This document shows, one piece after another, positions 1 through 64,000 of a stretch of DNA of 64,000 nt. Below the pieces are notes generated by a model. It saw nothing but the letters and a program-made list of their open reading frames with translations. It made no database searches and was not told where the DNA came from. Both the position numbers and the translations under genes were made by a program. This DNA is from Actinomycetes bacterium (GTDB taxonomy: Bacteria > Actinomycetota > Thermoleophilia > BMS3ABIN01), in NCBI GenBank assembly GCA_021785935.1, contig JAJYOG010000001.1, positions 192,743 through 256,742 of the forward strand. Direction: 5' to 3'. The first letter of the stretch is position 1. Each line of letters starts with the position of its first letter.

Positions 1-587
1 AAAAGGTCCGTTATCAACGGATTGTAATCCCGGCCGTGGCCGTTGTGATCTTCATGGGCTTCTTCCTGGAGACATGGCCCCATATGCCTCTGGTCAATCT
101 CGATACGCCTCCTGTTTATGGCGAGATTGCGGCCAGCAAGCTCCCAGGTTCGGTAATCAGCCTTCCATTAGGGTGGATCACTGCCGGCAGAGGATCGATG
201 GGTCAGCCCGCGCCCTTTACCGAGCTCTACCAGACGGTCCACCTCAGGCCGATGGTGGGTGGCGCTGTCAACCGGGCTCCCAGTGAGCTGATCGACTTGA
301 TGACCGGGGCGCCGGTGCTTGCCTTTTTATTCGATCCAGGATCGCCGCCTTCGGAGCGCGACCTCGACCCGCAGGAGATAGTCTTCGCCATCGATAAATA
401 CAAGATAAATTACATCGTCGTTCACAAGCTCTATCCTCGTCAGTATTTTGACAGCACCCTGTCACAAGTCGAGACGGTCATCACACCTGAAACGCTGAAG
501 AACATCGACGCTTACGCGACCAGGAACCTCGGCATGGAAAAATTCGAAGAGACGGATGAGATCGTGGCGTATCGACGTCCGGCTTGA
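1..587 (+). CDS. C-terminal part of a large membrane protein (5' end outside window), paralog of the 11962..13800 product
   Basis: Frame is open from nt 3 to the stop at 585-587. The last ~180 aa align by eye with the C-terminus of 11962..13800 (shared SVIxLPLGW, LYQ, PMVGG, IVVHKL, LGMEKFxET..IVAYRR). Confidence 0.75.
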   Translation, partial: KVRYQRIVIPAVAVVIFMGFFLETWPHMPLVNLDTPPVYGEIAASKLPGSVISLPLGWITAGRGSMGQPAPFTELYQTVHLRPMVGGAVNRAPSELIDLMTGAPVLAFLFDPGSPPSERDLDPQEIVFAIDKYKINYIVVHKLYPRQYFDSTLSQVETVITPETLKNIDAYATRNLGMEKFEETDEIVAYRRPA

Positions 588-638
588 ACCTTTAAAGGGC
601 GGCGCCGGAGCCGCCAGTCCGATGTCCCTCAATCCGCA

Positions 639-682
639 TTCACCTCTTTGTAACAAACCATTCACCCGTTATTAACCTGCGC
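639..682 (+). promoter_or_regulatory. PHO-box-like operator A: four 11-nt direct repeat units
   Basis: TTCACCTCTTT GTAACAAACCA TTCACCCGTTA TTAACCTGCGC, exact 11-nt phasing. It ends ~60 nt upstream of the ATG at 744. Same architecture as the sites at 4139, 5333, 6703 and 11938(-). Confidence 0.6.
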
Positions 683-743
683 AGGCAAGCAACCGTCTAG
701 ACTGATTTTCAACCATACCGCTGAAAGCAGAGGAGCTGGCGAC

Positions 744-998
744 ATGAAAACTGCATTCCTTCCGGCTGAGTCCAGCGCAGATTTTTTGGAAGAGATAAGA
801 CGAAGGGTGATGACGGTTATCACTCAGCAGCCGGGCGTTCCCTTTTCCATTTATTTGCTCGCTGAGATGTTAGGGATTCCGCCGCAATTCATCGAAGCAG
901 CATTTATCGATTTTGAGGGACCTGAAGAATCGCCGCATTTTCCGGGAGCATTACTTCATATGTCCCAGATGAGCAAACAGGTTATTTACCTGCCCTGA
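744..998 (+). CDS. Small (84 aa) winged-helix-like protein of unknown function, paralog 1 of 3
   Basis: ORF with AGAGGAG 9 nt upstream of the ATG. Shares QxPGVP...LAxMLG...QxIEAAxxxxEGP...xIYLP with 4241..4486 and 11576..11836(-). Confidence 0.75.
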   Translation: MKTAFLPAESSADFLEEIRRRVMTVITQQPGVPFSIYLLAEMLGIPPQFIEAAFIDFEGPEESPHFPGALLHMSQMSKQVIYLP

Positions 999-1061
999 TA
1001 CTAATCCAGGCGCCGCCCCGAGAAACTGGAGGGCCGCGTCAGCAGAAAGAAGGGAGCGCAT

Positions 1062-1340
1062 ATGGCTCAGTGTCCGGTATGCAAACGCCACGACATTTTC
1101 CGGGAGCAGACCAGCTACCTGAACATAATCGCCGACCGCTTCTATTTCGACTGCCCTCAATGCGGGGCTTTCATCTTGACGTCGCGGACCAGGAGTCTCG
1201 TAATGGATATGCATCCATCCGGCGTCAAAGAACTGCTCGGATGGATATCGGAGCACAACTCCAGCGGTACAGTGCCAATGGTGAGCGAACATTTCGTGGC
1301 GAGGATAATGAGGGGTTCGAAAGAAAAGGTGCTGCGGTAA
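1062..1340 (+). CDS. Zinc-ribbon protein (92 aa), unknown function
   Basis: Two CxxC pairs (CPVC ... CPQC). The stop abuts the ATG of the next gene at 1341. Confidence 0.65.
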   Translation: MAQCPVCKRHDIFREQTSYLNIIADRFYFDCPQCGAFILTSRTRSLVMDMHPSGVKELLGWISEHNSSGTVPMVSEHFVARIMRGSKEKVLR

Positions 1341-1919
1341 ATGCAAAAGATCAGATTAATAGATGCAACCCTTCGCTCAGGCGAGCGGGCTCCGGAAGCG
1401 CCGTACACCGTCAGGCAGAAACTCATATTCGCCAGGTCTCTGGACTTCCTTGGAATCGATTCGATCGAGGTGGGGCAGCATGAGGTCGAAGCGGCGCTCG
1501 AAACGGGAATCGGCAGAATCGCAGTCTCCCTGGGATCAATCGGACTGCATCCGGTAAGCCTCGTCCGGGCTGCCCTGCGGGTTAATAGCCTGGTCAAACA
1601 GATCACCGATAGCGGCCGAAGGGTCCGTTTTTCCGTAGAAGATGCTACCCGGGCCAACATGAATGTGCTGATCGAGCTTTGTCTGGCTGCTATAGGGGCA
1701 GGCGCTGACTACATCCACGTGATGGTGAACGGACTTGGAAAACGGACCTATATAACTCCGCTTCGCAATCTGGCCTTGGCTCTGAAAGTGCAATACGGTA
1801 TCGATACCGTGACTATGCTCAGCAACGACGAGATCTCGCGCATGGTATCGAAGCTTAGCCGCCCATCATCGCCCGATCTCGCGGTCACCGAGATGGAGAG
1901 AGGCAGGGCCAGTGCCTGA
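1341..1919 (+). CDS. Truncated/degenerate HMGL-like (DRE-TIM metallolyase, homocitrate/isopropylmalate synthase-like) protein
   Basis: N-terminus IRLIDATLRSGERAP resembles the IxDTTLRDGEQ signature with substitutions. The later FSVEDATRA and GADYIHVMVNGLGKR resemble EDAxR and tvnGlGERaGN segments. At 192 aa it is far shorter than a full barrel, and I saw no HxH motif. Confidence 0.6.
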   Translation: MQKIRLIDATLRSGERAPEAPYTVRQKLIFARSLDFLGIDSIEVGQHEVEAALETGIGRIAVSLGSIGLHPVSLVRAALRVNSLVKQITDSGRRVRFSVEDATRANMNVLIELCLAAIGAGADYIHVMVNGLGKRTYITPLRNLALALKVQYGIDTVTMLSNDEISRMVSKLSRPSSPDLAVTEMERGRASA

Positions 1920-3381
1920 CCGAATAATCGCTGTGGCCCTTTTCCTCCTGACGCTGCTTTCGCGCCTGCCGTTCATGACGTCGATGCTTTACGCCTGGGA
2001 CTCCGTGCTTTACGCCAGGGCAATCGACCATTTTGACGTCGCTGCACATCAGCCCCAGCCGCCGGGATACATCTTTTATGTGGGGCTGATCTCGTTTTTC
2101 AACTATATTGTCGGCGACAAGAATGCGGCCATGGTCTTGGTCAGCATGATCTCCTCGGCGGCGGCAGTGGCCTGCCTCTATTGGCTGGGAAGAACCATGT
2201 ATAGCCGGCGGGTCGGCTTGCTGGCCTCACTTTTCCTGCTAACCAGCCTGAGTTATTGGGCTCATAGCGAAGTCGCACTCCCTTACACACTGCTCGGATT
2301 ACTCAGTATTCTCGTTGCCATGCTTGTCTACCGGGTATGGAAAGGAAACGCCGGTTACCTGATTCCCGCAGCGGGCGCGCTGGGGTTGGCGTCAGGGTTT
2401 CGCCCAGACCTGCTGTTTTTCCTTTTGCCACTGTTCGCCATTGGACTTTTCGGTATGCCGCGCCGCCGGAGCGTTCTGTCACTGGTCGTTTTGTCCGGCG
2501 CTGTTCTGTGCTGGTACGTGCCAAGTATATTGCTATCGGGTGGTTATCATGCTTATCAGACGGCCTTGTCGCAGCAGAGCGATTACGTTACCCGGAACGC
2601 GACTTTCATGGGTGTTGACGGTATCGGGGCGATTGTTGCGAATCTGGGTGCCATGGCGCATTTTTTCATCTGGGCCGCTTCAGGAGCCCTACCGCTCACG
2701 GCCGTGTTGGTTTATCGGCTGATGTCACGGCGAGATCCCTTCAGGAGAGACAGGCGCTTTCTTTTCCTGGCCGTCTGGGCTGTTCCCAGTGTGTTATTTT
2801 ACATTTTCATCCACCTGGGAGAGCTCGGCTATATCTTCAGTTTTCTGCCGGCTTTCCTGCTGGCGGCGGTTGCCGCGACCGACGGCCTGTTGAGCAAAAT
2901 CATTGTCCGGCCGGAGCACATTAAAGGCTTCCCACTATTTAGTTATTCCCCGCTTCTGCTGGTAGTCCTCAACCTGGCCATGTTCCTGTTCGTCAGCCCG
3001 AAGTTGAGCGCGAGCAGCCTGGCAAACCGGGACGAGATGCTGCGAACGGAAATCAGCGCCATCCGCGAAAATTTCAATCCAGCCTCCACCATGATCGTTG
3101 CCGTGCAGGATGACCAGCAGGTTTCTTATTACCTTCCGGAATTCCGTCATATCAAGCTGGATCCCATGGTCAAGGAAAATGTGACTCAGCCGCTGCCCGC
3201 CGATGTCAAACAGGTCATCATCTTTGACAAGTACCTCGAATCACCCAGGGGAGAAGCCGGGAAGGTCCTGTCGGTCACCCCCGGCCAGTATCTAAGCTAT
3301 ATCACCAGAGAGCCGCGGCAGAAGTCGATTGCGCTTGATTGGCGTAACAAGAGCGTGACCCTTCTAAGCGAGGCTAAATAA
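1912..3381 (+). CDS. GT-C-fold membrane glycosyltransferase-like protein (PMT_2/DUF2723-like, putative mannosyltransferase)
   Basis: 489 aa polytopic protein. The first loop WDSVLYARAIDHF...HQPQPPGYIFYV resembles the xD/E ... HPPGYP loop of ArnT/PMT/DUF2723 families. GTG start overlaps the upstream gene by 8 nt. Confidence 0.75.
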   Translation: MPDRIIAVALFLLTLLSRLPFMTSMLYAWDSVLYARAIDHFDVAAHQPQPPGYIFYVGLISFFNYIVGDKNAAMVLVSMISSAAAVACLYWLGRTMYSRRVGLLASLFLLTSLSYWAHSEVALPYTLLGLLSILVAMLVYRVWKGNAGYLIPAAGALGLASGFRPDLLFFLLPLFAIGLFGMPRRRSVLSLVVLSGAVLCWYVPSILLSGGYHAYQTALSQQSDYVTRNATFMGVDGIGAIVANLGAMAHFFIWAASGALPLTAVLVYRLMSRRDPFRRDRRFLFLAVWAVPSVLFYIFIHLGELGYIFSFLPAFLLAAVAATDGLLSKIIVRPEHIKGFPLFSYSPLLLVVLNLAMFLFVSPKLSASSLANRDEMLRTEISAIRENFNPASTMIVAVQDDQQVSYYLPEFRHIKLDPMVKENVTQPLPADVKQVIIFDKYLESPRGEAGKVLSVTPGQYLSYITREPRQKSIALDWRNKSVTLLSEAK

Positions 3382-3496
3382 TGAATACCGGGTTAAAGAG
3401 GGAGGTGGCTATCGGGTATAGGGAACAGAAGGCAGATGCTGGTCGTTATTAATCAGGGTTCTTTCAATAAATACGGAAACAGGCAGGAGTAAGAAA

Positions 3497-3988
3497 ATGT
3501 CAGATATTTTACGTCCGAACGAACTTCTTTTCACCAACCAGATGCTCACCTCGATCAATGGCGAGTACCTACTTTTCCTGCAGGAGGACGGCAATATGGT
3601 CCTCTATGAGAAAGTGCATCATGAAGATGGAAGCGTCATGCTGGAAGTGACCTGGGCAACCGAGACCAGCGGCGAGAACTCCTGGTATGCCATCATGCAG
3701 GAAGACGGCAATTTCGTACTCTATGATCTGGAAGGAGTCGCACTCTGGCAGACGGACACAATCGGCAAGCCCGGTTCGTTCCTTCAACTCCAAAATGACG
3801 GCAACCTCGTCATTAACGAAATCTCGCATGCCTGGATGGCTGAAAGCGGGGAGGATGAGGATGAGGAGGATGATGCTGGCGGCGCCGAAGCCATCGATCT
3901 GGCGGAGCAGAACCTGGCCCGGCAGGTGGATGAGGCGCTGGCGGGCGACATGCTGGCGTCATCAGCAGCGTTAGACAAGGAAGACTAG
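3497..3988 (+). CDS. Bulb-type (GNA-like, beta-prism II) mannose-binding lectin domain protein with acidic C-terminal tail
   Basis: Three QxDxNxVxY-type motifs: QEDGNMVLY (aa 29-37), QEDGNFVLY (68-76), QNDGNLVIN (99-107). These are followed by an EDEDEEDD tract. No obvious signal peptide. RBS AGGAG upstream. Confidence 0.85.
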   Translation: MSDILRPNELLFTNQMLTSINGEYLLFLQEDGNMVLYEKVHHEDGSVMLEVTWATETSGENSWYAIMQEDGNFVLYDLEGVALWQTDTIGKPGSFLQLQNDGNLVINEISHAWMAESGEDEDEEDDAGGAEAIDLAEQNLARQVDEALAGDMLASSAALDKED

Positions 3989-4051
3989 GACCGCGATTCA
4001 CTTGGTTGAGATCAAGCACAAGCAAATACCTGTCTAACAACGGTATTAAGG

Positions 4052-4086
4052 GCGGAAGCACCCGGGGGCCATCACGCGAGGCCCCC
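4052..4086 (+). terminator. Rho-independent terminator after the lectin gene
   Basis: CCGGGGGCC - 9 nt loop - GGCCCCCGG, followed by CTTTTTTCTT. Confidence 0.8.
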
Positions 4087-4138
4087 GGCTTTTTTCTTCC
4101 CAAGTCTTCCCCCGCTACCGCTACCGCATATCTCGAAG

Positions 4139-4182
4139 TTCACCTGTTTGTAACAACTTGTTCACCTCTTTGTAACCAAACT
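4139..4182 (+). promoter_or_regulatory. PHO-box-like operator B: four 11-nt direct repeat units
   Basis: TTCACCTGTTT GTAACAACTTG TTCACCTCTTT GTAACCAAACT. It ends ~60 nt upstream of the ATG at 4241. Near-identical to operator A. Confidence 0.6.
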
Positions 4183-4240
4183 ATCCGGTTTTGCAGTCAC
4201 AATGAACACGGACGATCATCAAGCGGGAAAGGAGCCTCTC

Positions 4241-4486
4241 ATGATAGTAGCGCAAAGCAAGACCCTGAGTTATTGTTGGGGGGAGCTTAACGACGAGCTT
4301 TATTACATTCTGAAACAACATCCGGGTGTGCCTTATCGCGTCGGCCGGCTGGCCAGGATGCTGGGCAGGAATGAACTTCAGATCGAAGCGGCGTTGGAGG
4401 AGATCGAGGGGCCGGTGGCTTCAACGGACCCGGGCGCTTTTATCCATATATGGCGTTCCACTGGCGAGGCGATCTATCTCCCGTGA
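4241..4486 (+). CDS. Small (81 aa) winged-helix-like protein, paralog 2 of 3
   Basis: ATG at 4241 preceded by GGAAAGGAG; the track ORF starts at 4202 without an RBS. Family motifs QHPGVP, LARMLG, QIEAALEEIEGP, AIYLP. Confidence 0.75.
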   Translation: MIVAQSKTLSYCWGELNDELYYILKQHPGVPYRVGRLARMLGRNELQIEAALEEIEGPVASTDPGAFIHIWRSTGEAIYLP

Positions 4487-4537
4487 ATCCTCCAGTAACT
4501 CTTGTATACCTGAAAAAGCCGCCTCTGTTAGAATCAG

Positions 4538-5269
4538 ATGATGGATAAACACGAAACAAACCCCGCCCGCATCCTTGTCGTCGAGGACGATGAAGCTATC
4601 CGCGAGGCAATTGTCTTCAATCTCAAGAAGATCGGGTACCGATACCTGGTTGCCGCCAACGGGCTGGAGGGACTGAGGGTTCTGCGCCGGGAACATCCCG
4701 ACCTCATGATCCTCGACCTGATGTTGCCGGAGATGGATGGCTGGAAGCTTTGCGAACAGGCGCGCGAGGAAGGCTTCGACCTTCCCATAATTATCAGTAG
4801 CGCCCGCACCAGCGAGTTCGACAAAGTGCAGGGGCTTTCGATAGGCGCTGACGATTACATCACGAAGCCGTTCGGGATGAGCGAGCTCATGGCCCGGGTC
4901 GAAGCTCATCTGCGCAGGCATCGCCAATCCGTGGCCGGATTGGGCAAATCAGAGCCTCTCAGCTTTGGTCGGCTGACCATCGATCCAGAACGGAAAGAAG
5001 CGTTCGGCGAAGGCCGGCCCCTGGGCCTGACCTCGAAGGAATTCGCGGTCCTTTATCTGCTCGCCCGGGAATCGCCCATCGTCATCTCGCGGGAAGATAT
5101 CTACAAGTCAGTTTGGGGCTATGAGATGCTCCATGGCGACCGCTCGGTCGACGTGTTCATCAGAAGGATTCGGAAGAAGCTTGCCCAGGAATTCGGCGGT
5201 CAGACGTTCCTCCAGACCCATTACGGATTCGGCTACAAGTTCGAAATCAAAGAGTCCACGGACATATAA
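4538..5269 (+). CDS. OmpR/PhoB-family response regulator (PhoB/PhoP-like by context)
   Basis: Receiver domain (ILVVEDD, DLMILDLMLPEMDG, KP) plus a winged-helix output domain (LTSKEFAVLYLL ... GFGYKF). It lies next to the pst operon. Confidence 0.9.
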   Translation: MMDKHETNPARILVVEDDEAIREAIVFNLKKIGYRYLVAANGLEGLRVLRREHPDLMILDLMLPEMDGWKLCEQAREEGFDLPIIISSARTSEFDKVQGLSIGADDYITKPFGMSELMARVEAHLRRHRQSVAGLGKSEPLSFGRLTIDPERKEAFGEGRPLGLTSKEFAVLYLLARESPIVISREDIYKSVWGYEMLHGDRSVDVFIRRIRKKLAQEFGGQTFLQTHYGFGYKFEIKESTDI

Positions 5270-5332
5270 TTCTCGGCATGAACGCCGCCACTGACAGGAG
5301 CGGTTTCCCGTTTTCTCTTCGAATCCCCACCG

Positions 5333-5376
5333 TTCATATTTTATTCACAATTTATTTACCACTTGTTAACCTCCGC
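5333..5376 (+). promoter_or_regulatory. PHO-box-like operator C upstream of pstS
   Basis: TTCATATTTTA TTCACAATTTA TTTACCACTTG TTAACCTCCGC, 11-nt phasing. It ends ~69 nt upstream of the pstS start. Confidence 0.6.
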
Positions 5377-5444
5377 CTTTTTCTTGTCTGCTAATGTGAA
5401 CAGGACATTACTGGAAAGGTCAATTCTAAGGAGGACTGATCGGT

Positions 5445-6554
5445 TTGCAAAAAACAGGAATCAGAAAAAGTTTGGTGCTGGCGGCGGCGGCAATTGCCGT
5501 ACTGGCGCTGATAGTGGCGGCAGCCGGTTGCGGGGATAGCGGCAGCTCAACAAGCACCAGCGGTATCGCCGTTCCCAGCGCTTCGCTCACCGGCGCCGGC
5601 GCCACCTTCCCCTTCCCCATCTACTCCAAGTGGTTCGATGAATTCGGCAAGCAGTATCCGCAGGTGAACATCAACTACCAGTCGGTCGGTAGTGGCGCGG
5701 GCATCCAGCAGATAACCGCCCAGACGGTGGATTTCGGCGCCTCTGACGCGGCAATGTCGGACGCCGAACTGGCCAAGGCTCCGGCGGAGCTCTTGCATAT
5801 TCCCACGGTCGCTGGCGCCGTCGTCATCACTTATAACGTCGAGGGCGTAGAGACCGGCCTCAAGCTGACGCCGGACACGCTGTCAAAGATCTTCATGGGA
5901 ACAATCACCAAATGGAACGATCCGGCGCTCAAGGCCGACAACCCTGGCGTGAACTTCCCGGACAAGGACATTGTCACCGTGCACCGCTCCGATGGCAGCG
6001 GCACCACCAACATCTTCACCAGCTATCTCGATACGGTCAGCCCCGACTGGCACAGCCAGGTTGGCAAGGGCAAGGAAGTCAAGTGGCCCAACGGCCTCGG
6101 CGGCAAGGGTAATGAGGGTGTCAGCGGCCAGGTGTCCCAGACCAAGGGCGCCATCGGTTATGTGGAGCTTGCCTACGCCAAGCAGAACAAGCTGCCTTAC
6201 GCCAGCATGAAGAACAAGGCGGGCAACTTCGTGGAGCCTACTGTGGCAAGCACGACCGCCGCGGTCCAGGGCGTGGTCGCGAGCTTGCCGGCGGACCTGC
6301 GCATCAGCCTCGGTAACCCCGACGGCAAAGACGCCTATCCGATCGCCGGCTTCACCTACATCCTGGTCTACAAGAACCAGAAGGACCAGGCCAAAGGCCA
6401 GGCGCTTGTGAGTTTCCTCTGGTGGGCCATCCACGACGGCTCGCGGTACACAGCGGCTCTCGATTATGTGTCACAGCCGCCGGAAATGGTCAAGAAGGTC
6501 GATGACCAGATCCGCAAAATCAACTACAACGGGCAGAGCCTGGCGCCGCAGTAG
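5445..6554 (+). CDS. pstS: Phosphate ABC transporter substrate-binding lipoprotein PstS
   Basis: Signal peptide with lipobox (AAAGC). TGAGATFPxPIYxKW and GSGxG motifs. TTG start with AAGGAGGA upstream. Followed by pstCAB. Confidence 0.92.
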   Translation: MQKTGIRKSLVLAAAAIAVLALIVAAAGCGDSGSSTSTSGIAVPSASLTGAGATFPFPIYSKWFDEFGKQYPQVNINYQSVGSGAGIQQITAQTVDFGASDAAMSDAELAKAPAELLHIPTVAGAVVITYNVEGVETGLKLTPDTLSKIFMGTITKWNDPALKADNPGVNFPDKDIVTVHRSDGSGTTNIFTSYLDTVSPDWHSQVGKGKEVKWPNGLGGKGNEGVSGQVSQTKGAIGYVELAYAKQNKLPYASMKNKAGNFVEPTVASTTAAVQGVVASLPADLRISLGNPDGKDAYPIAGFTYILVYKNQKDQAKGQALVSFLWWAIHDGSRYTAALDYVSQPPEMVKKVDDQIRKINYNGQSLAPQ

Positions 6555-6588
6555 CGCGAATCAGTGCAGACGGCCACTCTCCGTTTCC

Positions 6589-6631
6589 GTCCGCGTGGGA
6601 CATGCCGCCATGGCGCATGTCCCACGCGGAC
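6589..6631 (+). terminator. Strong intercistronic hairpin between pstS and pstC (partial terminator or mRNA stabiliser)
   Basis: 17-bp perfect stem GTCCGCGTGGGACATGC / GCATGTCCCACGCGGAC around a 9-nt loop. No U-tract follows. Confidence 0.5.
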
Positions 6632-6702
6632 TGCTTCAGCTTATCGCAAGGCCATCACAAAGCCCTGCCCCATGGCCGATCTGGCAGGCTGAATTGCGCC
6701 AG

Positions 6703-6746
6703 TTCACAATTCGTTAACAATTCGTTCACCTGCTGTTAACCTGCCG
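6703..6746 (+). promoter_or_regulatory. PHO-box-like operator D upstream of pstC
   Basis: TTCACAATTCG TTAACAATTCG TTCACCTGCTG TTAACCTGCCG, perfect 11-nt phasing, ~105 nt upstream of the pstC ATG. Confidence 0.6.
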
Positions 6747-6851
6747 GTCCGCAAACTTTGATAGCTTGTTTTTAGGCGGATTGGATAGCATGTTCCCACC
6801 CGGATCATCCTTTCTGAACATCCGAATCTTTTTCAGCATGCCCGGAGCCAA

Positions 6852-7829
6852 ATGTCGTCCATAAACAATCTGCGCGATAAGTTTCGTGACGCTTCCCGGC
6901 CCGCACGTGGCCGGCTGGGAGACACTCTTTTCACGGTGATCGCCTTCCTGGCGGCAGCTACGATCATCCTGATCATCACCCTGCTCGTCTACCAGCTGTT
7001 TGAGGGCGCGCTGCCTTCGATAAGGGCGTTCGGAGCCGATTTTTTGTCATCTTCGGAATGGGACCCGGTCAAAGATATTTATGGCGCCCGGGTATTCATC
7101 TACGGAACGATCGTCTCTTCGCTGCTGGCCCTGTTAATGGCGGTTCCGCTCAGTCTCGGCATTGCCATCTACCTTAGCCAGTTTGCCCCCCGCTGGCTGC
7201 GCTCACCGCTGGGATTCATTGTCGAGCTGCTGGCCGCTATCCCCAGTGTTGTTTACGGCCTATGGGGAATATTCGTATTGGCGCCATTCCTGGGTCAAAC
7301 AATTGAGCCTTTTTTCGCCGACCACCTGGGCGGCATACCAATATTCGCCGGCCCGGTCTACGGCGTCGGCCTGTTCGCCGCGGCCGTGGTGCTGGCGATC
7401 ATGATTCTGCCCACGATCTCCGCTATTTCCCGCGAGTCCATGCTCAATGTTTCCAGCGACCAGAAGGAAGCCGCCCAGGCGCTCGGAGCGACCCCCTGGG
7501 AGACGGTGCGCATGTCGGTTCTGCCACTTGCGCGCCCCGGTATCATCGGCGCCATAATTCTGGGACTGGGACGCGCTCTGGGCGAGACCATGGCGGTGAC
7601 CATGATCATAGGCAACAGGCCCGAGATCTCCGCCTCAATTTTCGCGCCCGCCTATACGATTGCCAGCGTCATAGCCAACGAGTTCGCTGAAGTCACGGCC
7701 GGGCTGCACATGGCGGCGCTGGTCGAGCTGGCCTTGATCCTGCTGGTCATCACCTTATTGCTCAACCTGCTCGCGAGGCTGCTGGTTCAGAGAACCGGGA
7801 GCGGAGCACTCAAAAGGAAGCGCTCATGA
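6852..7829 (+). CDS. pstC: Phosphate ABC transporter permease PstC
   Basis: Polytopic permease with an EAAxALGATxWE motif. Operon position. Confidence 0.92.
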   Translation: MSSINNLRDKFRDASRPARGRLGDTLFTVIAFLAAATIILIITLLVYQLFEGALPSIRAFGADFLSSSEWDPVKDIYGARVFIYGTIVSSLLALLMAVPLSLGIAIYLSQFAPRWLRSPLGFIVELLAAIPSVVYGLWGIFVLAPFLGQTIEPFFADHLGGIPIFAGPVYGVGLFAAAVVLAIMILPTISAISRESMLNVSSDQKEAAQALGATPWETVRMSVLPLARPGIIGAIILGLGRALGETMAVTMIIGNRPEISASIFAPAYTIASVIANEFAEVTAGLHMAALVELALILLVITLLLNLLARLLVQRTGSGALKRKRS

Positions 7830-8680
7830 AGGGCGACCTCAACCGCAGTCGCCGCAATCTGACCAGCGGCTTCGCCTATCTGCTTTGTTTGCTGTCAACG
7901 GCAATTGCCTTGATTCCGTTGGGGCTCATCCTTGTGTACGTAATTGTACAGGGTGCTCCGGCTCTGAATCTTGACTTTCTCACGCAACTGCCAAAGCCGG
8001 TGGGTGAGACGGGTGGCGGCATGGGTAACGCCATCGTCGGATCGCTTATGCTCATAGGCATCGCCGCCGCTATCGGTCTGCCGATTGGCGTGCTCGCCGG
8101 TACCTATCTTGCCGAGTTCCGCAGCCCGCGGCTGAGCTGGACTGTAAGGCTGCTGGCGGATATTCTGAGCGGCGTCCCCTCGATCATCATCGGTGTTTTT
8201 GTCTATACATTGCTTGTGCTGACCATGAAGCGTTTCTCGGCGCTGGCTGGTGGAGTAGCTCTGGCGGTGCTTATGTTGCCGACTGTCGCGCGGACGACTG
8301 AGGAGATGCTGCGCATGGTGCCCGATACCCTGCGCGAGGCGTCGCTGGCCCTTGGCATTTCCCGCTGGCGGACAATCGTCAGTATAGTTATTAAAACAGC
8401 CGGTGGCGGCATCATGACCGGGATCATGCTGGCCCTCGCCCGAATCGCCGGCGAGACGGCGCCGCTTCTGTTCACGGCGCTAAACAGCCGCACCTGGCCG
8501 ACCGGCCTCGATAAGCCGGTCGCTTCGTTGCCCGTGCAGATCTATACCTATGCCATAGCCCCGTATGCGGATTGGCATCAGCAGGCCTGGGCCGGTTCCC
8601 TGGTTCTCGTCCTGATGGTACTACTCCTGAGTGTGGGGTCAAAACTCTATTTTGGCAGAAAAATGAGGAGTGTCAGATAA
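7826..8680 (+). CDS. pstA: Phosphate ABC transporter permease PstA
   Basis: Permease with REASLALGISRWRT (EAA loop). 4-nt overlap with pstC. Confidence 0.92.
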   Translation: MKGDLNRSRRNLTSGFAYLLCLLSTAIALIPLGLILVYVIVQGAPALNLDFLTQLPKPVGETGGGMGNAIVGSLMLIGIAAAIGLPIGVLAGTYLAEFRSPRLSWTVRLLADILSGVPSIIIGVFVYTLLVLTMKRFSALAGGVALAVLMLPTVARTTEEMLRMVPDTLREASLALGISRWRTIVSIVIKTAGGGIMTGIMLALARIAGETAPLLFTALNSRTWPTGLDKPVASLPVQIYTYAIAPYADWHQQAWAGSLVLVLMVLLLSVGSKLYFGRKMRSVR

Positions 8681-8683
8681 GCC

Positions 8684-9463
8684 ATGGCTGGATGCATTAC
8701 CACAAAGAATCTCAGCGCTACGTTCGGCGACATCCGGGCGATTGAAGGAATAAGCATCGAGATCACCGCTAATAAAGTTACCGCTCTGATCGGACCGTCT
8801 GGATGCGGGAAATCCACATTCCTGCGCTGCATCAACCGCATGCATGAGCTGGTTCCCGGCGCCAGGACTTCCGGAGAGATAATCTGGGATGGCAGGGATA
8901 TATATGCGCCAGAGGTTGACGCCACCGAGGTCCGGCGTGGCATCGGCATGGTCTTTCAACGGCCTAACCCGTTTCCGCTGATGTCCATCGCCGATAACGT
9001 CAGCGCCGGTTTGCGGCTGGCGGGGATGAGGAAAAACAAGGCCGGGATCGACGAGGCGGTCGAGCGCAGCCTGAAACTGGCTGCGCTCTGGGATGAAGTA
9101 AAAAACAAACTCGACAAACCCGGTGGCAGCCTCTCCGGCGGGCAGCAGCAGCGGCTTTGTATCGCCCGCGCGCTGGCGGTGGAGCCTGATATCATTCTCA
9201 TGGATGAGCCCTGCTCGGCGCTCGATCCCGCTTCAACCCAGAAAATAGAAGACACAATGGACCAATTGAAGGATAATTACACTATTGTCATTGTTACCCA
9301 CAACATGCAGCAAGCTGCCCGGGTATCAGACTTCACCGGTTTTTTGCTAACGCGGGAGACCGGAGAGCCTGGCCGCCTGATCGAATACGGGCCGACCAGC
9401 AAGATATTTACCATGCCGGACCATAAGGAAACTGAAAATTATATTACGGGGAGGTTCGGTTAG
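8684..9463 (+). CDS. pstB: Phosphate ABC transporter ATP-binding protein PstB
   Basis: Walker [10 protein letters not shown], signature LSGGQQQR, Walker B ILMDEP. Confidence 0.95.
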
Positions 9464-10171
9464 ATGACGAGGCAGTCATTTCATGAAGGTTTGAAGCAGC
9501 TGAATTACGAGATTCTGCGCATGGCCAGCCTGGTAGTTGAGGCGGTCGATCTTTCCACGCAGGCGTTACTGACTGGCGACCGCAAACTGGCAAACAGCGT
9601 CATCGCCGGCGACGACGATATCAATGAACTCAGTCTCTGGATCGAAGGTCAGTGCCTCGCCCTCCAGGCGCGGCAGCAGCCGGTAGCAAAAGATCTCAGG
9701 CTTCTGCATGTTTGCCTCCTGGTCAGCCTGCATCTTGAGCGCATCGGTGATCTGGCGGTAAACGTCGCCAAGATAGCCAAGCGTATGGAAAGGACAGAAG
9801 GGGCAGAGCCTTATCTGGAGCTGCTCAGGAAGATGTCCGCCCAGGCCCTGGAAGTACTCCGCCAGGGTATCAAGGCTTTCGCGGATCGTGACGCCGAGGT
9901 GGCAAACAAACTGGAGGAGATTGACGAGCCGATCGACGAAATGTTCAAGGAGATACTTGGCCGCCTGCTGCATCCGAGTGAGGAAGACCAGGAGGTGGCC
10001 TCGTCGGAGTGGGCAACTCACGTGGCGCTTGCGAGCCGTTATATCGAGCGGATCGCCGACCAGGTTGTCGACATGGGCGGACGCGTAGCCTTTCTGGTCA
10101 CCGGCGAGCTTGATGGCAAGTATTTCGACCGTCCGCTGGCGCCGGATATCAAAAATCAGTTTGGGGAGTAA
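9464..10171 (+). CDS. phoU: Phosphate signalling complex protein PhoU
   Basis: Two PhoU repeats (DDDINE..., ERIGD / ERIADQ). Immediately follows pstB. Confidence 0.9.
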   Translation: MTRQSFHEGLKQLNYEILRMASLVVEAVDLSTQALLTGDRKLANSVIAGDDDINELSLWIEGQCLALQARQQPVAKDLRLLHVCLLVSLHLERIGDLAVNVAKIAKRMERTEGAEPYLELLRKMSAQALEVLRQGIKAFADRDAEVANKLEEIDEPIDEMFKEILGRLLHPSEEDQEVASSEWATHVALASRYIERIADQVVDMGGRVAFLVTGELDGKYFDRPLAPDIKNQFGE

Positions 10172-10190
10172 GATCAGTTTGGGGAGTAAA
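10155..10190 (+). repeat. 18-bp tandem duplication spanning the phoU stop codon
   Basis: ATCAGTTTGGGGAGTAAG ATCAGTTTGGGGAGTAAA. Both copies carry an in-frame TAA. Confidence 0.9.
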
Positions 10191-10263
10191 CGGCAAATCC
10201 GAAGCGCCCGGCGCCCGGCAATAATACCCGAATGAATTACAGGGGAGTCTGGCCATAGATACA

Positions 10264-11463
10264 TTGGCAATCATCGCGATCGTGTTGTCGCTGGCGTTGT
10301 TTGGCCTGCTTGTGTTACTCGCGGTTGTTCTCTGGCGCGTTGCCAACGAACGCGAGCGGATCGCGGCGATGCTGGGGTCATCTTCCGGGGAGTCGCTCAA
10401 CGATTCGATTTCGAGGCTGAAGCTAGCCGCGGAAGCAGCAGCCAGCATACCGGAAATTAAAAGCAGCCTCGACCAGCTCGTTACCAACTGCCCGCTGCCC
10501 GTACTAATCCTCGATGAAAGCCTCGTAATCACTGATTTAAGCCCCCGCGCCGAGCTGGAGCTGGATCAACCCCGCAGGCGCCGCGGTCTTCTCGAAGGAT
10601 TGGAAAGCCATGAACTTGAAGACGCAGCCCGGACGGCCATCGCTACGCTCGAGCCGGCAGAGATCGTCGTCAGGCTTTATGCCGCGGGCAGGCGCACATA
10701 CACGGCAAAACTCTTTCCGTTCCAATCAGGCAGGAAAAGAATGTGTCTTCTGTTTATGCAGAGCGCCGCGTCCACGATTGAGTTCGGCGAACTCAGGTCA
10801 CAGTTCGCCGCGACGGTTTCTCATGAATTAAGGACTCCCCTGGCCGGGATCCGCGCCATGGTCGAAACCCTGAAGCATCCCGGCATCGAACCTGATGACC
10901 GCGACCGGTTCCTCGAACGCATCGATCAGGAAACAAATCGCCTCACTCAACTCGTGGATGACATCCTCTTCCTTTCATCGCTGGAATCGGGCGCGGCAAA
11001 CCTGGAGGGCAGCTCCGAACTTCGCCAGGTGATCGATGCGCTAATCGAAAAACTTCAGCCGGTGGCCACGAAATTCGGTGTAACAGTAAAAAACAGCATC
11101 CCTGAAGATCTCGTTATTCCCCTTCCGGAAAGGATGGCCTCGACGGTCTTTTCCAACCTGATGGAGAATTCAATCAAATACAGCGGCCGAAAATCTCACG
11201 TAGAAGTCATCGCATCAAAAGGGGACGGCAAAATAAAAATTCTGGTTACGGACGACGGCATCGGCATCGACGCCGAGCATTTGCCGCATATCTTCGAAAG
11301 GTTTTATCGCGTCGACAAATCCCGCAGCCGGAGACTTGGTGGCACAGGCCTGGGACTATCGATCGTCAAGCACGTAGTGGAAAGCGCCGGCGGGGAAGTG
11401 AAAGCGAACAGCCGGGAGGGCTTTGGCACCGAGCTGGTCGTGGAGTTGCCCCTCAAGTCCTGA
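10264..11463 (+). CDS. phoR: Sensor histidine kinase, PhoR-like by context
   Basis: N-terminal TM helix, H-box ATVSHELRTPL, and N/G boxes (NLMENSIKYS, DDGIGI, GGTGLGLSIV). TTG start. Located directly after phoU. Confidence 0.8.
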   Translation: MAIIAIVLSLALFGLLVLLAVVLWRVANERERIAAMLGSSSGESLNDSISRLKLAAEAAASIPEIKSSLDQLVTNCPLPVLILDESLVITDLSPRAELELDQPRRRRGLLEGLESHELEDAARTAIATLEPAEIVVRLYAAGRRTYTAKLFPFQSGRKRMCLLFMQSAASTIEFGELRSQFAATVSHELRTPLAGIRAMVETLKHPGIEPDDRDRFLERIDQETNRLTQLVDDILFLSSLESGAANLEGSSELRQVIDALIEKLQPVATKFGVTVKNSIPEDLVIPLPERMASTVFSNLMENSIKYSGRKSHVEVIASKGDGKIKILVTDDGIGIDAEHLPHIFERFYRVDKSRSRRLGGTGLGLSIVKHVVESAGGEVKANSREGFGTELVVELPLKS

Positions 11464-11505
11464 AGCGCATCAAATTTTCTCGGAGTATTTTTCTGGACAC
11501 CCAGG

Positions 11506-11532
11506 GGCGGCGTCCGGGAACCGGACGCCGCC
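11506..11532. terminator. Hairpin between convergent genes (kinase and small paralog 3)
   Basis: GGCGGCGTCCGG GAA CCGGACGCCGCC, a 12-bp perfect stem. No clear U-tract. Confidence 0.5.
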
Positions 11533-11575
11533 CGCCGGCCTCGCTGCCGGGCGGGTAACTGAGGTTAAGACGGGG

Positions 11576-11836
11576 CTACGTTATGTAGACCCCCGCATTG
11601 CTGCAGCGGCAGCGATGCACGTAGGCGTCCTGTCCGCCGCCAGCGCTGGTGACCGGCCCCTCGATCGCGAAGAGGGCACGCTCCACCTGTAACGGCGACA
11701 CGCCGGCGATGCTGCCGGCAATGTCATCGACGGACACGGGAACGTTCGGCTGACGCTTCAGGCATTTCAGCACGTCGTTCCGGATCACGTCGAGACAGAC
11801 GGCAGTCCTTGGCGGGATTATCGTGGTTATACTCAT
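11576..11836 (-). CDS. Small (86 aa) winged-helix-like protein, paralog 3 of 3
   Basis: ATG at 11836 preceded by GGAGGTGG; the longer track ORF to 11977 lacks an RBS. Family motifs RQPNVP, QVERALFAIEGP, GVYIT. Confidence 0.7.
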   Translation of the reverse strand: MSITTIIPPRTAVCLDVIRNDVLKCLKRQPNVPVSVDDIAGSIAGVSPLQVERALFAIEGPVTSAGGGQDAYVHRCRCSNAGVYIT

Positions 11837-11905
11837 GTTCCACCTCCTTTCATCATTTTCGAGCGGCATTGTATATCTGTCTGCATGATAGCAACGCGGA
11901 CGTCG

Positions 11906-11938
11906 GCTGAGGTTAAAAGCCGGTGAACGAAATGTGAC
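11906..11938 (-). promoter_or_regulatory. PHO-box-like operator E (minus strand), in the divergent region between paralog 3 and the 11962 gene
   Basis: The minus strand reads GTCACATTTCG TTCACCGGCTT TTAACCTCAGC with 11-nt phasing. It ends ~70 nt upstream of the ATG at 11836. Confidence 0.5.
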
Positions 11939-11961
11939 AAAATAATACCTGGCGAATATAC

Positions 11962-13800
11962 TTGATCTACCAACCAAGACACCGGGTTTCTGTGGATTTC
12001 TTTCTGAGGACCAAATTGAGGCGGGGGTTTTCGCTTGCCGTTGCCTACACGGGATTGACGTTCGCCCTTACCTACCCCCTAATTCTGCATTTCTCGACAT
12101 TTTTTGTCGGTGACTCTGAGGACGGGGCTTCATCGGTATGGGCTGTCTGGTGGATGAAATATTCGCTCATGGATTTACATCAGAGCCCGCTGGCCTGCGA
12201 TTACCTTTTCTATCCCTTTGGTGTCAGTCTGACCTATCATCACATGCCAAAGGTGATGGGTCTGATCAGCATTCCTTTCCAGTACATTTTCGGGCTTACC
12301 GCCGCCTACAATCTTTTATTTGTGGGCACCTTCGTCGCAACAGGGCTGACGACCTACTGGCTTGTGCGCCGGCTAACGGGCGAACGGCTGCCGGCATTTC
12401 TGGCCGGCGCCATCTTTGCCTTCGCGCCGTTCCGGTGGGGTCAACAATCACATATCGCTCTTTTATCAACGATGATGATACCGGTCTATTTCGCGCTCCT
12501 GTTCCAGGGGATGGACGCACTTGCCGAGAGCGGCCGGCGTGCCTGGAAATATTTTGTCCTGGCGGGAGTCGCGTTGGCGATGGCTGCCTACGATACCGAA
12601 CAATACGTAATTTTCCTTTTGCCGCTGACCGCGTTGTTTGCGGTATTTTTTTTCCCACTTCGCTGGAACCGGGAAGAATTTAAAAAATGGTTCCGGCTGC
12701 TGACGGGATTGGGGATCGCTGGTCTCACCGCGGCCCTGTTATATTCCCCGATATTTTTTACCGCTCTCTCGGAGATGAAATCCCAGGGAGACTTTGTCAC
12801 GTTTCCCTTGGGTGTCAGCTGGCCCGGAGCCGATCTTCTCTCCTTTTTTGTGCCGCAGGGAACATTTGCTTTCCTGGGATCGACCTTTGACAAGTTTACC
12901 CAGAGCTTTTCTCCCGCTGAAACAACCTATTTTGGCTGGACGGCGCTGACGCTGGCCGCAATCGGTGTAGTTACCCACGTCAGGAGCAGGAAGGTCTGGT
13001 TCTGGACGGCAACCGCGGTAATCTTTTCAGCCCTGGCGCTGGGCCCGTATCCGATTATCAACGGCAGCGTCCTCAGTATTCGCGGCCCTTACATCCTTAT
13101 CACAAAAATACCTTTTATTAATGAGGGAAGGGCTCCCGGCCGTTTTGCCCTGCTCGCCATGCTGGCCATTGCGGTACTGGCCGGTTACGGCGCCAGCGCC
13201 CTTTTGCGTCAATTCAGGAAAGACAGGAAAGGGCGCATGGCGGCTTCTATCGTGTGTGCTGTCCTGCTACTGGCAGTCTGCGTGGAGTTCAAGCCTTCAG
13301 TGACCTTGACCTCTAACGAATCACCGGATATCTACGAGGAAATCGCCGCTTCCGGCACTCAGGGTTCTGTCATTGATCTGCCGCTGGGATGGGAGAGCGG
13401 CAACCTCACGACCGGCACCGAAAAAACGTTTGTTCAGCTCTACCAGCCAATTCATCAAAAGCCGATGGTCGGCGGTTTTGTCTCGAGAACACCGATGGAA
13501 GTTGTCATGCGCGGCCTGTATACCCCGGTAATTGACTATCTGGTCAAACCGGATCAGCCTGAGCCATCGGCTCCGGATGTGAACCCGGCAGCTATTTCTC
13601 GAGTTATGGACGAGTACCAGATAGCATTCATCGTCGTTCATAAGCTGGGGCCTGAAACAATAGCGCGCGGGACTGACTATCATGTGGATTCCGGCCTCTC
13701 ACCCACGGCTATCAACAATGTTGATAAATATGTCACCACCTGGCTGGGAATGGAAAAATTCGCGGAGACGGAAGACATCGTTGCCTATAGAAGGCGTTAA
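11962..13800 (+). CDS. Large polytopic membrane protein, GT-C-like (uncharacterised); paralog of the gene ending at 587
   Basis: 612 aa with many TM helices and a soluble C-terminal domain homologous to 1..587. Start uncertain (TTG 11962 or GTG 11992). Confidence 0.7.
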   Translation: MIYQPRHRVSVDFFLRTKLRRGFSLAVAYTGLTFALTYPLILHFSTFFVGDSEDGASSVWAVWWMKYSLMDLHQSPLACDYLFYPFGVSLTYHHMPKVMGLISIPFQYIFGLTAAYNLLFVGTFVATGLTTYWLVRRLTGERLPAFLAGAIFAFAPFRWGQQSHIALLSTMMIPVYFALLFQGMDALAESGRRAWKYFVLAGVALAMAAYDTEQYVIFLLPLTALFAVFFFPLRWNREEFKKWFRLLTGLGIAGLTAALLYSPIFFTALSEMKSQGDFVTFPLGVSWPGADLLSFFVPQGTFAFLGSTFDKFTQSFSPAETTYFGWTALTLAAIGVVTHVRSRKVWFWTATAVIFSALALGPYPIINGSVLSIRGPYILITKIPFINEGRAPGRFALLAMLAIAVLAGYGASALLRQFRKDRKGRMAASIVCAVLLLAVCVEFKPSVTLTSNESPDIYEEIAASGTQGSVIDLPLGWESGNLTTGTEKTFVQLYQPIHQKPMVGGFVSRTPMEVVMRGLYTPVIDYLVKPDQPEPSAPDVNPAAISRVMDEYQIAFIVVHKLGPETIARGTDYHVDSGLSPTAINNVDKYVTTWLGMEKFAETEDIVAYRRR

Positions 13801-13803
13801 GGG

Positions 13804-15306
13804 ATGGCCCTCATGATAAATAAAACAAAAAAAGTTTTAGCCGGCGCAGCCATTTCGCTCACCCTGCCGGCTCTACTAACCCTGCTGGCTCTGATATCCA
13901 TGACAGGCTGCTCGAGCGACACGTCAACAGGGGACCTCAGCCAGGAAAAGATTGCCTATATCGCCGACGACGGCTCATCGGGATCGGTCAGGTTCAACCC
14001 TGTTGATGGAGGCGCTTCTCATGGTGTTTTGCAGTGGGCGGGACTCGGCGAGCGGCTGACATTTTCCGGCGACGGTAAATATTTCGCCCTTTCTCTTGGC
14101 GACAAGAAAGAGACAATGCATTCGCTAATCGCGGCGACGGACGGCAGTGCCGCCTGGCACTTGCCCCGCACGGCAGTCAGGCCCAGCTTTTCTCCCGACG
14201 GTACCAAGGTGGCTTTCACCACGCGCTCTGCCGGCAGCGGAACCGGTGGCGACGGAGCCAGCCGGGCCGGGGTGCTCGACCTGACAACAGGGAAGCTGCA
14301 ATTCCTGGTGGATGGCGTCAATCTCGATAACGCCTCCTGGATCGATAACAGTACTTTCATCTATGACAACACCGGCGGGCAGGTGAACAAGGTTGATATC
14401 GAGACGGGCGAGAAAATCCAGCTGACTCCGGCCGGCATGCAGTTTACTTCGTATTCGTATCCTGTAAGCTACATCCGCAAGAAGCTGGTGTTGACTCAAT
14501 TTGGCGATCTTTACCAGCACAATATCTGGAGCCTCGATCTTGAGAGCGGAGCGTTGAGGAAAATAACCGCGAACGAGCTTTTCCATTACCGGGCCGGTTA
14601 TCTTCCCGGTAGCAATGACATTCTGTTTACGGAACAGCAGTTTGGAGACCGGTTCACATCCGAGCTGTGTCAGATCTCAGATGACGGCAGTTTTTTCAGG
14701 ATGCTGACATCCGACTTTGATTACGACGGGACGCAAACGGTATCTCCGTCCAGCGGGAAACTGGCTTACAAACATACGGACCAGGTGGAAAATGCTTCCT
14801 GGGAATTCATGCCGGGGAAGGTGAAAGTTACCAAACCGACGACAACAGGCAGTTCGATCTGGGTGATCAACCCGGATGGGACCGGCAGAACACAGATTGC
14901 CGGGTCCGATACGGACTCACTGTCTGACCCGTGCTTCGTGACGGCGCCAGGGTGGAACAGCGTCAATCCCCTGAAGCTTTCAGTCGCCGGGGGTCCATCA
15001 GGCAGCGATTCCTTTACGGTGACGATCGAAAATCCGGGGAGTGTCAGTATCGATTCTGTTTTGAGGGCGCTACCGGGCGCGGACCTCAAGCTGTCTTCGA
15101 TGAACGGCTCCGAACCCGAAGCGGCGACTGACGGTCCGGCCGGGCAGTTACAATGGCGCCTTGAGCTTGGGCCGGGTGAAAAACGGGAAATCAATCTCAG
15201 CGTCGACGTCAATAAATCCAACGGTGCCGGCGATCTTGCCACCATGCTCTTCACGCTGAACGTCGACGGGGCTTTTCCGTTGATGTATTGGCAGGATTGC
15301 GGCTAA
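13804..15306 (+). CDS. Lipoprotein with TolB-like (PD40) beta-propeller repeats
   Basis: Signal peptide plus lipobox (SMTGC). FSPDGTKVAFT-type PD40 motifs. 3-nt gap after the upstream gene. Confidence 0.75.
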   Translation: MALMINKTKKVLAGAAISLTLPALLTLLALISMTGCSSDTSTGDLSQEKIAYIADDGSSGSVRFNPVDGGASHGVLQWAGLGERLTFSGDGKYFALSLGDKKETMHSLIAATDGSAAWHLPRTAVRPSFSPDGTKVAFTTRSAGSGTGGDGASRAGVLDLTTGKLQFLVDGVNLDNASWIDNSTFIYDNTGGQVNKVDIETGEKIQLTPAGMQFTSYSYPVSYIRKKLVLTQFGDLYQHNIWSLDLESGALRKITANELFHYRAGYLPGSNDILFTEQQFGDRFTSELCQISDDGSFFRMLTSDFDYDGTQTVSPSSGKLAYKHTDQVENASWEFMPGKVKVTKPTTTGSSIWVINPDGTGRTQIAGSDTDSLSDPCFVTAPGWNSVNPLKLSVAGGPSGSDSFTVTIENPGSVSIDSVLRALPGADLKLSSMNGSEPEAATDGPAGQLQWRLELGPGEKREINLSVDVNKSNGAGDLATMLFTLNVDGAFPLMYWQDCG

Positions 15307-15367
15307 CATCAAAGCTTTCTGACAGGCAGAGGCGGTGTCCTGAAACCCCGCTCCCCGGTCTTACCGC

Positions 15368-16105
15368 TTATCCCAGCAGCAGCGCCGCTCCCAGCATCAG
15401 GGCGAAACCGGCGGTAAAGGCCAACGGAACGCTGTAATCACGCCAGTTGGTTTCGTGGGCCACGGGCAGCAGGTCGCTGGTGGATATATATAGGAAGGTT
15501 CCGGCGGAGAGGCCAATGCCGACACCGAGCACCACATCGCTGGCTCCGGAGAAAAACAGGCCTACGATCGCTCCCACCACCGCCATCAGCGCCAGCACCA
15601 TCAACACCCGCCACGCCTTCATTCGCCTGTAACCGCAGGAGAGCATGACTCCCGCCACCGAGACACCACTGGGGAAACTGTGCGCCAGCACCGCGAAGGC
15701 GACCACGAGGCCGAGGGATGCCCGGGCTTCACCGCTGACAGCAATCGAGAAGCCATCGAGCATGGTATGGAAACCGATGCCGACCAGGGCGAAAAAACCA
15801 AAGGGATGCACCCGGCAACCCTGCTCTCGGCAGGCGTGGACCATGGTCACCTTTTCGATCATGTACAGAAGAACGAAACCGACGCTCACGCCGATAACGG
15901 CGCTGCCCTCCGCGAGTTTGAAGCTTTCCGGAAACATGTCGTTGATGCCCGCCGAAAGCAGCACGCCCGCCGAGAATGCCACCAGCAGCGAGATTCCCCG
16001 TTCGCTCAGTTGCTTGCGCGCCAACGGCAGGCTGCCGCCGGCAATGGTGAAAACGGCCGCGAGTGAGGCCAGGAGCAGGCTTGTGAGAGAAGAGGACATA
16101 ATCAA
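15368..16105 (-). CDS. ZIP-family divalent metal transporter (ZupT-like)
   Basis: 8-TM protein with HSFPSGVSV (the HNxPEG equivalent) and GFHTMLDG motifs. Confidence 0.8.
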   Translation of the reverse strand: MIMSSSLTSLLLASLAAVFTIAGGSLPLARKQLSERGISLLVAFSAGVLLSAGINDMFPESFKLAEGSAVIGVSVGFVLLYMIEKVTMVHACREQGCRVHPFGFFALVGIGFHTMLDGFSIAVSGEARASLGLVVAFAVLAHSFPSGVSVAGVMLSCGYRRMKAWRVLMVLALMAVVGAIVGLFFSGASDVVLGVGIGLSAGTFLYISTSDLLPVAHETNWRDYSVPLAFTAGFALMLGAALLLG

Positions 16106-16497
16106 TCAGCCGTGACTTTAACATAAACCTTGCGGTTGCGCGGGCCATCAAATTCGCAGAAGTAAATTGATTGCCAGGTGCCGAGCACCAGGCGGCCGCC
16201 GGCGATCAGAACTATTTCCGAGGAGCCGACCAGCGAAGTCTTGATATGGGCGGCGGAGTTGCCTTCGGCGTGGGCATAGCCATCGTTCCAGGGAATTATT
16301 TTATCCAGCTCAGACTCGATGTCCCGGCGAACAGCGGGGTCAGCGCCCTCATTGATGGTCACCGCCGCGGTCGTGTGCGGTACAAATACCAGGCAGGTCC
16401 CCTCCTCGACGCCGCTGGAGCCAACGGCTTTCTGGACCTCGGCCGTGATGTCGAGCAGCTCGCTTCGCGAACCGGTCGATACCTTGAATTCATACAT
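16102..16497 (-). CDS. YjbQ/UPF0047 family protein (secondary thiamine-phosphate synthase-like)
   Basis: VPHTTAAVTINEGADP ... HIKTSLVGSS ... GTWQSIYFCEFDGPRNR, typical of the YjbQ family. Confidence 0.85.
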   Translation of the reverse strand: MYEFKVSTGSRSELLDITAEVQKAVGSSGVEEGTCLVFVPHTTAAVTINEGADPAVRRDIESELDKIIPWNDGYAHAEGNSAAHIKTSLVGSSEIVLIAGGRLVLGTWQSIYFCEFDGPRNRKVYVKVTAD

Positions 16498-16546
16498 TTA
16501 TGGTCAGGCCTCCCTCATTGCCACATAGCGTAGTCTGGGTGCAGCA

Positions 16547-17149
16547 CTATGCCCATGCCAGGAATAGTGACCAGCCGAGGCCCATCGCCAGGCCGACGAA
16601 AGTGCCCGCGGCGACATCCGAAGGATAATGAACGCCGACGTACACCCGCGTCCAGGAAATGATCAGCGCCAGTGCGAAAAACAGATACCAGAGAGACGGA
16701 TGAAAATAGGTGAAAACGGTCGCGGCGGCAAAGGACATTGACGCGTGCGATGAGGGAAAGGATTTGCTGGAAGGAACGCCCACCAGCGGCCCCAGCGCCG
16801 GTTCATCGAAGACCGGCCGATCGCGCCGCAGAGCCGATTTGACGGCGTAGTTTACAACCAGGGTCGTATAGACCGCGACCGGGATCATGATGGCCATCGC
16901 CCGGCCGTTATTGGCGCCGCTTAAAAAGAAGACCAACGCCAGGCCCAGCCAGAAAAGTCCCCAGTTCCCGCTCACGGAAAGGACTTTTAGGATCATCTCC
17001 AGCGGCTGAAAATGGAAACGGGTTCTGAGCGCGACGAACAGGCGGCAGTCCAGCCCGGGCCTTTCACTGGTATCTTGAATGTGATCCATGGGCGGGTTCA
17101 CTTCGTTCCCGGCCTTTTCGCGAGGTCCTGCCTCTGTATCGTGGTTCAA
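16547..17149 (-). CDS. PAP2-family phosphatase (undecaprenyl-diphosphatase/phosphatidic acid phosphatase-like)
   Basis: The three PAP2 motifs: KxxxxRxRP (KSALRRDRP), PSSH (FPSSHAS), SRxxxxxHxxxD (TRVYVGVHYPSDV). Confidence 0.85.
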   Translation of the reverse strand: MNHDTEAGPREKAGNEVNPPMDHIQDTSERPGLDCRLFVALRTRFHFQPLEMILKVLSVSGNWGLFWLGLALVFFLSGANNGRAMAIMIPVAVYTTLVVNYAVKSALRRDRPVFDEPALGPLVGVPSSKSFPSSHASMSFAAATVFTYFHPSLWYLFFALALIISWTRVYVGVHYPSDVAAGTFVGLAMGLGWSLFLAWA

Positions 17150-17391
17150 TGTGCCTCCACTTCCGGTTTATAGATTTCAAAAACCAGGCCGGCAACCGTG
17201 AGCGCACTCCTCACGCTGGCGAGATCGCCTGCGAGGACTTCGATGGCCAGCCCGCAGAGGGTCGAAATCGCATCGGGGGGCCTGGGCACTACATCGCACC
17301 AGAAGCCGCCATCGATGATCGCCTCCTCGGCCGACATGGCCCGGTGGGTTGTGTCGAACAGAAGGACGACCGTATCCCGGTCTTCGGTCAC
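17146..17391 (-). CDS. DUF3343-like small protein (putative S/Se carrier-like)
   Basis: Core VVLLFDTTHRAMSAEE...CGLAIEV resembles DUF3343. I chose GTG at 17391 because the longer ORF would overlap the upstream gene by >130 nt. Confidence 0.55.
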   Translation of the reverse strand: MTEDRDTVVLLFDTTHRAMSAEEAIIDGGFWCDVVPRPPDAISTLCGLAIEVLAGDLASVRSALTVAGLVFEIYKPEVEAH

Positions 17392-17401
17392 GTCAGCATC
17401 T

Positions 17402-18226
17402 CTAACCGATAACCCGGAACACCATCTGGTTCCCCGGGACAATCTCGAATACACTGGCGGCGTTGCCCTGGTTGACCGAGAAAGATATCTTGCCGTAGGA
17501 ATCCTCATACACCAGGATTTCCTCCGGATCCACATCGGCGAAAGAGTGCACGTAGGGGGCCTTCAGTTTTTCTTCACCGTGAACCACTTCGACGAGCGTG
17601 GTGCCCACCTTGGCGCCGATCTGCTGAAGCTGCTGGGGGCTTAGCTGCAGCTGAACATTGCCAAAGCGGTCCGTGTAGATGACCGTTGCCGTGATGCCGT
17701 GCTCGGAGATATCCGGTTCGGGCAGATCAATGTGGGTAAGACTCTCAACAGCTAATGGTGCTCCCAACTTTTCGAGAGGAACTCCCTTGGTCAAATGAGC
17801 CGCCGCGGGCGAAAAAAGATCGCGGCCTTCGAACGTCTTGCAAACCTTGGGCAGGCTGTAGGATGAGCAGGTAAGCTCGACCGCCGCCGCCGCGCCCCCC
17901 AAAGACGCCGTTGCCAGTGAAAGCAGGCCGTTATCCGGGCCTACGAGGTAACGCTCTTGCGCCGTGCGGATGGCGACAGGCTTGCGATGCCCGCCGACGC
18001 CCGGGTCGACCACGGCCAGGATCACGCTTTCAGGAAGATAAGGAAGAGTGTTATCGAGAATGACGGCTCCCTGCTGGATGTCATGACGCCGCACACCGTG
18101 GGTGATGTCGATGATCTCTACCTCTGGCGAGATCTGCTTGATGACACCATGGCAGGTGCCGACAAAATCGTCGGCCATGCCGAAATCGCTTAGGAAGGTA
18201 ATGAATTTTGGTTCCGCCATGGCCAC
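17402..18226 (-). CDS. SAM hydroxide adenosyltransferase (DUF62, chlorinase/fluorinase-family SAM hydrolase)
   Basis: N-terminus ITFLSDFGMADDFVGTCHGVI, and VVDPGVG, characteristic of DUF62. Confidence 0.85.
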   Translation of the reverse strand: MAMAEPKFITFLSDFGMADDFVGTCHGVIKQISPEVEIIDITHGVRRHDIQQGAVILDNTLPYLPESVILAVVDPGVGGHRKPVAIRTAQERYLVGPDNGLLSLATASLGGAAAAVELTCSSYSLPKVCKTFEGRDLFSPAAAHLTKGVPLEKLGAPLAVESLTHIDLPEPDISEHGITATVIYTDRFGNVQLQLSPQQLQQIGAKVGTTLVEVVHGEEKLKAPYVHSFADVDPEEILVYEDSYGKISFSVNQGNAASVFEIVPGNQMVFRVIG

Positions 18227-18351
18227 CCTCGCTTGTTAGCCGCTGCCAGTATATAACAATATCGTTCTTTCCCTCCGCCACGGGTGATAAACTTGCTCTC
18301 TATGCGCACCTATCTGCTCAAGGAAGCAAAAACGCCGCCGCGGGATTAGTT

Positions 18352-18792
18352 ATGACCACTAAGCTTGAGATTTTTCTAGCTCGCATGCGCGAAGCCCGCG
18401 CCTTCCACAAGCAGGTTCAGGATGAGTGGAAGGCAGATGGCCTGGAGTTCAAAGGCATCGACGAGTTCCCTCTTACGAAAGATACCGGCCGCCCGGGGCG
18501 TGCAGATGTGCATGTTCGGGTTGAAGCAGACCACCTCGCCTTCATCGAAATTAAGTACACCTTTTGGGATGGAAAGCTCGAAAGGAACATTCGCCGTCTG
18601 ATTAGCCGCTATGCGCGGCAACTCTATAGTTATATGGATGGCAGCGACCTGCACGGGAAGTCATTTGAGAGGCTCGACAAAACCCTAGGCATCGTTTTCC
18701 CGCAACGGCCAAAAGCTGACGGTCTTGCTGAATTAATCGAAGAAGCCTTTGGCGAATACGGCATACAGGTCGTCTGGCACGATATGCCCTAG
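18352..18792 (+). CDS. Hypothetical protein with a PD-(D/E)XK-like motif
   Basis: ATG at 18352 (MTTKLEIF...). GRADVHV ... AFIEIKYT fits D...ExK spacing. No other recognisable domain. Confidence 0.5.
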   Translation: MTTKLEIFLARMREARAFHKQVQDEWKADGLEFKGIDEFPLTKDTGRPGRADVHVRVEADHLAFIEIKYTFWDGKLERNIRRLISRYARQLYSYMDGSDLHGKSFERLDKTLGIVFPQRPKADGLAELIEEAFGEYGIQVVWHDMP

Positions 18793-19011
18793 AGACCGGT
18801 TTTGACTGGTCAAAGAATTGAGTAAATTAATTCAATACATTGAGTAATTTGTAAAGGCCCCGCAAAAACAGCACTTTAAAGGTGCCACACCAGAAAAATG
18901 TTGATGGACGCTGGTATCTCCTCGCTCAAAGAAACTGAATTTCCATTGCATTATTGTAATACATAATAATACAATGTAATCCGCTGGGCATGCGAATCAG
19001 CTATTGAGCTG

Positions 19012-19317
19012 ATGTGGAAATTGGAGCGATTGTTGAGAGTCAGGGTTCGCAAGCTCATTTGGGACACTTGGAACATTGCCCATATAGCCAGACGGCAGAT
19101 TACGCCAGAAGATATCGACTGGCTTCTTGCCGGCATTCATTGCAGGCCGCGATTCGATAGAAGCCGAAACAGGACTTTGGCCGTTTGGGGCAAGGACAAA
19201 CGTGACCCTTATCTACTTCTGATCCTGGCCGAAAGGGGTCTGGGAGTTTACTACCCGGTAACTTCGAGGCCAATGACCAGCCGTGAAAAGAGCCGTTTTA
19301 AGGAATTTTCAAAATGA
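19012..19317 (+). CDS. BrnT-like (DUF497-related) toxin
   Basis: WDTWNIAHIARRQITPEDI and the C-terminal YYPVTSRPMTSREKSRF resemble BrnT-type toxins. ATGA overlap with the downstream antitoxin gene. Confidence 0.5.
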   Translation: MWKLERLLRVRVRKLIWDTWNIAHIARRQITPEDIDWLLAGIHCRPRFDRSRNRTLAVWGKDKRDPYLLLILAERGLGVYYPVTSRPMTSREKSRFKEFSK

Positions 19318-19610
19318 GCGAAAAAAAGAAAAAAGAAAAGCCGGAAGGCAACGTGCCGAGTTTCAATTCTCCAGAAGAAGAGGCGGCATTTTGGGAAAGT
19401 CACAGCCCGCTCGACTTTCCCGGGGAGTTCGAAGAAGTTGAAGCGGATATCGACAGGCCACTACGCCACGAGCGTGTGCTTTCGATCAGGCTAGACGAGA
19501 TAACTGTAACCAAAATGGAAGCACTTGCGCGTCAACGCCACATTGGCAAAAGTACTTTGGCGCGCATGTTGATCGTTCAGGGTCTGGAGAAATTCAGCCG
19601 CACCGGGTAG
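19314..19610 (+). CDS. BrnA/CopG-like antitoxin
   Basis: EEEAAFWESHSPLDF N-terminal motif and a C-terminal ribbon-helix-helix (LSIRLDE...LARQRHIGKSTLARMLI). Confidence 0.65.
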   Translation: MSEKKKKEKPEGNVPSFNSPEEEAAFWESHSPLDFPGEFEEVEADIDRPLRHERVLSIRLDEITVTKMEALARQRHIGKSTLARMLIVQGLEKFSRTG

Positions 19611-19674
19611 TTTCAGTGGAAGACAATTCGTAGTTAGATTCAACAGATTGAACGCTGGCTACTCAGTCGTTAGC

Positions 19675-20313
19675 TCAGGCGGCCGCCTGAGCGGGCTCGC
19701 TGACGGCAGCCATTTCCTGCGGCCTGCCGCCGGCGCTCACCGAAGATTCCGCCCTTTTCTTTATCTGCAGCAGCGCTCTTTGCTCCATCATGAAACGAAT
19801 TGGCTCCAGTCCGTATTTGTTCCAGACCAGGCCGGCAAAGTTACGTGAAAAGTCGATTCGCGAACGTGCAACCAGGCGCGTGGTTTCGGCATTAATTTCC
19901 GTCAGCATGAAAGTCCAGGTGCCAAACGGCTTCCCTTCGGAGAAGACTTCAGTTTGGCTACCGGGTGTTCCCAGCACAAGGTGACGGCCATGATCGACTG
20001 CAGATATTTCATATTGCAGGCCCAGGAGTTTTTCCAGCCAGTTCAGGCCGTCGAATCCGTCATTCCCCTGTGCCATTCGCAGCAGCCATGACCAGACTAC
20101 GGAGGCGGGAGCATTGACAGTAACCGCGTGATTGGCTGTGTACTTCGGATTGGTAATGACTTCGTCGGCGGGCATGGGCACGACCGCCTCGTCGTCGGTC
20201 GCGCCCCAGCTGAGCATACGCGGCCGAACAAGTAGCGCGTAACCACCTCCGGCAGCCGCCGCAGCTAAAACCGCCATCCTGGTTTTAAAGAATTTCCCGC
20301 GCGACAGTCTCAT
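19675..20313 (-). CDS. SRPBCC (START/polyketide cyclase-like) family protein with an N-terminal hydrophobic segment
   Basis: Size and pattern (VWSWLLRM..., TWTFMLTEINAETTRLVARSR) are typical of SRPBCC proteins. Confidence 0.55.
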   Translation of the reverse strand: MRLSRGKFFKTRMAVLAAAAAGGGYALLVRPRMLSWGATDDEAVVPMPADEVITNPKYTANHAVTVNAPASVVWSWLLRMAQGNDGFDGLNWLEKLLGLQYEISAVDHGRHLVLGTPGSQTEVFSEGKPFGTWTFMLTEINAETTRLVARSRIDFSRNFAGLVWNKYGLEPIRFMMEQRALLQIKKRAESSVSAGGRPQEMAAVSEPAQAAA

Positions 20314-20337
20314 TAGTTATGTCTCCTCTCTAGCCGT

Positions 20338-21129
20338 TCAGATTACATGCAGACTGAGCGCACCGAGCGCCACGCTGGCGGAAATGCTCAGCACCGGTGA
20401 GTTGCCTGCAACGGCGGCCTCTGTCCAGAAAGCTCCTTCCTTCTTCGTGAGCCCGTCGCCGATGTCGAGGCTGCCGAGGACCGAACCCGGCGTGATCTTT
20501 GCCGCGGTGGCCGCGGGAATCCGCATCTTGAGGGTAGAGACACCGGCATTCATTTTGACCGAGGCGTCCCGGCGCAGCTCACCGGAAAAATCGAAATTGT
20601 AGGTCGCGGCGCCTCCGTCCATAGTCATCTTTACGAAGTTGGCGTTGGCCAGATTGCGCATCGTCAGGGTCACGGCCCCGGCATCGATGTCGATTTCTTC
20701 CATCTCGACGGGATTGGGAGCCGGGAAATCGACCTCGCATTTGCCGGCTCCCTTCTTGATAACCAGGCGTGTCAGAGGCAGGGCGCCGAGGTCAAAGACG
20801 CTGTCGCTGGCGCCGGTTTCAACGTTTAGCGCAAACGGCTTCGTCCTGTTTAACTCAAGCTCCATCCGCGGCGCTCCCGAAAATGGTGTCTTGAAAGCGG
20901 AAAGGCTGCTTTGCTGCGTAATCTTTACCGACCCGTAGCCCTTATCCATAATCTTGGAAGCCAGCCCACCGCTGGGGTCGTCGTACGTTCCAGTGATCCA
21001 AGCGGCGGTGGCGCCGGCGCTTTCAGACGGCTTTACCCGCAGGCGGCAGGCGCCGACGCTGATCTTCAGTTCAAGCTTCCCCGCATCGGGATAAGGAACT
21101 TCGATCTTTGTAAGTTCACGGGTTTCCAT
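20338..21129 (-). CDS. Beta-helical toast-rack protein (DUF4097/DUF2154-like, LiaF C-terminal-like)
   Basis: ATG at 21129 with GAGGAGG upstream. Repetitive beta-strand pattern (KISVGACRLRV, NVETGASDSVF, DIDAGAVTLTM, TMDGGAATYNF, KMNAGVSTLKM). Confidence 0.55.
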   Translation of the reverse strand: METRELTKIEVPYPDAGKLELKISVGACRLRVKPSESAGATAAWITGTYDDPSGGLASKIMDKGYGSVKITQQSSLSAFKTPFSGAPRMELELNRTKPFALNVETGASDSVFDLGALPLTRLVIKKGAGKCEVDFPAPNPVEMEEIDIDAGAVTLTMRNLANANFVKMTMDGGAATYNFDFSGELRRDASVKMNAGVSTLKMRIPAATAAKITPGSVLGSLDIGDGLTKKEGAFWTEAAVAGNSPVLSISASVALGALSLHVI

Positions 21130-21426
21130 AAGTTGGCCTCCTCGGCAACAGATAGATGCAGAATTTTCTCGTACTTTCGCGTTTTCCCGCGAGGGGCGCT
21201 GTTCAAACACGGGGGGGACTCGAAGGGATAAAAAAGGCGAAAAAATAATAAACGAGTCGTAGGTCTCAAGCTTCCGATTTAAGAAACAGCAGACATGCGG
21301 AGGGAGGAAAAAGGAATGCGTTTGTTGGAAAAAGTGAGTTTCTTGGGAAAATTAACTGAATTCGCCGAAAAAAAGTTTTGTTTTCGTCACCCGTATATTT
21401 TTCTCCGCAGAAGCGGAGAAACCAGT

Positions 21427-23590
21427 GTTTCAATCCTTGTTCTAATGGATCATCCTCGTTGGCCCGACCATCTTGTCGGCTTCCCAGTGACGGTAAGCTT
21501 GTTTCAATCCTTGTTCTAATGGATCATCCTCGTTGGCGTGCCTCAAGATGCTCAGGATTCACACAAGCACGATGTTTCAATCCTTGTTCTAATGGATCAT
21601 CCTCGTTGGCTCTCCAAGGCTCGAACGCTGCTGTTCCCCCAGGCTTGTTTCAATCCTTGTTCTAATGGATCATCCTCGTTGGCTTTTTACCTTGGATATT
21701 CGGAGCGGAAAGCATTTTGCGTTTCAATCCTTGTTCTAATGGATCATCCTCGTTGGCAGATTTGCATACCACCGTTTTAAGACCTCCTAAACAGTGTTTC
21801 AATCCTTGTTCTAATGGATCATCCTCGTTGGCTGGACCCTGTGCCGGATGCGATCTACAAAGCTATGACGTTTCAATCCTTGTTCTAATGGATCATCCTC
21901 GTTGGCGCGAGCTGGTAATAATCGATGATCTGGCAACCGTCAGTTTCAATCCTTGTTCTAATGGATCATCCTCGTTGGCGTAACGCGCTCTTCCGGGACG
22001 CGCCGGAGGTCCTTGTTTCAATCCTTGTTCTAATGGATCATCCTCGTTGGCCCAAGCAGGTTGAGGACGATGATCTGCTTGTCATGTGGTTTCAATCCTT
22101 GTTCTAATGGATCATCCTCGTTGGCTAGCCACGAGTTGTCATCGCGGTAGATTCCGCTGGGAGTTTCAATCCTTGTTCTAATGGATCATCCTCGTTGGCC
22201 GATCGCGTTTGCCAACCAGAAGTGGAAGGACATCGGTTTCAATCCTTGTTCTAATGGATCATCCTCGTTGGCCGCTCCCAAATGAGCTTCTTGAGGTCGG
22301 CGAGGTCGGGTTTCAATCCTTGTTCTAATGGATCATCCTCGTTGGCTGCTCATTGCAATTACCGCCAACGCGACAATTGCCTGTTTCAATCCTTGTTCTA
22401 ATGGATCATCCTCGTTGGCCAACCCTGCGAAAAAACAGTACACGTGTGACTGGTTGTTTCAATCCTTGTTCTAATGGATCATCCTCGTTGGCCCGAACTA
22501 GCCGCGCTCAAAAATGATATTGAGGAAAGTTTCAATCCTTGTTCTAATGGATCATCCTCGTTGGCAGAAAGTAAAAAAAGACTAGAGGCTATTACGCTTC
22601 TGGTTTCAATCCTTGTTCTAATGGATCATCCTCGTTGGCAATTGCATCTGCCGACTATCGAATCTCAATTGTCTGGGTTTCAATCCTTGTTCTAATGGAT
22701 CATCCTCGTTGGCCAGAGCCAGAGAAGCCAGTCCCCCTCTGCCTACCGGGTTTCAATCCTTGTTCTAATGGATCATCCTCGTTGGCCCACCGCCTGCCAG
22801 CTACAGGCAGGCCAGGAAATGTGTTTCAATCCTTGTTCTAATGGATCATCCTCGTTGGCGCTTTACCGCATTCCCGAAATTCTTCCCCATAGGCGGTTTC
22901 AATCCTTGTTCTAATGGATCATCCTCGTTGGCCCGGTCTTGCTGTCGTATTTCTCGATGACACCGGGTTTCAATCCTTGTTCTAATGGATCATCCTCGTT
23001 GGCTTTTGTTCTTGGCAATGGGTTGCTCAACAGCTCAGGTTTCAATCCTTGTTCTAATGGATCATCCTCGTTGGCTTATTGCGACCTTTTTCACCTTTCC
23101 CCTCCCCAAGAGTGTTTCAATCCTTGTTCTAATGGATCATCCTCGTTGGCACGGATTCGATGCCCGCTTCCAGGCTGTCAAAAAAAGTTTCAATCCTTGT
23201 TCTAATGGATCATCCTCGTTGGCGTAATCGCTATTCTCATGCCCCGCCGTATGATGCAGAGTTTCAATCCTTGTTCTAATGGATCATCCTCGTTGGCCAG
23301 CGGCCCAGTGCTATGTAACGCCGCCGTTCTAATGTTTCAATCCTTGTTCTAATGGATCATCCTCGTTGGCCCCGCCGTAACCGGCGGGTATTGATTGCCC
23401 TGTTTTGTTTCAATCCTTGTTCTAATGGATCATCCTCGTTGGCCCAGACAAAATAAACTGAGTGGCAAAGGTATGACGGTTTCAATCCTTGTTCTAATGG
23501 ATCATCCTCGTTGGCATCGCGGTAGTCACAGCAGCGAAGAGGTATTTGCAGGAGTTTCAATCCTTGTTCTAATGGATCATCCTCGTTGGC
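21427..23590 (-). CRISPR. CRISPR array: 30 identical 37-nt repeats, 29 spacers of 34-38 nt
   Basis: Plus-strand repeat is GTTTCAATCCTTGTTCTAATGGATCATCCTCGTTGGC, with starts at 21427, 21501, 21574 ... 23554. The reverse complement ends in ATTGAAAC, so transcription is inferred on the minus strand, co-oriented with the cas genes. Confidence 0.98.
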
Positions 23591-23762
23591 CGCGATTTTT
23601 GGGTCCCATTAAGGCTTTGCAGGCTTTTTCTGACCACTGCTAACCTAAAGTGGAAGCCTCCTTTCTCCATTTACACCTCCCGACGCTGACTAATTCATCC
23701 CAAATGAACAACATTTGCATCGCGGCTGACCTGTTTTTGCAGGTCCTTTGGCAAGAAACCGC
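23591..23762 (-). promoter_or_regulatory. Putative CRISPR leader (between the cas4 stop and the first repeat)
   Basis: 172-nt non-coding segment adjoining the cas-proximal end of the array. Position and orientation are inferred from the repeat polarity. Confidence 0.6.
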
Positions 23763-24389
23763 CTAAACGCAAATATTTCTATAACAACAGTCGTGGCATC
23801 GAACCCTATATTTCGTCCTGGCTGGTAGACAACAAGTTTCTACTATCGAAAATATCTTGTCAACGACACCGCGCGCCTCACGCTCAACGTCATTATTAAC
23901 AGCCACTTCGATTAATTTGCTGCCTTCACGCACGTAAGCCAAGAATCCGCGCGTTACAGGCCGGTCATAGGACTTGCGAACAAGAAGGCTGTATAGAACG
24001 ATCTGAATCCGATGCGTTCGGAATGCCATATCCCGATATGGCGTATATTTATAATCCAAAGGAGCAAGGCTTCCATCCTCAAGAGTAAGGACTTCATCTA
24101 CGATTCCGCGCACCTTCATCTCCGGCGACGCCAAATATACATTCAGGCTTCTACCCGTAGCCCCAATTTTTTTCCTCAAATATTCACGATTTTCATTTGT
24201 CCTTCTTTTATGGACCTCCCGGCCTTTGAGTACTTTATAGCGATTGTCTTCGTGTTGAGGAATCTCCAGGCATCTCATGAAATAGATGAAGCGGGGACAA
24301 TATATGTACTCGATCACCTCCGACGGGGTGATCATTGGCGTTGCCTCGGTATCGTCTCTCGAAAGCGCGGCCTTTATTGGTTCAACCAT
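23763..24389 (-). CDS. cas4: CRISPR-associated exonuclease Cas4
   Basis: N-terminal Cys (YCPRFIYF), RecB motif DEV...PLDYKYT, and a C-terminal CxxCxxxxxC cluster (CHDCCYRNIC). The start may instead be the internal ATG (MITPSE). Confidence 0.9.
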   Translation of the reverse strand: MVEPIKAALSRDDTEATPMITPSEVIEYIYCPRFIYFMRCLEIPQHEDNRYKVLKGREVHKRRTNENREYLRKKIGATGRSLNVYLASPEMKVRGIVDEVLTLEDGSLAPLDYKYTPYRDMAFRTHRIQIVLYSLLVRKSYDRPVTRGFLAYVREGSKLIEVAVNNDVEREARGVVDKIFSIVETCCLPARTKYRVRCHDCCYRNICV

Positions 24390-24407
24390 TACGTTGTCCG
24401 TAAAAAA

Positions 24408-24713
24408 TCATGTTATGAGCGCCCGAATTTCATCTGTAACAAGTTTCTTATCAAACGCCTGCCCCTGTAGAATCACTTTGTGAAAATCCTGTTCGCACAT
24501 GGGAAAGATATACACCTTGTCAGTTTCCTCATCGATTTGGTCTTCGATGGTCATGGATAGCTCATCCAGACGGTTGCGTTCGATGGTCCCCAGGAAGACG
24601 GATTTCTGGACGCGATAAAGTCCGGCGTCCTTGCAATGCTTCGCAACCCGCGCACGCGGCCGGTTTTCAGAGATGTCATAGATGATCCAGACGAGCTGGT
24701 CGGTTTTTTTCAC
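24408..24713 (-). CDS. cas2: CRISPR-associated endoribonuclease Cas2
   Basis: 101 aa. IIYDISENRPRARVAKHCKDAGLYRVQKSVFLG is typical of Cas2. Confidence 0.92.
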   Translation of the reverse strand: MKKTDQLVWIIYDISENRPRARVAKHCKDAGLYRVQKSVFLGTIERNRLDELSMTIEDQIDEETDKVYIFPMCEQDFHKVILQGQAFDKKLVTDEIRALIT

Positions 24714-24716
24714 GGC

Positions 24717-25688
24717 TTATTCCTTGATTAGCTTATTGGCAAAGGCGTGACAGTCGAGCTGAACGGAGTCCCGGCGCTTAATGTTCCGTCCCTTATGCCG
24801 GATGCTTTGCGCAAGGAAATCTGAGAAGCGGCCCATTAGGACAGCTTTTCCGTCCTGGTTCAATGTCATACCGTTTTCGAGTTTATCGAACATGTCCTGT
24901 TTGATCTGTCGCGATGCAAACAACCCAATAACAGATTCATCAGCCCAGATGCGATAGTTTTCAATGAGGTCGAAGACTAGTGATTTCTTGTTGTAGTTGT
25001 CTGTGTGAATGAAGCCGACGAAAGGATCCAGACCGGCGAGAATACAGCTTCGCTCGACGGTTCCATATAGAACTCCGTACGAATAATTGAGCAGGCAGTT
25101 GAACTCGTTCTTGGCGGGATTTCGGCTGCGCCCATTGAAGCGATATTTTTCAGGCAAAAGGAGACTGACTGTTTTCCAGTAAACACGGCCGGCGTTGCCT
25201 TCGATCCCCAGGATCGTGTTGCGCCGTTCACCCAGGCTTCCCTTGAGGCCCTCCAGTTGTTTGCATAATGGCGTTAGCTGCGAAATTCCATGAGTTATTT
25301 CGGAGGATAGACGCGTGCGCCGTTTTCGCATCCGTTCGAGCAGATCAATCTGGTTGTCGAATTTCTTTCGCACCCATCCGAGCGCGATGTTGAGGCCGAG
25401 TTGTTTTTCGACGGCTTCCAACTGTTTGCGCCGGATTTGGGCAGTCGAACCCATCTTGGAATGCCAGACTCGGCCAAATGGATTGCCGAACTTATCGAGA
25501 AAAATGATGTCGATGTTGTTCTCGATCGCCAATTGAATGGCATCGGTGGACATGGTGGCAGCAGTAGTGATGAGGATGGAACGGACTTTCCGTGCGGAGA
25601 CCTCGCTGACAACGTCATCAACCTTAACCTGGAAGAGTTCCCCCCGGCGGCGAAGATATGCTCCGTATGTGTTGATGATGAGTTGCAT
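24717..25688 (-). CDS. cas1: CRISPR-associated endonuclease Cas1
   Basis: Cas1 motifs (GFIHTDNYNKKSLVFDLIENYR). Start taken at MQLIINTYG (ATG 25688). Confidence 0.92.
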   Translation of the reverse strand: MQLIINTYGAYLRRRGELFQVKVDDVVSEVSARKVRSILITTAATMSTDAIQLAIENNIDIIFLDKFGNPFGRVWHSKMGSTAQIRRKQLEAVEKQLGLNIALGWVRKKFDNQIDLLERMRKRRTRLSSEITHGISQLTPLCKQLEGLKGSLGERRNTILGIEGNAGRVYWKTVSLLLPEKYRFNGRSRNPAKNEFNCLLNYSYGVLYGTVERSCILAGLDPFVGFIHTDNYNKKSLVFDLIENYRIWADESVIGLFASRQIKQDMFDKLENGMTLNQDGKAVLMGRFSDFLAQSIRHKGRNIKRRDSVQLDCHAFANKLIKE

Positions 25689-25750
25689 GCTGTTTCCGAT
25701 CCTTGATTGATATTGCGGCCTTTCTTCCGAACGCAAAGAAGTTTTCCATA

Positions 25751-26422
25751 CTATTTTTTTCTAATTCTTTTCAACCATCCGTAACCGTGGCTTACCGCTC
25801 GCCCAATCGCGACGTCATCCGGTATATCCGCATTAGTAACCAAAGTTCCAAGAAAGCCAAGAAAAGTCTGATCTTTGTATCTGCAAGCAACTGATCTTCT
25901 AACCTGAAAAGCTGCGTACAACTGCGCAGGAAACTCAATCTTTAGTCCGCGTAAAGCGGTAAGTAAATTTCCTACCGCAATTCGATCTCGCTCATACGTT
26001 TGTTCAACCCTAGCCATCTTCCTGTAAGATTCGTAATTCATCTGATTGAACGGGATCCATGGAGTTACGAAATAGTAGCGTGTCAATTTTCGAGCAACAG
26101 CAACGCTCCGAATAGAAAATTCGAGTTCGACATCAACAACTTTTGCGGAAATACTTCCTATTTGCATCGTTTGGTCAAGAAAGGGCAACCGTGCTAAAAG
26201 ATGAGCTCCTTCATAAAAACCAGCCAAGATACCTTTGCTTTTTAGCCCTCGATAATGAACGAGAGGATAGCGATAAATAAGACCGGCACTTCCGTGTTGA
26301 TGAAGGAGAGGTTCGTCGGGGAACAAATTTGCCAGGGCACCTCGTAAAAGGTGAGGCCGTATAACAACGACGTCATTTTGGTCAAAGGATAAACTCAAAC
26401 AGGCTGTCGGTATTTCGCTCAT
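25751..26422 (-). CDS. cas6: Cas6-family CRISPR RNA endoribonuclease (variant)
   Basis: RAMP-like protein with RYPLVHYRG and a C-terminal glycine-rich loop (AIGRAVSHGYGWL). It sits in the cas operon and overlaps the cas3 stop by 4 nt. Confidence 0.7.
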   Translation of the reverse strand: MSEIPTACLSLSFDQNDVVVIRPHLLRGALANLFPDEPLLHQHGSAGLIYRYPLVHYRGLKSKGILAGFYEGAHLLARLPFLDQTMQIGSISAKVVDVELEFSIRSVAVARKLTRYYFVTPWIPFNQMNYESYRKMARVEQTYERDRIAVGNLLTALRGLKIEFPAQLYAAFQVRRSVACRYKDQTFLGFLGTLVTNADIPDDVAIGRAVSHGYGWLKRIRKK

Positions 26423-28725
26423 AGTATGAGCGCATCTCCTTCTGGTTCTTGCGGGAGGGTAAGGCCGCGTTCTGAATCATAGTATCCTTCATTTAGTATC
26501 CACTGTCCGCACCATTCGCTTGCAATGCTCTCTGGTGTGAACTCCCTATTTGCATAGATGCTCACGGTGACTTTGGCAATCCGGCCAGCCAGCTTTCGCC
26601 AAGCCTCGCGTCGCTTCCATCTATCTTCGATCCGGGCAGTAGCCAGCATGTCATTTTTAAGGCTAGGGTCTTGTTCAAGTATGAGGAAGCTATCTTTTTC
26701 TGTGTCCTCGCCCCTTAGGAGCGTTCTTACCGGAAAATCCTCTTGCCATCTAGCAAAGCGTTCAACATGTTCGTCACCGAGGTTCTTTTTCTCCGCGAGA
26801 GCTGCAAAATATTTGTTAGTCAGTTCCAGAATGTCTTCTTCCTGTATCTCATCGATGTTGGATAATAACTGCCGTGTTACTTGCATGTGCATGTCGTCGT
26901 AAATCATTTCAGAAAAGCGTCTACCATTTTCAGATACCAGATCCACAATTTTGACTATACATCGCGCCTTGCGCCCCTCGCGATTGCATCGACCAGCTAT
27001 CTGGACCAAGCTATCCAGCGGCGCAAAGTCCCTGATTACCAAATCCATATCGATATCAACGCCAGCCTCAATACATTGAGTTGAAACAACTATGCAGGGG
27101 TGACCCAGGGCAATCTGATTGATATTTCTCAAACGATCCGAAGGGGTGACGTCAGCGCTAATAAAAAAAAGCGGAACATCTGAAAATTCTTTCACCCATG
27201 ATGAAGCCAGGGCATCTCTTACTGCACGCGCGCTTCTGCGAGTGTTTAAAGTCAGCAGCACCCGGTTTTCCTTTTGCAGCCATTCAGGCAATTGCTTACA
27301 AATCTCATTGATAAAATCATTTAACTTGGTCTTTTCTTGAATGTGAAAATGGATTGAATAGCGCTTAAAATTAGCGAAGTATTTTTCGTGGTTGGGTAGG
27401 AGTGACATTGTTTTTGAAATGAAGGGAGGTAGTGTGGCAGACATCAACAGAACACGCGTGCTTCCTAATTTGGTTAGGCCAAGGAGCAAGCTTTCGAGTG
27501 GCTTCCAAAGCCTACATGGCAAGGACTGGACCTCGTCCATAATAATCAGCGCGTCACAGAGGTTGTGAAAGCGCATTTGGTGACGCGCTTTAGGGCTTAG
27601 CAGACCAAGCAGGAACTGATCATAAGTTGTAATGACCAACTCCGTGCGCCAAGTATCAATAAAAAACGACTCAGTCGCCTCTTCCATCTTATAATTGTTG
27701 TACTGTCGGTCTGACAGTGAGTGAATTGTCATGAACCACGAACCGTCAGGGCTGGCCATCCCAACGCGGAGAAGAGTTTCATATTCACGAGCCGTCTGGT
27801 CAATTATGGAGAGGAAGGGCAATACAACTATGATTTTTGGTGGAACCCCAGTTTCAGCATCAATATTTTTCCGTTGTTCAAAAGCCCACGTGGCGGCTAA
27901 CATGGTTTTGCCAATTCCTGTAGGCGCCGTTAGATTAAAAATACGATTTGAGTGTTCAGCCTTTGTTTGCTCGGTGAGTGCCTTTCTTGCTGCTTGCCGT
28001 ATGGTGTTGATTTCACCGTCTGCTGGTGTCCCGATTTTTTTATCGATCCACGATGGCTCCCATTTTTTTCTATTTAGCGCAAGGTATGTCTCTGGGTCAG
28101 GTATTGCAAGAAAAGCCTTGTCAGCTTCAAGTAAGGTGGAAAACAGAAACTGGGTATTAAGGCGGAAATCTACCGCCTGGTCAAGCGAGAGCGAATCAAA
28201 AACTGGTCTGATTTTTTGATCTATTATTTTTTTTGCATTTGCCCAGGGTCGATTATCAAGTGATATTTGAGTAACAGGAAAATTTGTTTCTTCTTGGAGT
28301 CCTTGGGTTTCGATGATGGGGCATTGGTGTTTTAGAAGACGGGCTTCGTCGCCACCGCCTATTTCTCTTAGCTTTTCAAACGTCGGAAAACTTGTGTGGT
28401 GACCAAGCGCGCAAGCTGATAATGCCAAGGTCTTCAGCGGATCCCATTTTGCTTCTTCTGCCAGAAGAAGAATGAGCAATTGAGATAGACGAGAATGTTT
28501 TTTTAAGTCCAGGTTACCCCGGTACTTGCTGGGATTTGAAATGTATTTCTGGAAAGCTTGAGTTCCTTTTCCCAGATCGTGTATTTTTGCAAGTGTTTCA
28601 CACCAACCTGCAATCTTCTGTTCGGTTAGATCTTGCGAATGCCATTTAAAAATTCCCGTCACAGCAGCGATGACTTGTTCAATATGTTTATGGAGCAGGA
28701 TATCAGGATGCGAGAGTAGCGGCAT
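26419..28725 (-). CDS. cas3: Cas3 helicase-nuclease (HD domain fused to SF2 helicase)
   Basis: N-terminal HD (HxxxV... IHDLGKGTQAFQ), Walker A APTGIGKT, DEVQ box. Confidence 0.92.
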   Translation of the reverse strand: MPLLSHPDILLHKHIEQVIAAVTGIFKWHSQDLTEQKIAGWCETLAKIHDLGKGTQAFQKYISNPSKYRGNLDLKKHSRLSQLLILLLAEEAKWDPLKTLALSACALGHHTSFPTFEKLREIGGGDEARLLKHQCPIIETQGLQEETNFPVTQISLDNRPWANAKKIIDQKIRPVFDSLSLDQAVDFRLNTQFLFSTLLEADKAFLAIPDPETYLALNRKKWEPSWIDKKIGTPADGEINTIRQAARKALTEQTKAEHSNRIFNLTAPTGIGKTMLAATWAFEQRKNIDAETGVPPKIIVVLPFLSIIDQTAREYETLLRVGMASPDGSWFMTIHSLSDRQYNNYKMEEATESFFIDTWRTELVITTYDQFLLGLLSPKARHQMRFHNLCDALIIMDEVQSLPCRLWKPLESLLLGLTKLGSTRVLLMSATLPPFISKTMSLLPNHEKYFANFKRYSIHFHIQEKTKLNDFINEICKQLPEWLQKENRVLLTLNTRRSARAVRDALASSWVKEFSDVPLFFISADVTPSDRLRNINQIALGHPCIVVSTQCIEAGVDIDMDLVIRDFAPLDSLVQIAGRCNREGRKARCIVKIVDLVSENGRRFSEMIYDDMHMQVTRQLLSNIDEIQEEDILELTNKYFAALAEKKNLGDEHVERFARWQEDFPVRTLLRGEDTEKDSFLILEQDPSLKNDMLATARIEDRWKRREAWRKLAGRIAKVTVSIYANREFTPESIASEWCGQWILNEGYYDSERGLTLPQEPEGDALIL

Positions 28726-28750
28726 GTGTCTGACTCAGTTTAAACCAAGA

Positions 28751-29476
28751 TTAAAGGAATGTTATTACAGCATCGCCAGCTTGAAATGCATGACTTGTCT
28801 TAATCGGGACGGGCTTGGCATTTCTTTCTAGTATGTAATTTGCATGAGTAAAAACACGCTCTACGGATACAGCCCGTGGCAATCGCAAGGAATGAAGAAT
28901 CAATTCGTCTTGAAAAACAAGACCCATTTCCAAATCGCCAATAGCCTCAGGTAGAATTGTCCTTACGAGTTGTAGCCCTGCTGGCAGCGGCTTTGTTTCA
29001 ACAGACCCTTCATATTCAACATCTGCCATATGTTCTGAGATGCCAAAGCAAGGGTTGAAATGCCAGCGGTGATCTCTTACACGCTCCTCAAAATCGGAAT
29101 GGTATTCATCAGGTAGCGAAGCCCAGACCGTATACCTTGGATTTATCAGCCATTCTTGACCGATCAAAGTTGCCTTTTCAGGCTCCGTCTGTTTTCCCGT
29201 TTTTTGAGTGTGCTTCACGACGAGTGGTAAGGCTCCTGGCACAACTTTTCTTAACTTTGCCTTATGCCAATGGGTTTGTGGCATAGGGCCGGAAAGAGCT
29301 ATCTCCGCCGGTTCCAAATTTTTCTGTGGCACATCTTTTGGGAGACCTAAAATGGCGCCAATTAACCCAAGTAAGGCTGTTCTCGGTGGCACGGGATACG
29401 ATGGCGCACTAGCATTAGCTTCAGCGCGCAAGAAATGACCAAATCTGCCTCGAATCTGGAATCGGATCGTATTCAT
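28751..29476 (-). CDS. cas5: Cas5 (type I-B/I-C-like)
   Basis: N-terminus FQIRGRFGHFLRAEANASAPSYPVPPRTALLGLIGAILG is the classic Cas5 signature. Confidence 0.88.
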   Translation of the reverse strand: MNTIRFQIRGRFGHFLRAEANASAPSYPVPPRTALLGLIGAILGLPKDVPQKNLEPAEIALSGPMPQTHWHKAKLRKVVPGALPLVVKHTQKTGKQTEPEKATLIGQEWLINPRYTVWASLPDEYHSDFEERVRDHRWHFNPCFGISEHMADVEYEGSVETKPLPAGLQLVRTILPEAIGDLEMGLVFQDELILHSLRLPRAVSVERVFTHANYILERNAKPVPIKTSHAFQAGDAVITFL

Positions 29477-30444
29477 GAATCAAAATTGAGGCTTTCCCAT
29501 TCACCGGGAAGTTCTTGCGAAAACTGGACATCGTCGGATTTGTTATAGACGATGCGCTTAAGCCTACTCTTTTTTCTTTCAAGACGGTCGAGAAGAGGGG
29601 CCAAATTTACGGCGTAATCTTCTGATGAGGACCACGCTTTTTCTTCCTTGTCGTTGACAGTTTCAAGTTTGACATAGTCATGGAGGCGGCCAAATTGAAA
29701 CTCTTCACTTTCGTTATACTCGATGGAGATTAAAAGATGAGGAATCTGTCCCCGTTTTGTTCTTGTGTTACCAGCTGAGCGAACGCCAAACCACAGCGAT
29801 TTTAAAAAAGAAGCGTAGTCATCATTGGTTAGCATTGACATTTTTGCTGAATGTTCGTTGGCAACACCTGAAAAGCCTATTAACGCATAACGAAGTCCGA
29901 AATAGGTTGTGAAGGTTCCCTGCGTTTTTGCTTCATCGCTAGCAAAAACAGATGTGCCGTGTATATCTACTTCTTCAGCTCGATGGAGGACTTCACCCAT
30001 ATTGATCTGCACGGCGCCTGTAAGAGTTTTTGGTTCAGGCTTGGGCTCCCAGGGACTTTCTGTTCCATCTAGTTCTTTAATTTTTTCTGACTTAAAAGCA
30101 AAAGCACTCCCAAAAAGACGAGCATCGATAAATGCATCGAGCAGTATGTCGACAAGCTCTTTTCCTTCAGCCTTCGCCTTCCCATTCGACCGAAGATAAT
30201 GGGCAACCCGACCAGTTAAGTTAGTTGTCCGTCCTTCAATGTTGTCCACGAGGATGTCCTCACCCTGACTTTTTAAAAAATCACGAGCAAACCTTTTCAG
30301 GCGCACGTCAGTAACATAATGAGTGCCGTCGGGGAGAACGCGCGGCCGATTCTCATCGGGGTCTCCATTGGGATTACCCATTTTGATGTCGTAAAGAAAC
30401 AAGAACTCTCTCCGTCCAGAAAGTGTTTGGCTAGTGCTACTCAT
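29473..30444 (-). CDS. cas7: Cas7 backbone subunit (Csh2/Csd2-like)
   Basis: FLFLYDIKMGNPNGDPDENRPR ... VTDVRLKRFARD is typical of the I-B/I-C Cas7 family. Confidence 0.9.
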   Translation of the reverse strand: MSSTSQTLSGRREFLFLYDIKMGNPNGDPDENRPRVLPDGTHYVTDVRLKRFARDFLKSQGEDILVDNIEGRTTNLTGRVAHYLRSNGKAKAEGKELVDILLDAFIDARLFGSAFAFKSEKIKELDGTESPWEPKPEPKTLTGAVQINMGEVLHRAEEVDIHGTSVFASDEAKTQGTFTTYFGLRYALIGFSGVANEHSAKMSMLTNDDYASFLKSLWFGVRSAGNTRTKRGQIPHLLISIEYNESEEFQFGRLHDYVKLETVNDKEEKAWSSSEDYAVNLAPLLDRLERKKSRLKRIVYNKSDDVQFSQELPGEWESLNFDS

Positions 30445-30462
30445 AGTTTTATCACCTTATCC

Positions 30463-32436
30463 TTAGGATTCGTTTTTTGAGAGTATTTTATTACTGAGCG
30501 ATTGACCAAGCAGCAGATAATAACAAGTTGATGTATCGTCAAGGACAACCAGGTCATCTCCGATGCGAACGCCTAATTCTGCCAACTCTTCGAGCAGACC
30601 ACGCACTTTTGCACTTTTTTCGGTTTCGTATGCTAAGAGTTTTTCTCGTATTTTTACATAAAGCTGCGGAAGGTCGCGGCCTGTCAGAGTAAGTCTCTTT
30701 AGCCAGGTCAGCGCATTGGCACCTACATTTACACCACGGGCTGCTTGTACTTGAAGTACTTTGCCGTAGAGCACTCCTAATAAAAATGCATATGCTTTCT
30801 GCGGGTTGTCGATCCCGCTTTCAGCACCAAAATAGGGCTTTAACTCTTTTAATGAGGGCTCAAAGTAATCTTCTGCCATTTGCATTACCTCCAATGTCTG
30901 AAAATAATAAATCCACATAGTTAAGTAACGACACCATCCGGCAGCTGTTAGAAATGGCCCCTTTTTCCCCAAGCCTTCGTTCAATAACGGATAGGGACTA
31001 CCCCCTGCAATGGCCTCCTTCCAATACCAGCGAGCAGTGGTCATGACCTCGTTCCAGAAACGTTGTTCCGGTATGGGCGCCGACTTGTACACACACTCTG
31101 CTACGTTCCTGCGTAGCTGAAACAGCCTTTGACTATTATTAGCGTCTTTAGCTTTCTTGCCACCCGGTCTTTTAAACAATGATCTTAGCCCGGAAAGGGA
31201 TAAATCTGGTTCGAGTTGACCCAAACGAACATCAGGAAATAGAGGATGCTTCCTATCACTTATTTGTTCATTTGACTCTGAGAGTGTTTTTAGGCGACTC
31301 GGTGGAACATCAGTAATTACACCACGAAGGTTCTCTATATTCTGGCCGACGTCAGCCCACAAGAAGGTGAGATTTAGAAGTGCTTTTTGATCCTTTAGGA
31401 TGTCGAGTATCGTTTCTTCGTTCTCTCCTACGTCTGAAGAAGTATCAGCATCATGTACATAATCCTCAACTTCCTGGAGCAGTTTTTGTCTTCCCTCAGA
31501 ATTGGAGTTGGTGTAGGGAATGATTAGTGCGGGGTCACCGGCTACGTGGGCCCCAAATGGTCGTTTGTTAGTTACCGCATTTTTGTTGATAACATGGGAC
31601 TTATATATATAAAGAAGATCTGCGCAATTACCGCAAATTGCAAAGCCCTTCCATGCATCGTCTAAAGATAAACTCGGAAATGCTCCGTTTCGATCCACAT
31701 TTCCAATGTTGATACCAGCACCTGAAACCCCGTACGGAAATATTTTTTCACATTGTTCATCACACAATGAACATTTTCCTGGACCTTTCGCGGGCGCTTT
31801 ATCTGGCGAATATTTTCTTTGATTTGCATAGAGAAGATAATCCACATAATCTGCAACATCTCCAGGCCAGCGGCCTTGGGAATCAACAATGGCTAAAAAG
31901 ACCGGCTTCTTAGTCTCGGGTATTGATTCAATTGCCGCTGAGAGAATATTGGGGAAGTCGCTTTCTTCGCCAGTGGTGAGTTTACTTCCATCATGCAAAA
32001 CAATAGTTCTGCGTTGTAATATTTTCTGAATGTCAAGAAAGTAGTTACTCCAGGGCATATTGTTTGCCGCTTCTTGGCATATTCTCTTAAAGGTGCTTCC
32101 CTGGGCTTGCTTTTTTGGCCCCCGATCCACGCTTCTTTTCATAACAGGCCCGAAGTCACCGGAATTGGGACCCTTTATTTGTGCCCAAGGAAGTCTATTT
32201 TTATTGCGCTGCGAAATATCATGGATATCAAGAAACACCTCATCAACGTTCTGAGGGGAGGGGGTAATCAAATAAGCGTGCTCTAAGTAGCTCCCCTCAG
32301 TAAGGTATTCAATTATACGTTGGGGATTTTTTTCGCGTTTGTCTTTAAACCAAGCGCCCAAGTCAATTGGCACGCTGCCGTTGCCAATTTCCTTGAACAA
32401 GTAATCCAAAGCCAATTGACGCATTGCTTCAAGCAA
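30463..32436 (-). CDS. cas8b: Cas8b-type large subunit (TM1802-like)
   Basis: 657 aa, first gene of the cas operon, with Cys pairs (CSLCDEQC ... CGNCADLL). The identity call rests mainly on position and size. Confidence 0.7.
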   Translation of the reverse strand: MLEAMRQLALDYLFKEIGNGSVPIDLGAWFKDKREKNPQRIIEYLTEGSYLEHAYLITPSPQNVDEVFLDIHDISQRNKNRLPWAQIKGPNSGDFGPVMKRSVDRGPKKQAQGSTFKRICQEAANNMPWSNYFLDIQKILQRRTIVLHDGSKLTTGEESDFPNILSAAIESIPETKKPVFLAIVDSQGRWPGDVADYVDYLLYANQRKYSPDKAPAKGPGKCSLCDEQCEKIFPYGVSGAGINIGNVDRNGAFPSLSLDDAWKGFAICGNCADLLYIYKSHVINKNAVTNKRPFGAHVAGDPALIIPYTNSNSEGRQKLLQEVEDYVHDADTSSDVGENEETILDILKDQKALLNLTFLWADVGQNIENLRGVITDVPPSRLKTLSESNEQISDRKHPLFPDVRLGQLEPDLSLSGLRSLFKRPGGKKAKDANNSQRLFQLRRNVAECVYKSAPIPEQRFWNEVMTTARWYWKEAIAGGSPYPLLNEGLGKKGPFLTAAGWCRYLTMWIYYFQTLEVMQMAEDYFEPSLKELKPYFGAESGIDNPQKAYAFLLGVLYGKVLQVQAARGVNVGANALTWLKRLTLTGRDLPQLYVKIREKLLAYETEKSAKVRGLLEELAELGVRIGDDLVVLDDTSTCYYLLLGQSLSNKILSKNES

Positions 32437-32741
32437 GATTTACTCCCTTGAAAGGTTAAAGGGTTAGGCATGCGAAAAACAGAGTACAATCCGCCGCGGA
32501 CGGAAAAAAAGAGGACGAATCGATACTTGCTATTCCCCCTAGCTTTGTGGGGACGCAAGTATATGGAAATTGGTCCGCGAAGTAAATATGCAAATCTATA
32601 TTTCCATCCGCCCCCGATGTTATGATTGTTTCACCCCGCTTCACCAATCACCTATGCAATTCTTTCCCACTCCTCCGGCAAGGCCATGCGCTTGCGTGCC
32701 ATCGCGCCTGGCAAACTTATGGTTTCCGGGGAGGAACGATC

Positions 32742-33908
32742 ATGGTGAAGGACAAAAGCGTTAAAGAGGTAGGAAAGGGCAAAGATGGTTATGACGTGGT
32801 TCTGTCGGATGTCGTAGGCTTGTTGGAGGAAGCCCGGCGCTCCGCAGCCCGATCGGTTAACGCTATTATGACTGCGACATACTGGGAAATCGGGCGGCGG
32901 ATCGTGGAGTATGAACAGGGAGGTAAACATCGGGCAGAATACGCAAAGTCCATACTCAACCGCTTATCTAAGGATCTGACAAGTCGACTTGGCCGTGGTT
33001 TTTCACAACGGAATCTGCGGTTAATGCGAGAGTTTTACATAAGTTCTCAAAACATGCCAATTTGGCAGACAGCGTCTGCCAAATTGAAAAAAGATAATAA
33101 AAAACAAATTCTCCAGACAGCGTCTGGAGAATTCAGTGATGAAAAAATCCAGGCAACGTATATAGAATCTCCCATAGACGCAATCTCGGCTTCTTTCCCT
33201 CTTCCCTGGTCTCATTATGTCAGGCTACTGTCGGTAAAGAATGCACTCGCGCGTGCCTTTTACGAAGAAGAAGCCCTCAGAAACGGTTGGACCGTTCGGC
33301 AGCTATGCCGTCAAATCGACTCGCAGTTCTATGAGCGGACCGCTATGTCGCATAATAAGGAAGCCATGCTCAAACGTGGCGCTTACCAAGCGGACGAAGA
33401 CAACATTACGCCCGAGCAAGAAATCAAAGATCCGTTTGTCCTCGAGTTCCTCGATCTCAAGGATGAGTATTCCGAGAGCTATCTCGAAGAAGCCTTGATC
33501 GGGCGCCTTGAGAGTTTTCTGCTGGAGCTCCGCGGTCATTTCACTTTCGTCGGGCGGCAGCGGCGTTTGAGAGTAGGCAATGAATGGTTCAGGGTCGACC
33601 TCGTGTTTTTTCATCGCCGCTTGCGCTGCCTGGTTGTCATCGACTTGAAGCTGGGAAAATTCACGCCTGCCGACGCTGGGCAGATGCACTTTTATCTGAA
33701 TTACGCCCGGGAAAACTGGACCAATACGGACGAGAATCCACCTGTCGGGCTGATACTCTGCGCCGGCAAGAACGTAGCCGTGGCCCACTATGCTCTCGAC
33801 GGACTTCCTAACAAGGTGATGGCCGCGGAATATCTGACAGCCCTGCCTGGAGAAGACGTGCTTGTGGCACAGCTCAGCGAGGTAAGACGGAACATCGCCA
33901 GATCATGA
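32742..33908 (+). CDS. DUF1016/YhcG-family PD-(D/E)XK nuclease
   Basis: N-terminus LLEEARRSAARSVNAIMTATYWEIGRRIVEYEQ ... SQRNLRLMREFY, and C-terminus VDLVFFHRRLRCLVVIDLKLGKF (D...D/ExK). ATG at 32742 with GGGGAGGAA upstream. Confidence 0.85.
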   Translation: MVKDKSVKEVGKGKDGYDVVLSDVVGLLEEARRSAARSVNAIMTATYWEIGRRIVEYEQGGKHRAEYAKSILNRLSKDLTSRLGRGFSQRNLRLMREFYISSQNMPIWQTASAKLKKDNKKQILQTASGEFSDEKIQATYIESPIDAISASFPLPWSHYVRLLSVKNALARAFYEEEALRNGWTVRQLCRQIDSQFYERTAMSHNKEAMLKRGAYQADEDNITPEQEIKDPFVLEFLDLKDEYSESYLEEALIGRLESFLLELRGHFTFVGRQRRLRVGNEWFRVDLVFFHRRLRCLVVIDLKLGKFTPADAGQMHFYLNYARENWTNTDENPPVGLILCAGKNVAVAHYALDGLPNKVMAAEYLTALPGEDVLVAQLSEVRRNIARS

Positions 33909-33972
33909 CCATGTTAGGAAGAGTCAGACAGGTTCATCCAATACCATTCCGGGTGATAAGATTGTAAGCGCC

Positions 33973-34398
33973 ATGGAAGATACGGATCTGACAACTCTGC
34001 TGACGGCCTCGTTAACACGGCTTGCCCCCGGGCGAGGCATCGTAGCCGCCTATCTTTTTGGTTCCCAGGCAAACGGCCGGGCGCGGCCTGACAGCGACAT
34101 CGATGTGGCTGTGCTGCTCGAAGTTGGCCGGGAGAGCGAGCCCCTGGAACTCCTGAAGCTGGGGCAGGACCTGGAACGGGAAACCCGCCTTGCCAACATC
34201 GATGTTCGCCTGCTGAATGAGGCACCGCTGTCCGCCAGCGGCAGGATTCTCACCGAGGGCAGGCTGCTCTACTCCGGCGATGAGAGCGCCCGGGTTGATT
34301 TCGAAGTAAAAACGCGCGGCCTTTACTTCGATTTCCTGCCGCATTTGAACTACCTGCGCCAGGCGTTCATCGAGAGAACAGCCGAGAAGGGCCTCTAG
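33973..34398 (+). CDS. Minimal nucleotidyltransferase (MNT) of an HEPN-MNT-type pair
   Basis: GSQANGRARPDSDIDVAV is the GSxxxGxxxxxSDxD pol-beta NTase motif. 141 aa. Confidence 0.85.
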   Translation: MEDTDLTTLLTASLTRLAPGRGIVAAYLFGSQANGRARPDSDIDVAVLLEVGRESEPLELLKLGQDLERETRLANIDVRLLNEAPLSASGRILTEGRLLYSGDESARVDFEVKTRGLYFDFLPHLNYLRQAFIERTAEKGL

Positions 34399-34671
34399 TG
34401 GTCATAGAATGCTGTATCGATATCGGCTAGCCATTTTATTGCCTCCGAGCGCCTGCGCACGCCGTCCGACTACCGTGATGTGGCCCAGGTTCTGGCAGAT
34501 GCGGGAATTATTGTCAAGGAACTGGCCGACAGATTCAAGCTGATGGTTTCCTTCCGCAACCGTCTGGTTCACATGTACTGGATGGTTGACAATGAGCTGG
34601 TTTGCGATTATCTGGAGAACAACCTTGAGGATATCAGCGAACTGGCGAAGAGCTTCGCCCGGCTGGCCTGA
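34398..34671 (+). pseudogene. HEPN (DUF86) toxin remnant, N-terminally truncated and apparently frameshifted
   Basis: The 63-aa ORF 34480..34671 carries RNRLVHMY (Rx4-6H). Upstream, IECCIDIG (34398..34430, another frame, ends in TAG) and SHFIASERLRTPSDYRDVAQ (frame of the ORF) look like contiguous DUF86 segments split by a frameshift. The ~50 N-terminal residues normally present are absent. Confidence 0.55.
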
Positions 34672-34774
34672 ACCGGAATCAGCTGAATCCTTCAGGCGTA
34701 AATCAGCGTGTTTGGCCAGCTGGGGTGACGGATCCTCAGCCGCTTCCGCAGCACGCCAGCCTATGCTCAGGCCG

Positions 34775-35131
34775 TCAATAGTCCACCCCCAGCAGCTTTG
34801 CCGCCTCACTTAGCCTCTTATCCAGCGTCCATAGGGGGACACTTGTAAGCAGCGCCGATGACAGCAGATGCATATCAACATATCCCAGACCCTTGTTCAT
34901 GAGCCGGTAATTCTCAATAAACCGCATCACTTCTTCATGCTCGGCGGGGATCGCCATTTCCAGGGCCTGAAGGAGAGAGAGTATTTCCGTTCTGTTTTTA
35001 AGACTCCCGCAGGCCAGTTCACCAATGATGAATTGGTGACAGACGACCTTGCCTTCATTCAGCAGGGCATCAAGCCCAGCGGCTCCCTCGCGAAAGTGTG
35101 CTACCCACACCGAGGTGTCAACCAGTACCAT
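34775..35131 (-). CDS. vapC: PIN-domain toxin VapC
   Basis: MVLVDTSVWV... with conserved acidic residues. Directly downstream of vapB. Confidence 0.88.
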   Translation of the reverse strand: MVLVDTSVWVAHFREGAAGLDALLNEGKVVCHQFIIGELACGSLKNRTEILSLLQALEMAIPAEHEEVMRFIENYRLMNKGLGYVDMHLLSSALLTSVPLWTLDKRLSEAAKLLGVDY

Positions 35132-35132
35132 C

Positions 35133-35330
35133 TTACTTCTTCTGTGACCGGCGGCGGGGTATCACATCAAGCCCCTTTTCGGTTCCCCCCATTTTGGCGA
35201 GCCTCTTGCCGCTCTCCATCGCTATCAGCGTCTGAAGTCCCAGTCTGACGAGGGAAGTTTTTTCCGTTATGCCGGTCAACCTTTTCGCCTTATCAATCAG
35301 TTCGTCTTCGATGTTTAAAGTTGTCCTCAT
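35133..35330 (-). CDS. vapB: VapB-family antitoxin
   Basis: MRTTLNIEDELIDKAKRLTGITEKTSLVRLGL is typical of type II VapB. 1-nt gap to vapC. Confidence 0.85.
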   Translation of the reverse strand: MRTTLNIEDELIDKAKRLTGITEKTSLVRLGLQTLIAMESGKRLAKMGGTEKGLDVIPRRRSQKK

Positions 35331-35509
35331 GGACTCCGTTTCCGTTATATGCAGAATGGTATGTATTAGTATGCATTATCGGTATGCTATTGGCAAGGGG
35401 AAAAGTAAACGCGATTTAAAATCGGTTCCTGATGAAGATGTCTGCCCGCCGGATGAGCCGGCATAAGCAGAACCGGCATGTCCTGCCGGTCCCTCAGCCA
35501 ACAGAACTA

Positions 35510-36691
35510 CTAAAAAATCCCACCCGCGTAAAGCCGCTCAACAAATTTCCCCGCCGGCAACACCTCGACACCATCAAAATGATAAGACTTCTCTCCGGTG
35601 TAAACGCCAAACATCTTCTCTACGTGGACTTTCCCCTGCCCGGCGAGCGAACGCATCGGCCGTTCCCATCTTTGGTTCCACCTGTCTGCTAATTTGACCT
35701 CGATACAAACAACTTCGGCTCTGGAGCCGGGCCGCCTTTTTTTGGTCTCGATGACGAAGTCAATCTCGGAGCCTGCCGCGCTCCGGTAAAAGGAAATGGA
35801 CCGATTGCGATTGTGGGTATGATTGTAGATCTTCAGTTCGTGTAGAACGATTGTCTCAAGAGCGCCGCCCTGCCAGAGCCTGTCGGCAGGATTGAAAAGA
35901 AGACCCGCGGCCGCCCGCGCCACCCCCGGGTCGAACCAGTAAAACTTGGGATGGGTAGACTCGCGGACTTTGGCGCCCGGCCGGTAGGCGGGCAGGAAGT
36001 CGCCCAACAGCGTATCAACCAAAATGGAGAAGTATGAATCGACGGTGCTGCGGCCGATCATCGCCTCGCGGGCTATGTTGCTGGAATTGACCTGCTGCGC
36101 GTTCAGTTGGCCGGCGATGGCCAGGAACCTCAGGAAGGGCGCAAGCTGCCTGACGACACTTTCCTGTTTGATCTCTTCCTGAATATAAGTACTGACATAA
36201 GAGTTTAAAAGGTCGGCGGCGTGCTCCCGGTCAAACTGGATTAGCGGCAGAAAACCCCACTCCATCGAGAACTCGATGTCGCATAACTTCCCCAATTCCC
36301 GGCAGGAAAAAGCATCCATCTGCCTGGTCAAAGCCCGTCCACCCAAGAGATTGACGCCACTGCGGCGTATCTTCCGGGCCGAGGAGCCGCAAAGGGCGAA
36401 GCGCCAGCCCCTCTTTTCCATCAGCCGGTGGACCTCGTCGAGCAAGGCCGGCTCCTTCTGGACCTCGTCCAGCACTACCCATGTACCCCCAGGTTTGTCA
36501 GCCACCAACGCCTCCAGGCGAGCCGGTGAAAAAGAAAGCTCCAGTTGCAGGGAAGTGTCGAGCAGGTCGACAAAGACCGCGTCCGGCAGTTCTTTGCGTA
36601 GCCAGGTGCTCTTTCCAACACCTCTGGGGCCGAACAGGAAAAAAGACCGCTCGGGGGCCTTGAGCAGCCTGGTTACATATTTATTAGTCAT
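35510..36691 (-). CDS. AAA+ ATPase (AAA_14/DUF4143-like) with a C-terminal PD-(D/E)XK-like motif
   Basis: Walker A GPRGVGKST, Walker B VVLDEVQ. The C-terminus EIDFVIE...VVCIEVKLA fits D...ExK. Confidence 0.8.
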   Translation of the reverse strand: MTNKYVTRLLKAPERSFFLFGPRGVGKSTWLRKELPDAVFVDLLDTSLQLELSFSPARLEALVADKPGGTWVVLDEVQKEPALLDEVHRLMEKRGWRFALCGSSARKIRRSGVNLLGGRALTRQMDAFSCRELGKLCDIEFSMEWGFLPLIQFDREHAADLLNSYVSTYIQEEIKQESVVRQLAPFLRFLAIAGQLNAQQVNSSNIAREAMIGRSTVDSYFSILVDTLLGDFLPAYRPGAKVRESTHPKFYWFDPGVARAAAGLLFNPADRLWQGGALETIVLHELKIYNHTHNRNRSISFYRSAAGSEIDFVIETKKRRPGSRAEVVCIEVKLADRWNQRWERPMRSLAGQGKVHVEKMFGVYTGEKSYHFDGVEVLPAGKFVERLYAGGIF

Positions 36692-36727
36692 GGCCCCCTT
36701 CTTTCAATATGGGAAAATACCTACAAA

Positions 36728-36778
36728 ATTACAGTATAAATGTAATATTACAATGCTATATTACATTAACGTTGTAAT
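36728..36778. promoter_or_regulatory. Array of ATTACA/TGTAAT hexamers in the promoter region of the AAA+ ATPase gene
   Basis: ATTACA 36728, TGTAAT 36741 + ATTACA 36747 (a 12-bp palindrome), ATTACA 36760, TGTAAT 36773, with repeated 13-nt offsets. It lies 37-87 nt upstream of the start at 36691. Confidence 0.4.
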
Positions 36779-36802
36779 AATGCAAGGATTACTTCGTTGG
36801 GC

Positions 36803-37597
36803 TCAGCCGCTTCCGCAACACCTCTTGTATTTCTTTCCAGACCCGCAGGGGCAGGGATCGTTACGGCCGGGCTTTTGGTCCTTGCCGGGACTCTTGTTAT
36901 TATCATCTGGCATCGAGCCGCCGCCAAACGCGTGCTCGTAATATCCTGAATCCATGAGAGCCTTCTGCAAGAGCCGGCCCAGCTCGGCGTAGCTTTTCAT
37001 GGAGTCGGGAAGCAGACGCAGCGCCAGTCTGGCGGCTTCCTCCAGGGACTCGCATTTGGGGAGCATTTCCCTGCGTAGATCGTCAGCACGTTTGCCACTG
37101 GCAAAGAAGAAAAGGATCAGCATGACGGCGCCCAGTTCTTCATCGAGCGAGTCTGGCGTCCACTGGTCCCACATTTCCTGCAGCCAGGTATGGCCGTCCG
37201 TGAAACCCGTGGCCCACTGGCTGAGAGGCGCCGCCCGGTCGAGGTTCGCGGTGGCTTTTTCCAGAATCAGGCAGCCGGGGGGCAGCTGGACCCGCTCGTC
37301 ATGTACTTCCCCGTTAATCCGGTTGCTCAGGCTCATGATGGCGCCCAGGATTGTCCGGGCTTCTTCCATGTCCTCGTAAACCGCTTCTCCATCATTGAAG
37401 ATGAGCGGCATCCATTCCGACGGAGGCACGAACTCGGGCGCACACGCCAGCGCGAAGAGAAAACCCGTGAGGTGGAAATAGCTCATGGTGCCGTCCGGCC
37501 GTCCGGAAGCAGCCAGGAACTCCTGGAGCCGCACGGCGTCGGCGCTGGAAAAATCGTTGATATTGAGCTCGTTCATTCCCGTTAGAATCCTCGTCAT
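36803..37597 (-). CDS. YecA/UPF0149-family protein with C-terminal SEC-C zinc motif
   Basis: C-terminus [19 protein letters not shown]. The N-terminal region has UPF0149-like features ([28 protein letters not shown]). Confidence 0.8.
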
Positions 37598-37731
37598 GGT
37601 AAGGGTCTGGATAGAAAAATATCATTTTCAGGTTTATTTATCAGCCGGATCCCGCATTTCTTCTTGCCATCAAGCCGATCATTACCGTATTATTATTGTA
37701 AGGAATCATGAATAAGTAAGGAGACTGGGCG

Positions 37732-37986
37732 ATGGTAATGAAATCAACTCTTACGAGCAAGGGGCAGACTACCATACCGAATCAGATCAGAAAGCAGATG
37801 GGACTCAAGGCAGGCGATGGCCTAGTTTACAGCATCGAAGGTGATCATATCGTGATGAAGCCGGTGAAAGGGACACTTCTGGACGCCTATGCCTCCGTGA
37901 AGCCGAAACAGCGCCCGGAAGACTTTTCCCGTGTACGCCGCCGCGTCCGTGCGGAGCGGGCTGAGAAGATCCATGCCGGTAAATAA
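37732..37986 (+). CDS. AbrB/MazE/SpoVT-family antitoxin
   Basis: LTSKGQTTIPNQIRKQMGLKAGDGLVYSIEGDHIVMKP is the swapped-hairpin barrel signature. Confidence 0.8.
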   Translation: MVMKSTLTSKGQTTIPNQIRKQMGLKAGDGLVYSIEGDHIVMKPVKGTLLDAYASVKPKQRPEDFSRVRRRVRAERAEKIHAGK

Positions 37987-38005
37987 ACAGACTGCGCCGG
38001 GCGTG

Positions 38006-38449
38006 ATGGATACATCTTATTTTTTGGACGCCGATCTCTTCCTGCGTTTTCTTACCGGTGACGACCGGCGCAAGGCGCAAGCGTGCCGGCGCCTGGTACA
38101 AAAGGCTGTCGACGGGGAGCTGAGCCTCTCAACCCATCCAATGATCATGGCCGAGGTTGTCCGGATACTGGATTCGTATTACAAGCTGCCTCGAGAAGAA
38201 ATAGCGACAAAGCTGCGGTTGATCATGAACACGCCCAACCTGGCAATCGCTGATGGAAATGCATTTAGCCTCGCGGTGGAACTTTATTCCTGCTCAAAAA
38301 TCGATCTGGCTGATTGTTTTGCGGCGGCAATGGTCGCTCAGAAAGGTTGTATGCTGGTCAGCTATGACCGTGATTTCGACAAGCTTGAAGGCATTCAGCG
38401 GGTAAAGCCGGAAGACATTGGCAAAATTGTCAGGCCCGGTTCGCTCTGA
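38006..38449 (+). CDS. PIN-domain toxin (VapC-like)
   Basis: FLDADLFLRFL..., ...DCFAAAMV..., SYDRDFDK are PIN acidic residues. Start taken at ATG 38006 (GTG 38003 also possible). Confidence 0.75.
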   Translation: MDTSYFLDADLFLRFLTGDDRRKAQACRRLVQKAVDGELSLSTHPMIMAEVVRILDSYYKLPREEIATKLRLIMNTPNLAIADGNAFSLAVELYSCSKIDLADCFAAAMVAQKGCMLVSYDRDFDKLEGIQRVKPEDIGKIVRPGSL

Positions 38450-38590
38450 ATTCAATCCGTCCGCCGCTTCTGTTATACTCTTCACTTCCACACTGCATAG
38501 CGATGCGCGGCTTTTCGATTGTCAGCGCACGCGCCAAATATCCCACTCCTGCTCCATGCGTTTGGCATGGGGCCGCCTAGACCGAAGGAG

Positions 38591-38905
38591 GTGAGTACCA
38601 CGAGCAACTACGAAATTATGCTTCTGCTCAACCCTGAAGCAGAGCCTGCCCGCCAGACGGAGATTTTGGACCGTATCAAGAAGACGTCCACGGACGGCGG
38701 CGGCTCGGTTGATAACGTCGAGGAATGGGGCAAGAAACGTCTCGCCTACGAGATCGACCATATCCGCGACGCCTTCTACTACGTTATCACTCTCACCATT
38801 TCAGCGGCTGCGCTGGACGAGATCTCGCGCATCCTTAGAATAACCGACGAGGTGATCCGCTTTATGCCGGTCGCCCTCAAGGAGAAAGTGGCAAGTGAGA
38901 GCTAA
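38591..38905 (+). CDS. rpsF: 30S ribosomal protein S6
   Basis: YEIMLLLNP ... EWGKKRLAYEI. Start uncertain: GTG 38591 directly abuts the GAAGGAG Shine-Dalgarno, and ATG 38618 is the next canonical start. Confidence 0.85.
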   Translation: MSTTSNYEIMLLLNPEAEPARQTEILDRIKKTSTDGGGSVDNVEEWGKKRLAYEIDHIRDAFYYVITLTISAAALDEISRILRITDEVIRFMPVALKEKVASES

Positions 38906-38917
38906 AGGAGGCCCAAG

Positions 38918-39367
38918 ATGGCCAGTATCAACCGTGTGACCCTGGTAGGAAATCTGACCCGCGATCCCGAGTTGCGGACGACGCCCAACGGCAAATCCGT
39001 CTGCACCCTGGGGCTGGCGGTGAACGAACGTTACAAGAACGACTCCGGTGAGTGGGTGGAAAAGCCCAACTTCTTCGACATAGTTGTCTGGGGAGCCCAA
39101 GCGGAAAGCTGCAGCCAGTATTTGAACAAAGGCCGTCAGATAGCCGTTGACGGGCGTCTGAGCTTCCGCAGCTGGGAAGCGCAGGACGGCTCCAAGCGCT
39201 CCAAGGTCGAGGTAATCGCCAATACGGTGCAGTTCCTGGGCTCGCGCCAGGACGCTGGCTCGCAGGCAGGCGCACCGGTAACGACGGGGGCGCCCTCGGG
39301 GCTTAACCCCGATACATCGGATTTCGAAACGCCCGCATCAGGCGGGGACGATGACATCCCCTTTTAA
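38918..39367 (+). CDS. ssb: Single-stranded DNA-binding protein
   Basis: MASINRVTLVGNLTRDPELR... OB fold and the acidic tip DDDIPF. Confidence 0.95.
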   Translation: MASINRVTLVGNLTRDPELRTTPNGKSVCTLGLAVNERYKNDSGEWVEKPNFFDIVVWGAQAESCSQYLNKGRQIAVDGRLSFRSWEAQDGSKRSKVEVIANTVQFLGSRQDAGSQAGAPVTTGAPSGLNPDTSDFETPASGGDDDIPF

Positions 39368-39392
39368 CAAACAAGTAAATTAGGACGGATAA

Positions 39393-39686
39393 ATGCCACC
39401 ATCATCATCTAGAGGTTCAGGTTCAGGACCGCGCCGAGGGGGCAGCAAAAGGCCCTCATGGAGAGCCGGAGGCGCCTCCCAGCGGCGCAAGTATTGTTAC
39501 TTCTGCAAGGAAAAAGTCGAAGAGATCGACTTCAAGAACTACAACCAGCTCAGGCGTTACGTCTCCGACCGGGGCAAGATCCGCGCTCGCCGCGTGACCG
39601 GAACCTGCCGGCGGCATCAGCGGCAGCTGGCGATCGCTATCAAGCGCGCCCGTGAAATGGCGCTCTTGCCGTACCTGGTCAGATAA
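39393..39686 (+). CDS. rpsR: 30S ribosomal protein S18 (with Arg/Gly/Ser-rich N-terminal extension)
   Basis: [53 protein letters not shown]. Confidence 0.92.
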
Positions 39687-39723
39687 GCGGCCGGGTCTGG
39701 GCGCAAGCGAACCCGGGAGCAGA

Positions 39724-40701
39724 TTGAGCACTTACTCCAAAACCACCCTTATCGACGGCGGCAAGGCGGTCGCGTTGTCGGTCGCCCTGGGAGTGGTAAT
39801 TGCGTTCCTGCCGCTGCTATCCATCGTGGCGGTGCCGGCGATGCCGATACCGGTCGCTTTTATTACTTCACGGCACGGGCTGCTTGCCGGACTAGCCGCC
39901 AGTTTGCTGGGCGGAGCAGTCTGTGTTGCCCTGACGGGGATCTACGCCGGCATGCTCATTTTCATGCTGATGGCACTGTCGGGTATCGGCGCGGGGCTGG
40001 CGCTCAGGAAGGGCGTCTCCCAGTTCCGGCTGTTTGTTTCGATGACGGCGATCTTCTTTGCGACGCTGGTCTTGTGGCTGGGGGCGCTTTTGCTGATCAT
40101 CGGCGAAAGCCCTGTGAGCGCATTGCAGTCCCTGGCTGATTCGACCGCGGAGCCAAGTCGGCAGGTGTACCAGGCGTTGGGCATGAGCCAGCAGGACATC
40201 GACGCCTCGCTGGCGCAGGCGAAAGATTTCGCTTCGATCCTGCCCTATCTGGCGCCGGGGGTGCTGCTGGTTGTATCGATCGTGTTTTCCGGAGCCAGCC
40301 TGGCTCTGGCCCGGCGCGTGTTTGAAAGGCTGCGGCAACCGTTCCCGCGGGACTTTATCTTCCGCGACTTCCGGGTGCACTGGACATTCGCTTACGTCAT
40401 GATCGCGGGATTGTTGTGCCAGCTGATCGCTCCCTATCTATCGGGGACTTATTCTTCCCCGGTCGACATAACCGGTGCGAATCTGATCATTGTCGCCGAG
40501 GTATTATTCTTCATTCAGGGGATGGCAATTGCCAATTTCTTCCTCTGGGCTTTCAAGGTCAAAAAAGCGCGGCGCTGGATTGTTTACATCTGCATGATCC
40601 TGCTGCAACTGACGTTGTCACTGACCAGCTGGATGGGCCTGTTCGACACCTGGCTGGACTATCGCCGCCGTTTCATCAAGAAGAATCTTTCCCGCCAATA
40701 A
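39724..40701 (+). CDS. DUF2232 (YybS-like) membrane protein
   Basis: Polytopic membrane protein in the conserved rpsR-yybS-...-rplI-dnaB position. Start taken at TTG 39724 to avoid overlap with rpsR. Confidence 0.6.
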   Translation: MSTYSKTTLIDGGKAVALSVALGVVIAFLPLLSIVAVPAMPIPVAFITSRHGLLAGLAASLLGGAVCVALTGIYAGMLIFMLMALSGIGAGLALRKGVSQFRLFVSMTAIFFATLVLWLGALLLIIGESPVSALQSLADSTAEPSRQVYQALGMSQQDIDASLAQAKDFASILPYLAPGVLLVVSIVFSGASLALARRVFERLRQPFPRDFIFRDFRVHWTFAYVMIAGLLCQLIAPYLSGTYSSPVDITGANLIIVAEVLFFIQGMAIANFFLWAFKVKKARRWIVYICMILLQLTLSLTSWMGLFDTWLDYRRRFIKKNLSRQ

Positions 40702-40757
40702 AAATAGCTACGCCGCAAATAGCGAAATATGATTATAAGAGAGGAGACCGTAATAAT

Positions 40758-41213
40758 ATGGACGTGATATTGTTGCAGGACGTCGAAAAGCTTGGCGACA
40801 AAGGAGTGGTTGTTTCCGTTTCAGATGGTTATGCGCGCAACTTTCTGTTGCCCCGCAAACTGGCGGAACAATCGTCTGCCGGACGGATCGCCGAGATTCG
40901 CCGTCGCCAGGAAGAGGAAGAGCATAAGAAGGTGCGCGATGCTGAGCGCGCCGACGACGTCGCCGATCTTTTGGGCAAGACAGTTATTACTGTTACCGCC
41001 CAGGCTGGCGAAGACGGGAAGCTGTTTGGGTCTGTGACCTCAGCGGACATCTCCAAGGAGATATTACGCGCCCGCAACGTCAAAATCGACAAGAAAAAAA
41101 TCAGCCTCGAAGAACCGATCAAGGAGACCGGCGACTACATGGTCGAGATCGAAGTGCATACCGGCGTCAAGGCTAACACCAAGGTGATAGTGGCGCCCGC
41201 GGGGAAAGAATAG
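40758..41213 (+). CDS. rplI: 50S ribosomal protein L9
   Basis: MDVILLQDVEKLGDKGVVVSVSDGYARNFLLPRKLA. GAGGAG RBS upstream of ATG 40758. Confidence 0.93.
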   Translation: MDVILLQDVEKLGDKGVVVSVSDGYARNFLLPRKLAEQSSAGRIAEIRRRQEEEEHKKVRDAERADDVADLLGKTVITVTAQAGEDGKLFGSVTSADISKEILRARNVKIDKKKISLEEPIKETGDYMVEIEVHTGVKANTKVIVAPAGKE

Positions 41214-41221
41214 GCCCATCC

Positions 41222-42556
41222 TTGGCGAGAGACCCGAAACCATCGGCGCCTTTACCGCCCCAGAATCTGGAGGCGGAGGTATCAGTGCTGGGCTCCATGA
41301 TGATCTCGCCGATGGCGATTACCCACGTTGTCGAAAAGATCCATGAAACCGATTTCTATCGCGATTCCCATCGAGAGATATTCAGGACGATTACCGAGCT
41401 GTTCAACCAGGGGGACCCGGTCGATCCGATCACGGTTACCGAGAATCTGGCTCTCAGGGGCGTGCTGGAACAGGTAGGTGGCAAGGCATACATTCATACC
41501 CTGGTGTCAACGGTGCCGGCGGCTGCCAATGCGTCGCATTACGCCGCGATTGTCAGGGAGAACTCGGTGCTCAGGTCGCTGATTCAGGTCGGCAACCGGA
41601 TCGCGGAGCTTGGTTATGAGCGCCCCGGTGATGTCAGGGAGCTTCTCGACCAGAGCGAGAAGATGGTCTTTGAGATCTCGCAGTCCCAGATTCGCGGTGA
41701 AGCGCGGCCGCTGAAAGAGCTTCTGGCCGAACAGTTCGACCGGATCGAAAAGCTTCACGAGCAGGGCAGAAAGATCACGGGTGTCGCCACCGGATTTCCT
41801 GATCTCGACAAGATTACGTCAGGACTCCAGGATTCAAACCTGATCATACTGGCCGCGCGGCCGGCCGTAGGCAAGACCGCTCTGGCATTGGATCTGGCCC
41901 AGAACATCGCCCTCAAGGAAGACGTGCGCGTGGTCATCTTCAGCCTGGAGATGAGCGACAGTGAGTTGGCGCAGAGAATGATGTGCGCCCAGGGGCGGGT
42001 GGACAGCCACCGCCTTCGCACCGGCGCTGTCGGTCCGGATGATTGGGCCAAGCTGACTGAAGCCTGCGCCCGTCTTGAGCGCGCACCGATAACTGTTGTC
42101 GACACCCCCGGCACGAATATGCTTGAGATTCAGGCCATCACTCGCAGGCTTGCCAGCCAGCAGGCAGTCGGGCTCGTGGTTATCGACTACCTGCAGCTGA
42201 TGATGTCCGATGGCCGCTACGAAAACAGGCAACAGGAAATTACCAAGATATCACGGTCGCTGAAAATCATGGCGCGTGATCTGAAGGTGCCGGTGCTGGC
42301 CATCTCACAGCTTTCTCGCGCTGTGGAATCAAGAACGCCGCCGCGTCCGGCCCTGCCTGATCTTCGCGAATCCGGCGCCATCGAACAGGATGCGGACGTG
42401 GTGATGTTCATCTACAGGCCCAAGAACGAAGCCGGCCATATGGAGAACACCGCCGAACTCATTCTTGCCAAGCACCGTAACGGACCCACCGGGTCCATAG
42501 ACCTGATTTTCGATGAAAAGTACACATCGTTTCGAAGCGCCTCGATGCGCGTTTAA
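41222..42556 (+). CDS. dnaB: Replicative DNA helicase DnaB
   Basis: PPQNLEAEVSVLGSMM..., Walker A ARPAVGKT, and the IDYLQLM, SQLSR, RESGAIEQDAD motifs. No intein. Confidence 0.95.
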   Translation: MARDPKPSAPLPPQNLEAEVSVLGSMMISPMAITHVVEKIHETDFYRDSHREIFRTITELFNQGDPVDPITVTENLALRGVLEQVGGKAYIHTLVSTVPAAANASHYAAIVRENSVLRSLIQVGNRIAELGYERPGDVRELLDQSEKMVFEISQSQIRGEARPLKELLAEQFDRIEKLHEQGRKITGVATGFPDLDKITSGLQDSNLIILAARPAVGKTALALDLAQNIALKEDVRVVIFSLEMSDSELAQRMMCAQGRVDSHRLRTGAVGPDDWAKLTEACARLERAPITVVDTPGTNMLEIQAITRRLASQQAVGLVVIDYLQLMMSDGRYENRQQEITKISRSLKIMARDLKVPVLAISQLSRAVESRTPPRPALPDLRESGAIEQDADVVMFIYRPKNEAGHMENTAELILAKHRNGPTGSIDLIFDEKYTSFRSASMRV

Positions 42557-42657
42557 ACCGGCGTCCCGGTTCGGCGGTGCGGCAGCAGCTCGTTTTTTAC
42601 GGTGCGGCATGTACATGCAGGCATGTCCGGATGCCTGACAACGCGCACGTTGATAAC

Positions 42658-44187
42658 ATGAAATCGATTCCACAGGATATTCTTGAACCGGCGCGGACTA
42701 TTTCCTTTCGGGAGGTCGGCGTCAGGCTGGTCAATCCTGTCGGTCTTATTCGCAGGCTGGGCCTCCCCGGGAGCGGCCCTTATGTGCTTCTCGATAGCGC
42801 CGGCGGCAATCCCGACCTTTGCCGGTTTTCATTCCTCGCCTGGAGCCCACGGCTGACGGTAACGATCCGCGGTGGATTTGCCGCCATCAAGGGCACGGAT
42901 GCAGGTGTTGCCGGTCTGACGGACCCGGCTCCGATCGAAGTCGAAGTCGATGAGCCATTCACATTTATTCGGGAACTCATGGAGTCGCTGGCCCCGGATA
43001 GAAAAATTCTGCCGCCGGAGCTCGCCGGGCTTCCCGCATGTGGCGGCGCCTTCGGCCTCCTGAGCTATGACGCCGGCCGCTACATCGAGAAGTTGCCCAG
43101 CTCAGCGAAAGACGATCTCGGTCTGCCGGAATTTGATTTTATTTTTCCACGGCGCCTCATATGTTATGACCACTGGCGCCGCTCGGCTCATCTCATTTTT
43201 GAAGATGCCGCTCCCGGCGAACTGGAAGAAACCGAAAGCGCATTGTACAGGCAGGAAGCAGCGGGGGCTGCCGACGCGCCGAACGATATTGGCCGGGACG
43301 GTCACACCCTCAGCTCACTTACCAGGTCGAACCTGACGCCTGAAGATTTTCTACGAATTGTGCGACGGGCCAAAGAATACATACTGGCTGGCGACATCTT
43401 CCAGTCAAATCTTTCGCAGCGCCTGGAGCTCGACTTCGCCGGCGATAGTCTTGATCTTTACGATGTGCTGCGTGGTGTTAATCCTTCACCGTTCGCCGGC
43501 TATCTCGACCTCGGCGGTTATCAGCTGGTTTCATCTTCACCGGAACGCCTGGTGCAGCTGCAGGGCCGCCGCGCCCAGACACGGCCGATAGCCGGCACTC
43601 GCCGCCGCGGCGTTGATTTCAGCGAGGACGACAGCCTCAAGACAGAGCTGAACCTCGATCCCAAGGAGCGCGCCGAACACATCATGCTGGTGGACCTCGA
43701 GCGCAATGACATGGGCCGCGTCTGTGACTATGGCAGTGTCGAGGTTAATGAACTCATGGTCAATGAAGCCTATTCACACGTCATCCACATCGTCTCCAAC
43801 GTTAAAGGCAGGCTGCACGACGGCCGGGATGCCCTGGATCTGCTCCGGGCCATGTTTCCTGGAGGAACCATCACCGGCTGCCCCAAGGTCCGGTGCATGG
43901 AGATCATCGATGAGCTCGAACCGGTAAGGCGTGGACCCTATACCGGCAGCTTTGGCTACATCGGCTACTCCGGCCATATGGACATGAACATCATCATCCG
44001 GACCCTGGTCCGGATCGGTGACAAAGTCTACACACAGGTGGGCGCCGGTATCGTTGCCGACTCGGATCCGGAGCGGGAGTACCGCGAGACCCTGCGCAAA
44101 GCCGAAGCCACAGTCAGGGCAGTAGGGTTGGCAAACCGAAAAGCGGAAAGAACAAAAGTCGCCGCATCCATCGAGAGAAGAGGATAA
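42658..44187 (+). CDS. pabB: Aminodeoxychorismate synthase component I (chorismate-binding enzyme)
   Basis: Chorismate-binding motifs (SSPERLV, RGPYTGSFGYIGYSG, IRT). Called PabB rather than TrpE because an ADC-lyase-like gene follows. Confidence 0.75.
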   Translation: MKSIPQDILEPARTISFREVGVRLVNPVGLIRRLGLPGSGPYVLLDSAGGNPDLCRFSFLAWSPRLTVTIRGGFAAIKGTDAGVAGLTDPAPIEVEVDEPFTFIRELMESLAPDRKILPPELAGLPACGGAFGLLSYDAGRYIEKLPSSAKDDLGLPEFDFIFPRRLICYDHWRRSAHLIFEDAAPGELEETESALYRQEAAGAADAPNDIGRDGHTLSSLTRSNLTPEDFLRIVRRAKEYILAGDIFQSNLSQRLELDFAGDSLDLYDVLRGVNPSPFAGYLDLGGYQLVSSSPERLVQLQGRRAQTRPIAGTRRRGVDFSEDDSLKTELNLDPKERAEHIMLVDLERNDMGRVCDYGSVEVNELMVNEAYSHVIHIVSNVKGRLHDGRDALDLLRAMFPGGTITGCPKVRCMEIIDELEPVRRGPYTGSFGYIGYSGHMDMNIIIRTLVRIGDKVYTQVGAGIVADSDPEREYRETLRKAEATVRAVGLANRKAERTKVAASIERRG

Positions 44188-44197
44188 CGAGTTCAGG

Positions 44198-47024
<2,827 letters not shown>

Positions 47025-47408
47025 ATCGTCTCCATGTTGTCGATCGGCCTGCTTTCAGGCCGGATAGCGAGGACACGATCAAAAAGTATATCAAGCCCGT
47101 GGGAACGTTAGTATGCATCCGCATGTGGATTATAACAATTATTAGTAATATAATAATGTATCTTCTCAATGCCCTGATGGCATTGACTGCCCGAATCGAG
47201 GCGCCACGAACGTCCAAACTCTAAAGCCGAACCAACGGGAGGGATCTATGATGCCATCACCAGTCAAGCAGTTGACCTGCTACCGGATCCTCCGTCCGGG
47301 TCAGTGCTTCATTTCAACGTGGACCTAGAGCCTGACGCTGTCATTTTTAGCAATCTCGACGGCTCGGTATCTGAAGCGGTAAAAATGAAATACGGAGGAT
47401 AAAGGCTT

Positions 47409-48104
47409 TTAGTTGCTTCTGCTGATGATGATCATGCGGACCAGCGAGAGGATGGCCATCAGCGCCGCGGCGACATAGGTGAGTGCGGCTGCGGTAAGCA
47501 CCTTCCGGGCTCCCTTGGCCTCGCCCTGAACAACCAGGCCGTTACTTTGCAACAGCGCCATGGCGCGCGAAGAGGCGTCGAACTCAACAGGTAGCGTCAC
47601 GATCTGAAAGGCGACTGCTGCCGTAAACAGAACGATACCGATCGTCATCAGGGGGCGAAAGGTCGAGAAGATGAGTCCCGCAAAGAAGATCATGGGGCCG
47701 AGGCTGGAGCCGAAGGAAGCTGCCGGCACTACAGCCGAACGAATCTTCATGGGCACATAACCCTTGGAATCCTGAATTGCGTGTCCGGTCTCGTGCGCGG
47801 CTATTCCCAAAGCGGCCAGTGAGTTACTGCGGGCTACCCCCTGGCTCAATCTTAATACCCGGTCGCGAGGGTCATAGTGATCGGTAATTTCCCCCGGTAT
47901 TTCCTCAATAGCGATATCGGTGAGTCCCGCCTGATCGAGCAAACGGCGGCTTGCCTGGGCGCCGGTGAAGCCGCTGGCGGCCTGTTTCTGTGAATATTGC
48001 CTATAGGTGCTTTTCACCTTGAACTGTGCATACAGCGAAAGGATGATTCCCGGAATGAGCAGCAACATGCTGGTGAAGAAGATTGGATTGCCCCAGTAAA
48101 ACAT
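47409..48104 (-). CDS. YugP-like membrane zinc metallopeptidase (Zn_peptidase_2)
   Basis: HETGHAIQ zinc motif flanked by TM helices. 231 aa. Confidence 0.85.
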   Translation of the reverse strand: MFYWGNPIFFTSMLLLIPGIILSLYAQFKVKSTYRQYSQKQAASGFTGAQASRRLLDQAGLTDIAIEEIPGEITDHYDPRDRVLRLSQGVARSNSLAALGIAAHETGHAIQDSKGYVPMKIRSAVVPAASFGSSLGPMIFFAGLIFSTFRPLMTIGIVLFTAAVAFQIVTLPVEFDASSRAMALLQSNGLVVQGEAKGARKVLTAAALTYVAAALMAILSLVRMIIISRSN

Positions 48105-48206
48105 TCTTGTTCCCTCCTGTTATCCAGACGCGGGCGCGCCGGAGTAAATATCTGTAAAAATTATATCACAGAGCGAAAACAGGAACCTTCGGCGCAATGA
48201 AAGATT

Positions 48207-49328
48207 TTAGCCATCGCTTCCAGGATTATCCCCGATCGCATGGGGCTCTCCCGGATTCTCCCCTATTCCCCTGGGATCTTCAGGGTCCCCTCCGATCGCC
48301 TGGGGTTTGATCTTGACGTGCCGGATTTTTACCAGTGCCATCACGATTGCAACGAAGGCGATCTCGATCAGGGTTTGCCAGAAGCGGATGAGGATGGCGA
48401 AGGCCGAGGCAACGCCTGCGTTTTCAAAAGCAAAGTCGAGTGTATAGGCATAGACGCCCTCCCTCACGCCGAGGCCGCTGGGAGAAATAAAGAAAAGCAC
48501 TGAGGTAAGCCACGCAAGCGGGGCGCTGGCGATGACGATGGGCACGTCGCTGAGGTCCATTTTCGTAACCGTGTTCGCCATCGCAAAAAGTCCCAGACCG
48601 GAGACAATCCAGAAGAAACAATAGTAGAAAAAGATCGCAACCACATCCCGGAAAGGCAGGAATTCCTCGATGGTCTCACGGCCCAGTTTGCGGAAAACCG
48701 CGTTGCCTACTTTTCCCAGAACGGAGGGGTGAAGGCAGACAATGGCTAGCGGTGGCACCAGCAGCACCAGCCAGATTACCTGGGAAAAATTCTGAAGCTT
48801 TGGCCAGAAGGGAAGGGCAACGGCGATCACCGTCGCGGCCGATGCCGCCAGCAGTGCCTGCTCATAGGCGACGCTGGTAAGCGAGGCCCGCTTGGGCACT
48901 CCGTAGGGCTCGATCATCATCACCCTGCCGACCACCATGAGCACGTTGCCAGGAACATAGCGGGCCAACAACGATTTAAACCAGACGTAGAGCCCAGGCA
49001 GAATCGGCACCGGATGACGGAAACGCCAGAGAATAATCAGCCAGCCGCTGGCATGGCCCATATACAACGCTCCCATCAGGATGAAAGATAGAACCAGCCA
49101 GGGATAGGAGAACTGCCAGTCGCGTGAGATAATTTCGGGCCAGTCCTGCCAGATCTTCTTGCCGAGGAAGTAAAATACGATGCCGACGAGTATAATCTGC
49201 GCGCCCAGCCGCAGGGATTTCTTTGTTCGAGGAGAAATGATCCCTCCCGGGAATGTGGAGCGGACTTGTCGCCGCCGCCGAGAAGTATATACTAATTCAA
49301 CTATATTATGCCTGATAGCAGGCCTCAT
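48207..49328 (-). CDS. Lysylphosphatidylglycerol synthase TM-region/UPF0104 flippase-like membrane protein with a repetitive C-terminal tail
   Basis: Polytopic protein with the PSGLGVREG motif. The C-terminus carries three decapeptide repeats: IGGDPEDPRG / IGENPGEPHA / IGDNPGSDG. Confidence 0.7.
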   Translation of the reverse strand: MRPAIRHNIVELVYTSRRRRQVRSTFPGGIISPRTKKSLRLGAQIILVGIVFYFLGKKIWQDWPEIISRDWQFSYPWLVLSFILMGALYMGHASGWLIILWRFRHPVPILPGLYVWFKSLLARYVPGNVLMVVGRVMMIEPYGVPKRASLTSVAYEQALLAASAATVIAVALPFWPKLQNFSQVIWLVLLVPPLAIVCLHPSVLGKVGNAVFRKLGRETIEEFLPFRDVVAIFFYYCFFWIVSGLGLFAMANTVTKMDLSDVPIVIASAPLAWLTSVLFFISPSGLGVREGVYAYTLDFAFENAGVASAFAILIRFWQTLIEIAFVAIVMALVKIRHVKIKPQAIGGDPEDPRGIGENPGEPHAIGDNPGSDG

Positions 49329-49355
49329 GCTGTATAATGACCCACTGCAGTTCTT

Positions 49356-50306
49356 ATGTCTGACCTTATCCTGAAAACCAGCCGCATTGGCGTCCTCATG
49401 GGCGGGCTCTCGCGTGAGCGCGAGATCTCGTTGAGGTCCGGCGAGGGCTGCCTGAAAGCTCTTCAGTCGATGAATTACGACGCGGTGGGCATCGACGTGG
49501 ACCGCAATGTCGCCGAGACACTAAAACGCGAAGGCGTGCAGGCGGCTTTCCTGGCGCTCCATGGGAGATATGGCGAGGATGGAACCATCCAGGGGATGCT
49601 GGAGCTTATGGATATTCCCTACTCGGGATCGCGGGTGCTTGCCAGCGCCATTGGCATGAACAAGGTGCGCACCAAGCAGATCGCAGACTTCCACGGCATC
49701 CCGACCGCCTATTTCGAGATCTTTAACCGGAAGCAGGATGACCTTTCCGCTGCGGTAATTAAGGCCAGGGAAACTCTTCATTTTCCGGTAATGGTCAAAC
49801 CCTGCGAAGAGGGCTCCAGCTTAGGCGTCGTCAAAGTGAGCGATCCCGCCGACCTCGAAGATGTAATCATCGAAACCTTTGGCGAATACAGCTGTGCTCT
49901 TGCCGAGGAGTTTGTCGAAGGCATAGAGATCACGGTAGGGCTCATCGAGAGTCCGCGTTCCCTGACGGCGATGCCGGTTTTACAGTTAAAGCCCGCATCG
50001 GATTTTTACGACTTCAAGGCCAAATACAGCCGTGGGATGACTGAATTTATCCTACCAGCCGAGATTCCCGAAGAGACATCATTCATGGCCCAGGAAACAG
50101 CGATGCAGGTGCATTCCGTTATTGGATGCAGAGGATACAGCCGGGTGGACTTCATTATCAATGAGCGCGGCATTCCCCAACTGACGGAAATCAACACTTT
50201 ACCGGGAATGACCGAGACCTCTGATTTTCCCGCACAAGCGGCAGCGGCAAATATAAGTTACGAAAAATTGGTAGAGAAGATGTTACGTTCCGCGCTGCTT
50301 CCCTGA
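49356..50306 (+). CDS. ddl: D-alanine--D-alanine ligase
   Basis: ATP-grasp motifs (HGRYGEDGTIQGMLE, VKPCEEGSSLGV, EINTLPGMT). Confidence 0.92.
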   Translation: MSDLILKTSRIGVLMGGLSREREISLRSGEGCLKALQSMNYDAVGIDVDRNVAETLKREGVQAAFLALHGRYGEDGTIQGMLELMDIPYSGSRVLASAIGMNKVRTKQIADFHGIPTAYFEIFNRKQDDLSAAVIKARETLHFPVMVKPCEEGSSLGVVKVSDPADLEDVIIETFGEYSCALAEEFVEGIEITVGLIESPRSLTAMPVLQLKPASDFYDFKAKYSRGMTEFILPAEIPEETSFMAQETAMQVHSVIGCRGYSRVDFIINERGIPQLTEINTLPGMTETSDFPAQAAAANISYEKLVEKMLRSALLP

Positions 50307-50309
50307 GAG

Positions 50310-50489
50310 TCAGTCAGCGAGTCGGCGCGCCGTTTCAAAAGAGTACGCCTCACGAATCATGTCACCGGCGACCAGCGAATAGTTCATCTCGTAGCTTTTG
50401 TTTTCGACCGATTTCTTGATCTGACGCAAACGGCGAGCCCGCGTGTCGCTATGACGAGGTGAAAGCTCTTTTAAATCAAAGGAGGTCAT
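50310..50489 (-). CDS. Small (59 aa) protein with a FlgM-like C-terminal helix (possible anti-sigma factor)
   Basis: Not in the ORF track (below its length cutoff). My translation: MTSFDLKELSPRHSDTRARRLRQIKKSVENKSYEMNYSLVAGDMIREAYSFETARRLAD. RxxRLxxIKxxVxxxxYxxxxxxVAxxMI resembles the FlgM C-terminus. GAAGGAAA lies upstream of the ATG. Confidence 0.35.
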   Translation of the reverse strand: MTSFDLKELSPRHSDTRARRLRQIKKSVENKSYEMNYSLVAGDMIREAYSFETARRLAD

Positions 50490-50685
50490 CTTATTTCCTT
50501 CTGCGACAAGTCTTCTAATTCCTGGTGTGGGGTTCAGCCTGTACTGACTCGTCTGGACTGGATGTAACTTTTCTACTAATGATATCGGAGCGCTCTCGCT
50601 ATCATTGAGAAAATGATGTTTTTTGCTCCCAAGCCCCGGATGCAGTTACAATATTCAAGGTAGTGCAAGCCCACGGTAGACACCA

Positions 50686-51417
50686 ATGAGCAACCTCAGA
50701 TTTGGCGGCCAGGCCGCCGGCCTCGAAGGCATCACCTTTCTTGCTGCCCACGGTTTCGATTTCGTGGACCTCAACCTCAACGAGATTGACAAGATCAGAA
50801 GCGAAGAGCGCGCAATGTTGAAGTCCGCGCGCCGCGCCGGTCTGTTCTTTACGGCCCACGCACCAGACCTCAGGGTTGATAATGAGGATGGGATGCAACG
50901 GATCGGCGAGGCCGTCAGGTACGCGGAACGATTCAAGCCGAGGACGATCACCATCCACCCGATCCTGGCGCCACGCTCAAACACGCCAGAAAAGATCGAA
51001 CAGAAAATGCACGAGATCGGCATTCTGGCCGCAATGGCTGAAAGTTACGGAGCCCGCATATCCTGTGAGAACACCAGCGAAGAGCCGGCCGATATGAAGG
51101 TTGTGCTCGATGCACACCCGGGGGTCGTACTCACAGTGGACGTTGGCCACAGTGAGCTGCTCAGCGACATTAATAAATCATTGGGATTTATCGAGGCTTA
51201 TCCGGACAGAATCGGGCATGTGCACATCCACGACAACATCGGCGGCGACACTTATCATGAGGACCTGCACTTGCCGCTGGGCGAAGGGCGGATAGACTTC
51301 GCGCCAATCCTGAAGGGGCTCCGTGCCTTGTCTCACGAGATAACCATAACTTTCGAAATGCCGCGACAGAAGGCTTACGAGGGCCTGCTGTGGCTGCGGG
51401 AACGGGACCTAACATGA
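50686..51417 (+). CDS. Sugar phosphate isomerase/epimerase (xylose isomerase-like TIM barrel) family protein
   Basis: Pattern of conserved H/D/E residues (HAPD, ENT, DVGH, HIHDN, E) is typical of AP_endonuc_2/TIM barrel proteins. Confidence 0.75.
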   Translation: MSNLRFGGQAAGLEGITFLAAHGFDFVDLNLNEIDKIRSEERAMLKSARRAGLFFTAHAPDLRVDNEDGMQRIGEAVRYAERFKPRTITIHPILAPRSNTPEKIEQKMHEIGILAAMAESYGARISCENTSEEPADMKVVLDAHPGVVLTVDVGHSELLSDINKSLGFIEAYPDRIGHVHIHDNIGGDTYHEDLHLPLGEGRIDFAPILKGLRALSHEITITFEMPRQKAYEGLLWLRERDLT

Positions 51418-52034
51418 CCATCGTTTACCGGATCAGAAATAACATCTATCTGAATATAACTAACCGTTGTTCCTCGGACTGCACCTTCTGCGTGGCCAAG
51501 TTCGCCGACAGGTTTCAAGGTCATACCTTGCGATTGGACCGAGAACCGTCACTGGCTGAGATCCTGCATGACCTGGAGATCGAATTTCTGGAGGGGCCTG
51601 CGGATGAAGTTGTCTTCGTCGGCTTTGGCGAACCAACGATCAGACTGGATGAGGTACTGAAGGTCACGGAATGGCTTCGCCTAAGGCGTATTCCTTCGCG
51701 TTTGGACACCAACGGCCACGGTCAACTGCTGCATCCCGGGCGCGAAGTAGCACATGAGCTGGCGCAGGCGGGCCTGGGATCGGTGTCGGTCAGCCTTGTG
51801 GCCCACAATTCCGAAGTCTACAATCAATTATGCAGGCCTATGTTCAGTAAGGCATACCGGACCGTGCTCAAGTTTGCTGAAGATTGTTTAAAAGAAGGAA
51901 TGAAAGTGACGCTTTCAGTTGTGGATCTGCCGGAGGTCGATGTCGAGGCCTGTCGAAGTATTGCCGAGAGGATGGGAGCCGAGTTCCGCGTGCGAAAGTT
52001 GCTGACTCCCGAATCCGGGGAGGTTAAGGCTTGA
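51414..52034 (+). CDS. Small radical SAM protein (TatD-associated radical SAM-like)
   Basis: CSSDCTFC (CxxxCxxC) near the N-terminus, plus VFVGFGEPT. ATGA overlap with the upstream TIM-barrel gene. Confidence 0.75.
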   Translation: MTIVYRIRNNIYLNITNRCSSDCTFCVAKFADRFQGHTLRLDREPSLAEILHDLEIEFLEGPADEVVFVGFGEPTIRLDEVLKVTEWLRLRRIPSRLDTNGHGQLLHPGREVAHELAQAGLGSVSVSLVAHNSEVYNQLCRPMFSKAYRTVLKFAEDCLKEGMKVTLSVVDLPEVDVEACRSIAERMGAEFRVRKLLTPESGEVKA

Positions 52035-52738
52035 ACGAGACCAGGGCTCCGCGCATCTTGCTCGTCGATGACGAGGAGGCGATCCAGAAACTGCTGACGT
52101 TCCCCATGGAGAAAGAAGGTTACGAGATCGTCCAGGCCATGGATGGCGAGACGGCGCTTGAGAAATTTCGAGAGCAGCCTTTCGATCTGATTGTCCTTGA
52201 TATCATGTTGCCGGGCATGGATGGTACCGACGTCTGCCGCATCATCCGCGCCGAAAGCACCGTGCCGATTATCATGCTCACCGCCAAGTCGGATGAATTC
52301 GACAAGGTGCTGGGCCTGGAAATCGGAGCCGACGATTACATCACCAAACCTTTCAGCATCCGTGAATTCCGCAGCCGGGTTAAGGCGCAATTGCGCCGGG
52401 CCCAGATGATACGCCAGCCAAACGAAACGGCGCGAGATGTGCTTGAGATTGACCGCCTTCGCATCGACTTTCTTAAACGCAATGTCTTTGTCTCCGGAGA
52501 AAAAGTCGATCTGACCTACAAGGAGTTCGAACTGTTAAAGACCCTTGTGAGCCATCCGGGGAGGGTTTTCGGCCGGGACTCGCTCCTACAGCTGGTATGG
52601 GGCGACGCCGAGTTCCGGGATCCGCGGACCGTGGATGTGCACATCCGGCATCTGCGGGAAAAAGTCGAACCCGATCCGCACGACCCCGAGTACATCTTCA
52701 CCGTGCGCGGGGCCGGCTACAAGTTTAGAGATCTGTAA
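52031..52738 (+). CDS. OmpR-family response regulator (MprA/CssR-like by context)
   Basis: Receiver (ILLVDDE, DLIVLDIMLPGMDG, KP) plus a winged-helix output (TYKEFELLKTL ... GAGYKF). TTG start overlapping the upstream stop. Confidence 0.9.
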   Translation: MNETRAPRILLVDDEEAIQKLLTFPMEKEGYEIVQAMDGETALEKFREQPFDLIVLDIMLPGMDGTDVCRIIRAESTVPIIMLTAKSDEFDKVLGLEIGADDYITKPFSIREFRSRVKAQLRRAQMIRQPNETARDVLEIDRLRIDFLKRNVFVSGEKVDLTYKEFELLKTLVSHPGRVFGRDSLLQLVWGDAEFRDPRTVDVHIRHLREKVEPDPHDPEYIFTVRGAGYKFRDL

Positions 52739-52746
52739 CACCCAGG

Positions 52747-54537
52747 ATGTTCTTCTTTCCAAAAATGCGAATTCCATTCAGAAAAAAAATCAGGCTCAGC
52801 CTTTCCATCAAGCTATTCCTCGTCTTCACGTCGGTATTTGTCTTCGGCGTCGCGATTATCGCTGTTGTCGTGGTGCCCCAGCTCCAAAGCCGGCTTACAG
52901 ATCAGAAGCTGCGCAACCTGGATGACTACGCGACCTTATATTCAGAAAGCTATCTGCAGGCTTTAAACCAGGGAGCTTCCCGCATCTACCTCGATCTGCT
53001 CACCCAGCAGTATGCGGAGCGCGCCGATGCCCGCATCCTGGCTCTGGACTCATCCGGGGCGCTCCTTTCGGACTCTTTGATGGGCCAGGGATTTGATCCG
53101 GGCGACTACAACATCGCTAATGTGGCCATAGCCAACTCCGGCCACGTGACCACGGTAACCTCCATCGGCGACCGTAGTTTCGCGATGGCCGCGGTGCCGA
53201 TTTACAAGGCCAACAAGATCGTGGCGGCTATAGTCGTTTCCTCCTCCATGAGCGACGTGGAGACGGCCGTGTCGCTGGTCAAGACCCTCATGTTTGTGGC
53301 GGCGGTCGCCGCGCTGTTGCTGGCCATTATCGTCATCTACCTGGTGTCTTTCATTATTTCACGCCGGATCCGGCGCATCGAATCGGGCGCAGCCCGAATC
53401 GCGGAGGGTGATTTTGACATCAAGCTGCCGGTGACCTCGCAAGATGAGCTGGGCCAGCTGGCTACGACATTTAACGACATGGGCGATAAGCTTGGCTCTG
53501 CATTTCAGCTGGTTGATGACGAAAAGCGCCGCGCCAAGGTGTTACTGGACGATTTGAGTGAGGGTGTCATCGGCATTGATATCAATGGCAATGTCATTGT
53601 GGTAAACCCCGCCGCGGAGAAGCTTCTCGAGCGTAAGATCTCACCGCCGTGCCCGCTTGATGAATGCCTGCCGATGGAGATCTACGATCTCTGGAAGTCG
53701 ATGCGGCCGGAAAGCCCCAACCGTGAGGATACCTTCATGCTTCGCAACGACCGGTCGCTGGCCGTACACAGTTCATTCCTCTCTGACCAGGCGGAGCTTG
53801 CCTCGCTTCTGGTTCTCAGGGATGTCAGCCAGGAAGTTAAGATGGAGAAGTCGCGCCGCGACTTTATCGCTAACGCTTCACACGAACTAAAGACGCCGCT
53901 GTTTTCCCTCGGCGGTTTTCTCGAACTTCTGCAGGATGAAGAGGTAGACGACAGCACCAAGGATGAATTTGTCGCCACGATGCGGGAACAGGTGGAGAGG
54001 CTTGCCGATCTCGCCCACAAGCTGCTGGACCTGTCGCAGATGGATTCAGGCGCGATCAACGTAAGGACAAGCCGGGTTGGGCTCAAGGAGATCGTCGATA
54101 TGGTCGCCAGGGAGTTCACCGCGTTTTCCGTGTCGAATGATTCTCTGGTTGATACGGCTGCGCTTCCGGATGATCTCGAGGCCATCAGCGATCCTGACAG
54201 GACCGCCCAGCTGGTGCGCATCCTGGTTGACAACGCGCTCAAATACTCACCGGCCGGCGCCACTGTCGAGGTGGCGGGTAAACACAACGGCAAGACCGTT
54301 AGTTTCACTGTTGCCGACCACGGGCCGGGTATCCCCGGCGCCGAGCTGCCCCGGGTCTTTGAAAGATTTTATCGGGGCAAAGGAGCCGGCCGGGTGCGCG
54401 GCACCGGTCTGGGGCTCTCCATCGCCCACGAGCTGGTCAGGTTGATGAATGGCACCATTGAGGTTGAATCCTCGGGTAAAGGCACCTCCTTTACGGTTAC
54501 TTTGCCGAGTCCGAAAAAGGCTGTTAACACTACTTAA
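52747..54537 (+). CDS. Sensor histidine kinase with extracytoplasmic domain, HAMP and PAS-like region
   Basis: Two TM helices around a ~150 aa loop, HAMP (AEGDFDIKLPVTSQDELGQLATTFNDM), H-box ANASHELKTPL, and N/G boxes. Confidence 0.9.
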   Translation: MFFFPKMRIPFRKKIRLSLSIKLFLVFTSVFVFGVAIIAVVVVPQLQSRLTDQKLRNLDDYATLYSESYLQALNQGASRIYLDLLTQQYAERADARILALDSSGALLSDSLMGQGFDPGDYNIANVAIANSGHVTTVTSIGDRSFAMAAVPIYKANKIVAAIVVSSSMSDVETAVSLVKTLMFVAAVAALLLAIIVIYLVSFIISRRIRRIESGAARIAEGDFDIKLPVTSQDELGQLATTFNDMGDKLGSAFQLVDDEKRRAKVLLDDLSEGVIGIDINGNVIVVNPAAEKLLERKISPPCPLDECLPMEIYDLWKSMRPESPNREDTFMLRNDRSLAVHSSFLSDQAELASLLVLRDVSQEVKMEKSRRDFIANASHELKTPLFSLGGFLELLQDEEVDDSTKDEFVATMREQVERLADLAHKLLDLSQMDSGAINVRTSRVGLKEIVDMVAREFTAFSVSNDSLVDTAALPDDLEAISDPDRTAQLVRILVDNALKYSPAGATVEVAGKHNGKTVSFTVADHGPGIPGAELPRVFERFYRGKGAGRVRGTGLGLSIAHELVRLMNGTIEVESSGKGTSFTVTLPSPKKAVNTT

Positions 54538-54681
54538 CCTCGCTTAACCCGTTCTCCGTTGGCCTTTCCCGGCAGATGGGTATAATGAACATGGTTGAGT
54601 TAATGAAGTCTCGGCCTGGGTCTGGAAGAAAGTTTGAAAATCGGGTGGCTTGGTGGCCACCCGATACGTTTAGGAGGGATT

Positions 54682-55839
54682 GTGAACAAAGTATTGAGCG
54701 TTATTTCAAGCGCAGCAGCCGGTATTGCCGGGGCTGCATTATTTTTACTGGTGGCCTTTGCGCTGCATTTCGGGGGATTAGGAGAAACCCAGACCGCGGT
54801 GACGATTCCCGGGCCCGAATCCCAATCTTCGCAGTTTACCTCTACACCGGCACAGACGGGAAGCTCAATGGACCCGTCGCAGCTCTACGATAAATATGCT
54901 GGTTCTGTTGTGCAGATTGTGTCGACGTTCCCGGGCCAGTCCAATATCTTTCATGCCAGCCAGTCGCAAACCGGCGTTGGCTCCGGATTCGTAGCGACGT
55001 CCGACGGCTATATTCTGACCAATGCCCATGTTGTCACCGATGAGAATAGCCAGTCGGCCCAGAGAGCGACGGACATCGAGGTCAATTTTAATGACGGCAA
55101 AAAGGCCAGGGCCACCATCGTTGGTTACGATCTCACCAGCAGCGATGTCGCGGTCATTAAGGTCGATCCGCAGGGACTGACGCTGGTACCGGTCACACTC
55201 GGCGATTCAGATGCGGTCAAGGTCGGTGAGCCGGTAGTGGCGATCGGCAGTCCTTTTGAATATGCGAGCACGCTGACCTCAGGTATTATCAGCGCCACCA
55301 AGCGAACGGTGGAATCACCACAATCAGGGTTCAGCATCCAGAATGCCCTTCAGACTGATGCCGCCATTAACCCGGGTAACAGCGGCGGCCCCCTGATTAA
55401 CGCCCGTGGCGAGGTCATTGGACTCAACGAGCAGATCGCAACCAGCAGCGGTGGCAACGAGGGAGTGGGATTCGCGGTGCCGATCAACACGGCCAAACAG
55501 GCGATGGAACAGATTCTCTCCAAGGGCTCTGTTGATTATGCCTGGCTGGGAGTTGTCGGCCAGACGCTGGATCCCGCAACCGCCAGCGCCAAGGGACTGT
55601 CTGTTGATAAGGGAGCCCTGATCACGGAAGTGGTTTCTGGAGCCCCGGCTGACAATGCCGGACTGAAAGCCGGTGATGTTATCACTAAAATCGATGGCCA
55701 GGATATGAGTTCCATGGAGAACGTATCAGGAAGCCTGGCCCAGCATCGCCCTGGCGACAAGATCAAGGTGACATACAACCGCGACAAGGAATCTCATGAA
55801 GTCGAGGTTGAGCTGGCCAAACGTCCCGACCGGGTCTGA
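54682..55839 (+). CDS. HtrA/DegP-family serine protease with PDZ domain
   Basis: Catalytic triad context (TNAHVV, D, GNSGGPL), a PDZ domain (GLKAGDVITKIDG) and an N-terminal TM anchor. GTG 54682 with TAGGAGGGA upstream. Confidence 0.9.
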   Translation: MNKVLSVISSAAAGIAGAALFLLVAFALHFGGLGETQTAVTIPGPESQSSQFTSTPAQTGSSMDPSQLYDKYAGSVVQIVSTFPGQSNIFHASQSQTGVGSGFVATSDGYILTNAHVVTDENSQSAQRATDIEVNFNDGKKARATIVGYDLTSSDVAVIKVDPQGLTLVPVTLGDSDAVKVGEPVVAIGSPFEYASTLTSGIISATKRTVESPQSGFSIQNALQTDAAINPGNSGGPLINARGEVIGLNEQIATSSGGNEGVGFAVPINTAKQAMEQILSKGSVDYAWLGVVGQTLDPATASAKGLSVDKGALITEVVSGAPADNAGLKAGDVITKIDGQDMSSMENVSGSLAQHRPGDKIKVTYNRDKESHEVEVELAKRPDRV

Positions 55840-55912
55840 TCCAAAGATTGGCGCGCACGCGCGCCGGCACATGGCATACATGCTTTGCTCCGGCAGGTTG
55901 CCTGTTTTAGAC

Positions 55913-55945
55913 GGCGAGGGCCGCACCGGAGGTGCGGCCCTCGCC
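55913..55945 (+). terminator. Terminator hairpin after the htrA-like gene
   Basis: GGCGAGGGCCGCACC GGA GGTGCGGCCCTCGCC (15-bp perfect stem), followed by GTTTCC. Confidence 0.65.
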
Positions 55946-56028
55946 GTTTCCAATCCTCGCCGTTTCCAAAAACGTTCCTGTTGCCCCCAAGCCCTCCGTT
56001 ACCAATCGAAGACGCCGTGGTAATATAG

Positions 56029-57210
56029 ATGGCCATGTCCGGATCATCAGCTCTCATCTACAGCGACAGCTACATGGGCTACAATTTCAGCCCCTGGCAT
56101 CCCATGAAGCCGGAGCGCCTGCTCCTGACCGCCGAACTCGTAAAGGCGTACGGGCTTCAAGAATTTCCGAAGATGGAAATTGTCGAACCGCGCCTTGCGA
56201 CTGACGAAGAACTCCGGCTTGTTCACGATCAGGCTTACATCGACAAGGTGAGAGAGCTGAGCGGCCCGGACGCGGAAAAGACATATGCCCCGGGGTGGGG
56301 GCTGGGCACGGGAGATAACCCCGTCTTTTCTGGAATGCATGAGGCTTCCGCCACAATTGCCGGCGGTGCGCTCAAAGCCGCGCAATTGATCATGGAAGGA
56401 AATCTTGACCACGTCTTCCACATGGGCGGAGGGCTGCATCATGCCCAACGGGACCGGGCCTCCGGTTTCTGCATCTATAATGACGTGGCGCTGGCCGCCG
56501 CCTGGCTTCGGAAAACCTTCGAAGCCCGGGTACTTTATCTGGATTTTGACGCTCACCACGGCGACGGCGTACAGGCGGCGTTTCACGGCGACCCCAACGT
56601 CATGACCGTATCCTTCCACGAATCTGGCATGTATCTTTTCCCCGGAACTGGTTTTACCAGCGAAATCGGCGACGGCGAGGGCCGCGGCTATGCTGTCAAT
56701 CTGCCGCTTGCACCGGGCGCTTCGGACGACATCCTGCTCGAGGCATACGAGGAGCTGGTGCCGCCTCTGGCGCGTGCCTTTAAACCAGACATCATCATTA
56801 CCCAGGACGGTTGTGACGGCCACTGGAGCGATCCGCTGACTCATCTCGGCTACTCCCTGGCCGGTTTTGCCGAACTCAGCCGGCGTCTTCACAAGCTTGT
56901 GCATGAGGTCTCGGGAGGCCGCTGGCTGGCGAGTGGCGGTGGTGGCTACCAGGCGTACACGGTGGTCCCGCGGGCCTGGACTCGTCTAATGGCTGACATG
57001 ACCGAAGCCGAGCTGCCCGAAGCGCTACCGATCAGCTGGCGTGAGTTATGCGGCCGCTATGCTGATAACGAAGTGCCGCTAACTCTGACCGGTGACGATC
57101 CGCCTGAAGCCGATGCCGCCATCATTGAGAATGCCCGTAATCTCGCGCAAAAGGGTATCGAAGAGATCCGGAATTCAATCTTCCCTCTCACCGGCGCCGA
57201 AAATAGTTAA
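56029..57210 (+). CDS. Histone deacetylase-family protein (AcuC/acetoin utilisation-like deacetylase)
   Basis: GGLHHAQRDRASGFCIYNDVA, DFDAHHGDG, and FPGTG motifs. Confidence 0.88.
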   Translation: MAMSGSSALIYSDSYMGYNFSPWHPMKPERLLLTAELVKAYGLQEFPKMEIVEPRLATDEELRLVHDQAYIDKVRELSGPDAEKTYAPGWGLGTGDNPVFSGMHEASATIAGGALKAAQLIMEGNLDHVFHMGGGLHHAQRDRASGFCIYNDVALAAAWLRKTFEARVLYLDFDAHHGDGVQAAFHGDPNVMTVSFHESGMYLFPGTGFTSEIGDGEGRGYAVNLPLAPGASDDILLEAYEELVPPLARAFKPDIIITQDGCDGHWSDPLTHLGYSLAGFAELSRRLHKLVHEVSGGRWLASGGGGYQAYTVVPRAWTRLMADMTEAELPEALPISWRELCGRYADNEVPLTLTGDDPPEADAAIIENARNLAQKGIEEIRNSIFPLTGAENS

Positions 57211-57255
57211 GCCCAAACAGGAAACAGGCGCCTTTTTCTTCTATACTTACCGCTT

Positions 57256-58230
57256 GTGAGCAAATCATCCCTGGAAATAAAAGACTTGGCCGTCGATCTT
57301 TGTACCTCACTGCGAGAGATCGTGCTGCCTGAGATCGGCAAGGCATCGGCGCGTACTCATGCAGGCACTGCCGTTGGTGGCGACGTCACCTTTGGCATCG
57401 ATGAGCTGGCTGAAGATTTTCTGGTCAGCTTTATTAAAGATCTGGGCATCAGCATCGCGGTATATTCAGAAGACCGGGGTTTGATCCGGTTTGGAGCAGA
57501 TGAACCAGAACATGTGCTCATCGTCGATCCGGTGGATGGAACCCGTCCCGCAGCCGCGGGGCTGGAAGGCGCCATGGTGTCCGTGGCGGTAGCGGAACTG
57601 ACCGATGCCCCAACGATGGGCGACGTTGTATTTGGCTGTTTGAGCGAGATCAAGAGCGGCGCCACTTTCACCGCCGCCCGGGGAGAGGGCGTCAGGTTCA
57701 CTGCCGCCGATGGCGGACCGGCGCCGGTTATACTTTCCGAAAACAAGGATCTGGAAAAACTTTTTTGGACGATTGGTTTCCGGGGCCGCCCTGCGCGCGC
57801 TCTCATCGAGACCCTTGGGGACCTGGTTGACCTCTCATCCGTGGATGGAGGCGTCTTCGATCTGGGGAGCGCAACTTTTTCCATCACCCGCGTCCTGACC
57901 GGTCAACTCGACGCCTACATTGATGTAGGCCCCCGCATGATCGAGGACGTTCCTGATGTGCAAGTGCTATTCGAGCAGGTGGGCAAAGGCGCGGTGCTCA
58001 ATAATTCTCCTCATGATCTGGCCGCGGCCGGGCTCATTTGCCGCGAAGCCGGGGCAATCTTTGGTGACGGCTGGGGCAAACCGCTCGAGGAGCGGCTGCT
58101 CCTAGGCTCCGACCATTCTTTCCAGATGTCATGCATCGCCGCCGCAAATCAGGATCTTTTCGACGCTATCGTCCAGGCAGTTGACGACGGTATTGAAAAG
58201 CTTGCCGCTGAGTTTGGAAAACACCGCTAG
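57256..58230 (+). CDS. Inositol monophosphatase/FBPase-family protein
   Basis: VDPVDGT metal-binding motif and the downstream HDLAAAGLI (WDxAAG-like). GTG start. Confidence 0.7.
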   Translation: MSKSSLEIKDLAVDLCTSLREIVLPEIGKASARTHAGTAVGGDVTFGIDELAEDFLVSFIKDLGISIAVYSEDRGLIRFGADEPEHVLIVDPVDGTRPAAAGLEGAMVSVAVAELTDAPTMGDVVFGCLSEIKSGATFTAARGEGVRFTAADGGPAPVILSENKDLEKLFWTIGFRGRPARALIETLGDLVDLSSVDGGVFDLGSATFSITRVLTGQLDAYIDVGPRMIEDVPDVQVLFEQVGKGAVLNNSPHDLAAAGLICREAGAIFGDGWGKPLEERLLLGSDHSFQMSCIAAANQDLFDAIVQAVDDGIEKLAAEFGKHR

Positions 58231-58246
58231 CGGGAAGCTGGCAGGC

Positions 58247-59332
58247 ATGAAAGCGGCTGGCGATCCCTCATCCATGGAACCTAATCTTCACGAAGGATTA
58301 CTTTGGCAACCTCGCCCTGGCGGCAAGGTGCGCTGCGGGGTCTGTCCGCGCCTGTGCGTAATCGCCGAGGGCAAACTCGGTACCTGCAAGACCCGCACCA
58401 ATGTAGGCGGAAAGTGCTACACGCTCATTTATGATGAAGTTGTTTCCGTAGCGGCGGATCCGATTGAAAAAAAACCGTTGTTCCATTTTTACCCCGGGAC
58501 CACAGTGCTTTCGATTGGCACTCTTGGCTGCAATATGCGTTGCCTCCATTGCCAGAACTGGCAGATTGCCCACGCCGATGCCGTCGATGACGGCGAGCAG
58601 ATGCGCAAGCTGCCGGCGGCCAACCTGCCGCGGATAGCGATTCAAAATGACTGCGCCGGCGTCGCCTGGACCTACAACGAGCCCACAATCTGGCTGGAAT
58701 ATGCGTTAGAGGGCGCCAAGGCCTGTCACGATAACGATCTTTATACCGTTTTTGTTACAAATGGCTACATTACGCCCGAGGCGCTGGACATTATCGCACC
58801 GCATCTCGATGCCTACCGGGTCGATATCAAGGGGTTCAGGCCGGAGACCTACAAGTTCCTGGCGAAAGTACCCGATGTCGAGCCAATCTTCGCGGCGGCT
58901 ACGCGTGCCAAGAATGTGCACGGCTGTCATGTCGAGATTGTCACGAACGTTATCCCCACCGTCAATGACGATGAGGATACGCTGAGGTCGATAGCGGCCT
59001 GGATTGCCAGGGATCTGGGTGTCAAGACGCCATGGCACGTAACGCGGTTCTTTCCCTATCTTGAACTGTCGCACATTTCACCGACACCGATCGAAACGCT
59101 AGAGCGGGCGATTGCCATCGGCCGTGAAGAAGGGCTCAAATTTATCTACATCGGCAACGTCCCGGGGCACGAAGGTGAAAATACTGTCTGTCCCAATTGT
59201 AAGCGGGTAGTAATTAGGCGCGATGGCTATAGCCTGGGAAAAATTGATGTCCGGGAAGGTTATTGCGCCTTCTGTGGTGAAGATTTAAATATAATCCAGT
59301 CCGGAAAGAATACAGCCAAAGCCGATGGCTGA
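58247..59332 (+). CDS. AmmeMemoRadiSam-system radical SAM enzyme (PFL-activase-like)
   Basis: N-terminal CGVCPRLC...GTCKTR cluster, the radical SAM CNMRCLHCQNW, and WTYNEPT. Start ATG 58247 (58274 also possible). Confidence 0.8.
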   Translation: MKAAGDPSSMEPNLHEGLLWQPRPGGKVRCGVCPRLCVIAEGKLGTCKTRTNVGGKCYTLIYDEVVSVAADPIEKKPLFHFYPGTTVLSIGTLGCNMRCLHCQNWQIAHADAVDDGEQMRKLPAANLPRIAIQNDCAGVAWTYNEPTIWLEYALEGAKACHDNDLYTVFVTNGYITPEALDIIAPHLDAYRVDIKGFRPETYKFLAKVPDVEPIFAAATRAKNVHGCHVEIVTNVIPTVNDDEDTLRSIAAWIARDLGVKTPWHVTRFFPYLELSHISPTPIETLERAIAIGREEGLKFIYIGNVPGHEGENTVCPNCKRVVIRRDGYSLGKIDVREGYCAFCGEDLNIIQSGKNTAKADG

Positions 59333-59487
59333 AAATGCTCGGTTCAACGATTTGGCGTACCGGCCGATAGAAAGCCACCGGTGATCGCCGGGACCGGTTT
59401 AGATGTCTCTGCTTAAAAAACCGCCGCAGCGGCGACCCGAAGGGTCGCCCCGCGAAGCATCCAACAGTACACGCAGGAGGTTATTTT

Positions 59488-60726
59488 TTGCTGCAGGAAG
59501 TCCATGTAGGCCATAAATTTCTGGCCGATTACCAGAGCGTGGTCGTTCGTCCTCTGATTGAAGAGATTCGGGAGCTGGCGGAAGGGCTGAAGGGCGCCCG
59601 CGTGCTCCACATCAACGCAACCTCATTCGGCGGAGGCGTCGCCGAGATCCTGTATACCCTGGTGCCACTGATGCGCGACGTCGGCCTCGATGCCGAATGG
59701 CGCATCATTATGGCGGAGCAGGAATTCTATGAAGGCACCAAAATCACCCATAACGCCCTGCAGGGTAACGCCCTGGGCCTCGACGATTCCCAAAAAAAGA
59801 TCTACGAGGATAACAACCGCATGACCAGCGAATCGCTGGGCAAGGGCTTCGACTTCATCGTCGTTCACGATCCTCAGCCACTGATGCTGCGCCACTATGC
59901 GGGTGACCTGGGGGCCAAGTGGATCTGGCGTTGCCACATCGACACTTCCACACCAAACGAAGAAGTCGCGCAGTACCTTTTGCCATACATCCAGCTTTAT
60001 GACACGGCCCTGTTTACTCTGAAGGATTATGTTTTCAAAGGCCTGGAGATTCCAATCAAGGTGATCGCCCCGGCTATCGATCCGCTCTCGACCAAAAATA
60101 TGGCTCTTTCACCAGAGGATGCTGATTATGTTGTCAGCCAGTTTGGCGTCGAACCGGACCGGCCCTTGATGTTGCAGATCTCCCGTTTTGATCCCTGGAA
60201 AGATCCGCTGGGGGTCATCGATGCTTACAAGATCGTCAAAAAGGAATTTGCATCGGTGCGGCTGGCGCTGGTTGGCTCGATGGCTACCGATGACCCCGAG
60301 GGCTGGAGCTTCTTTACCAGAACCGTTGAGCATGCAGGCGATGACAGCGATGTGCTCATTCTTTCCAATCTAAACAACGTAGGTAATCTTGAGGTCAACG
60401 CCTTTCAGTCGCGGGCTGACGTCATCATACAGAAGTCGACCCGGGAGGGTTTCGGCCTCACCATTAGTGAGGCTCTCTGGAAAGCCAAGCCAACCATCGG
60501 CGGCAACGTCGGCGGCATTCCGTCGCAGATCGTTGACGGCAAGTCGGGCTACCTGGTGGATTCGGTCGAACAGTGCGCGGAAAGATGTATGTGGTTCCTG
60601 GATAACCCCAAGAAAGCCAAAGAAATGGGGCGGACGGGCAAGGAACATGTGCGCGCCAATTATCTGACGCCGAGGCTGCTGAGAGATTACCTGAAGCTGT
60701 TCACCGAGTTGAAGGCCAAGGGATAG
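59488..60726 (+). CDS. treT: GT4 glycosyltransferase, TreT-like trehalose synthase
   Basis: HINATSFGGGVAEILYTLVPLMRDVGLDAEWRII ... TKITHNALQG and the C-terminal EGFGLTISEALWK resemble TreT-type enzymes. TTG start with AGGAGG upstream. Confidence 0.6.
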   Translation: MLQEVHVGHKFLADYQSVVVRPLIEEIRELAEGLKGARVLHINATSFGGGVAEILYTLVPLMRDVGLDAEWRIIMAEQEFYEGTKITHNALQGNALGLDDSQKKIYEDNNRMTSESLGKGFDFIVVHDPQPLMLRHYAGDLGAKWIWRCHIDTSTPNEEVAQYLLPYIQLYDTALFTLKDYVFKGLEIPIKVIAPAIDPLSTKNMALSPEDADYVVSQFGVEPDRPLMLQISRFDPWKDPLGVIDAYKIVKKEFASVRLALVGSMATDDPEGWSFFTRTVEHAGDDSDVLILSNLNNVGNLEVNAFQSRADVIIQKSTREGFGLTISEALWKAKPTIGGNVGGIPSQIVDGKSGYLVDSVEQCAERCMWFLDNPKKAKEMGRTGKEHVRANYLTPRLLRDYLKLFTELKAKG

Positions 60727-60755
60727 GCCTTCGCCGGACCCGGCCGGGAGGAAGC

Positions 60756-62249
60756 ATGGAGCAGTGTCCTTTTGAAAACGAACTGATCCTCGTTTCAAAC
60801 CGGGGTCCGATTTCGTATAAGCGCGACCGGAACGGGGAGCTGATTACCGTCCGCGGCGGCGGCGGTTTGGTCACCGCGCTCCTGGGCGTTGCCGCTTCCT
60901 GTGAGATCACCTGGATTGCCAGCGCCATGACCGCCGAGGACACCGAGATCAGCATTCGCGTCGGCGGCGGCCGGACTACGGTTACACATGACGGCCACCA
61001 GCTGGGTCTTCGCTTCGTTGTCTCCGACCCCGAGGTCTACAACAAGTTCTACAACATCATCGCCAACCCCCTGATCTGGTTCATCCAGCATTATCTCTGG
61101 GACCTGTCGGTGGTGCCCGACATCAGGCGGAATGAGTTCGAAGCCTGGGAGAACGGCTACCAGGTTGTAAACCGTGAGTTTGCCGGCGCCGTCTGCGACG
61201 AGCTTGACGCCCGCGATAACGAGAGCCCGGTGGTCATGCTTCACGACTATCATCTTTATACATGCCCCAGCCTCGTGCGCGCGCGGCATCCAGAAGTTTT
61301 TCTGCACCAGTTTATTCACATCCCCTGGCCGCAATCGGATTCCTGGAGGGTTTTGCCGCGGCATATCCGTCAGGCGATCGTACGCGGCCTCTTGGCAAAC
61401 GATATTGTTGCTTTTCATACCCAAAGGTACGTGCGCAATTTTCTCGTGAGCTGCGAGGAGCTTTTGCGCGGGGAAGTTGAAATCGATTACGCGCGCGCGG
61501 CCGTCTTTGTGGATGGCCGGGAGGTCTGGGTTCGGGCTTACCCGATCTCCATCGATTGCGCCGATTTTGAGCGTCTGGCCGAAAGCGAACCGGTTCTTGA
61601 GGAAGAAAAGAGGATCGAAGAAATGCGCCGGGAGTATCTCGTTCTGCGAGTGGACCGAATGGACCTCTCCAAGAATATCGTTCGTGGCTTTAAGGCTTTT
61701 GACCTCTTCCTGGATGAGCATCCTGAATTCAAGCAGCGCATCACGTTCCTGGCGCTGCTGCAGCCATCCCGCGAGGATGTCAAGGAATACAATACCTACC
61801 GGGAAAAAATCATGCGCGTTGTGGAGGTCATCAATACCAAGCATGGCACCGCCAACTGGATGCCCATCGACGTGCGTATGCAGGACAACTTCATGCGTTC
61901 GGTTGCCGCATACAAGCAGTTCGATGTGCTGATGGTGAACGCGATCTACGACGGTATGAACCTGATTGCGAAGGAGGCCGGGCTCATCAACCGGCATGAC
62001 GGCGTGCTGATCCTGTCGGAGAATACAGGCGCCCATGAGGAGCTGGGCGACTTCTGCCTGTCGGTCAATCCCTTCGACCTGGAGAGCCAGGCACAGGCCA
62101 TCTACGAGGCGCTGACTATGGAAAAGGATGAAAAAAGCCGCCTGGCGGGTAAGATAAGGGAAACAGTCAAACATAATGACATCCAGAAATGGATTGAGAC
62201 GCAGTTTGTCGATATCAAGGCAAAGATGACAGAAAAGGCTGATGCCTGA
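60756..62249 (+). CDS. otsA: Trehalose-6-phosphate synthase (GT20)
   Basis: LILVSNRGP ... GGGLVTAL ... HDYHL ... DGMNLIAKE are GT20 signatures. Confidence 0.88.
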   Translation: MEQCPFENELILVSNRGPISYKRDRNGELITVRGGGGLVTALLGVAASCEITWIASAMTAEDTEISIRVGGGRTTVTHDGHQLGLRFVVSDPEVYNKFYNIIANPLIWFIQHYLWDLSVVPDIRRNEFEAWENGYQVVNREFAGAVCDELDARDNESPVVMLHDYHLYTCPSLVRARHPEVFLHQFIHIPWPQSDSWRVLPRHIRQAIVRGLLANDIVAFHTQRYVRNFLVSCEELLRGEVEIDYARAAVFVDGREVWVRAYPISIDCADFERLAESEPVLEEEKRIEEMRREYLVLRVDRMDLSKNIVRGFKAFDLFLDEHPEFKQRITFLALLQPSREDVKEYNTYREKIMRVVEVINTKHGTANWMPIDVRMQDNFMRSVAAYKQFDVLMVNAIYDGMNLIAKEAGLINRHDGVLILSENTGAHEELGDFCLSVNPFDLESQAQAIYEALTMEKDEKSRLAGKIRETVKHNDIQKWIETQFVDIKAKMTEKADA

Positions 62250-62300
62250 TCGCATTTGATGAATGAGTAATCGGATATGTAACTATCGAAGGGGGATGAC

Positions 62301-62669
62301 GTGATCAGCGACCTCATGGAAAAGGTTTTGTTGCTGGGAGTTGGAGCCGCCTCGCTTACCAAGGAAAAAGTCGACGAACTCACCGACGAGCTGGTTAAAA
62401 GAGGTCAGATGACCAGGGAAGAGGGCCAGGCTTTCATCAAGGAGGCTTCCGGGCGCGCGCAGGAAGAGGGCGCCAATATCAAGGAGATAGCTTCCGATGC
62501 TTACCAGGAGACGCTTCGGGCCATGGGAGTGGCTACCCGCGATCATGTAGACGATCTCGACCGGCGCCTGACAGTTCTGGAGGCCAAGGTCTACAGTAAA
62601 CCGCTACGGGTAGAAGAACCCCAGACCGGTTTTACGGTGACACCAACAGAAGAAGAAGAGCCTTCGTAA
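62301..62669 (+). CDS. Phasin-like protein (COG3937-type PHA granule-associated protein family)
   Basis: LLLGVGAASLTKEKVDELTDELVKRGQMTREEGQAFI and a C-terminal coiled-coil (LDRRLTVLEAKV). GTG start. Confidence 0.6.
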   Translation: MISDLMEKVLLLGVGAASLTKEKVDELTDELVKRGQMTREEGQAFIKEASGRAQEEGANIKEIASDAYQETLRAMGVATRDHVDDLDRRLTVLEAKVYSKPLRVEEPQTGFTVTPTEEEEPS

Positions 62670-62729
62670 CACCGGTTCGAGGGGCTGCTTCACGGATGGC
62701 GCCAGCCTCACGGGCGGCCTTTCTTATTG

Positions 62730-64000
62730 TCAGCCGGGAGCTCTCTCCTCTTTGGGAACCCGGAGCCGCGTCGGCGGCCAATTAATGCTGGTGTAATTGA
62801 TCTGATAATGCTCGTCAAGATCGGGCTGAAGAATATCCACGGTTAACTGGCCTTCCGCAAAGAGGACCACCGGCAGTTTTTCGGCGTCGATGTCCTGCCT
62901 CAACCCGTCCATCATGACAACCGCGTTTTCGTCACCGCGCTTGTATTTTTCCTCCCAGAGGAACGGGTCATAATAATCCAGGGTGACTGGCCGTTCAGCT
63001 TCAAGGGCATAGCACCCCGGAATAAGAACCGGCTGGCATTCAGTACTGCGATTATGGGTCTCGGCTACGATCGTGGCCACGTCACTGTCATTGCTGCGGA
63101 AGAAATAATCGCGGCTCTTGTCTACCAGGTTCGGCACCGCCACGACCAGCCAGACAGCAACAAACACAATTGGCACGATAGCGCCGCGCTCGGCAAGAGC
63201 TACGATTCCCCAGGCGGCAAGAACCGCTACGGCTGGCTCCGCCAGGAGGAAAAGATTGGTATCGTGACCTTCGGCCGGCAGGGTTCCCAAGACAGCCACG
63301 CCGGCCAGCAACCAGCCGACAAGCAGAAAAAGCCTTCCCTTGAGTTGTCCTCCAAGCTGCTCGCGCCGGTAAAGCGCCCGTCCGGCGAACCAGGCGCCGG
63401 CCCAGGCTGGGACCATGAGCGGCCAGTCCATCTGCCAGATACGGTGGAGGCTGCCGTAGAGGTTAACGAAGCTGAAACCCTTGCTGGTTTGGGCTCCCAG
63501 GATATCGTTCAGATAAGCGCTTCCGGTTATTATCTGCATAGCCAAAGCCGCAATAATGGAGCCGCCAAGAGCCACCAGGATAAATATCCAGGAATGCTTG
63601 CGCCGGAAAATCAGTACGTAAATCACACTGACCAGCAGGAATGGCAGGAAAGTCAGTTTGGTCAACGTCCCGAGGATACACAGGATGCCCGCCCCCGCCA
63701 TCGCCAGACGGGAGTTGCCAATCAGCAGCAAAATGACCAGCACCACGAGCAATGACACCAGGTAATCGTTGATATAGGACTTGGAAAAGAACAGCCCCAA
63801 GGGAGCAAAAAGCGTAATCACTCCGGCGACAGCCGCCAGTTTACCATTGGCTGTTATCCTGAACGCGAGTCGCCAGACCGCGGTGCCCAGTCCCGCGATA
63901 AGCAGAAGAATAAAAATACGGAAGGGCAGTACCCCGGCGCCAAGTTTGGCCAGCGGTGCGCCAACCAGGAACAGCAGTGGTGGGTGGGCAACCAGAAAAT
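62730..64000 (-). CDS. GT-C (family 39/ArnT-like) membrane glycosyltransferase, N-terminus beyond the window
   Basis: The frame stays open past the internal Met at 63821 to the window edge. Polytopic protein with a soluble C-terminal domain. Confidence 0.7.
   Translation of the reverse strand, partial: FLVAHPPLLFLVGAPLAKLGAGVLPFRIFILLLIAGLGTAVWRLAFRITANGKLAAVAGVITLFAPLGLFFSKSYINDYLVSLLVVLVILLLIGNSRLAMAGAGILCILGTLTKLTFLPFLLVSVIYVLIFRRKHSWIFILVALGGSIIAALAMQIITGSAYLNDILGAQTSKGFSFVNLYGSLHRIWQMDWPLMVPAWAGAWFAGRALYRREQLGGQLKGRLFLLVGWLLAGVAVLGTLPAEGHDTNLFLLAEPAVAVLAAWGIVALAERGAIVPIVFVAVWLVVAVPNLVDKSRDYFFRSNDSDVATIVAETHNRSTECQPVLIPGCYALEAERPVTLDYYDPFLWEEKYKRGDENAVVMMDGLRQDIDAEKLPVVLFAEGQLTVDILQPDLDEHYQINYTSINWPPTRLRVPKEERAPG

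Follow-up and report, generated by a model that had tools for sequence, protein, structure and literature searches.

Conserved candidate PHO boxes at a pst locus of an uncultured lineage labelled Thermoleophilia precede phosphate uptake genes and a family of small winged-helix proteins

The stretch of DNA analysed here (64 kb, hereafter the window) contains a pstSCAB-phoU cluster that is flanked by an OmpR-type response regulator and a HisKA/HATPase histidine kinase. The gene for the phosphate-binding protein PstS (5445..6554, plus strand) matches TIGR00975 with 408 bits (cutoff 205) as well as PBP_like_2. It is followed by a perfect 17-bp hairpin without a T-run (6589..6631, plus strand), which probably functions as a terminator or as an mRNA-stabilising element. 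The genes pstC (6852-7829), pstA (7826-8680), pstB (8684-9463) and phoU (9464-10171) and the gene of the PhoR-like kinase (10264-11463) lie on the same strand and were all assigned using Pfam. PnpS and PhoR are the best NCBIfam models for the kinase, both under their cutoffs. The OmpR/PhoB-family regulator (4541..5269, plus strand) combines a receiver domain with a Trans_reg_C domain; the ORF lister places its start at 4538, while a second ATG is located at 4541. Its score is below the NCBIfam equivalog cutoff for PhoB, with the VanR, YycF and CseB models on top, barely above PhoB, and RpaB also scoring at least as high as PhoB; its DNA-binding domain is generic. Since the scores of both proteins are below the equivalog cutoffs, the orthology of regulator and kinase to PhoB and PhoR rests on gene context. 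Profile matches to Pfam and NCBIfam uphold the gene assignments (regulator, pstS, pstC, kinase) of an earlier sequence-only reading of this DNA.

Three further genes encode small proteins, i.e. small paralog 1 (84 aa, acidic; 744..998, plus strand; ribosome-binding site GAGGAG), small paralog 2 (81 aa, acidic; 4241..4486, plus strand; AAGGAG) and small paralog 3 (86 aa; 11576..11836, minus strand; AGGAGG). A 13-bp hairpin (11505..11533) is situated between the convergent genes of the kinase and small paralog 3. As previously proposed, the three proteins are paralogous, with a mutual identity of 25-37%. The start of small paralog 2 was set to the ATG at 4241 because the resulting length of 81 aa matches all orthologs; an ATG at 4202 was rejected, as it falls within a -10 element. 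None of the three had a Pfam or NCBIfam match at E ≤ 0.1. The AlphaFold2 model of small paralog 2 (pLDDT 84) contains helices at residues 6-26, 34-41 and 45-55 and strands at residues 67-71 and 76-80. This order of three helices and a β-hairpin wing suggests a winged-helix fold for the small paralogs. Foldseek returned only generic winged-helix domains (ScpB, the N-terminal domains of PurR and BirA, Z-alpha and GntR) with TM scores of 0.5-0.66 and E-values of at least 0.15. In winged-helix proteins, the third helix is usually the one that reads the DNA. We searched the small paralogs for a basic surface or recognition helix and found neither, judged by pI and helix-3 charge: the median pI of the family is 5.2, which is also the value of small paralog 2, and the net charge of helix 3 is -4, -2 and 0 in the three proteins of the window (-4 in small paralog 2). 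Comparison with an OmpR-type DNA-binding-domain profile (PF00486 type) revealed no detectable homology (hhalign probability 1%). Restricted to their lineage, the small paralogs form a family of acidic single-domain proteins of about 85 aa with a winged-helix fold.

Arrays of direct repeats precede these three genes as well as pstS and pstC, and all five were found at the coordinates given by the sequence-only reading. Array s1 (639..682, plus strand) consists of the 11-nt units TTCACC GTAACA TTCACC TTAACC (hexamers given), s2 (4139..4182, plus strand) of TTCACC GTAACA TTCACC GTAACC, s3 upstream of pstS (5333..5376, plus strand) of TTCATA TTCACA TTTACC TTAACC, and s4 upstream of pstC (6703..6746, plus strand) of TTCACA TTAACA TTCACC TTAACC. 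Array s5 (11906..11938, minus strand) has three good units, GTCACA TTCACC TTAACC. A degenerate GGTATT occupies the position of its fourth unit (11949-11939) and orthologs have four to five units; s5 is truncated in this genome, with its upstream units lost. The degenerate hexamer suggested earlier, (T/G)T(C/A/T)AC(C/A), describes every unit except the first of s3, which reads TTCATA. All arrays are intergenic and on the sense strand, with three to four units arranged head to tail, all 14 unit-to-unit spacings being exactly 11 nt, and with AT-rich spacers that vary from unit to unit. The count matrix of the 19 units yields the consensus TT(C/A/T)AC(C/A), with 12 C versus 7 A at position 6. TTAAC and GTAAC variants are frequent, and the promoter-proximal unit is (T/G)TAACC in all five arrays. 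Position 11 of the preceding unit is distributed as A4, C3, G7 and T5, so that a leading G is not conserved.

Within the window, the hexamer pattern at 11-nt spacing forms 13 adjacent pairs on both strands, every one of them inside the five sites, while Markov shuffles gave 0.43 pairs and no triples. The three-unit pattern had nine matches compared to 0.01 expected from dinucleotide-preserving shuffles; a similar motif density in random sequence, which the sequence-only reading had named as evidence against itself, was not observed. The five sites also stand out in a scan of the kind that it had proposed, using a position weight matrix of the 19 units: beyond them nothing exceeded the shuffle range, save one marginal match at 50286 (minus strand) in a coding region. 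No further array was detected in the 9.2 kb of the same genome that form the left flank of the window. Since the scans covered roughly 73 kb of the contig, whose length is 287 kb, the 'local regulon' may just mirror the visible part.

The distance between the end of the array and the start codon is 61, 58, 68, 105 and 69 nt for s1 to s5, close to the 60-105 nt reported before. A gap of exactly 20 nt separates the last hexamer from a -10-like hexamer in all five cases. These hexamers are TAGACT for s1 (698..703, plus strand; TACAAT or TACACT at equal offset in orthologs), CACAAT for s2 (4198..4203, plus strand; CACAAT, TACAAT or CAGAAT at equal offset in six genomes), TAATGT for s3, TAGCTT for s4 and TATCAT for s5. 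The latter three belong to extended (TGn) -10 elements, i.e. TGcTAATGT of the pstS promoter (5389..5397, plus strand), TGaTAGCTT of the pstC promoter (6759..6767, plus strand) and TGcTATCAT of the promoter of small paralog 3 (11885..11893, minus strand). A -35 element was found at none of the five arrays and a scan for consensus -35/-10 promoters flagged none of them. Upstream of pstS and pstC, the candidate PHO boxes lie at the -35 region of the predicted promoters or take its place.

Small paralog 1 is followed on the plus strand by genes that Pfam assigns to a zinc-ribbon protein (1062-1340), an internally deleted HMGL-like protein (1341-1919), a PMT_2 glycosyltransferase (1912-3381) and a B_lectin protein (3497-3988). 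These genes are tightly spaced or overlap, there is no hairpin before 4062, and their order is syntenic in the related loci L001, L006, L013 and L135. An intrinsic terminator (4062..4095, plus strand; stem CCGGGGGCC/GGCCCCCGG and a T-run) closes the unit just 5' of s2. It is thus probable that s1 drives a five-gene operon of small paralog 1, zinc-ribbon, HMGL-like, PMT_2 and lectin genes. The regulator gene seems to have a promoter of its own, with an extended -10 element (TGTTAGAAT; 4526..4534, plus strand) that is conserved in seven genomes as TGnTA(G/A)AAT, followed by 6 nt and ATG. As the second ATG (4541) sits 7 nt past this element, the regulator mRNA would be leaderless. Read-through from s2 probably also feeds the regulator gene. 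In the related locus L014, the regulator's own promoter is present, while small paralog 2 and its array are missing.

In at least ten related contigs, which come from genomes labelled Thermoleophilia, the arrays recur at the corresponding five promoters, whereas the DNA around them is not conserved. Mean pairwise identity (4-10 genomes per site) reached 0.93 in the hexamers, 0.74 in the spacers and 0.82 in the -10 hexamer, as opposed to 0.35 in the upstream and 0.46 in the downstream flank (30 nt each). Array s1 is kept in L001, L003 and L006, s2 in L001, L004, L006, L012 and L013, and s4 in nine genomes; the hexamers of s3 are 99% identical across seven genomes. A relaxed three-unit pattern matched only at orthologous promoters in about 170 kb of related loci. 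This conservation at orthologous positions is what supports the earlier proposal that the three small paralogs are additional regulon members.

Direct repeats in tandem at 11-nt intervals are the hallmark of the OmpR/PhoB family (PMC4415409), and the arrays were compared to four known systems. The core binding region of Bacillus subtilis PhoP, as quoted in PMC11870197 from Eder et al. 1999, comprises four TT(A/T/C)ACA-like hexamers with an 11-bp period. As in the window, four hexamers lie on the coding strand upstream of a -10 element without a good -35 element, and the pst operon is a target. In contrast to B. subtilis, position 6 is C more often than A here, the unit closest to the promoter nearly always reads (T/G)TAACC, and the host belongs to an uncultured lineage labelled Thermoleophilia rather than to the Firmicutes. 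The PHO box of Streptomyces coelicolor, a member of the same phylum, is built from 11-nt direct repeat units G(G/T)TCAYYYR(G/C)G with the core GTTCACC (PMC2275107, PMC4415409). Gapless 11-nt units with the core TTCAC(C), pstS as target and a location near the -35 position are shared, and S. coelicolor operators contain two to six or more units each. The arrays of the window differ in the lack of a conserved leading G, in the frequent TTAAC/GTAAC units and in spacers that are AT-rich instead of GC-rich. The Synechocystis SphR Pho box is a tandem of three or more 8-bp CTTAACCT repeats that are separated by 3-bp linkers (PMC1906773). It resembles the arrays in its 11-nt period, in having at least three units and in the last unit, nTTAACCT in four of the five arrays, which is close to the SphR consensus; however, the upstream units are mostly TTCAC here, not TTAAC, and the phylum is unrelated. 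The Escherichia coli pho box, finally, consists of two 11-nt units with the core CTGTCAT that end 10 bp before the -10 element (PMC1906773, PMC4415409). Common to both are head-to-tail 11-nt units in place of a -35 element, targets that include pstS and the regulator gene, and the link to PhoU/PstSCAB, whereas the core is different, four units instead of two are present, and the last unit would lie at about -38 to -33, one helical turn further upstream (PMC1906773).

A comparable architecture was found in 23 high-GC, Solirubrobacterales-like contigs, in which a four-unit array precedes the gene of a PhoP-like DNA-binding domain. Three TTCACn units and one GTAACC unit make up these arrays, and a -10-like hexamer again lies 20 nt further on. 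For at least 13 of these contigs, the first gene past the box encodes a small single-domain winged-helix protein and pst genes are next to it; the remaining contigs are short. This small protein is an OmpR-type DNA-binding domain that lacks a receiver (PF00486 only), and the one representative that was searched has relatives named from Solirubrobacterales. The recognition helix of the protein (DRSVDVYVxxLRxKL) closely resembles the one in the window's regulator (DRSVDVFIRRIRKKL). Unlike this protein, the small paralogs of the window are acidic and have no detectable homology to it. The high-GC arrays are an independent parallel to those of the window, and literature searches returned no paper describing such loci.

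Taken together, we consider it highly likely that the five arrays are PHO boxes, i.e. predicted operators of the phosphorylated regulator (4541-5269), with the kinase (10264-11463) as its partner and PstSCAB-PhoU modulating the response. The match to the B. subtilis PhoP site and the resemblance to the Streptomyces and Synechocystis boxes support this reading, and the phasing, consensus, position at pstS and pstC, gene context, fixed -10 distance and phylogenetic footprints agree with the PHO-box proposal of the sequence-only reading. Points against it are the sub-cutoff model scores of regulator and kinase and the predicted upstream shift of the last unit relative to the E. coli pho box. When phosphate is scarce, the kinase would phosphorylate the regulator, whose monomers would line up head to tail on a single face of the helix, each occupying one 11-nt unit. 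Assuming a transcription start 7 nt past the -10 hexamer, four filled units would reach from about -71 to -33. The bound regulator may then recruit RNA polymerase to these promoters, which lack a -35 element and carry a -10 element that is extended in three of five cases. Five transcription units would thereby be switched on: small paralog 1, probably along with the four genes behind it (zinc-ribbon, HMGL-like, PMT_2 and lectin); small paralog 2, whose read-through into the regulator gene would add positive autoregulation to that gene's own leaderless promoter; pstS; pstCAB-phoU and the kinase; and small paralog 3.

Three other explanations were considered. A chance or non-regulatory nature of the repeats, for example as mobile-element relics or low-complexity DNA, is extremely improbable. 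Satellites of the 11-nt TTAACC type do occur in unrelated metagenomic DNA; the spacers of the arrays, however, differ by unit, unlike a satellite, the conservation of the hexamers does not extend to the flanks, and the excess over shuffled sequence, the intergenic sense-strand location and the fixed distance to the -10 hexamer argue in the same direction. It also appears unlikely that the arrays are operators of another OmpR/PhoB- or SARP-type regulator encoded elsewhere, e.g. a GlnR-, MtrA- or AfsR-like global regulator. The ambiguous model scores and the generic DNA-binding domain of the local regulator would fit such a scenario, as would the fact that head-to-tail 11-nt repeats are common to the whole family. 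Yet the arrays are confined to the surroundings of pst, phoU, kinase and regulator genes, in the scanned 73 kb as well as in each of the related loci, one of them is directly followed by the regulator gene, and those of the high-GC contigs adjoin PhoP-like DNA-binding domains with a nearly identical recognition helix.

The small paralogs could themselves bind the arrays, being autoregulated and controlling pst as well, while the response regulator acts elsewhere. Their modelled winged-helix fold and their position behind three of the five arrays are compatible with this, but we regard it as very unlikely given the acidic character of the family, the charge of helix 3, the missing homology to OmpR-type DNA-binding domains and the repeat architecture typical of OmpR/PhoB-family sites. 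Moreover, L014 has no small paralog 2 and still carries arrays at pstS, pstC and small paralog 3. Under the PHO-box reading, it may tentatively be speculated that the small paralogs are new lineage-specific, phosphate-starvation-induced modulators of PhoR-PhoP-PhoU. They would act by protein contact instead of DNA binding, for example by titrating the regulator, the kinase or PhoU or by assisting one of them, and would correspond in function to the receiver-less PhoP DNA-binding-domain proteins that take the same position in the high-GC loci.

In all likelihood, the locus is an ordinary phosphate control system. What sets it apart is that three of the promoters belong to a small protein family without assigned function; these three paralogs under candidate PHO boxes are the sole new element of the find. 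As the mechanism is textbook, its value lies in annotation and in a lead, not in a new principle. A full-text literature search found no paper on the Pho regulon of Thermoleophilia. The arrays provide a clean and conserved PHO-box model (consensus, unit number and -10 spacing) for this uncultured lineage, with which the Pho regulon of its genomes can be predicted, and an anonymous family of proteins gains phosphate starvation as its likely regulatory context. If the small paralogs do act as modulators, they and the receiver-less proteins of the high-GC loci would together point to an undescribed level of feedback on the Pho response throughout Thermoleophilia.

The five tandem-repeat arrays in the window are best read as PHO boxes, as the sequence-only reading had proposed, and phasing, conservation, -10 geometry and gene context support this interpretation as far as sequence analysis reaches. 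The arrays were recovered with the same coordinates and architecture as in that reading. They consist of the units TTCACCTCTTT, GTAACAAACCA, TTCACCCGTTA and TTAACCTGCGC upstream of small paralog 1 (s1, 639-682, plus strand), TTCACCTGTTT, GTAACAACTTG, TTCACCTCTTT and GTAACCAAACT upstream of small paralog 2 (s2, 4139-4182, plus strand), TTCATATTTTA, TTCACAATTTA, TTTACCACTTG and TTAACCTCCGC upstream of pstS (s3, 5333-5376, plus strand), TTCACAATTCG, TTAACAATTCG, TTCACCTGCTG and TTAACCTGCCG upstream of pstC (s4, 6703-6746, plus strand) and GTCACATTTCG, TTCACCGGCTT and TTAACCTCAGC upstream of small paralog 3 (s5, 11938-11906, minus strand). Unit spacing is exactly 11 nt throughout. When the 19 units are tallied by position, T2 and A4 are invariant and C5 is near-invariant, and nearly all of the information content of approximately 11 bits resides at positions 1-6.

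Adjacent pairs of the degenerate hexamer at 11-nt spacing occur 13 times on both strands of the 64-kb window, all within s1-s5, while first-order Markov shuffles yielded 0.43 pairs and zero triples. Similarly, nine three-unit matches were observed versus 0.01 expected from dinucleotide-preserving shuffles, and all nine are located at the five arrays. Contig L135, which shares 10,998 nt with the window without a mismatch, extends 9.2 kb to the left of the window, and no further arrays were detected in these 9.2 kb. Hence, the similar motif density elsewhere that would have spoken against the proposal was not found across 73 kb of readable sequence. A position-weight-matrix candidate at 50286 (minus strand) scored 16.1 compared to a 95% shuffle limit of 15.4; it lies within an opposite-strand ORF (49356-50306) and was treated as a chance match. 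The window also contains a CRISPR-like array (21426-23447) with roughly 25 or more copies of the 37-nt repeat GTTTCAATCCTTGTTCTAATGGATCATCCTCGTTGGC at a period of approximately 73 nt. It is adjoined by large minus-strand ORFs (24717-32436), which may represent cas genes.

Related contigs share the gene order 84-aa small paralog 1, zinc-ribbon, HMGL, (PMT_2), lectin, 81-aa small paralog 2, regulator, pstSCAB-phoU and kinase, with the 86-aa small paralog 3 on the opposite strand. When a relaxed three-unit pattern was run over approximately 170 kb of such loci, it matched only at the five orthologous promoters. Anchored alignments of 4-10 genomes per site revealed mean pairwise identities of 0.35 for the 30 nt upstream of the array, 0.93 for the hexamers, 0.74 for the 5-nt spacers, 0.59 for the 20-nt gap that follows, 0.82 for the -10 hexamer and 0.46 for the next 30 nt downstream, with a sharp onset of conservation at the first unit. 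The hexamer series is promoter-specific and kept across genomes: the pstS promoter carries TTCATA/TTCACA/TTTAC(C/G)/TTAACC in seven of seven genomes, the third unit being TTTACG in one. This pattern looks like selection on a protein-binding site. Array s5 comprises 4-5 units in relatives, of which three good units are left in the window. In the window, synteny stops precisely at the upstream border of s5: the DUF6541 membrane-protein gene found there occupies the place of a Zip or YjbQ gene in related genomes. A sigma-70-like promoter match (GTGACA-17-TATACT, 11934-11962, plus strand) faces this divergent DUF6541 gene and overlaps the first unit of s5, and for this reason occupancy of s5 could interfere with it.

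The promoters themselves follow a common geometry. In all five arrays, the last hexamer is (T/G)TAACC, followed after exactly 20 nt by a -10-like hexamer (TAGACT, CACAAT, TAATGT, TAGCTT and TATCAT for s1-s5, respectively). Three of the five promoters (pstS, pstC and small paralog 3) contain an extended-10 TGn motif, and a consensus scan recognised no -35 element at any of them. If transcription starts 7 nt past the -10 hexamer, the array units would begin near -71, -60, -49 and -38. Leaders would be approximately 30-80 nt long under these predicted starts, and all five have a good ribosome-binding site at their end. Since an ATG at 4202 falls within the -10 element of s2, the real start of small paralog 2 is the ATG at 4241, and the resulting length of 81 aa is that of every ortholog. 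A search for structured RNAs over window positions 1-13000, which include the pstS leader and the spacer between pstS and pstC, gave no Rfam match at E<=0.1.

The identity of PstS was corroborated by TIGR00975 (408 bits, cutoff 205) and those of PstC, PstA, PstB and PhoU by Pfam and NCBIfam. The sequence-only reading had further described an OmpR-type regulator and a PhoR-like kinase. An OmpR-family response regulator with a receiver domain and Trans_reg_C (4541-5269; Pfam, NCBIfam) and a HisKA/HATPase kinase (10264-11463) are indeed present; the best models for the kinase were PnpS and proteobacterial PhoR, both under their cutoffs. For the regulator, the VanR, YycF, CseB and RpaB models scored slightly above PhoB, all under cutoffs. 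An assignment of its orthology from solved structures was discarded, the top PDB matches (RpaA, PrrA, RegX3, BaeR, Mycobacterium tuberculosis PhoP and VicR) being family-generic. Sequence by itself does not place the regulator with PhoB or PhoP, and its assignment as the Pho regulator therefore depends on gene context.

The s1 unit would comprise the genes for small paralog 1 (744-998), a zinc-ribbon protein, an HMGL-like protein, a PMT_2 glycosyltransferase and a B-lectin. Its gene junctions are short or overlapping, and a hairpin with a T-run (4062-4095) closes the unit. The HMGL-like gene (1341-1919) encodes 192 aa versus 279-296 aa in orthologs, with two internal deletions (approximately 31 and 56 residues) that fall in stretches otherwise well conserved; it has probably decayed in this genome, and L135 carries the identical 192-aa form. 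The s2 unit would consist of small paralog 2 (4241-4486) and, after 54 nt, the regulator gene. The latter has a promoter of its own, in which an ATG lies six bases after the extended -10 TGnTA(G/A)AAT; this arrangement is conserved in seven genomes (the window, L001, L004, L006, L012, L013 and L014). In the window (4526-4543 region), three bases separate this element from a first ATG (4538) and six from a second (4541), and in the six related loci it lies six bases ahead of the regulator ATG. This conserved distance points to a leaderless regulator mRNA beginning at A4541 and implies that 4541, not 4538, is the true start in the window. L014 possesses neither small paralog 2 nor an array at this position, yet the regulator promoter is kept. 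Given this conservation, expression of the regulator is probably constitutive, with read-through from s2 adding to it. A perfect 17-bp hairpin is located at the end of pstS (6589-6631), and pstCAB-phoU-kinase would form a unit with its own box, s4. Across the phoU stop there is a perfect 18-nt tandem duplication (10155-10189; ATCAGTTTGGGGAGTAAG, twice), which repeats the last codons and the stop just downstream. Finally, s5 would drive small paralog 3 (11576-11836, minus strand), whose gene is convergent with that of the kinase, with a 13-bp hairpin between them.

In the proposed mechanism, the phosphorylated local regulator would bind head to tail, one monomer per 11-nt unit, and once bound would activate promoters that have no -35 element. 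By definition, a PHO box is built of 11-nt direct repeat units to which the effector domain binds in tandem (PMC4415409). In Streptomyces, the units share the core GTTCACC and a strict 11-nt length, and at least two are needed (PMC2275107, PMC4415409). SphR of Synechocystis recognises three or more CTTAACCT repeats separated by 3-bp linkers (PMC1906773). The Bacillus and Streptomyces boxes resemble the TTCAC(C/A) units of the window, and the SphR box resembles the promoter-proximal nTTAACCT unit of four of the five arrays. The arrays of the window combine features of these boxes, and the published systems support the comparison.

In an unlikely rival reading, the arrays would be occupied by the small paralogs instead of the response regulator. 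AlphaFold2 predicted a single winged-helix domain (pLDDT 84), and the third helix is the one that reads DNA in winged-helix transcription factors. The family is acidic (median pI 5.2), and the net charge of this helix is -4, -2 and 0 in the window's three paralogs, which argues against their binding to the arrays and makes protein-binding modules more likely than DNA binders. That they are diverged OmpR-type DNA-binding domains was also considered and rejected, since profile-profile comparison gave a probability of 1% and homology was undetectable. In the most interesting remaining reading, the small paralogs would act as starvation-induced modulators of the Pho signalling proteins.

The family is small: the paralogs recovered 29 clusters (90% identity) from 5.8 billion proteins, and HMMER, run exhaustively on 1.8 billion representatives, returned only 24 matches, of which approximately 15 are small proteins close to them in size. 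Where a cluster carries a taxon name, its source is a metagenome-assembled genome with the label Thermoleophilia, Actinomycetota or Actinobacteria. The paralog types are mutually 25-37% identical and the orthologs of each type 60-88%; the alignment of the paralog 3 subfamily (A3) matched only four short contigs in the genome collection. Foldseek against the PDB returned only generic winged-helix domains, none significant (E>=0.15), a profile search of PDB sequences nothing below E=0.7, and Pfam and NCBIfam no match. Within the paralog 3 subfamily, Cys25, His74 and Cys76 are invariant (motif AYVHxCR); the cysteines are absent from the other two types, and in relatives its gene adjoins a Zip-family metal transporter gene. 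These residues could form a paralog 3-specific metal or redox site.

Scanning metagenomes for four phased units yielded at least 120 loci. Most of the matches listed were eukaryote-like 11-nt TTAACC satellites; the others were pst loci of the high-GC, Solirubrobacterales-like kind and a pair of unrelated pstS promoters. As none of the matches listed belonged to the window's own lineage, the scan added no members to the regulon. At least 23 high-GC contigs (L017-L133; e.g. L088 2387-2830, L126 3286-3700 and L116) carry three TTCACn units and GTAACC, the 20-nt gap and a -10-like hexamer. The gene that follows encodes a receiver-less OmpR-type DNA-binding domain of 95-135 aa, as translated in four contigs; in the others, the blastx match covers only the DNA-binding domain of the regulator. 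At least 13 of the 23 listed contigs continue after it with pst genes, up to a full pstSCAB-phoU (the remaining contigs are short), and in five of the 23 a full-length response regulator lies directly ahead of the array. The recognition helix of the high-GC proteins (DRSVDVYVxxLRxKL) closely resembles that of the window regulator (DRSVDVFIRRIRKKL). The receiver-less family comprises at least 2,445 clusters with PF00486 only, and those of its members that carry a name are assigned to Solirubrobacterales. This order belongs to Thermoleophilia, the class in the labels of most of the window's relatives. This co-occurrence of the same box architecture with PhoP-like DNA-binding domains and pst operons strengthens the assignment of the arrays as PHO boxes. 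A literature search found no description of the high-GC array and its receiver-less protein family. Four-unit TTCAC/TTAAC arrays also lie upstream of pstS homologs in two unrelated metagenome contigs (L065 172-210, GC 0.60; L086 1348-1386, GC 0.64), with 29% and 42% identity of the homologs to the window PstS, and this box type may be widespread outside the window's lineage.

The system as such is of a well-known type. What it leaves as a loose end is a small winged-helix family putatively under PHO-box control, with the high-GC, Solirubrobacterales-like PhoP-like proteins that consist of a DNA-binding domain only as a side lead.

Follow-up and report, generated by a model that had tools for sequence, protein, structure and literature searches.

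In actinobacteria, direct repeat units of 11 nt make up the PHO box, and GTTCACC is conserved in them (PMC6988585). In Streptomyces, promoters of this type precede pstS, phoRP and phoU, with at least two units upstream of the pst/pho genes, and a box of this kind also stands before the response-regulator gene (PMC6988585). The locus described here is similar, with 11-nt direct units whose core is near GTTCACC, at least two of them upstream of pst/pho genes, and a response-regulator gene apparently behind such a box. It departs from the actinobacterial PHO-box promoters in the alternation of TTCACC-like and GTAACA-like units and in a fixed (T/G)TAACCT unit placed 15 nt before the -10 hexamer, and from the described Pho regulons in having a small winged-helix gene behind three of its five promoters. 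We know of no counterpart small winged-helix gene in the Pho regulons of Streptomyces, Bacillus or E. coli, and a literature search on such genes in Pho regulons found no report of one.

Two-component connectors such as PmrD (85 aa), IraP, IraM, SafA and MzrA are very small, are induced by a response regulator and bind a regulator or kinase rather than DNA; PmrD is induced by one two-component system and binds a phosphorylated response regulator (PMC3533512). The 81-86 aa proteins of this study match the connectors in size and in their predicted induction by PhoB, a likeness in manner of working only, with no sequence or fold relationship. PmrD, moreover, is not known to be a winged helix. PhoP binds the promoter of the gene for AfsS, a regulator of 63 aa from Streptomyces coelicolor (PMC6988585). 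Like the putative accessory regulators described here, AfsS is small and tied to the phosphate response, and PhoU is an accessory regulator too, a signalling modulator encoded in the pst operon; neither has sequence similarity to our proteins, and the bona fide phoU of the locus is a separate gene at 9464..10171. AfsS is not known to be a winged helix or to be linked to pst genes.

The whole stretch of DNA that was analysed (the window) comprises 64 kb from an Actinomycetes bacterium (GCA_021785935.1). Three ORFs encode the small proteins:

744..998, + strand: gene A, 84-aa acidic (pI 4.7) predicted winged-helix protein, A-type subfamily
4241..4486, + strand: gene B, 81-aa acidic predicted winged-helix protein, B-type
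11576..11836, - strand: gene C, 86-aa near-neutral predicted winged-helix protein, C-type

A preliminary description had reported these ORFs as paralogous, and pairwise BLASTP confirmed it: A and B are 40% identical over 68 aa (E 3e-15), B and C 34% (E 2e-13) and A and C 31% (E 4e-10). Sixteen columns of the A/B/C alignment are invariant, including P30, V32, P33, E58-G59-P60, H72 and Y82. The C-terminal pattern (V/A)IY(L/I)(P/T) given in the same description does not fit C, which ends GVYIT. Orthologs of the ORFs were found in related genomes, those of gene A with 79-88% identity, and the dN/dS values were 0.04-0.09 for A, 0.13-0.38 for B and 0.16-0.26 for C (0.04-0.38 overall, at dS 0.5-1.8). 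In related MAGs the three orthologous subfamilies occur in the same gene order. A, B and C are true paralogs and real genes, and purifying selection acts on all three. No fourth copy was found by the family HMM across the 64 kb window; a tblastn match at 37118..37222 (E 0.03) was weak and without HMM support, and we did not accept it as an extra copy. Longer ORFs at 4202..4486 and 11576..11977 were rejected as gene models because the homologs are 81 and 86 aa long and because GGAGG-type ribosome-binding sites precede the ATGs at 4241 and 11836, the former ORF also because the predicted -10 hexamer extends into its ATG at 4202.

The neighbouring genes are as follows:

1062..1340, + strand: 92-aa CxxC...CxxC zinc-ribbon protein, downstream partner of A-type genes
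4538..5269, + strand: OmpR/PhoB-family response regulator, PhoB/PhoP-like by context (Pfam Response_reg and Trans_reg_C)
5445..6554, + strand: pstS, phosphate-binding protein (NCBIfam TIGR00975, 408 bits, above cut-off)
6852..7829, + strand: pstC (NCBIfam equivalog above cut-off)
7826..8680, + strand: pstA (NCBIfam equivalog above cut-off)
8684..9463, + strand: pstB (NCBIfam equivalog above cut-off)
9464..10171, + strand: phoU (NCBIfam TIGR02135, 173.6 bits, above cut-off)
10264..11463, + strand: PhoR/PnpS-like sensor histidine kinase (Pfam HisKA and HATPase_c)

The response regulator scored 191 and 187 bits against the NCBIfam PhoB models and did not reach their cut-offs of 296 and 270; the best NCBIfam matches of the kinase were PnpS and PhoR, both under cut-off. 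An orthologous regulator adjoins family or pst genes at eight other loci (L002, L003, L004, L007, L009, L012, L014 and L015). The suggested co-occurrence with pst/pho genes was borne out by gene neighbourhood, as family members lie in or beside pstSCAB-phoU-phoR/phoB at 13 of 13 loci with readable context, in ten distinct arrangements.

B is predicted to be the first cistron of the phoB-like operon; B is separated from the response-regulator gene by 50-70 nt in the window and in L009, L012 and L007, and in the window this gap contains neither a PHO array nor a terminator-like site. A is predicted to lead a Zn-ribbon/HMGL/(glycosyltransferase)/lectin operon, and the zinc-ribbon gene at 1062..1340 is probably in one operon with it. 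A homolog of the zinc-ribbon protein (38% identical) lies directly 3' of the A-type gene in L002, and the same position is also filled in L001 and L009-L013; the protein itself had only four database matches. C appears to be monocistronic, with G+C-rich hairpins on its 3' side that face the end of phoR. The Zip-winged-helix synteny of C is shared with the single-copy genome L004, and from synteny we infer that the ancestral single-copy gene has its ortholog in C. C would then be the ancestral copy at the border of the pst-pho locus and A and B later duplicates, B having become the leading cistron of the phoB operon and A that of the Zn-ribbon/HMGL/(glycosyltransferase)/lectin operon.

The window was scanned mechanically for arrays of at least three units [GT]T[ACT]AC with an exact 11-nt period, the expectation being taken from shuffles. 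Exactly five arrays of 3-4 direct 11-nt units were obtained against 0.02 expected; they precede A, B, C, pstS and pstC, and the same scan found none in the remaining 52 kb of the window. These arrays and the -10-like hexamers of the predicted promoters of A, B and C are:

639..682, + strand: PHO-box array of A, four units TTCACCTCTTT GTAACAAACCA TTCACCCGTTA TTAACCTGCGC (periodic-unit scan)
698..703, + strand: -10-like hexamer TAGACT of A, 15 nt past the last PHO unit
4139..4182, + strand: PHO-box array of B and the response-regulator operon, four units TTCACCTGTTT GTAACAACTTG TTCACCTCTTT GTAACCAAACT
4198..4203, + strand: -10-like hexamer CACAAT of B, 15 nt past the last PHO unit
5344..5376, + strand: PHO-box array of pstS, three units
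6703..6746, + strand: PHO-box array of pstC, four units
11885..11890, - strand: -10-like hexamer TATCAT of C, 15 nt past the last PHO unit
11906..11938, - strand: PHO-box array of C, three units GTCACATTTCG TTCACCGGCTT TTAACCTCAGC (periodic-unit scan)

The arrays of A, B and C end 61, 58 and 69 nt upstream of the respective ATGs, in line with the 3-4 unit arrays at similar distance from the start codon that had been noted earlier. The claim that each gene stands behind its own PHO box holds in so far as an array precedes all three, but B most likely shares its array with the response-regulator gene 51 nt farther downstream. The array of A is kept at orthologous positions in L009, L011 and L001, that of B in L009, L012 and L001, and that of C in L009 and L012, there with 4-5 units. 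The TAGACT block of A is conserved in alignment A6, and the -10 region of B is nearly invariant (GTCACAAT in the window, L009 and L012; GTCAGAAT in L001). All five arrays of the window, those of pstS and pstC included, end 15 nt before a -10-like hexamer; across loci 26 of 27 arrays have this spacing of exactly 15 nt, and the promoter-proximal unit is (T/G)TAACCT in 21 of 21 arrays. L009 and L012 have arrays at the five positions seen in the window; L011, a poorer assembly, also has five, the one before C lying farther from a broken gene call. Arrays or near-arrays lie upstream of family genes in L001, L002, L003, L004, L007, L008, L014 and L015. Where dS exceeds 1, conservation in the upstream regions falls mainly on PHO units, -10 hexamer and ribosome-binding site, and footprinting of the A, B and C leaders gave no extra conserved operator-like element or palindrome.

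The promoter design of pstS and pstC thus recurs at the family genes, in related genomes and at distant loci too, which agrees with the proposed role in phosphate starvation and predicts induction. On this sequence evidence we consider it highly probable that A, B and C are members of the Pho regulon. Their promoters would be activator-dependent, acting through 3-4 direct 11-nt PHO units as at pstS and pstC, and at low phosphate the PhoR/PhoB-type system encoded in the locus would turn on all five promoters, which should fire together given their common design.

Searches of sequence databases gave about 45 non-redundant family sequences among 5.8 billion proteins, and all named ones come from uncultured 'Thermoleophilia'/Actinomycetota MAGs. 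That the proteins fit no named family was upheld: A, B and C had no match in Pfam or PHROGs, one negligible match in NCBIfam (C to KdpC, E 0.095, 12.5 bits vs a cut-off of 320) and a best E of 0.5 in the PDB sequence/profile search. When 29 members were scanned singly against Pfam, at most three touched any family, all below gathering scores; the sub-threshold matches were spread over many different wHTH families and included HTH_5 (2e-4), HTH_20 (4e-4) and RuvB_C (2e-4), each with one or two members. A, B and C belong to an undescribed family of single-domain winged-helix proteins of about 85 aa that is restricted to one lineage.

AlphaFold2 models of A (pLDDT 78.3) and C (pLDDT 78.9), made independently, have the topology H1-b1-H2-H3-b2-wing-b3, with DSSP elements H8-28, E34-35, H36-43, H47-53, E61-62, E70-74 and E79-83 in A and H15-28, H36-42, H48-58, E60-62, E71-75 and E82-85 in C. 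In a Foldseek search of the PDB neither model had a significant match (best E 0.03), and the matches were mostly winged-helix domains with TM-scores of 0.5-0.7 and 10-20% sequence identity. The helix-turn-helix plus wing first recognised by eye is therefore also the predicted fold, a minimal winged helix. The N-terminal 10-12 residues are predicted to be disordered, yet they are conserved inside each subfamily.

DNA-binding domains head the Foldseek matches (Zalpha, CovR/OmpR effector domains, MarR/ZitR and Fur). Minimal winged helices (Zalpha of ADAR1/E3L, the Rpa2 WH and the ScpB WH) have their topology and a similar size in common with the family, and Zalpha was matched with TM 0.5-0.67 at E of at least 0.18 (Foldseek). 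The contact residues of ADAR1 Zalpha are a conserved Asn/Tyr in H3 and Pro-Pro-Trp in the wing. By inspection, alignment A3 has no conserved Asn or Tyr in H3 and no Pro-Pro-Trp in the wing; H3 reads x-Q-[IV]-E-x-A-L and the wing H-x-x-R-x-[ST]; unlike Zalpha-like DNA binders, the family lacks, as judged by eye, the expected basic or aromatic contacts in both elements. One-domain wHTH proteins (ArsR/SmtB, MarR and Fur N-domains) share the H1-b1-H2-H3-b2-wing-b3 order and a similar size, but single members alone touched the models of the ArsR/SmtB or MarR type (HTH_5, HTH_20, MarR_2), at E 2e-4 to 0.02 and below gathering scores. In contrast to ArsR and MarR, the family has no flanking dimerisation helices, one helix preceding the helix-turn-helix and the chain ending right after the wing hairpin. 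The effector domain of OmpR/PhoB, beside which the family is encoded, likewise combines a winged helix with a C-terminal hairpin, and the best PDB fold matches of the C-type model include the DNA-binding domains of CovR, OmpR-C, ToxR and SaeR. However, this effector domain has an N-terminal four-stranded sheet, which is missing from the family, where the disordered N-terminus runs straight into H1, and the recognition helix of the family is acidic, not Arg/Lys-rich (0-34% Lys/Arg in H3 columns). PF00486 (Trans_reg_C) matched none of the 29 members, and the family profile, compared by hhalign with the C-terminal domains of local PhoB proteins, gave a probability of 0.7% (E 0.076, 22 columns).

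The best explanation of the whole, which we offer tentatively, is a Pho-regulon winged-helix family of protein-binding modulators. Protein binding is favoured because the helix-turn-helix is acidic and nearly without Lys/Arg. Family members have pI values of 4.2-7.7 and net charges of -10 to +1; Lys/Arg reaches at most 10% in every column of H2 and exceeds 10% in H3 only at columns 52 (34%, mostly C-type) and 47 (17%). H3 has conserved acidic residues (E51 86% acidic, position 56 72%, E58 86%), whereas the putative recognition helix of the PhoB-like regulator, assigned by OmpR/PhoB-family homology (DRSVDVFIRRIRKKL), has 7 Lys/Arg in 15 residues. The conserved disordered N-terminus is typical of a docking peptide. 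The lack of a further conserved operator-like element in the three leaders also speaks for protein binding, PmrD offers a precedent, and the predicted placing of phoB in one operon with B is an indirect hint of binding to a response regulator or kinase. Against protein binding, the wing Arg R75 is present in 21 of 29 sequences, C-type members have Arg residues in H3 (position 52) and in the wing (positions 73 and 75), the best fold matches and the weak sequence matches are to DNA-binding domains, and a winged helix in a bacterial protein mostly points to DNA binding. Binding of another protein without canonical DNA recognition is the mode of action that we favour from sequence and models, as a working proposal. 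The proteins may be small PhoB-induced modulators of the connector type that feed back on PhoB, PhoR or PhoU, feedback rather than cross-connection being suggested because the family genes lie inside the inducing system's own locus; alternatively, they may couple phosphate starvation to neighbouring functions.

The main rival reading, less likely and in our view doubtful, is that the proteins are second-tier transcription factors, induced by PhoB~P and then using H3 and the wing to bind DNA, presumably as dimers of like or unlike subunits. Their targets would be further genes, for instance the adjacent envelope/glycosyltransferase operons, or, as feed-forward tuning, the pst/pho promoters. The predicted fold, the DNA-binding domains among the best fold matches and weak sequence matches, and the conserved residues Q49 (H3), R75 (wing) and K27/R28 (end of H1) would all suit such a role, as would the near-neutral C-type with R52, R73 and R75, and three paralogs could provide different specificities. 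Many ArsR/MarR-type regulators are acidic, and overall acidity does not exclude DNA binding. However, H2 and H3 of the A- and B-types are almost without Lys/Arg, a conserved Glu is central on the exposed face of H3, the net charge falls to -10, there is no dimerisation domain, and the absence of a conserved palindrome or extra operator extends to the leaders of all three genes.

The idea that the proteins bind a small ligand or ion (phosphate, polyphosphate, nucleotide or metal) as starvation sensors or chaperones is improbable. Polar residues conserved at the wing base (H72, R75, S/T77 and E58) would make up the pocket, with a contribution from a His-x-Cys-x-Cys strand in the C-type; H72 is found in 27, R75 in 21 and S/T77 in 27 of 29 sequences, and in the C-type H72-x-C74-x-C76 runs along one face of a beta-strand, with C24 in addition. 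The ancestral copy also adjoins a ZIP metal transporter gene in L004 and L009, but the two are not co-regulated as a unit because a PHO array lies between them. Moreover, the cysteines vary by subfamily (A-type members have none there, single-copy relatives one of two), an 85-aa winged helix has no obvious cavity, and Pfam, NCBIfam and PDB searches found no similarity to known phosphate- or metal-binding motifs. Lastly, that the small ORFs are passengers or leaders without a phosphate role, the PHO boxes serving downstream phoB and the Zn-ribbon/GT operon, would suit the position of B and A as first cistrons of longer predicted operons and the autoregulation of phoB via a PHO box that is the norm in other bacteria, but it is disfavoured by the data and very improbable, as C and the single-copy relatives (L004, L008, L014) have their own PHO-type promoter and are followed by the next promoter (pstS) or a terminator, the protein sequence is under strong purifying selection, the fold is conserved, and the pst-pho linkage outlasts several rearrangements of the locus.

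Our findings suggest that A, B and C belong to the core Pho regulon of an uncultured Actinomycetota lineage. Given their promoters of the pstS kind, they very probably represent new accessory components in the response to phosphate starvation. They would thus place a new orphan family, restricted to uncultured bacteria, within a paradigm regulon.

All three of the 81-86 aa ORFs that the preliminary description had reported as paralogous are present in the window:

744..998, plus strand, gene A, 84 aa
4241..4486, plus strand, gene B, 81 aa
11576..11836, minus strand, gene C, 86 aa

Their paralogy is well above chance level, with BLASTP identities of 40% for A and B (E 3e-15), 34% for B and C (2e-13) and 31% for A and C (4e-10), and 16 columns are invariant in the three-way alignment. 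A family HMM run over the 64-kb window matched A, B and C only; a candidate fourth paralog at 37118..37222 (tblastn E 0.03) was rejected, as the HMM had no match there. Orthologs in related metagenome-assembled genomes (MAGs) gave dN/dS ratios of 0.04-0.38 at dS 0.5-1.8. We conclude from this strong purifying selection that A, B and C are real protein-coding genes, and that the ORFs are kept in related genomes. Longer ORFs (4202..4486 and 11576..11977) were discarded on the basis of homolog lengths and of ribosome-binding site (RBS) and promoter positions. An origin from a phage or mobile element was discarded because there was no PHROG match and the GC content resembles that of the surroundings. 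Elsewhere, the window carries a complete type I-B CRISPR-Cas locus (21427..23590 and 23763..32436) with 30 repeats of 37 nt each (Rfam CRISPR-DR7), adjoined on the minus strand by cas4, cas1, cas6b, cas3, cas5, cas7 and cas8b/TM1802. Its low GC content (0.44-0.48 versus 0.55-0.59 elsewhere) suggests that this locus was horizontally acquired.

Among 5.8 billion proteins, word-seeded profile searching returned 26 and then 29 matches. When 1.84 billion representatives were searched exhaustively with the HMM, 14 proteins of family size (40-100 aa) came up, among them a 40-aa fragment; a few long repeat proteins matched as well, but in the generic helix-turn-helix (HTH) segment only. Named members are all 'hypothetical proteins' from MAGs of uncultured 'Thermoleophilia'/Actinomycetota. 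Genomic context was recovered for 13 loci in ten distinct arrangements, and a search for related loci with the alignment of B-type proteins (the orthologs of B) found at least one GTDB locus.

Arrangement of the winged-helix (wH) genes at related loci (ZnR, zinc-ribbon gene; RR, response regulator; HK, histidine kinase)
L001: A-ZnR-PMT_2-lectin-B
L002: B-type, A-type, ZnR, RR, then convergent HK-PhoU-PstB
L003: RR, then wH, facing HK
L004-L006: single copy between Zip and pstS, then pstSCAB-phoU-phoR
L007: wH, then RR
L008: wH, then PstS-like lipoprotein
L009, L012 (closely related to the window): A-ZnR-HMGL-lectin-B-RR-pstSCAB-phoU-phoR, convergent C-Zip; in L012 an extra LMWPc phosphatase gene between phoR and C
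L010 (short contig), L011 (poorer assembly, split gene calls): consistent with the L009/L012 order
L014: pstS, then wH
L015: wH, then pstCAB-phoU-phoR

In every one of the 13 loci the family gene lies inside or beside the pst-pho locus, which bears out the linkage for which the preliminary description had proposed a gene-neighbourhood analysis. C shares with the single-copy relatives the Zip-wH synteny, the N-terminal motifs and the wing motifs, from which we infer that C is the ancestral copy and that A and B arose later by duplication. Relative to single-copy L004, the three-copy genomes carry the pstS-to-phoR block in inverted orientation (L004 1..20255 versus L009 1..20246). The flanks of the inversion are kept, with SAM_HAT, Se_S_carrier, PAP2, YjbQ and Zip on one side and MgtE-like and Nramp on the other, and the ancestral wH gene remained with the Zip flank.

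In the window, a complete phosphate system sits between B and C:

4538..5269, response regulator gene of the OmpR/PhoB family (phoB)
between B and C, pstS, pstC, pstA, pstB and phoU, all exceeding NCBIfam cut-offs
10264..11463, PhoR/PnpS-like kinase gene (phoR)

We scanned the window mechanically for PHO arrays, defined as at least three [GT]T[ACT]AC units at exact 11-nt spacing. Five arrays were found, compared with 0.02 expected from shuffles, and the remaining 52 kb contained none in the same scan:

639-682, plus strand, array of A
4139-4182, plus strand, array of B
5344-5376, plus strand, array of pstS
6703-6746, plus strand, array of pstC
11938-11906, minus strand, array of C

The distance from the array end to the start codon is 61 nt (A), 58 nt (B) and 69 nt (C). 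Of 27 arrays collected from the window and the related loci, 26 are followed, at a distance of exactly 15 nt from the last unit, by a -10-like hexamer (TAnnnT or CAnAAT). The last unit reads (T/G)TAACCT.. in 21 of 21 arrays, and the family gene in the related loci likewise has an array or near-array of this geometry in front of it. Orthologous upstream regions, at saturated synonymous divergence, retain as their main conserved blocks the PHO units, the -10 hexamer and the RBS. The shared geometry and its conservation strongly suggest that A, B and C are driven by activator-dependent promoters built like those of the genuine pst genes in the locus. The actinobacterial PHO box consists of direct 11-nt repeat units with a conserved GTTCACC to which PhoP dimers bind (PMC6988585), and the units in the window agree with it; the promoter side is thus a lineage variant of a known element. 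Beyond PHO units, -10 hexamer and RBS, no operator-like palindrome was seen in the A, B and C leaders, and an additional autoregulation operator there was therefore discarded. A short block 5' of the A array, TTGTCAAGC, is kept in three relatives though not in the window, and a portion of the C leader shows conservation as well.

The B gene ends 51 nt before the regulator gene, neither a PHO array nor a terminator-like site was found in this gap, and the tight pairing recurs in L009, L012 and L007. The most plausible reading is therefore that a putative autoregulated phoB operon has B as its first cistron. Consequently, the earlier claim that each of the three genes has its own PHO box stood as far as an array precedes each of them, but the promoter of B is most likely shared with phoB. 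The suggested phosphate-starvation induction of the family is likewise predicted from the pst-like PHO promoters and the pst-pho linkage in every readable locus.

The gap between pstS and pstC (6555..6851, ~300 nt) holds its own four-unit array (6703-6746) and -10 hexamer. A separate array with -10 hexamer is also found between these genes in L009, L011 and L012. It thus appears that pstCAB-phoU-phoR is served by a PhoB-dependent promoter of its own instead of depending solely on read-through from pstS.

C stands alone, and G+C-rich hairpins at its 3' side face the end of phoR. Its array overlaps a plus-strand promoter-like site (11934..11962), and thus PhoB might also affect the divergent gene at 11962..13800. 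The window contains two large membrane-protein paralogs with near-identical C-termini (...MEKFEETDEIVAYRR) at 36..587 and 11962..13800 (also 13804..15306), one of which has a weak DUF6541 match. Compared with L009/L012, an insertion comprising the 11962..13800 copy and the next, PD40-like gene separates C from the gene of the ZIP transporter.

Directly after A lies a gene for a 92-aa zinc-ribbon protein (1062..1340; CxxC...CxxC), which accompanies the A-type gene at every locus having one (window, L001, L002, L009-L013). Its product is a candidate direct partner of A. With 4 database matches only, this protein is as lineage-restricted as the wH family, and its homologs were dropped as a functional clue for that reason. 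It is followed by an HMGL-like fragment, a PMT_2 glycosyltransferase gene and a gene for a B-lectin (bulb-type mannose-binding lectin) protein. The HMGL-like ORF (1341..1919) encodes 192 aa in the window versus 296 aa in L009 and L010, ending early where the PMT_2-type membrane glycosyltransferase gene sits (1912..3381). In L001 the glycosyltransferase gene is directly 3' of the zinc-ribbon gene and the HMGL gene is absent. The B-lectin protein (3497..3988) is cytoplasmic-looking with a highly acidic C-terminal tail, and the position of its gene between the glycosyltransferase gene and B is kept in L001, L009, L011 and L012.

AlphaFold2 models of A and C (mean pLDDT 78.3 and 78.9; all five C models 76-79) have the topology H1-b1-H2-H3-b2-wing-b3 of a minimal winged helix, in agreement with the helix-turn-helix plus wing read from the sequence earlier. 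Foldseek searches with these models (PDB and viral models) returned mostly winged-helix domains (Zalpha, MarR/ZitR, GntR, ArsR, Rpa2-WH, ScpB), none of them significant (best E 0.03; TM 0.4-0.7). The C model had additional hits, likewise below significance, to Fur and to CovR/OmpR/ToxR/SaeR effector domains. The latter suggested a descent of the family from the effector domain of PhoB, which we rejected because the hhalign probability was only 0.7%. For A, B and C there was no match in Pfam or PHROGs and one negligible match in NCBIfam, and the best hit of a PDB sequence profile search had E 0.5. A member-by-member Pfam scan (E <= 10) gave scattered sub-threshold matches to many wHTH families. 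As first described, the proteins belong to no recognisable family: within the winged-helix fold class they form an orphan, lineage-restricted family that is new although its fold is known.

The main alternative is that A, B and C are second-tier DNA-binding regulators, the default expectation for this fold, with which the conserved wing Arg75 and Q49 agree, as do the C-type proteins, which are near neutral with R52, R73 and R75. Over the 29 aligned sequences, however, Lys/Arg make up at most 10% of every H2 column and exceed 10% in H3 only at columns 52 (34%, mostly C-type) and 47 (17%). The exposed H3 face is conserved acidic at E51 (86% acidic), position 56 (72%) and E58 (86%), and whole-protein net charge ranges from -10 to +1 (pI 4.2-7.7). 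In the neighbouring PhoB-like regulator, DRSVDVFIRRIRKKL, which we take to be the recognition helix by homology with OmpR/PhoB-family domains, has 7 Lys/Arg in 15 residues. The acidic HTH thus tilts the odds away from classical DNA binding. The subfamily specificity of the Cys residues makes ligand or metal binding a less likely role, and a family-wide H-x-C-x-C metal site was rejected on the same ground. That the small ORFs are pure passengers is contradicted by stand-alone copies with their own PHO promoter and by purifying selection on the proteins.

The first 10-12 residues are predicted to be disordered, yet are conserved inside each subfamily, and in this may resemble docking peptides. 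Together with the acidic HTH and the leaders devoid of an operator-like palindrome, this leads us to favour protein binding, with A, B and C acting as PhoB-induced modulators of the 'connector' type. Upon phosphate limitation, the PhoR/PhoB-type system would very probably activate the five promoters of the same design, three of which would yield the A, B and C proteins. These could then bind PhoB, PhoR or PhoU, or neighbouring gene products such as the zinc-ribbon protein. PmrD, an 85-aa protein induced by PhoP/PhoQ, binds phospho-PmrA (PMC3533512); the likeness is one of logic, not of sequence. In a bolder version, which we consider improbable, the winged-helix scaffold would no longer bind DNA, and the proteins would form a hitherto unrecognised class of feedback modulators induced by PhoB. 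Their acidic H2-H3 face would mimic DNA as a decoy, or offer a docking site, for the Arg/Lys-rich PhoB effector domain, or for PhoR or PhoU, and the wH protein would control either the gain of the phosphate-starvation response or its shut-off. The triplicated copies would be wired to phoB, an envelope-glycosylation operon and the border of the pst locus.

The Pho regulon is among the best-studied paradigms of bacterial signalling, with a described core of PstSCAB, PhoU, PhoR and PhoB/PhoP. To our knowledge, no winged-helix component of this sort has been described in it, and a literature search on PHO-box-linked winged-helix hypothetical proteins turned up nothing relevant. Our data suggest that the locus has a further Pho component, a tiny winged-helix protein, tightly linked and predicted to be co-regulated, which is conserved wherever present and has three copies in this lineage. 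A PHO-box promoter grammar is now defined for a poorly known, uncultured actinobacterial lineage, and about 45 'hypothetical proteins' receive the testable annotation 'Pho-regulon small wH protein'. The reach of the finding is limited by the narrow taxonomic range and uncultured hosts; what it offers is a clean prediction, open to test, that the Pho regulon has a new accessory protein, one confined to uncultured bacteria. If PhoB, PhoR or PhoU is modulated, the family would add a feedback element of a new kind to phosphate sensing and would exemplify a DNA-binding fold re-used for protein binding.

Follow-up and report, generated by a model that had tools for sequence, protein, structure and literature searches.

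The phosphate-uptake genes of an uncultured Thermoleophilia (Actinomycetota) bacterium are adjoined by a small module that sits behind a PHO box and encodes, among others, a Zn-ribbon protein, an HMGL-like protein, a polytopic glycosyltransferase (GT-C) and a lectin. The question raised by this locus is whether these genes form one integrated glycan pathway under phosphate control, as was originally predicted, or a looser set of functions behind a shared promoter. The window (the whole 64-kb stretch of DNA that was analysed) was compared with related loci, given here as L numbers.

All module ORFs were recovered unchanged in position, on the forward strand, and with small1 they appear to make up one co-oriented transcription unit at 639–4098 in the order small1, Zn-ribbon, HMGL-like, GT-C and lectin. 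The tight, operon-like packing proposed for them was found throughout: the TAA of the Zn-ribbon gene (1062–1340) directly adjoins the ATG of the HMGL-like gene at 1341, the HMGL-like (1341–1919) and GT-C (1912–3381) genes overlap by 8 nt (1912–1919), and a 115-nt gap separates GT-C from the lectin gene (3497–3988). The unit ends in its only strong intrinsic terminator, as had been suggested, although this lies slightly further to the right (4062–4098, forward strand) than the predicted 4052–4086; it consists of a 9-bp GC stem followed by U6 (hairpin at approximately 4062–4092, T-run up to 4098; fold z = −2.8). Conservation in relatives with dN/dS ratios of 0.17–0.29 indicates that the four ORFs are real genes (Zn-ribbon 0.25, HMGL-like ~0.27–0.29, GT-C 0.17, lectin 0.18), and Pfam and phmmer lectin matches agree with the domains first assigned to them. 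The fifth gene, small1 (744–998, forward strand), is the first past the PHO box and was absent from the original list of four. It encodes a conserved protein of 84 aa that is paralogous to small2 and to a third small paralogue, p86, is far more constrained than the downstream products (dN/dS 0.09), has no match in Pfam, and in a PDB profile search gave only matches at E~1, to HTH regulators, a weak HTH-like signal.

The PHO box (639–677, forward strand) contains four direct repeats in 11-nt phase (TTCACC, GTAACA, TTCACC and TTAACC) with zero mismatches to four copies of KTHACM; the repeat consensus of this box design can also be written TTNACM, four times at the same phase. The PHO box of Streptomyces is likewise made of 11-nt repeats (PMC2275107). 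A scan of the 64 kb and of 100 shuffles of it for KTHACM repeated four times in 11-nt phase, with no more than two mismatches, gave five matches in the window and none in the shuffles, which bears out the box originally placed at 639. These matches are the forward-strand boxes upstream of small1, small2, pstS and pstC, each with at most one mismatch over the 24 specified positions, plus one overlapping the pstC box. A fifth, weaker box (21/24 positions) is located on the reverse strand upstream of p86. A predicted −10-like hexamer, TAGACT (698–703, forward strand), occurs 20 nt past the fourth repeat of the small1 box, and a TANNNT hexamer is found at this distance from three of the four forward-strand boxes and from the p86 box. 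The small2 box has a 19-nt spacing and the hexamer CACAAT, and spacings of 19–20 nt recur in relatives.

The small2 box (4139–4177, forward strand) starts the small2–phoP operon and forms the downstream boundary of the module. The response regulator gene of this operon (4538–5269), 550 nt downstream, encodes a PhoP-type protein, which at 191 bits scores below the NCBIfam PhoB cut-off of 296 and is named PhoP from its genomic context. The small1 box is almost unchanged in L001, L003, L011, L014, L017, L019 and L025, with ~95% identity across loci whose coding-sequence dS is 0.3–1.7, and the promoter is kept in about ten related Thermoleophilia loci. Moreover, small1 has been cleanly deleted from L001 and L025, fusing the box, −10 and RBS to the small1/Zn-ribbon spacer, and in these the PHO box stands directly before the Zn-ribbon gene. 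This placement, the conservation and a promoter architecture shared with pstS and pstC of the same locus all uphold the predicted link to phosphate; at the level of sequence, phosphate control of the unit is well supported, and induction would come with phosphate starvation.

The four-gene combination does occur in relatives, against the possibility, raised at the outset, that none would share it. The module was found to precede small2 (or a chimera that replaces small2) and the response regulator in 13 of 13 related loci with downstream DNA, pstSCAB-phoU and the histidine kinase gene (phoR) were seen after the regulator in eight of these, and mgtE/Nramp lies upstream in all six relatives with sufficient upstream DNA. 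The ancestral order was small1–Zn-ribbon–HCS-like–GT-C–p65–lectin, the HCS-like gene being the HMGL-like gene of the window. Gene losses were mapped by blastn against L010, the most complete locus, and small1, the HCS-like gene, GT-C, p65 and the lectin gene have each been independently deleted in sister lineages, with at least seven independent deletions in all. GT-C is deleted or a remnant in four lineages that keep the lectin gene (L003, L011, L014 and L017, with remnants in L014), the lectin gene is lost from L001 where GT-C is kept, and the HMGL-like gene is absent from the L007/L016/L020 lineage. L007 retains coupling in the absence of the latter gene, with the Zn-ribbon stop 2 nt before the GT-C start, and L025 carries a lectin duplication and chimera. 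In the window itself, 3401–3496 (forward strand) is colinear with L010 2853–2954 and comprises the 3′ end of p65, followed by the conserved p65/lectin spacer and the lectin RBS; the alignment of the remnant scores 50, and shuffles reach no more than 29. This 65-aa gene, intact in L010, L011, L014, L017 and L025, is a sixth ancestral gene that was lost from the 115-nt spacer. Apart from the Zn-ribbon gene, each member of the module is therefore dispensable in one relative or another, and since sister genomes have deleted the genes one at a time, the operon is a facultative extra and not a fixed pathway.

The product of GT-C (489 aa) can be confidently assigned to the GT-C_A fold on the basis of its AF2 model (pLDDT 94, pTM 0.93), for which Foldseek matches were to ALG9, STT3/PglB/AglB, ArnT, DPY19, Pmt4, AftA and Emb (E 1e-7 to 1e-4, TM about 0.5). 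It is a polytopic, PMT_2/DUF2723-like protein (Pfam PMT_2, 36.1 bits against a GA of 26.1) with a C-terminal beta-rich domain. Residues D30, P48, G52, R164 and G211 are invariant across 72 homologues, D30 being located in the first outer loop. This invariant Asp and the fold are shared with the Gtr and CsbB-GtcA-YfhO systems, ArnT, PglB/STT3, ALG9 and Pmt; so too is the setting of a 58%-identical paralogue in L009, which adjoins a GT2 enzyme, a polyprenyl-phosphate-sugar synthase beside a GT-C being the classical arrangement. The window enzyme differs from the solved GT-C enzymes in its C-terminal beta domain, in having no MIR domain or Pfam PMT match, and in sequence: a sequence search of the PDB gave no match, identity to the solved enzymes being 11–16%.

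The HMGL-like product (192 aa), originally taken for a "mini" domain, is instead a deletion derivative of a 280–315 aa protein, a TIM-barrel remnant derived from homocitrate/isopropylmalate synthases. It matches Pfam HMGL-like in three fragments (72.8 bits against a GA of 29) and NCBIfam IPMS/HCS models at 1e-24 to 1e-28. Its homologues are 279–315 aa in length. In the PDB, Sulfolobus HCS (6ktq) comes closest, and a 296-aa relative, P0007, matches that entry at 2.9e-52. Sequence homology to the DRE-TIM metallolyases (homocitrate, 2-isopropylmalate and citramalate synthases) is thus clear. Unlike these enzymes, the window copy has no accessory or regulatory domains and lacks the beta/alpha units bearing the HxH and DTxG motifs, 87 barrel residues having gone in two in-frame deletions, one of 31 and one of 56 aa, and LRSGER replaces LREGEQ, with Ser in place of the first metal ligand. 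With none of the three metal ligands left, it cannot be an aldolase or synthase. Such loss is common in the family, as only one of eight members examined has the full triad and the other seven each lack at least one ligand. The AF2 model, of low confidence (pLDDT 59), still resembles HCS. The protein is catalytically dead, yet it is under purifying selection (window-branch dN/dS ~0.27). The adjacent Zn-ribbon protein (92 aa) has a CPxC...CPxCG arrangement followed by a C-terminal region of ~55 aa, with C4, C7, C31 and C34 invariant in six orthologues. Its gene is the only one of the module found in every relative, while full-length members form only three clusters among 1.84 billion representative proteins and occur in only two species among GTDB representative genomes.

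These observations bear directly on the integrated pathway, according to which GT-C makes a mannose-containing, phosphate-free envelope glycan that replaces phosphate-rich wall polymers, the lectin serves to read or organise that glycan, and both the Zn-ribbon and the HMGL-like protein are indispensable cofactors. The ancestral locus did hold all genes in one tight unit (L010, L025), the lectin has canonical mannose-type motifs, PhoP-driven switching of wall polymers has precedents, and characterised members of the PMT_2/DUF2723 clan include mannosyltransferases (PMC10214176). However, the lectin and GT-C genes each occur without the other, one lineage does without the HMGL-like gene altogether, the HMGL-like protein of the window is catalytically dead, and a single GT-C adds single residues and builds no replacement polymer. 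Nor were genes for sugar-donor synthesis, a flippase, a polymerase, nucleotide sugars or polymer synthesis found within the module. The integrated pathway is consequently unlikely.

The lectin (163 aa) is a leaderless, single-domain B-lectin of the beta-prism II type with a polyacidic tail of ~50 residues. It scores just below the Pfam B_lectin cut-off (31.0 bits, GA 32.4), and phmmer matched it to pyocin L2 (2e-20) and the Mycobacterium smegmatis lectin (1e-14). PDB matches were to the C-terminal domain of pyocin L1/L2, M. smegmatis MSL and the garlic and snowdrop lectins, the best PDB and NCBIfam matches being pyocin L1/L2 and putidacin L1. Three QxDxNxV motifs (QEDGNMVLY, QEDGNFVLY and QNDGNLVIN) suggest mannose specificity, and these and the tail (18 D+E against 2 K+R in the window protein) are kept in seven orthologues. 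All full-length orthologues found came from MAGs of uncultured actinobacteria or from metagenome contigs, and those looked up all lie within the phoP-linked locus. No signal peptide or TM segment was detected in the lectin, Zn-ribbon, HMGL-like or p65 proteins and the lectin N-terminus is not hydrophobic, so a role of the lectin in the envelope would require non-classical export.

Its kinship with LlpA (pyocin L1/L2, putidacin L1), LlpB and MSL, with which it shares the B-lectin domain and QxDxNxVxY-type sites, allows the lectin to be read as an LlpB-type bacteriocin: set free when phosphate runs short, it would kill relatives and make nutrients available, and GT-C, and perhaps p65, would shield the producer by modifying the surface receptor of the lectin. 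LlpA and LlpB are likewise not known to have a signal peptide, and gene gain, loss and recombination are concentrated at the locus, with a lectin duplication and chimera in L025, a pattern typical of loci involved in antagonism. LlpB is moreover described as a single lectin domain with a C-terminal extension, like the window lectin, and LlpA as having two such domains (PMC6465234). In the same account, however, the LlpB tail is ~32 aa long, basic and aromatic, whereas here the tail is strongly acidic (18–23 acidic residues); the N-terminal lectin domain of LlpA interacts with BamA of diderms, whereas the present host is actinobacterial; and LlpA and LlpB need no immunity gene (PMC6465234), the window-type lectin likewise persisting without GT-C or p65. 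MSL (MSMEG_3662) differs from the window lectin in being fused to LysM. The low dN/dS of the lectin gives no signal of diversifying selection, and PADLOC and toxin-domain searches gave no matches. Antagonism is thus as improbable as the integrated pathway.

Slightly less probable again is that the unit is a decaying, non-functional leftover of an earlier operon, which may have encoded a Pho-controlled organic-acid synthase together with accessory genes, and that deletion bias is now removing its functionless ORFs. The repeated deletions, the GT-C and p65 remnants, the eroded metal sites of the HMGL-like family and the 87 barrel residues missing from the window copy would all fit such decay. 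Against it, the surviving ORFs keep their frames at dN/dS values far below 1, including that of the window HMGL-like branch, the internal deletions of that gene are in frame, start/stop coupling is preserved even in L007, and the PHO box is strongly conserved.

Two features could in principle interrupt transcription of the unit. A GC-rich hairpin without a U-tract (1009–1040, forward strand) in the 63-nt spacer between small1 and the Zn-ribbon gene, found at the same position in L014, L003, L011 and L001, could attenuate read-through, and the A/T-rich 115-nt spacer before the lectin gene, with its −10-like sequence, could hold a separate promoter. That only small1 is phosphate-controlled, the hairpin terminating its transcript and the Zn-ribbon–HMGL–GT-C genes and the lectin gene having phosphate-independent promoters of their own, draws on these features, on a sigma-70-like match at 3355–3382 and on the stronger constraint on small1, but is doubtful, as the hairpin does not exceed shuffled sequence in stability and is missing from L007, no conserved promoter-like element was found between small1 and the Zn-ribbon gene, and L001 and L025 place the PHO-box promoter directly before the latter.

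We therefore lean, with somewhat better than even confidence, towards an operon that is an evolutionarily labile accessory to the Pho regulon, its products acting largely independently and not as a multi-step glycan pathway. Under phosphate limitation, the downstream PhoP-type regulator would bind the four 11-nt repeats, which occupy the −35 position, and activate the promoter, an identical design serving small2–phoP, pstS, pstC and p86. GT-C would act as an extracytoplasmic glycosyltransferase with Asp30 as catalytic residue, using a polyprenyl-phosphate sugar donor made elsewhere in the genome and decorating an envelope acceptor during starvation. The leaderless lectin may bind a hexose- or deoxyhexose-containing glycan through its mannose-type sites, with its polyacidic tail, and the HCS-like protein probably acts non-enzymatically with the translationally coupled Zn-ribbon protein. 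We infer the donor, acceptor, lectin ligand, lectin location and this partnership as proposed here.

Among the closest known systems is SCO4873–SCO4881 of Streptomyces coelicolor, a cell-wall/extracellular polymer cluster activated by PhoP and including the membrane glycosyltransferase SCO4874, the GtrB-like SCO4875 and the GtrA-like SCO4876 (PMC3479208). The two share an actinobacterial host, a PhoP-type regulator acting on 11-nt direct-repeat boxes and a polytopic membrane glycosyltransferase on at low phosphate (PMC3479208; PMC2275107). The module described here differs in having no GtrB-type polyprenyl-phosphate-sugar synthase, GtrA flippase or polysaccharide genes, in including the lectin, Zn-ribbon and dead HCS-like proteins, and in being physically fused to the phoP–pst locus. 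In Bacillus subtilis, PhoP~P activates the envelope glycopolymer genes tuaA-H when phosphate is scarce (PMC6232261), and the regulatory logic and box type (TT(A/C/T)ACA-like hexamers, ~11-nt phase) are alike. However, tuaA-H encodes a complete anionic-polymer (teichuronic-acid) pathway with proteins that are not homologous to those of the unit, whose single transferase cannot make a polymer. Seen as such an accessory operon, the unit would add to the known forms of PhoP-controlled envelope remodelling.

Five co-oriented open reading frames lie on the forward strand of the window between positions 639 and 4098, coding in order for a small protein (small1, 744–998, 84 aa), a Zn-ribbon protein (1062–1340, 92 aa), an HMGL-like protein (1341–1919, 192 aa), a polytopic GT-C protein (1912–3381, 489 aa) and a B-lectin (3497–3988, 163 aa). 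The spacings given in the original prediction were exact: the stop codon (TAA) of the Zn-ribbon gene is directly followed by the ATG at 1341, the HMGL-like and GT-C genes overlap by 8 nt and a gap of 115 nt precedes the lectin gene. Its domain calls of HMGL-like, PMT_2 and B_lectin also held, the last being marginally under the gathering score and backed by phmmer. A Shine-Dalgarno-like sequence was found at each of the five genes, and a single strong intrinsic terminator occurs 3′ of the lectin gene (~4062–4098, z = −2.8). A hairpin in the small1/Zn-ribbon spacer was rejected as a clear terminator, as it is without a U-tract and its z-score is only −0.4 to −1.1. Two antisense open reading frames (951–1346 and 1157–1660, reverse strand) were treated as spurious because they overlap forward-strand genes conserved under purifying selection. 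The possibility of a mobile element or horizontally acquired island was also set aside, the module having the GC content of its flanks, no integrase or transposase, and a syntenic position in all relatives. None of the module proteins matched the PADLOC defence models, which makes a defence system unlikely.

The link of these genes to phosphate comes from the promoter region. A search of the 64-kb window for four KTHACM units at an 11-nt phase, allowing at most two mismatches, gave five matches against none in 100 shuffles; these represent four forward-strand boxes, since one match overlaps the pstC box. The boxes precede small1 (639–677), small2, the first gene of the response regulator operon (box at 4139), pstS (5333) and pstC (6703–6741). 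A further, weaker box (21/24 positions) occurs on the reverse strand at 11949, upstream of the 86-aa gene p86, which lies downstream of the histidine kinase gene. The small1 box reads TTCACC, GTAACA, TTCACC and TTAACC at exact 11-nt phase, with no mismatches to the pattern, and TAGACT follows 20 nt past the fourth repeat. Four of the five boxes have such a TANNNT hexamer after exactly 20 nt (TAGACT, TAATGT, TAGCTT, TATCAT); at small2, CACAAT (TACAAT in the related locus L011) lies 19 nt past the box, and the spacing of box and hexamer in relatives agrees with that in the window. Small1 thus has more than the two 11-nt-phased direct repeats like GTTCACC / TTNACA that mark a Pho promoter, and they take the place of a −35 element at a constant distance to the −10, as in the pst promoters of the same genome. 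Both the direct-repeat layout and the repeat-unit consensus match the PhoP boxes of Streptomyces, which are 11-nt direct repeats of the unit G(G/T)TCAYYYR(G/C)G (PMC2275107). Across loci with a coding-region dS of 0.3–1.7, the small1 box hardly varies. Judged by its sequence, this is a genuine PHO box, one of a set that delimits a regulon; binding of PhoP to it, induction at low phosphate and co-transcription of the unit would be expected.

The pstC box consists of four repeats followed by a −10 within the ~300-nt pstS–pstC spacer, and pstCAB-phoU may thus own a PhoP-dependent promoter besides that of pstS. This arrangement is kept in L001, L003, L007, L011, L014 and L017. Small1, small2 (4241–4486, forward strand) and p86 (11576–11836, reverse strand) are paralogous proteins of 81–86 aa with the common motifs PGVP...LA.M.G...IE.A...EGP...IYLP, p86 matching the small1/small2 profile with an hhalign probability of 97.7%. 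Directly upstream of each is a four-repeat PHO box of its own, and this is kept in relatives with long enough contigs. Only weak helix-turn-helix-like hints were obtained for the three proteins.

The nearest named relatives of the locus are Thermoleophilia (Actinomycetota) metagenome-assembled genomes (MAGs). In the window, as in those relatives whose flanking DNA extends far enough, divergent mgtE/Nramp genes flank the module on one side and small2-RR-pstSCAB-phoU-HK (RR, response regulator; HK, histidine kinase) on the other. Both flanks were seen in L001, L003, L005/6, L007, L016 and L017 and the downstream flank alone in L011 and L014, with L020 being seen as far as the response regulator gene; in L025 this gene is followed by a histidine kinase gene on the opposite strand in place of pst. 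The gene combination is thus conserved in relatives, and the objection that the original prediction had itself foreseen, its absence from every relative, falls away.

A number of other genes were recorded around the locus. Positions 36–587 (forward strand) hold p198. It is the C-terminal piece of a tandem duplicate, split by a frameshift into p309 and p198, of a polytopic membrane protein of 601 aa whose intact copy is just upstream of the window; in L005 the protein and the pieces of its duplicate lie at 5160–6965, 7154–8083 and 8080–8676. L007 and L016 have a protein of 604 aa at this position, and L001, L003 and L017 have none. Downstream of the Pho locus (11962–15306, forward strand; 15368–16105 and 16547–17149, reverse strand) are genes for a 612-aa DUF6541-like membrane protein, a 500-aa PD40-repeat protein, a ZIP metal transporter and a PAP2 phosphatase, and PAP2, YjbQ and ZIP neighbors recur in relatives. 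Further on, a CRISPR array of ~28 units with a ~37-nt repeat (GTTTCAATCCTTGTTCTAATGGATCATCCTCGTTGGC; 21426–23447) adjoins a type I-B-like cas operon (23763–32436, reverse strand) encoding Cas4, Cas1, Cas6b, Cas3, Cas5, Cas7 and Cas8b/TM1802.

The most complete loci are L010, with genes for the Zn-ribbon protein, HMGL-like protein (315 aa), GT-C protein (521 aa), p65 and lectin, and L025, with the same order of Zn-ribbon protein, HMGL-like protein (312 aa), GT-C protein (525 aa), p67 and lectin. The p65/p67 gene, found between the GT-C and lectin genes in the more complete loci (L010 2679–2876, L011 1805–2002, L014 2011–2208, L025 3123–3326), codes for a conserved, acidic, Trp/Tyr-rich protein of 65–67 aa (MELVWLSGWYDPELIDFWEEF...GGGFYRV) with a dN/dS of ~0.28. 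Searches with Pfam and NCBIfam gave no significant match for small1, small2, p65, p86 or the upstream 601-, 309- and 198-aa proteins.

Deletions were mapped by blastn against L010 and by inspection of the junctions. The window has two in-frame deletions inside the HMGL-like gene and has lost p65, of which the last ~24 nt survive together with the spacer at 3401–3496 (score 50, shuffle maximum 29). Small1, p65 and the lectin gene are deleted in L001, and HMGL and p65 are absent from L007, L016 and L020. The GT-C gene is deleted in L003, where HMGL is fused to the C-terminus of p65, and in L011, where only its last codons are left; L014 retains N- and C-terminal remnants in the HMGL-like/p65 interval (1663–1824) with large internal deletions between them, and no GT-C gene was called in the 266-nt HMGL–p65 gap of L017 (7463–7727). 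L025 has lost small1 and has a chimeric open reading frame of 117 aa (4141–4494) behind the small2 PHO box, in which the N-terminus of small2 runs on into the C-terminal part of a second lectin copy (subdomains II–III and the acidic tail); it adds to the evidence that the locus has recombined. The Zn-ribbon gene is the sole module gene present in every locus, the lectin occurs without the GT-C protein in four lineages and the GT-C protein without the lectin in one. The blastn mapping and the junctions show independent deletions in different lineages, in a module that is ancestral but eroding.

This pattern bears on the reading closest to the original prediction, namely that the genes make up an integrated glycan pathway. 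The combination is conserved, but its parts are individually dispensable among relatives, which argues against an obligate multi-step pathway and makes the proposal unlikely in that form. Better supported than its rivals is a reading of the unit as an accessory operon of the Pho regulon, labile in evolution, whose products act largely independently.

The GT-C protein scored 36.1 bits with PMT_2, above the gathering score. A sequence search of the PDB gave no match, so the fold was established through an AF2 model (pLDDT 94.1, pTM 0.93) and Foldseek, in which the top 42 PDB matches were all GT-C enzymes, among them ALG9, AglB/STT3/PglB, ArnT, DPY19, Pmt4, AftA, Emb and AftD. The protein thus has a polytopic GT-C-fold core, with TM-scores of ~0.5 and identities of 11–16%; no solved structure is close. 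Asp30 (YAWDS, first extracytoplasmic loop) is invariant in 72 homologs of 21–78% identity, as are a PPGY motif, R164 and G211. An identity as a GT39 Pmt was rejected: PF02366 and the MIR domain are missing, loop 1 has WDS rather than DE, and the Foldseek alignment to Pmt1/2/4 spans only ~270 columns. The TMEM260-like/DUF2723 model PF11028 gave 17.3 bits for the window protein (gathering score 24.2) and has precomputed matches in several homologs. Paralogs of 56–58% identity occur outside the Pho locus in L009 and L024, the former adjoining a GT2 enzyme. Based on this and on family membership, the sugar donor is likely to be lipid-phosphate-linked (polyprenyl-phosphate) and supplied in trans. 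Neither a GT2 synthase nor a small flippase, as in the three-component Gtr or CsbB-GtcA-YfhO systems, was found among the module proteins and flanking genes examined.

The lectin scored 31.0 bits with the Pfam B_lectin model, marginally below the gathering score of 32.4, and phmmer matched it to PDB lectins with E-values from 2e-20 (pyocin L2) through 1e-14 (Mycobacterium smegmatis lectin) to 1e-8, garlic and snowdrop lectins being included. The three QxDxNxVxY subdomain motifs of GNA-type (beta-prism II) B-lectins are present as QEDGNMVLY, QEDGNFVLY and QNDGNLVIN, sites I and II being canonical and site III having N for Y. In the window lectin and the six orthologs compared, site I follows QxDxNxVxY, L025 has Asp for Asn at this site (QADGDMVLY), and site III is without Tyr in all lectins compared. 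The protein has neither a signal peptide nor a hydrophobic segment. Its tail contains 18 Asp/Glu and two Lys/Arg residues; across all six full-length orthologs compared, this tail of ~50 residues has 18–23 acidic and 1–4 basic residues and is kept in composition more than in sequence. Full-length orthologs with the acidic tail were found only in metagenome contigs and Thermoleophilia/Actinobacteria MAGs, and all those looked up were at the phoP-linked position. As a B-lectin of this type, it is predicted to bind mannose or rhamnose.

A phosphate-starvation bacteriocin is the second, likewise unlikely, reading that was considered, the closest described proteins to the lectin being LlpA and LlpB. 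According to PMC6465234, LlpA has two lectin domains in tandem and LlpB has a basic and aromatic tail. The window protein differs from the former in having a single domain of ~112 aa plus a tail, and its score with the NCBIfam putidacin L1 model was 92.6 bits (cut-off 275). It resembles LlpB, as described there, in being single-domain but carries a polyacidic tail instead of the basic/aromatic extension. A lectin dN/dS of 0.18 gives no sign of diversifying selection.

The third reading, an improbable one, is a decaying relic, and draws on the state of the HMGL-like gene. Pfam HMGL-like matched the product in three fragments (72.8 bits, gathering score 29). Its homologs, 279–315 aa long and all without accessory and regulatory domains, form a branch of seven clusters and are nearest to archaeal-type homocitrate synthase (HCS), the 296-aa relative P0007 matching 6ktq at 2.9e-52. 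Compared with these, the window protein lacks two in-frame segments, of 31 and 56 residues, which include the beta-strands bearing the DTxG and HxH motifs. In place of LREGEQ the first motif has LRSGER, and none of the three metal ligands is left; with the HxH segment gone as well, the protein should not be classed with the active synthases or aldolases. The full metal triad (Glu/Asp of LR(D/E)GEQ plus HxH) is kept in only one of the eight variants examined, that of L010. The AF2 model has 6–7 beta/alpha units, short of a complete (beta/alpha)8 barrel, and is weak (pLDDT 59.5), yet best resembles HCS. Pairwise dN/dS values are 0.25–0.38, with ~0.27 on the window branch by three-taxon decomposition, compared with 0.07–0.10 for the response regulator and pstS. 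A neutral pseudogene was rejected on the dN/dS of ~0.27–0.29 and the in-frame deletions, and an assembly artifact on the identical 192-aa gene models from independent contigs of different samples. We read the HMGL-like protein as a pseudoenzyme retained for a non-catalytic role, and it probably acts with the translationally coupled Zn-ribbon protein.

For the Zn-ribbon protein, a scan of 185,579 GTDB representative genomes gave relatives in two species, and a search of 1.84 billion representative proteins gave three full-length clusters; with such confinement to the clade, guilt by association outside it is not possible. Pfam and NCBIfam returned only sub-threshold generic Zn-ribbon matches. 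PDB profile searches with this protein and the small paralogs gave only hints at E~1 (helix-turn-helix regulators, RpoM), which were excluded as evidence.

Also improbable is the fourth reading, that small1 alone, the gene next to the box, is phosphate-regulated, since in L001 and L025 the small1 deletion fuses the PHO box, −10 and RBS directly to the small1/Zn-ribbon spacer, leaving the PHO-box promoter as the only recognizable promoter for Zn-ribbon-HMGL-GT-C there.

For the labile Pho-regulon operon as a whole, the comparative anatomy and the promoter-based link to phosphate are firm, and the functions of its products are putative. Literature searches on Thermoleophilia phosphate responses, HCS/IPMS pseudoenzymes and DUF2723 in bacteria found nothing specific. 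Elsewhere, there is precedent for PhoP acting on genes of envelope glycosylation and polymers: PhoP of Streptomyces activates SCO4873–4881, which includes membrane glycosyltransferase, GtrB-like and GtrA-like genes (PMC3479208), and PhoP of Bacillus activates tuaA-H (PMC6232261). The gene set of a GT-C protein, a leaderless acidic-tailed lectin and a pseudoenzyme would be new to this theme of PhoP-controlled envelope remodeling. A more specific proposal, which we consider very improbable, is that the lectin is a phosphate-free protein polyanion for the cell wall and, linked to this, that the Zn-ribbon protein together with the dead homocitrate-synthase barrel makes up a new, non-catalytic factor of phosphate starvation. 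The leaderless, PhoP-controlled lectin would dock by its mannose-type sites on wall glycans, including those installed by GT-C enzymes, and the Asp/Glu tail would give the cation-binding negative charge that usually comes from phosphate-rich polymers. If this were true, the lectin would be a protein analog of the switch from teichoic to teichuronic acid.

The practical impact of the locus is limited, the organisms being uncultured, the clade narrow and all genes but one dispensable in some relative. It nonetheless represents a natural gene-decay series, in which closely related genomes show a homocitrate-synthase-like gene in an intact state, with mutations in the active site, with internal deletions yet under selection, and missing altogether, and which could be used for studying the origin or loss of pseudoenzymes. 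The PHO-box and −10 architecture can in turn serve for predicting Pho regulons in these MAGs. Should phosphate control be confirmed, the PhoP-dependent envelope remodeling of Bacillus and Streptomyces would extend to the deep-branching and almost unstudied Thermoleophilia.
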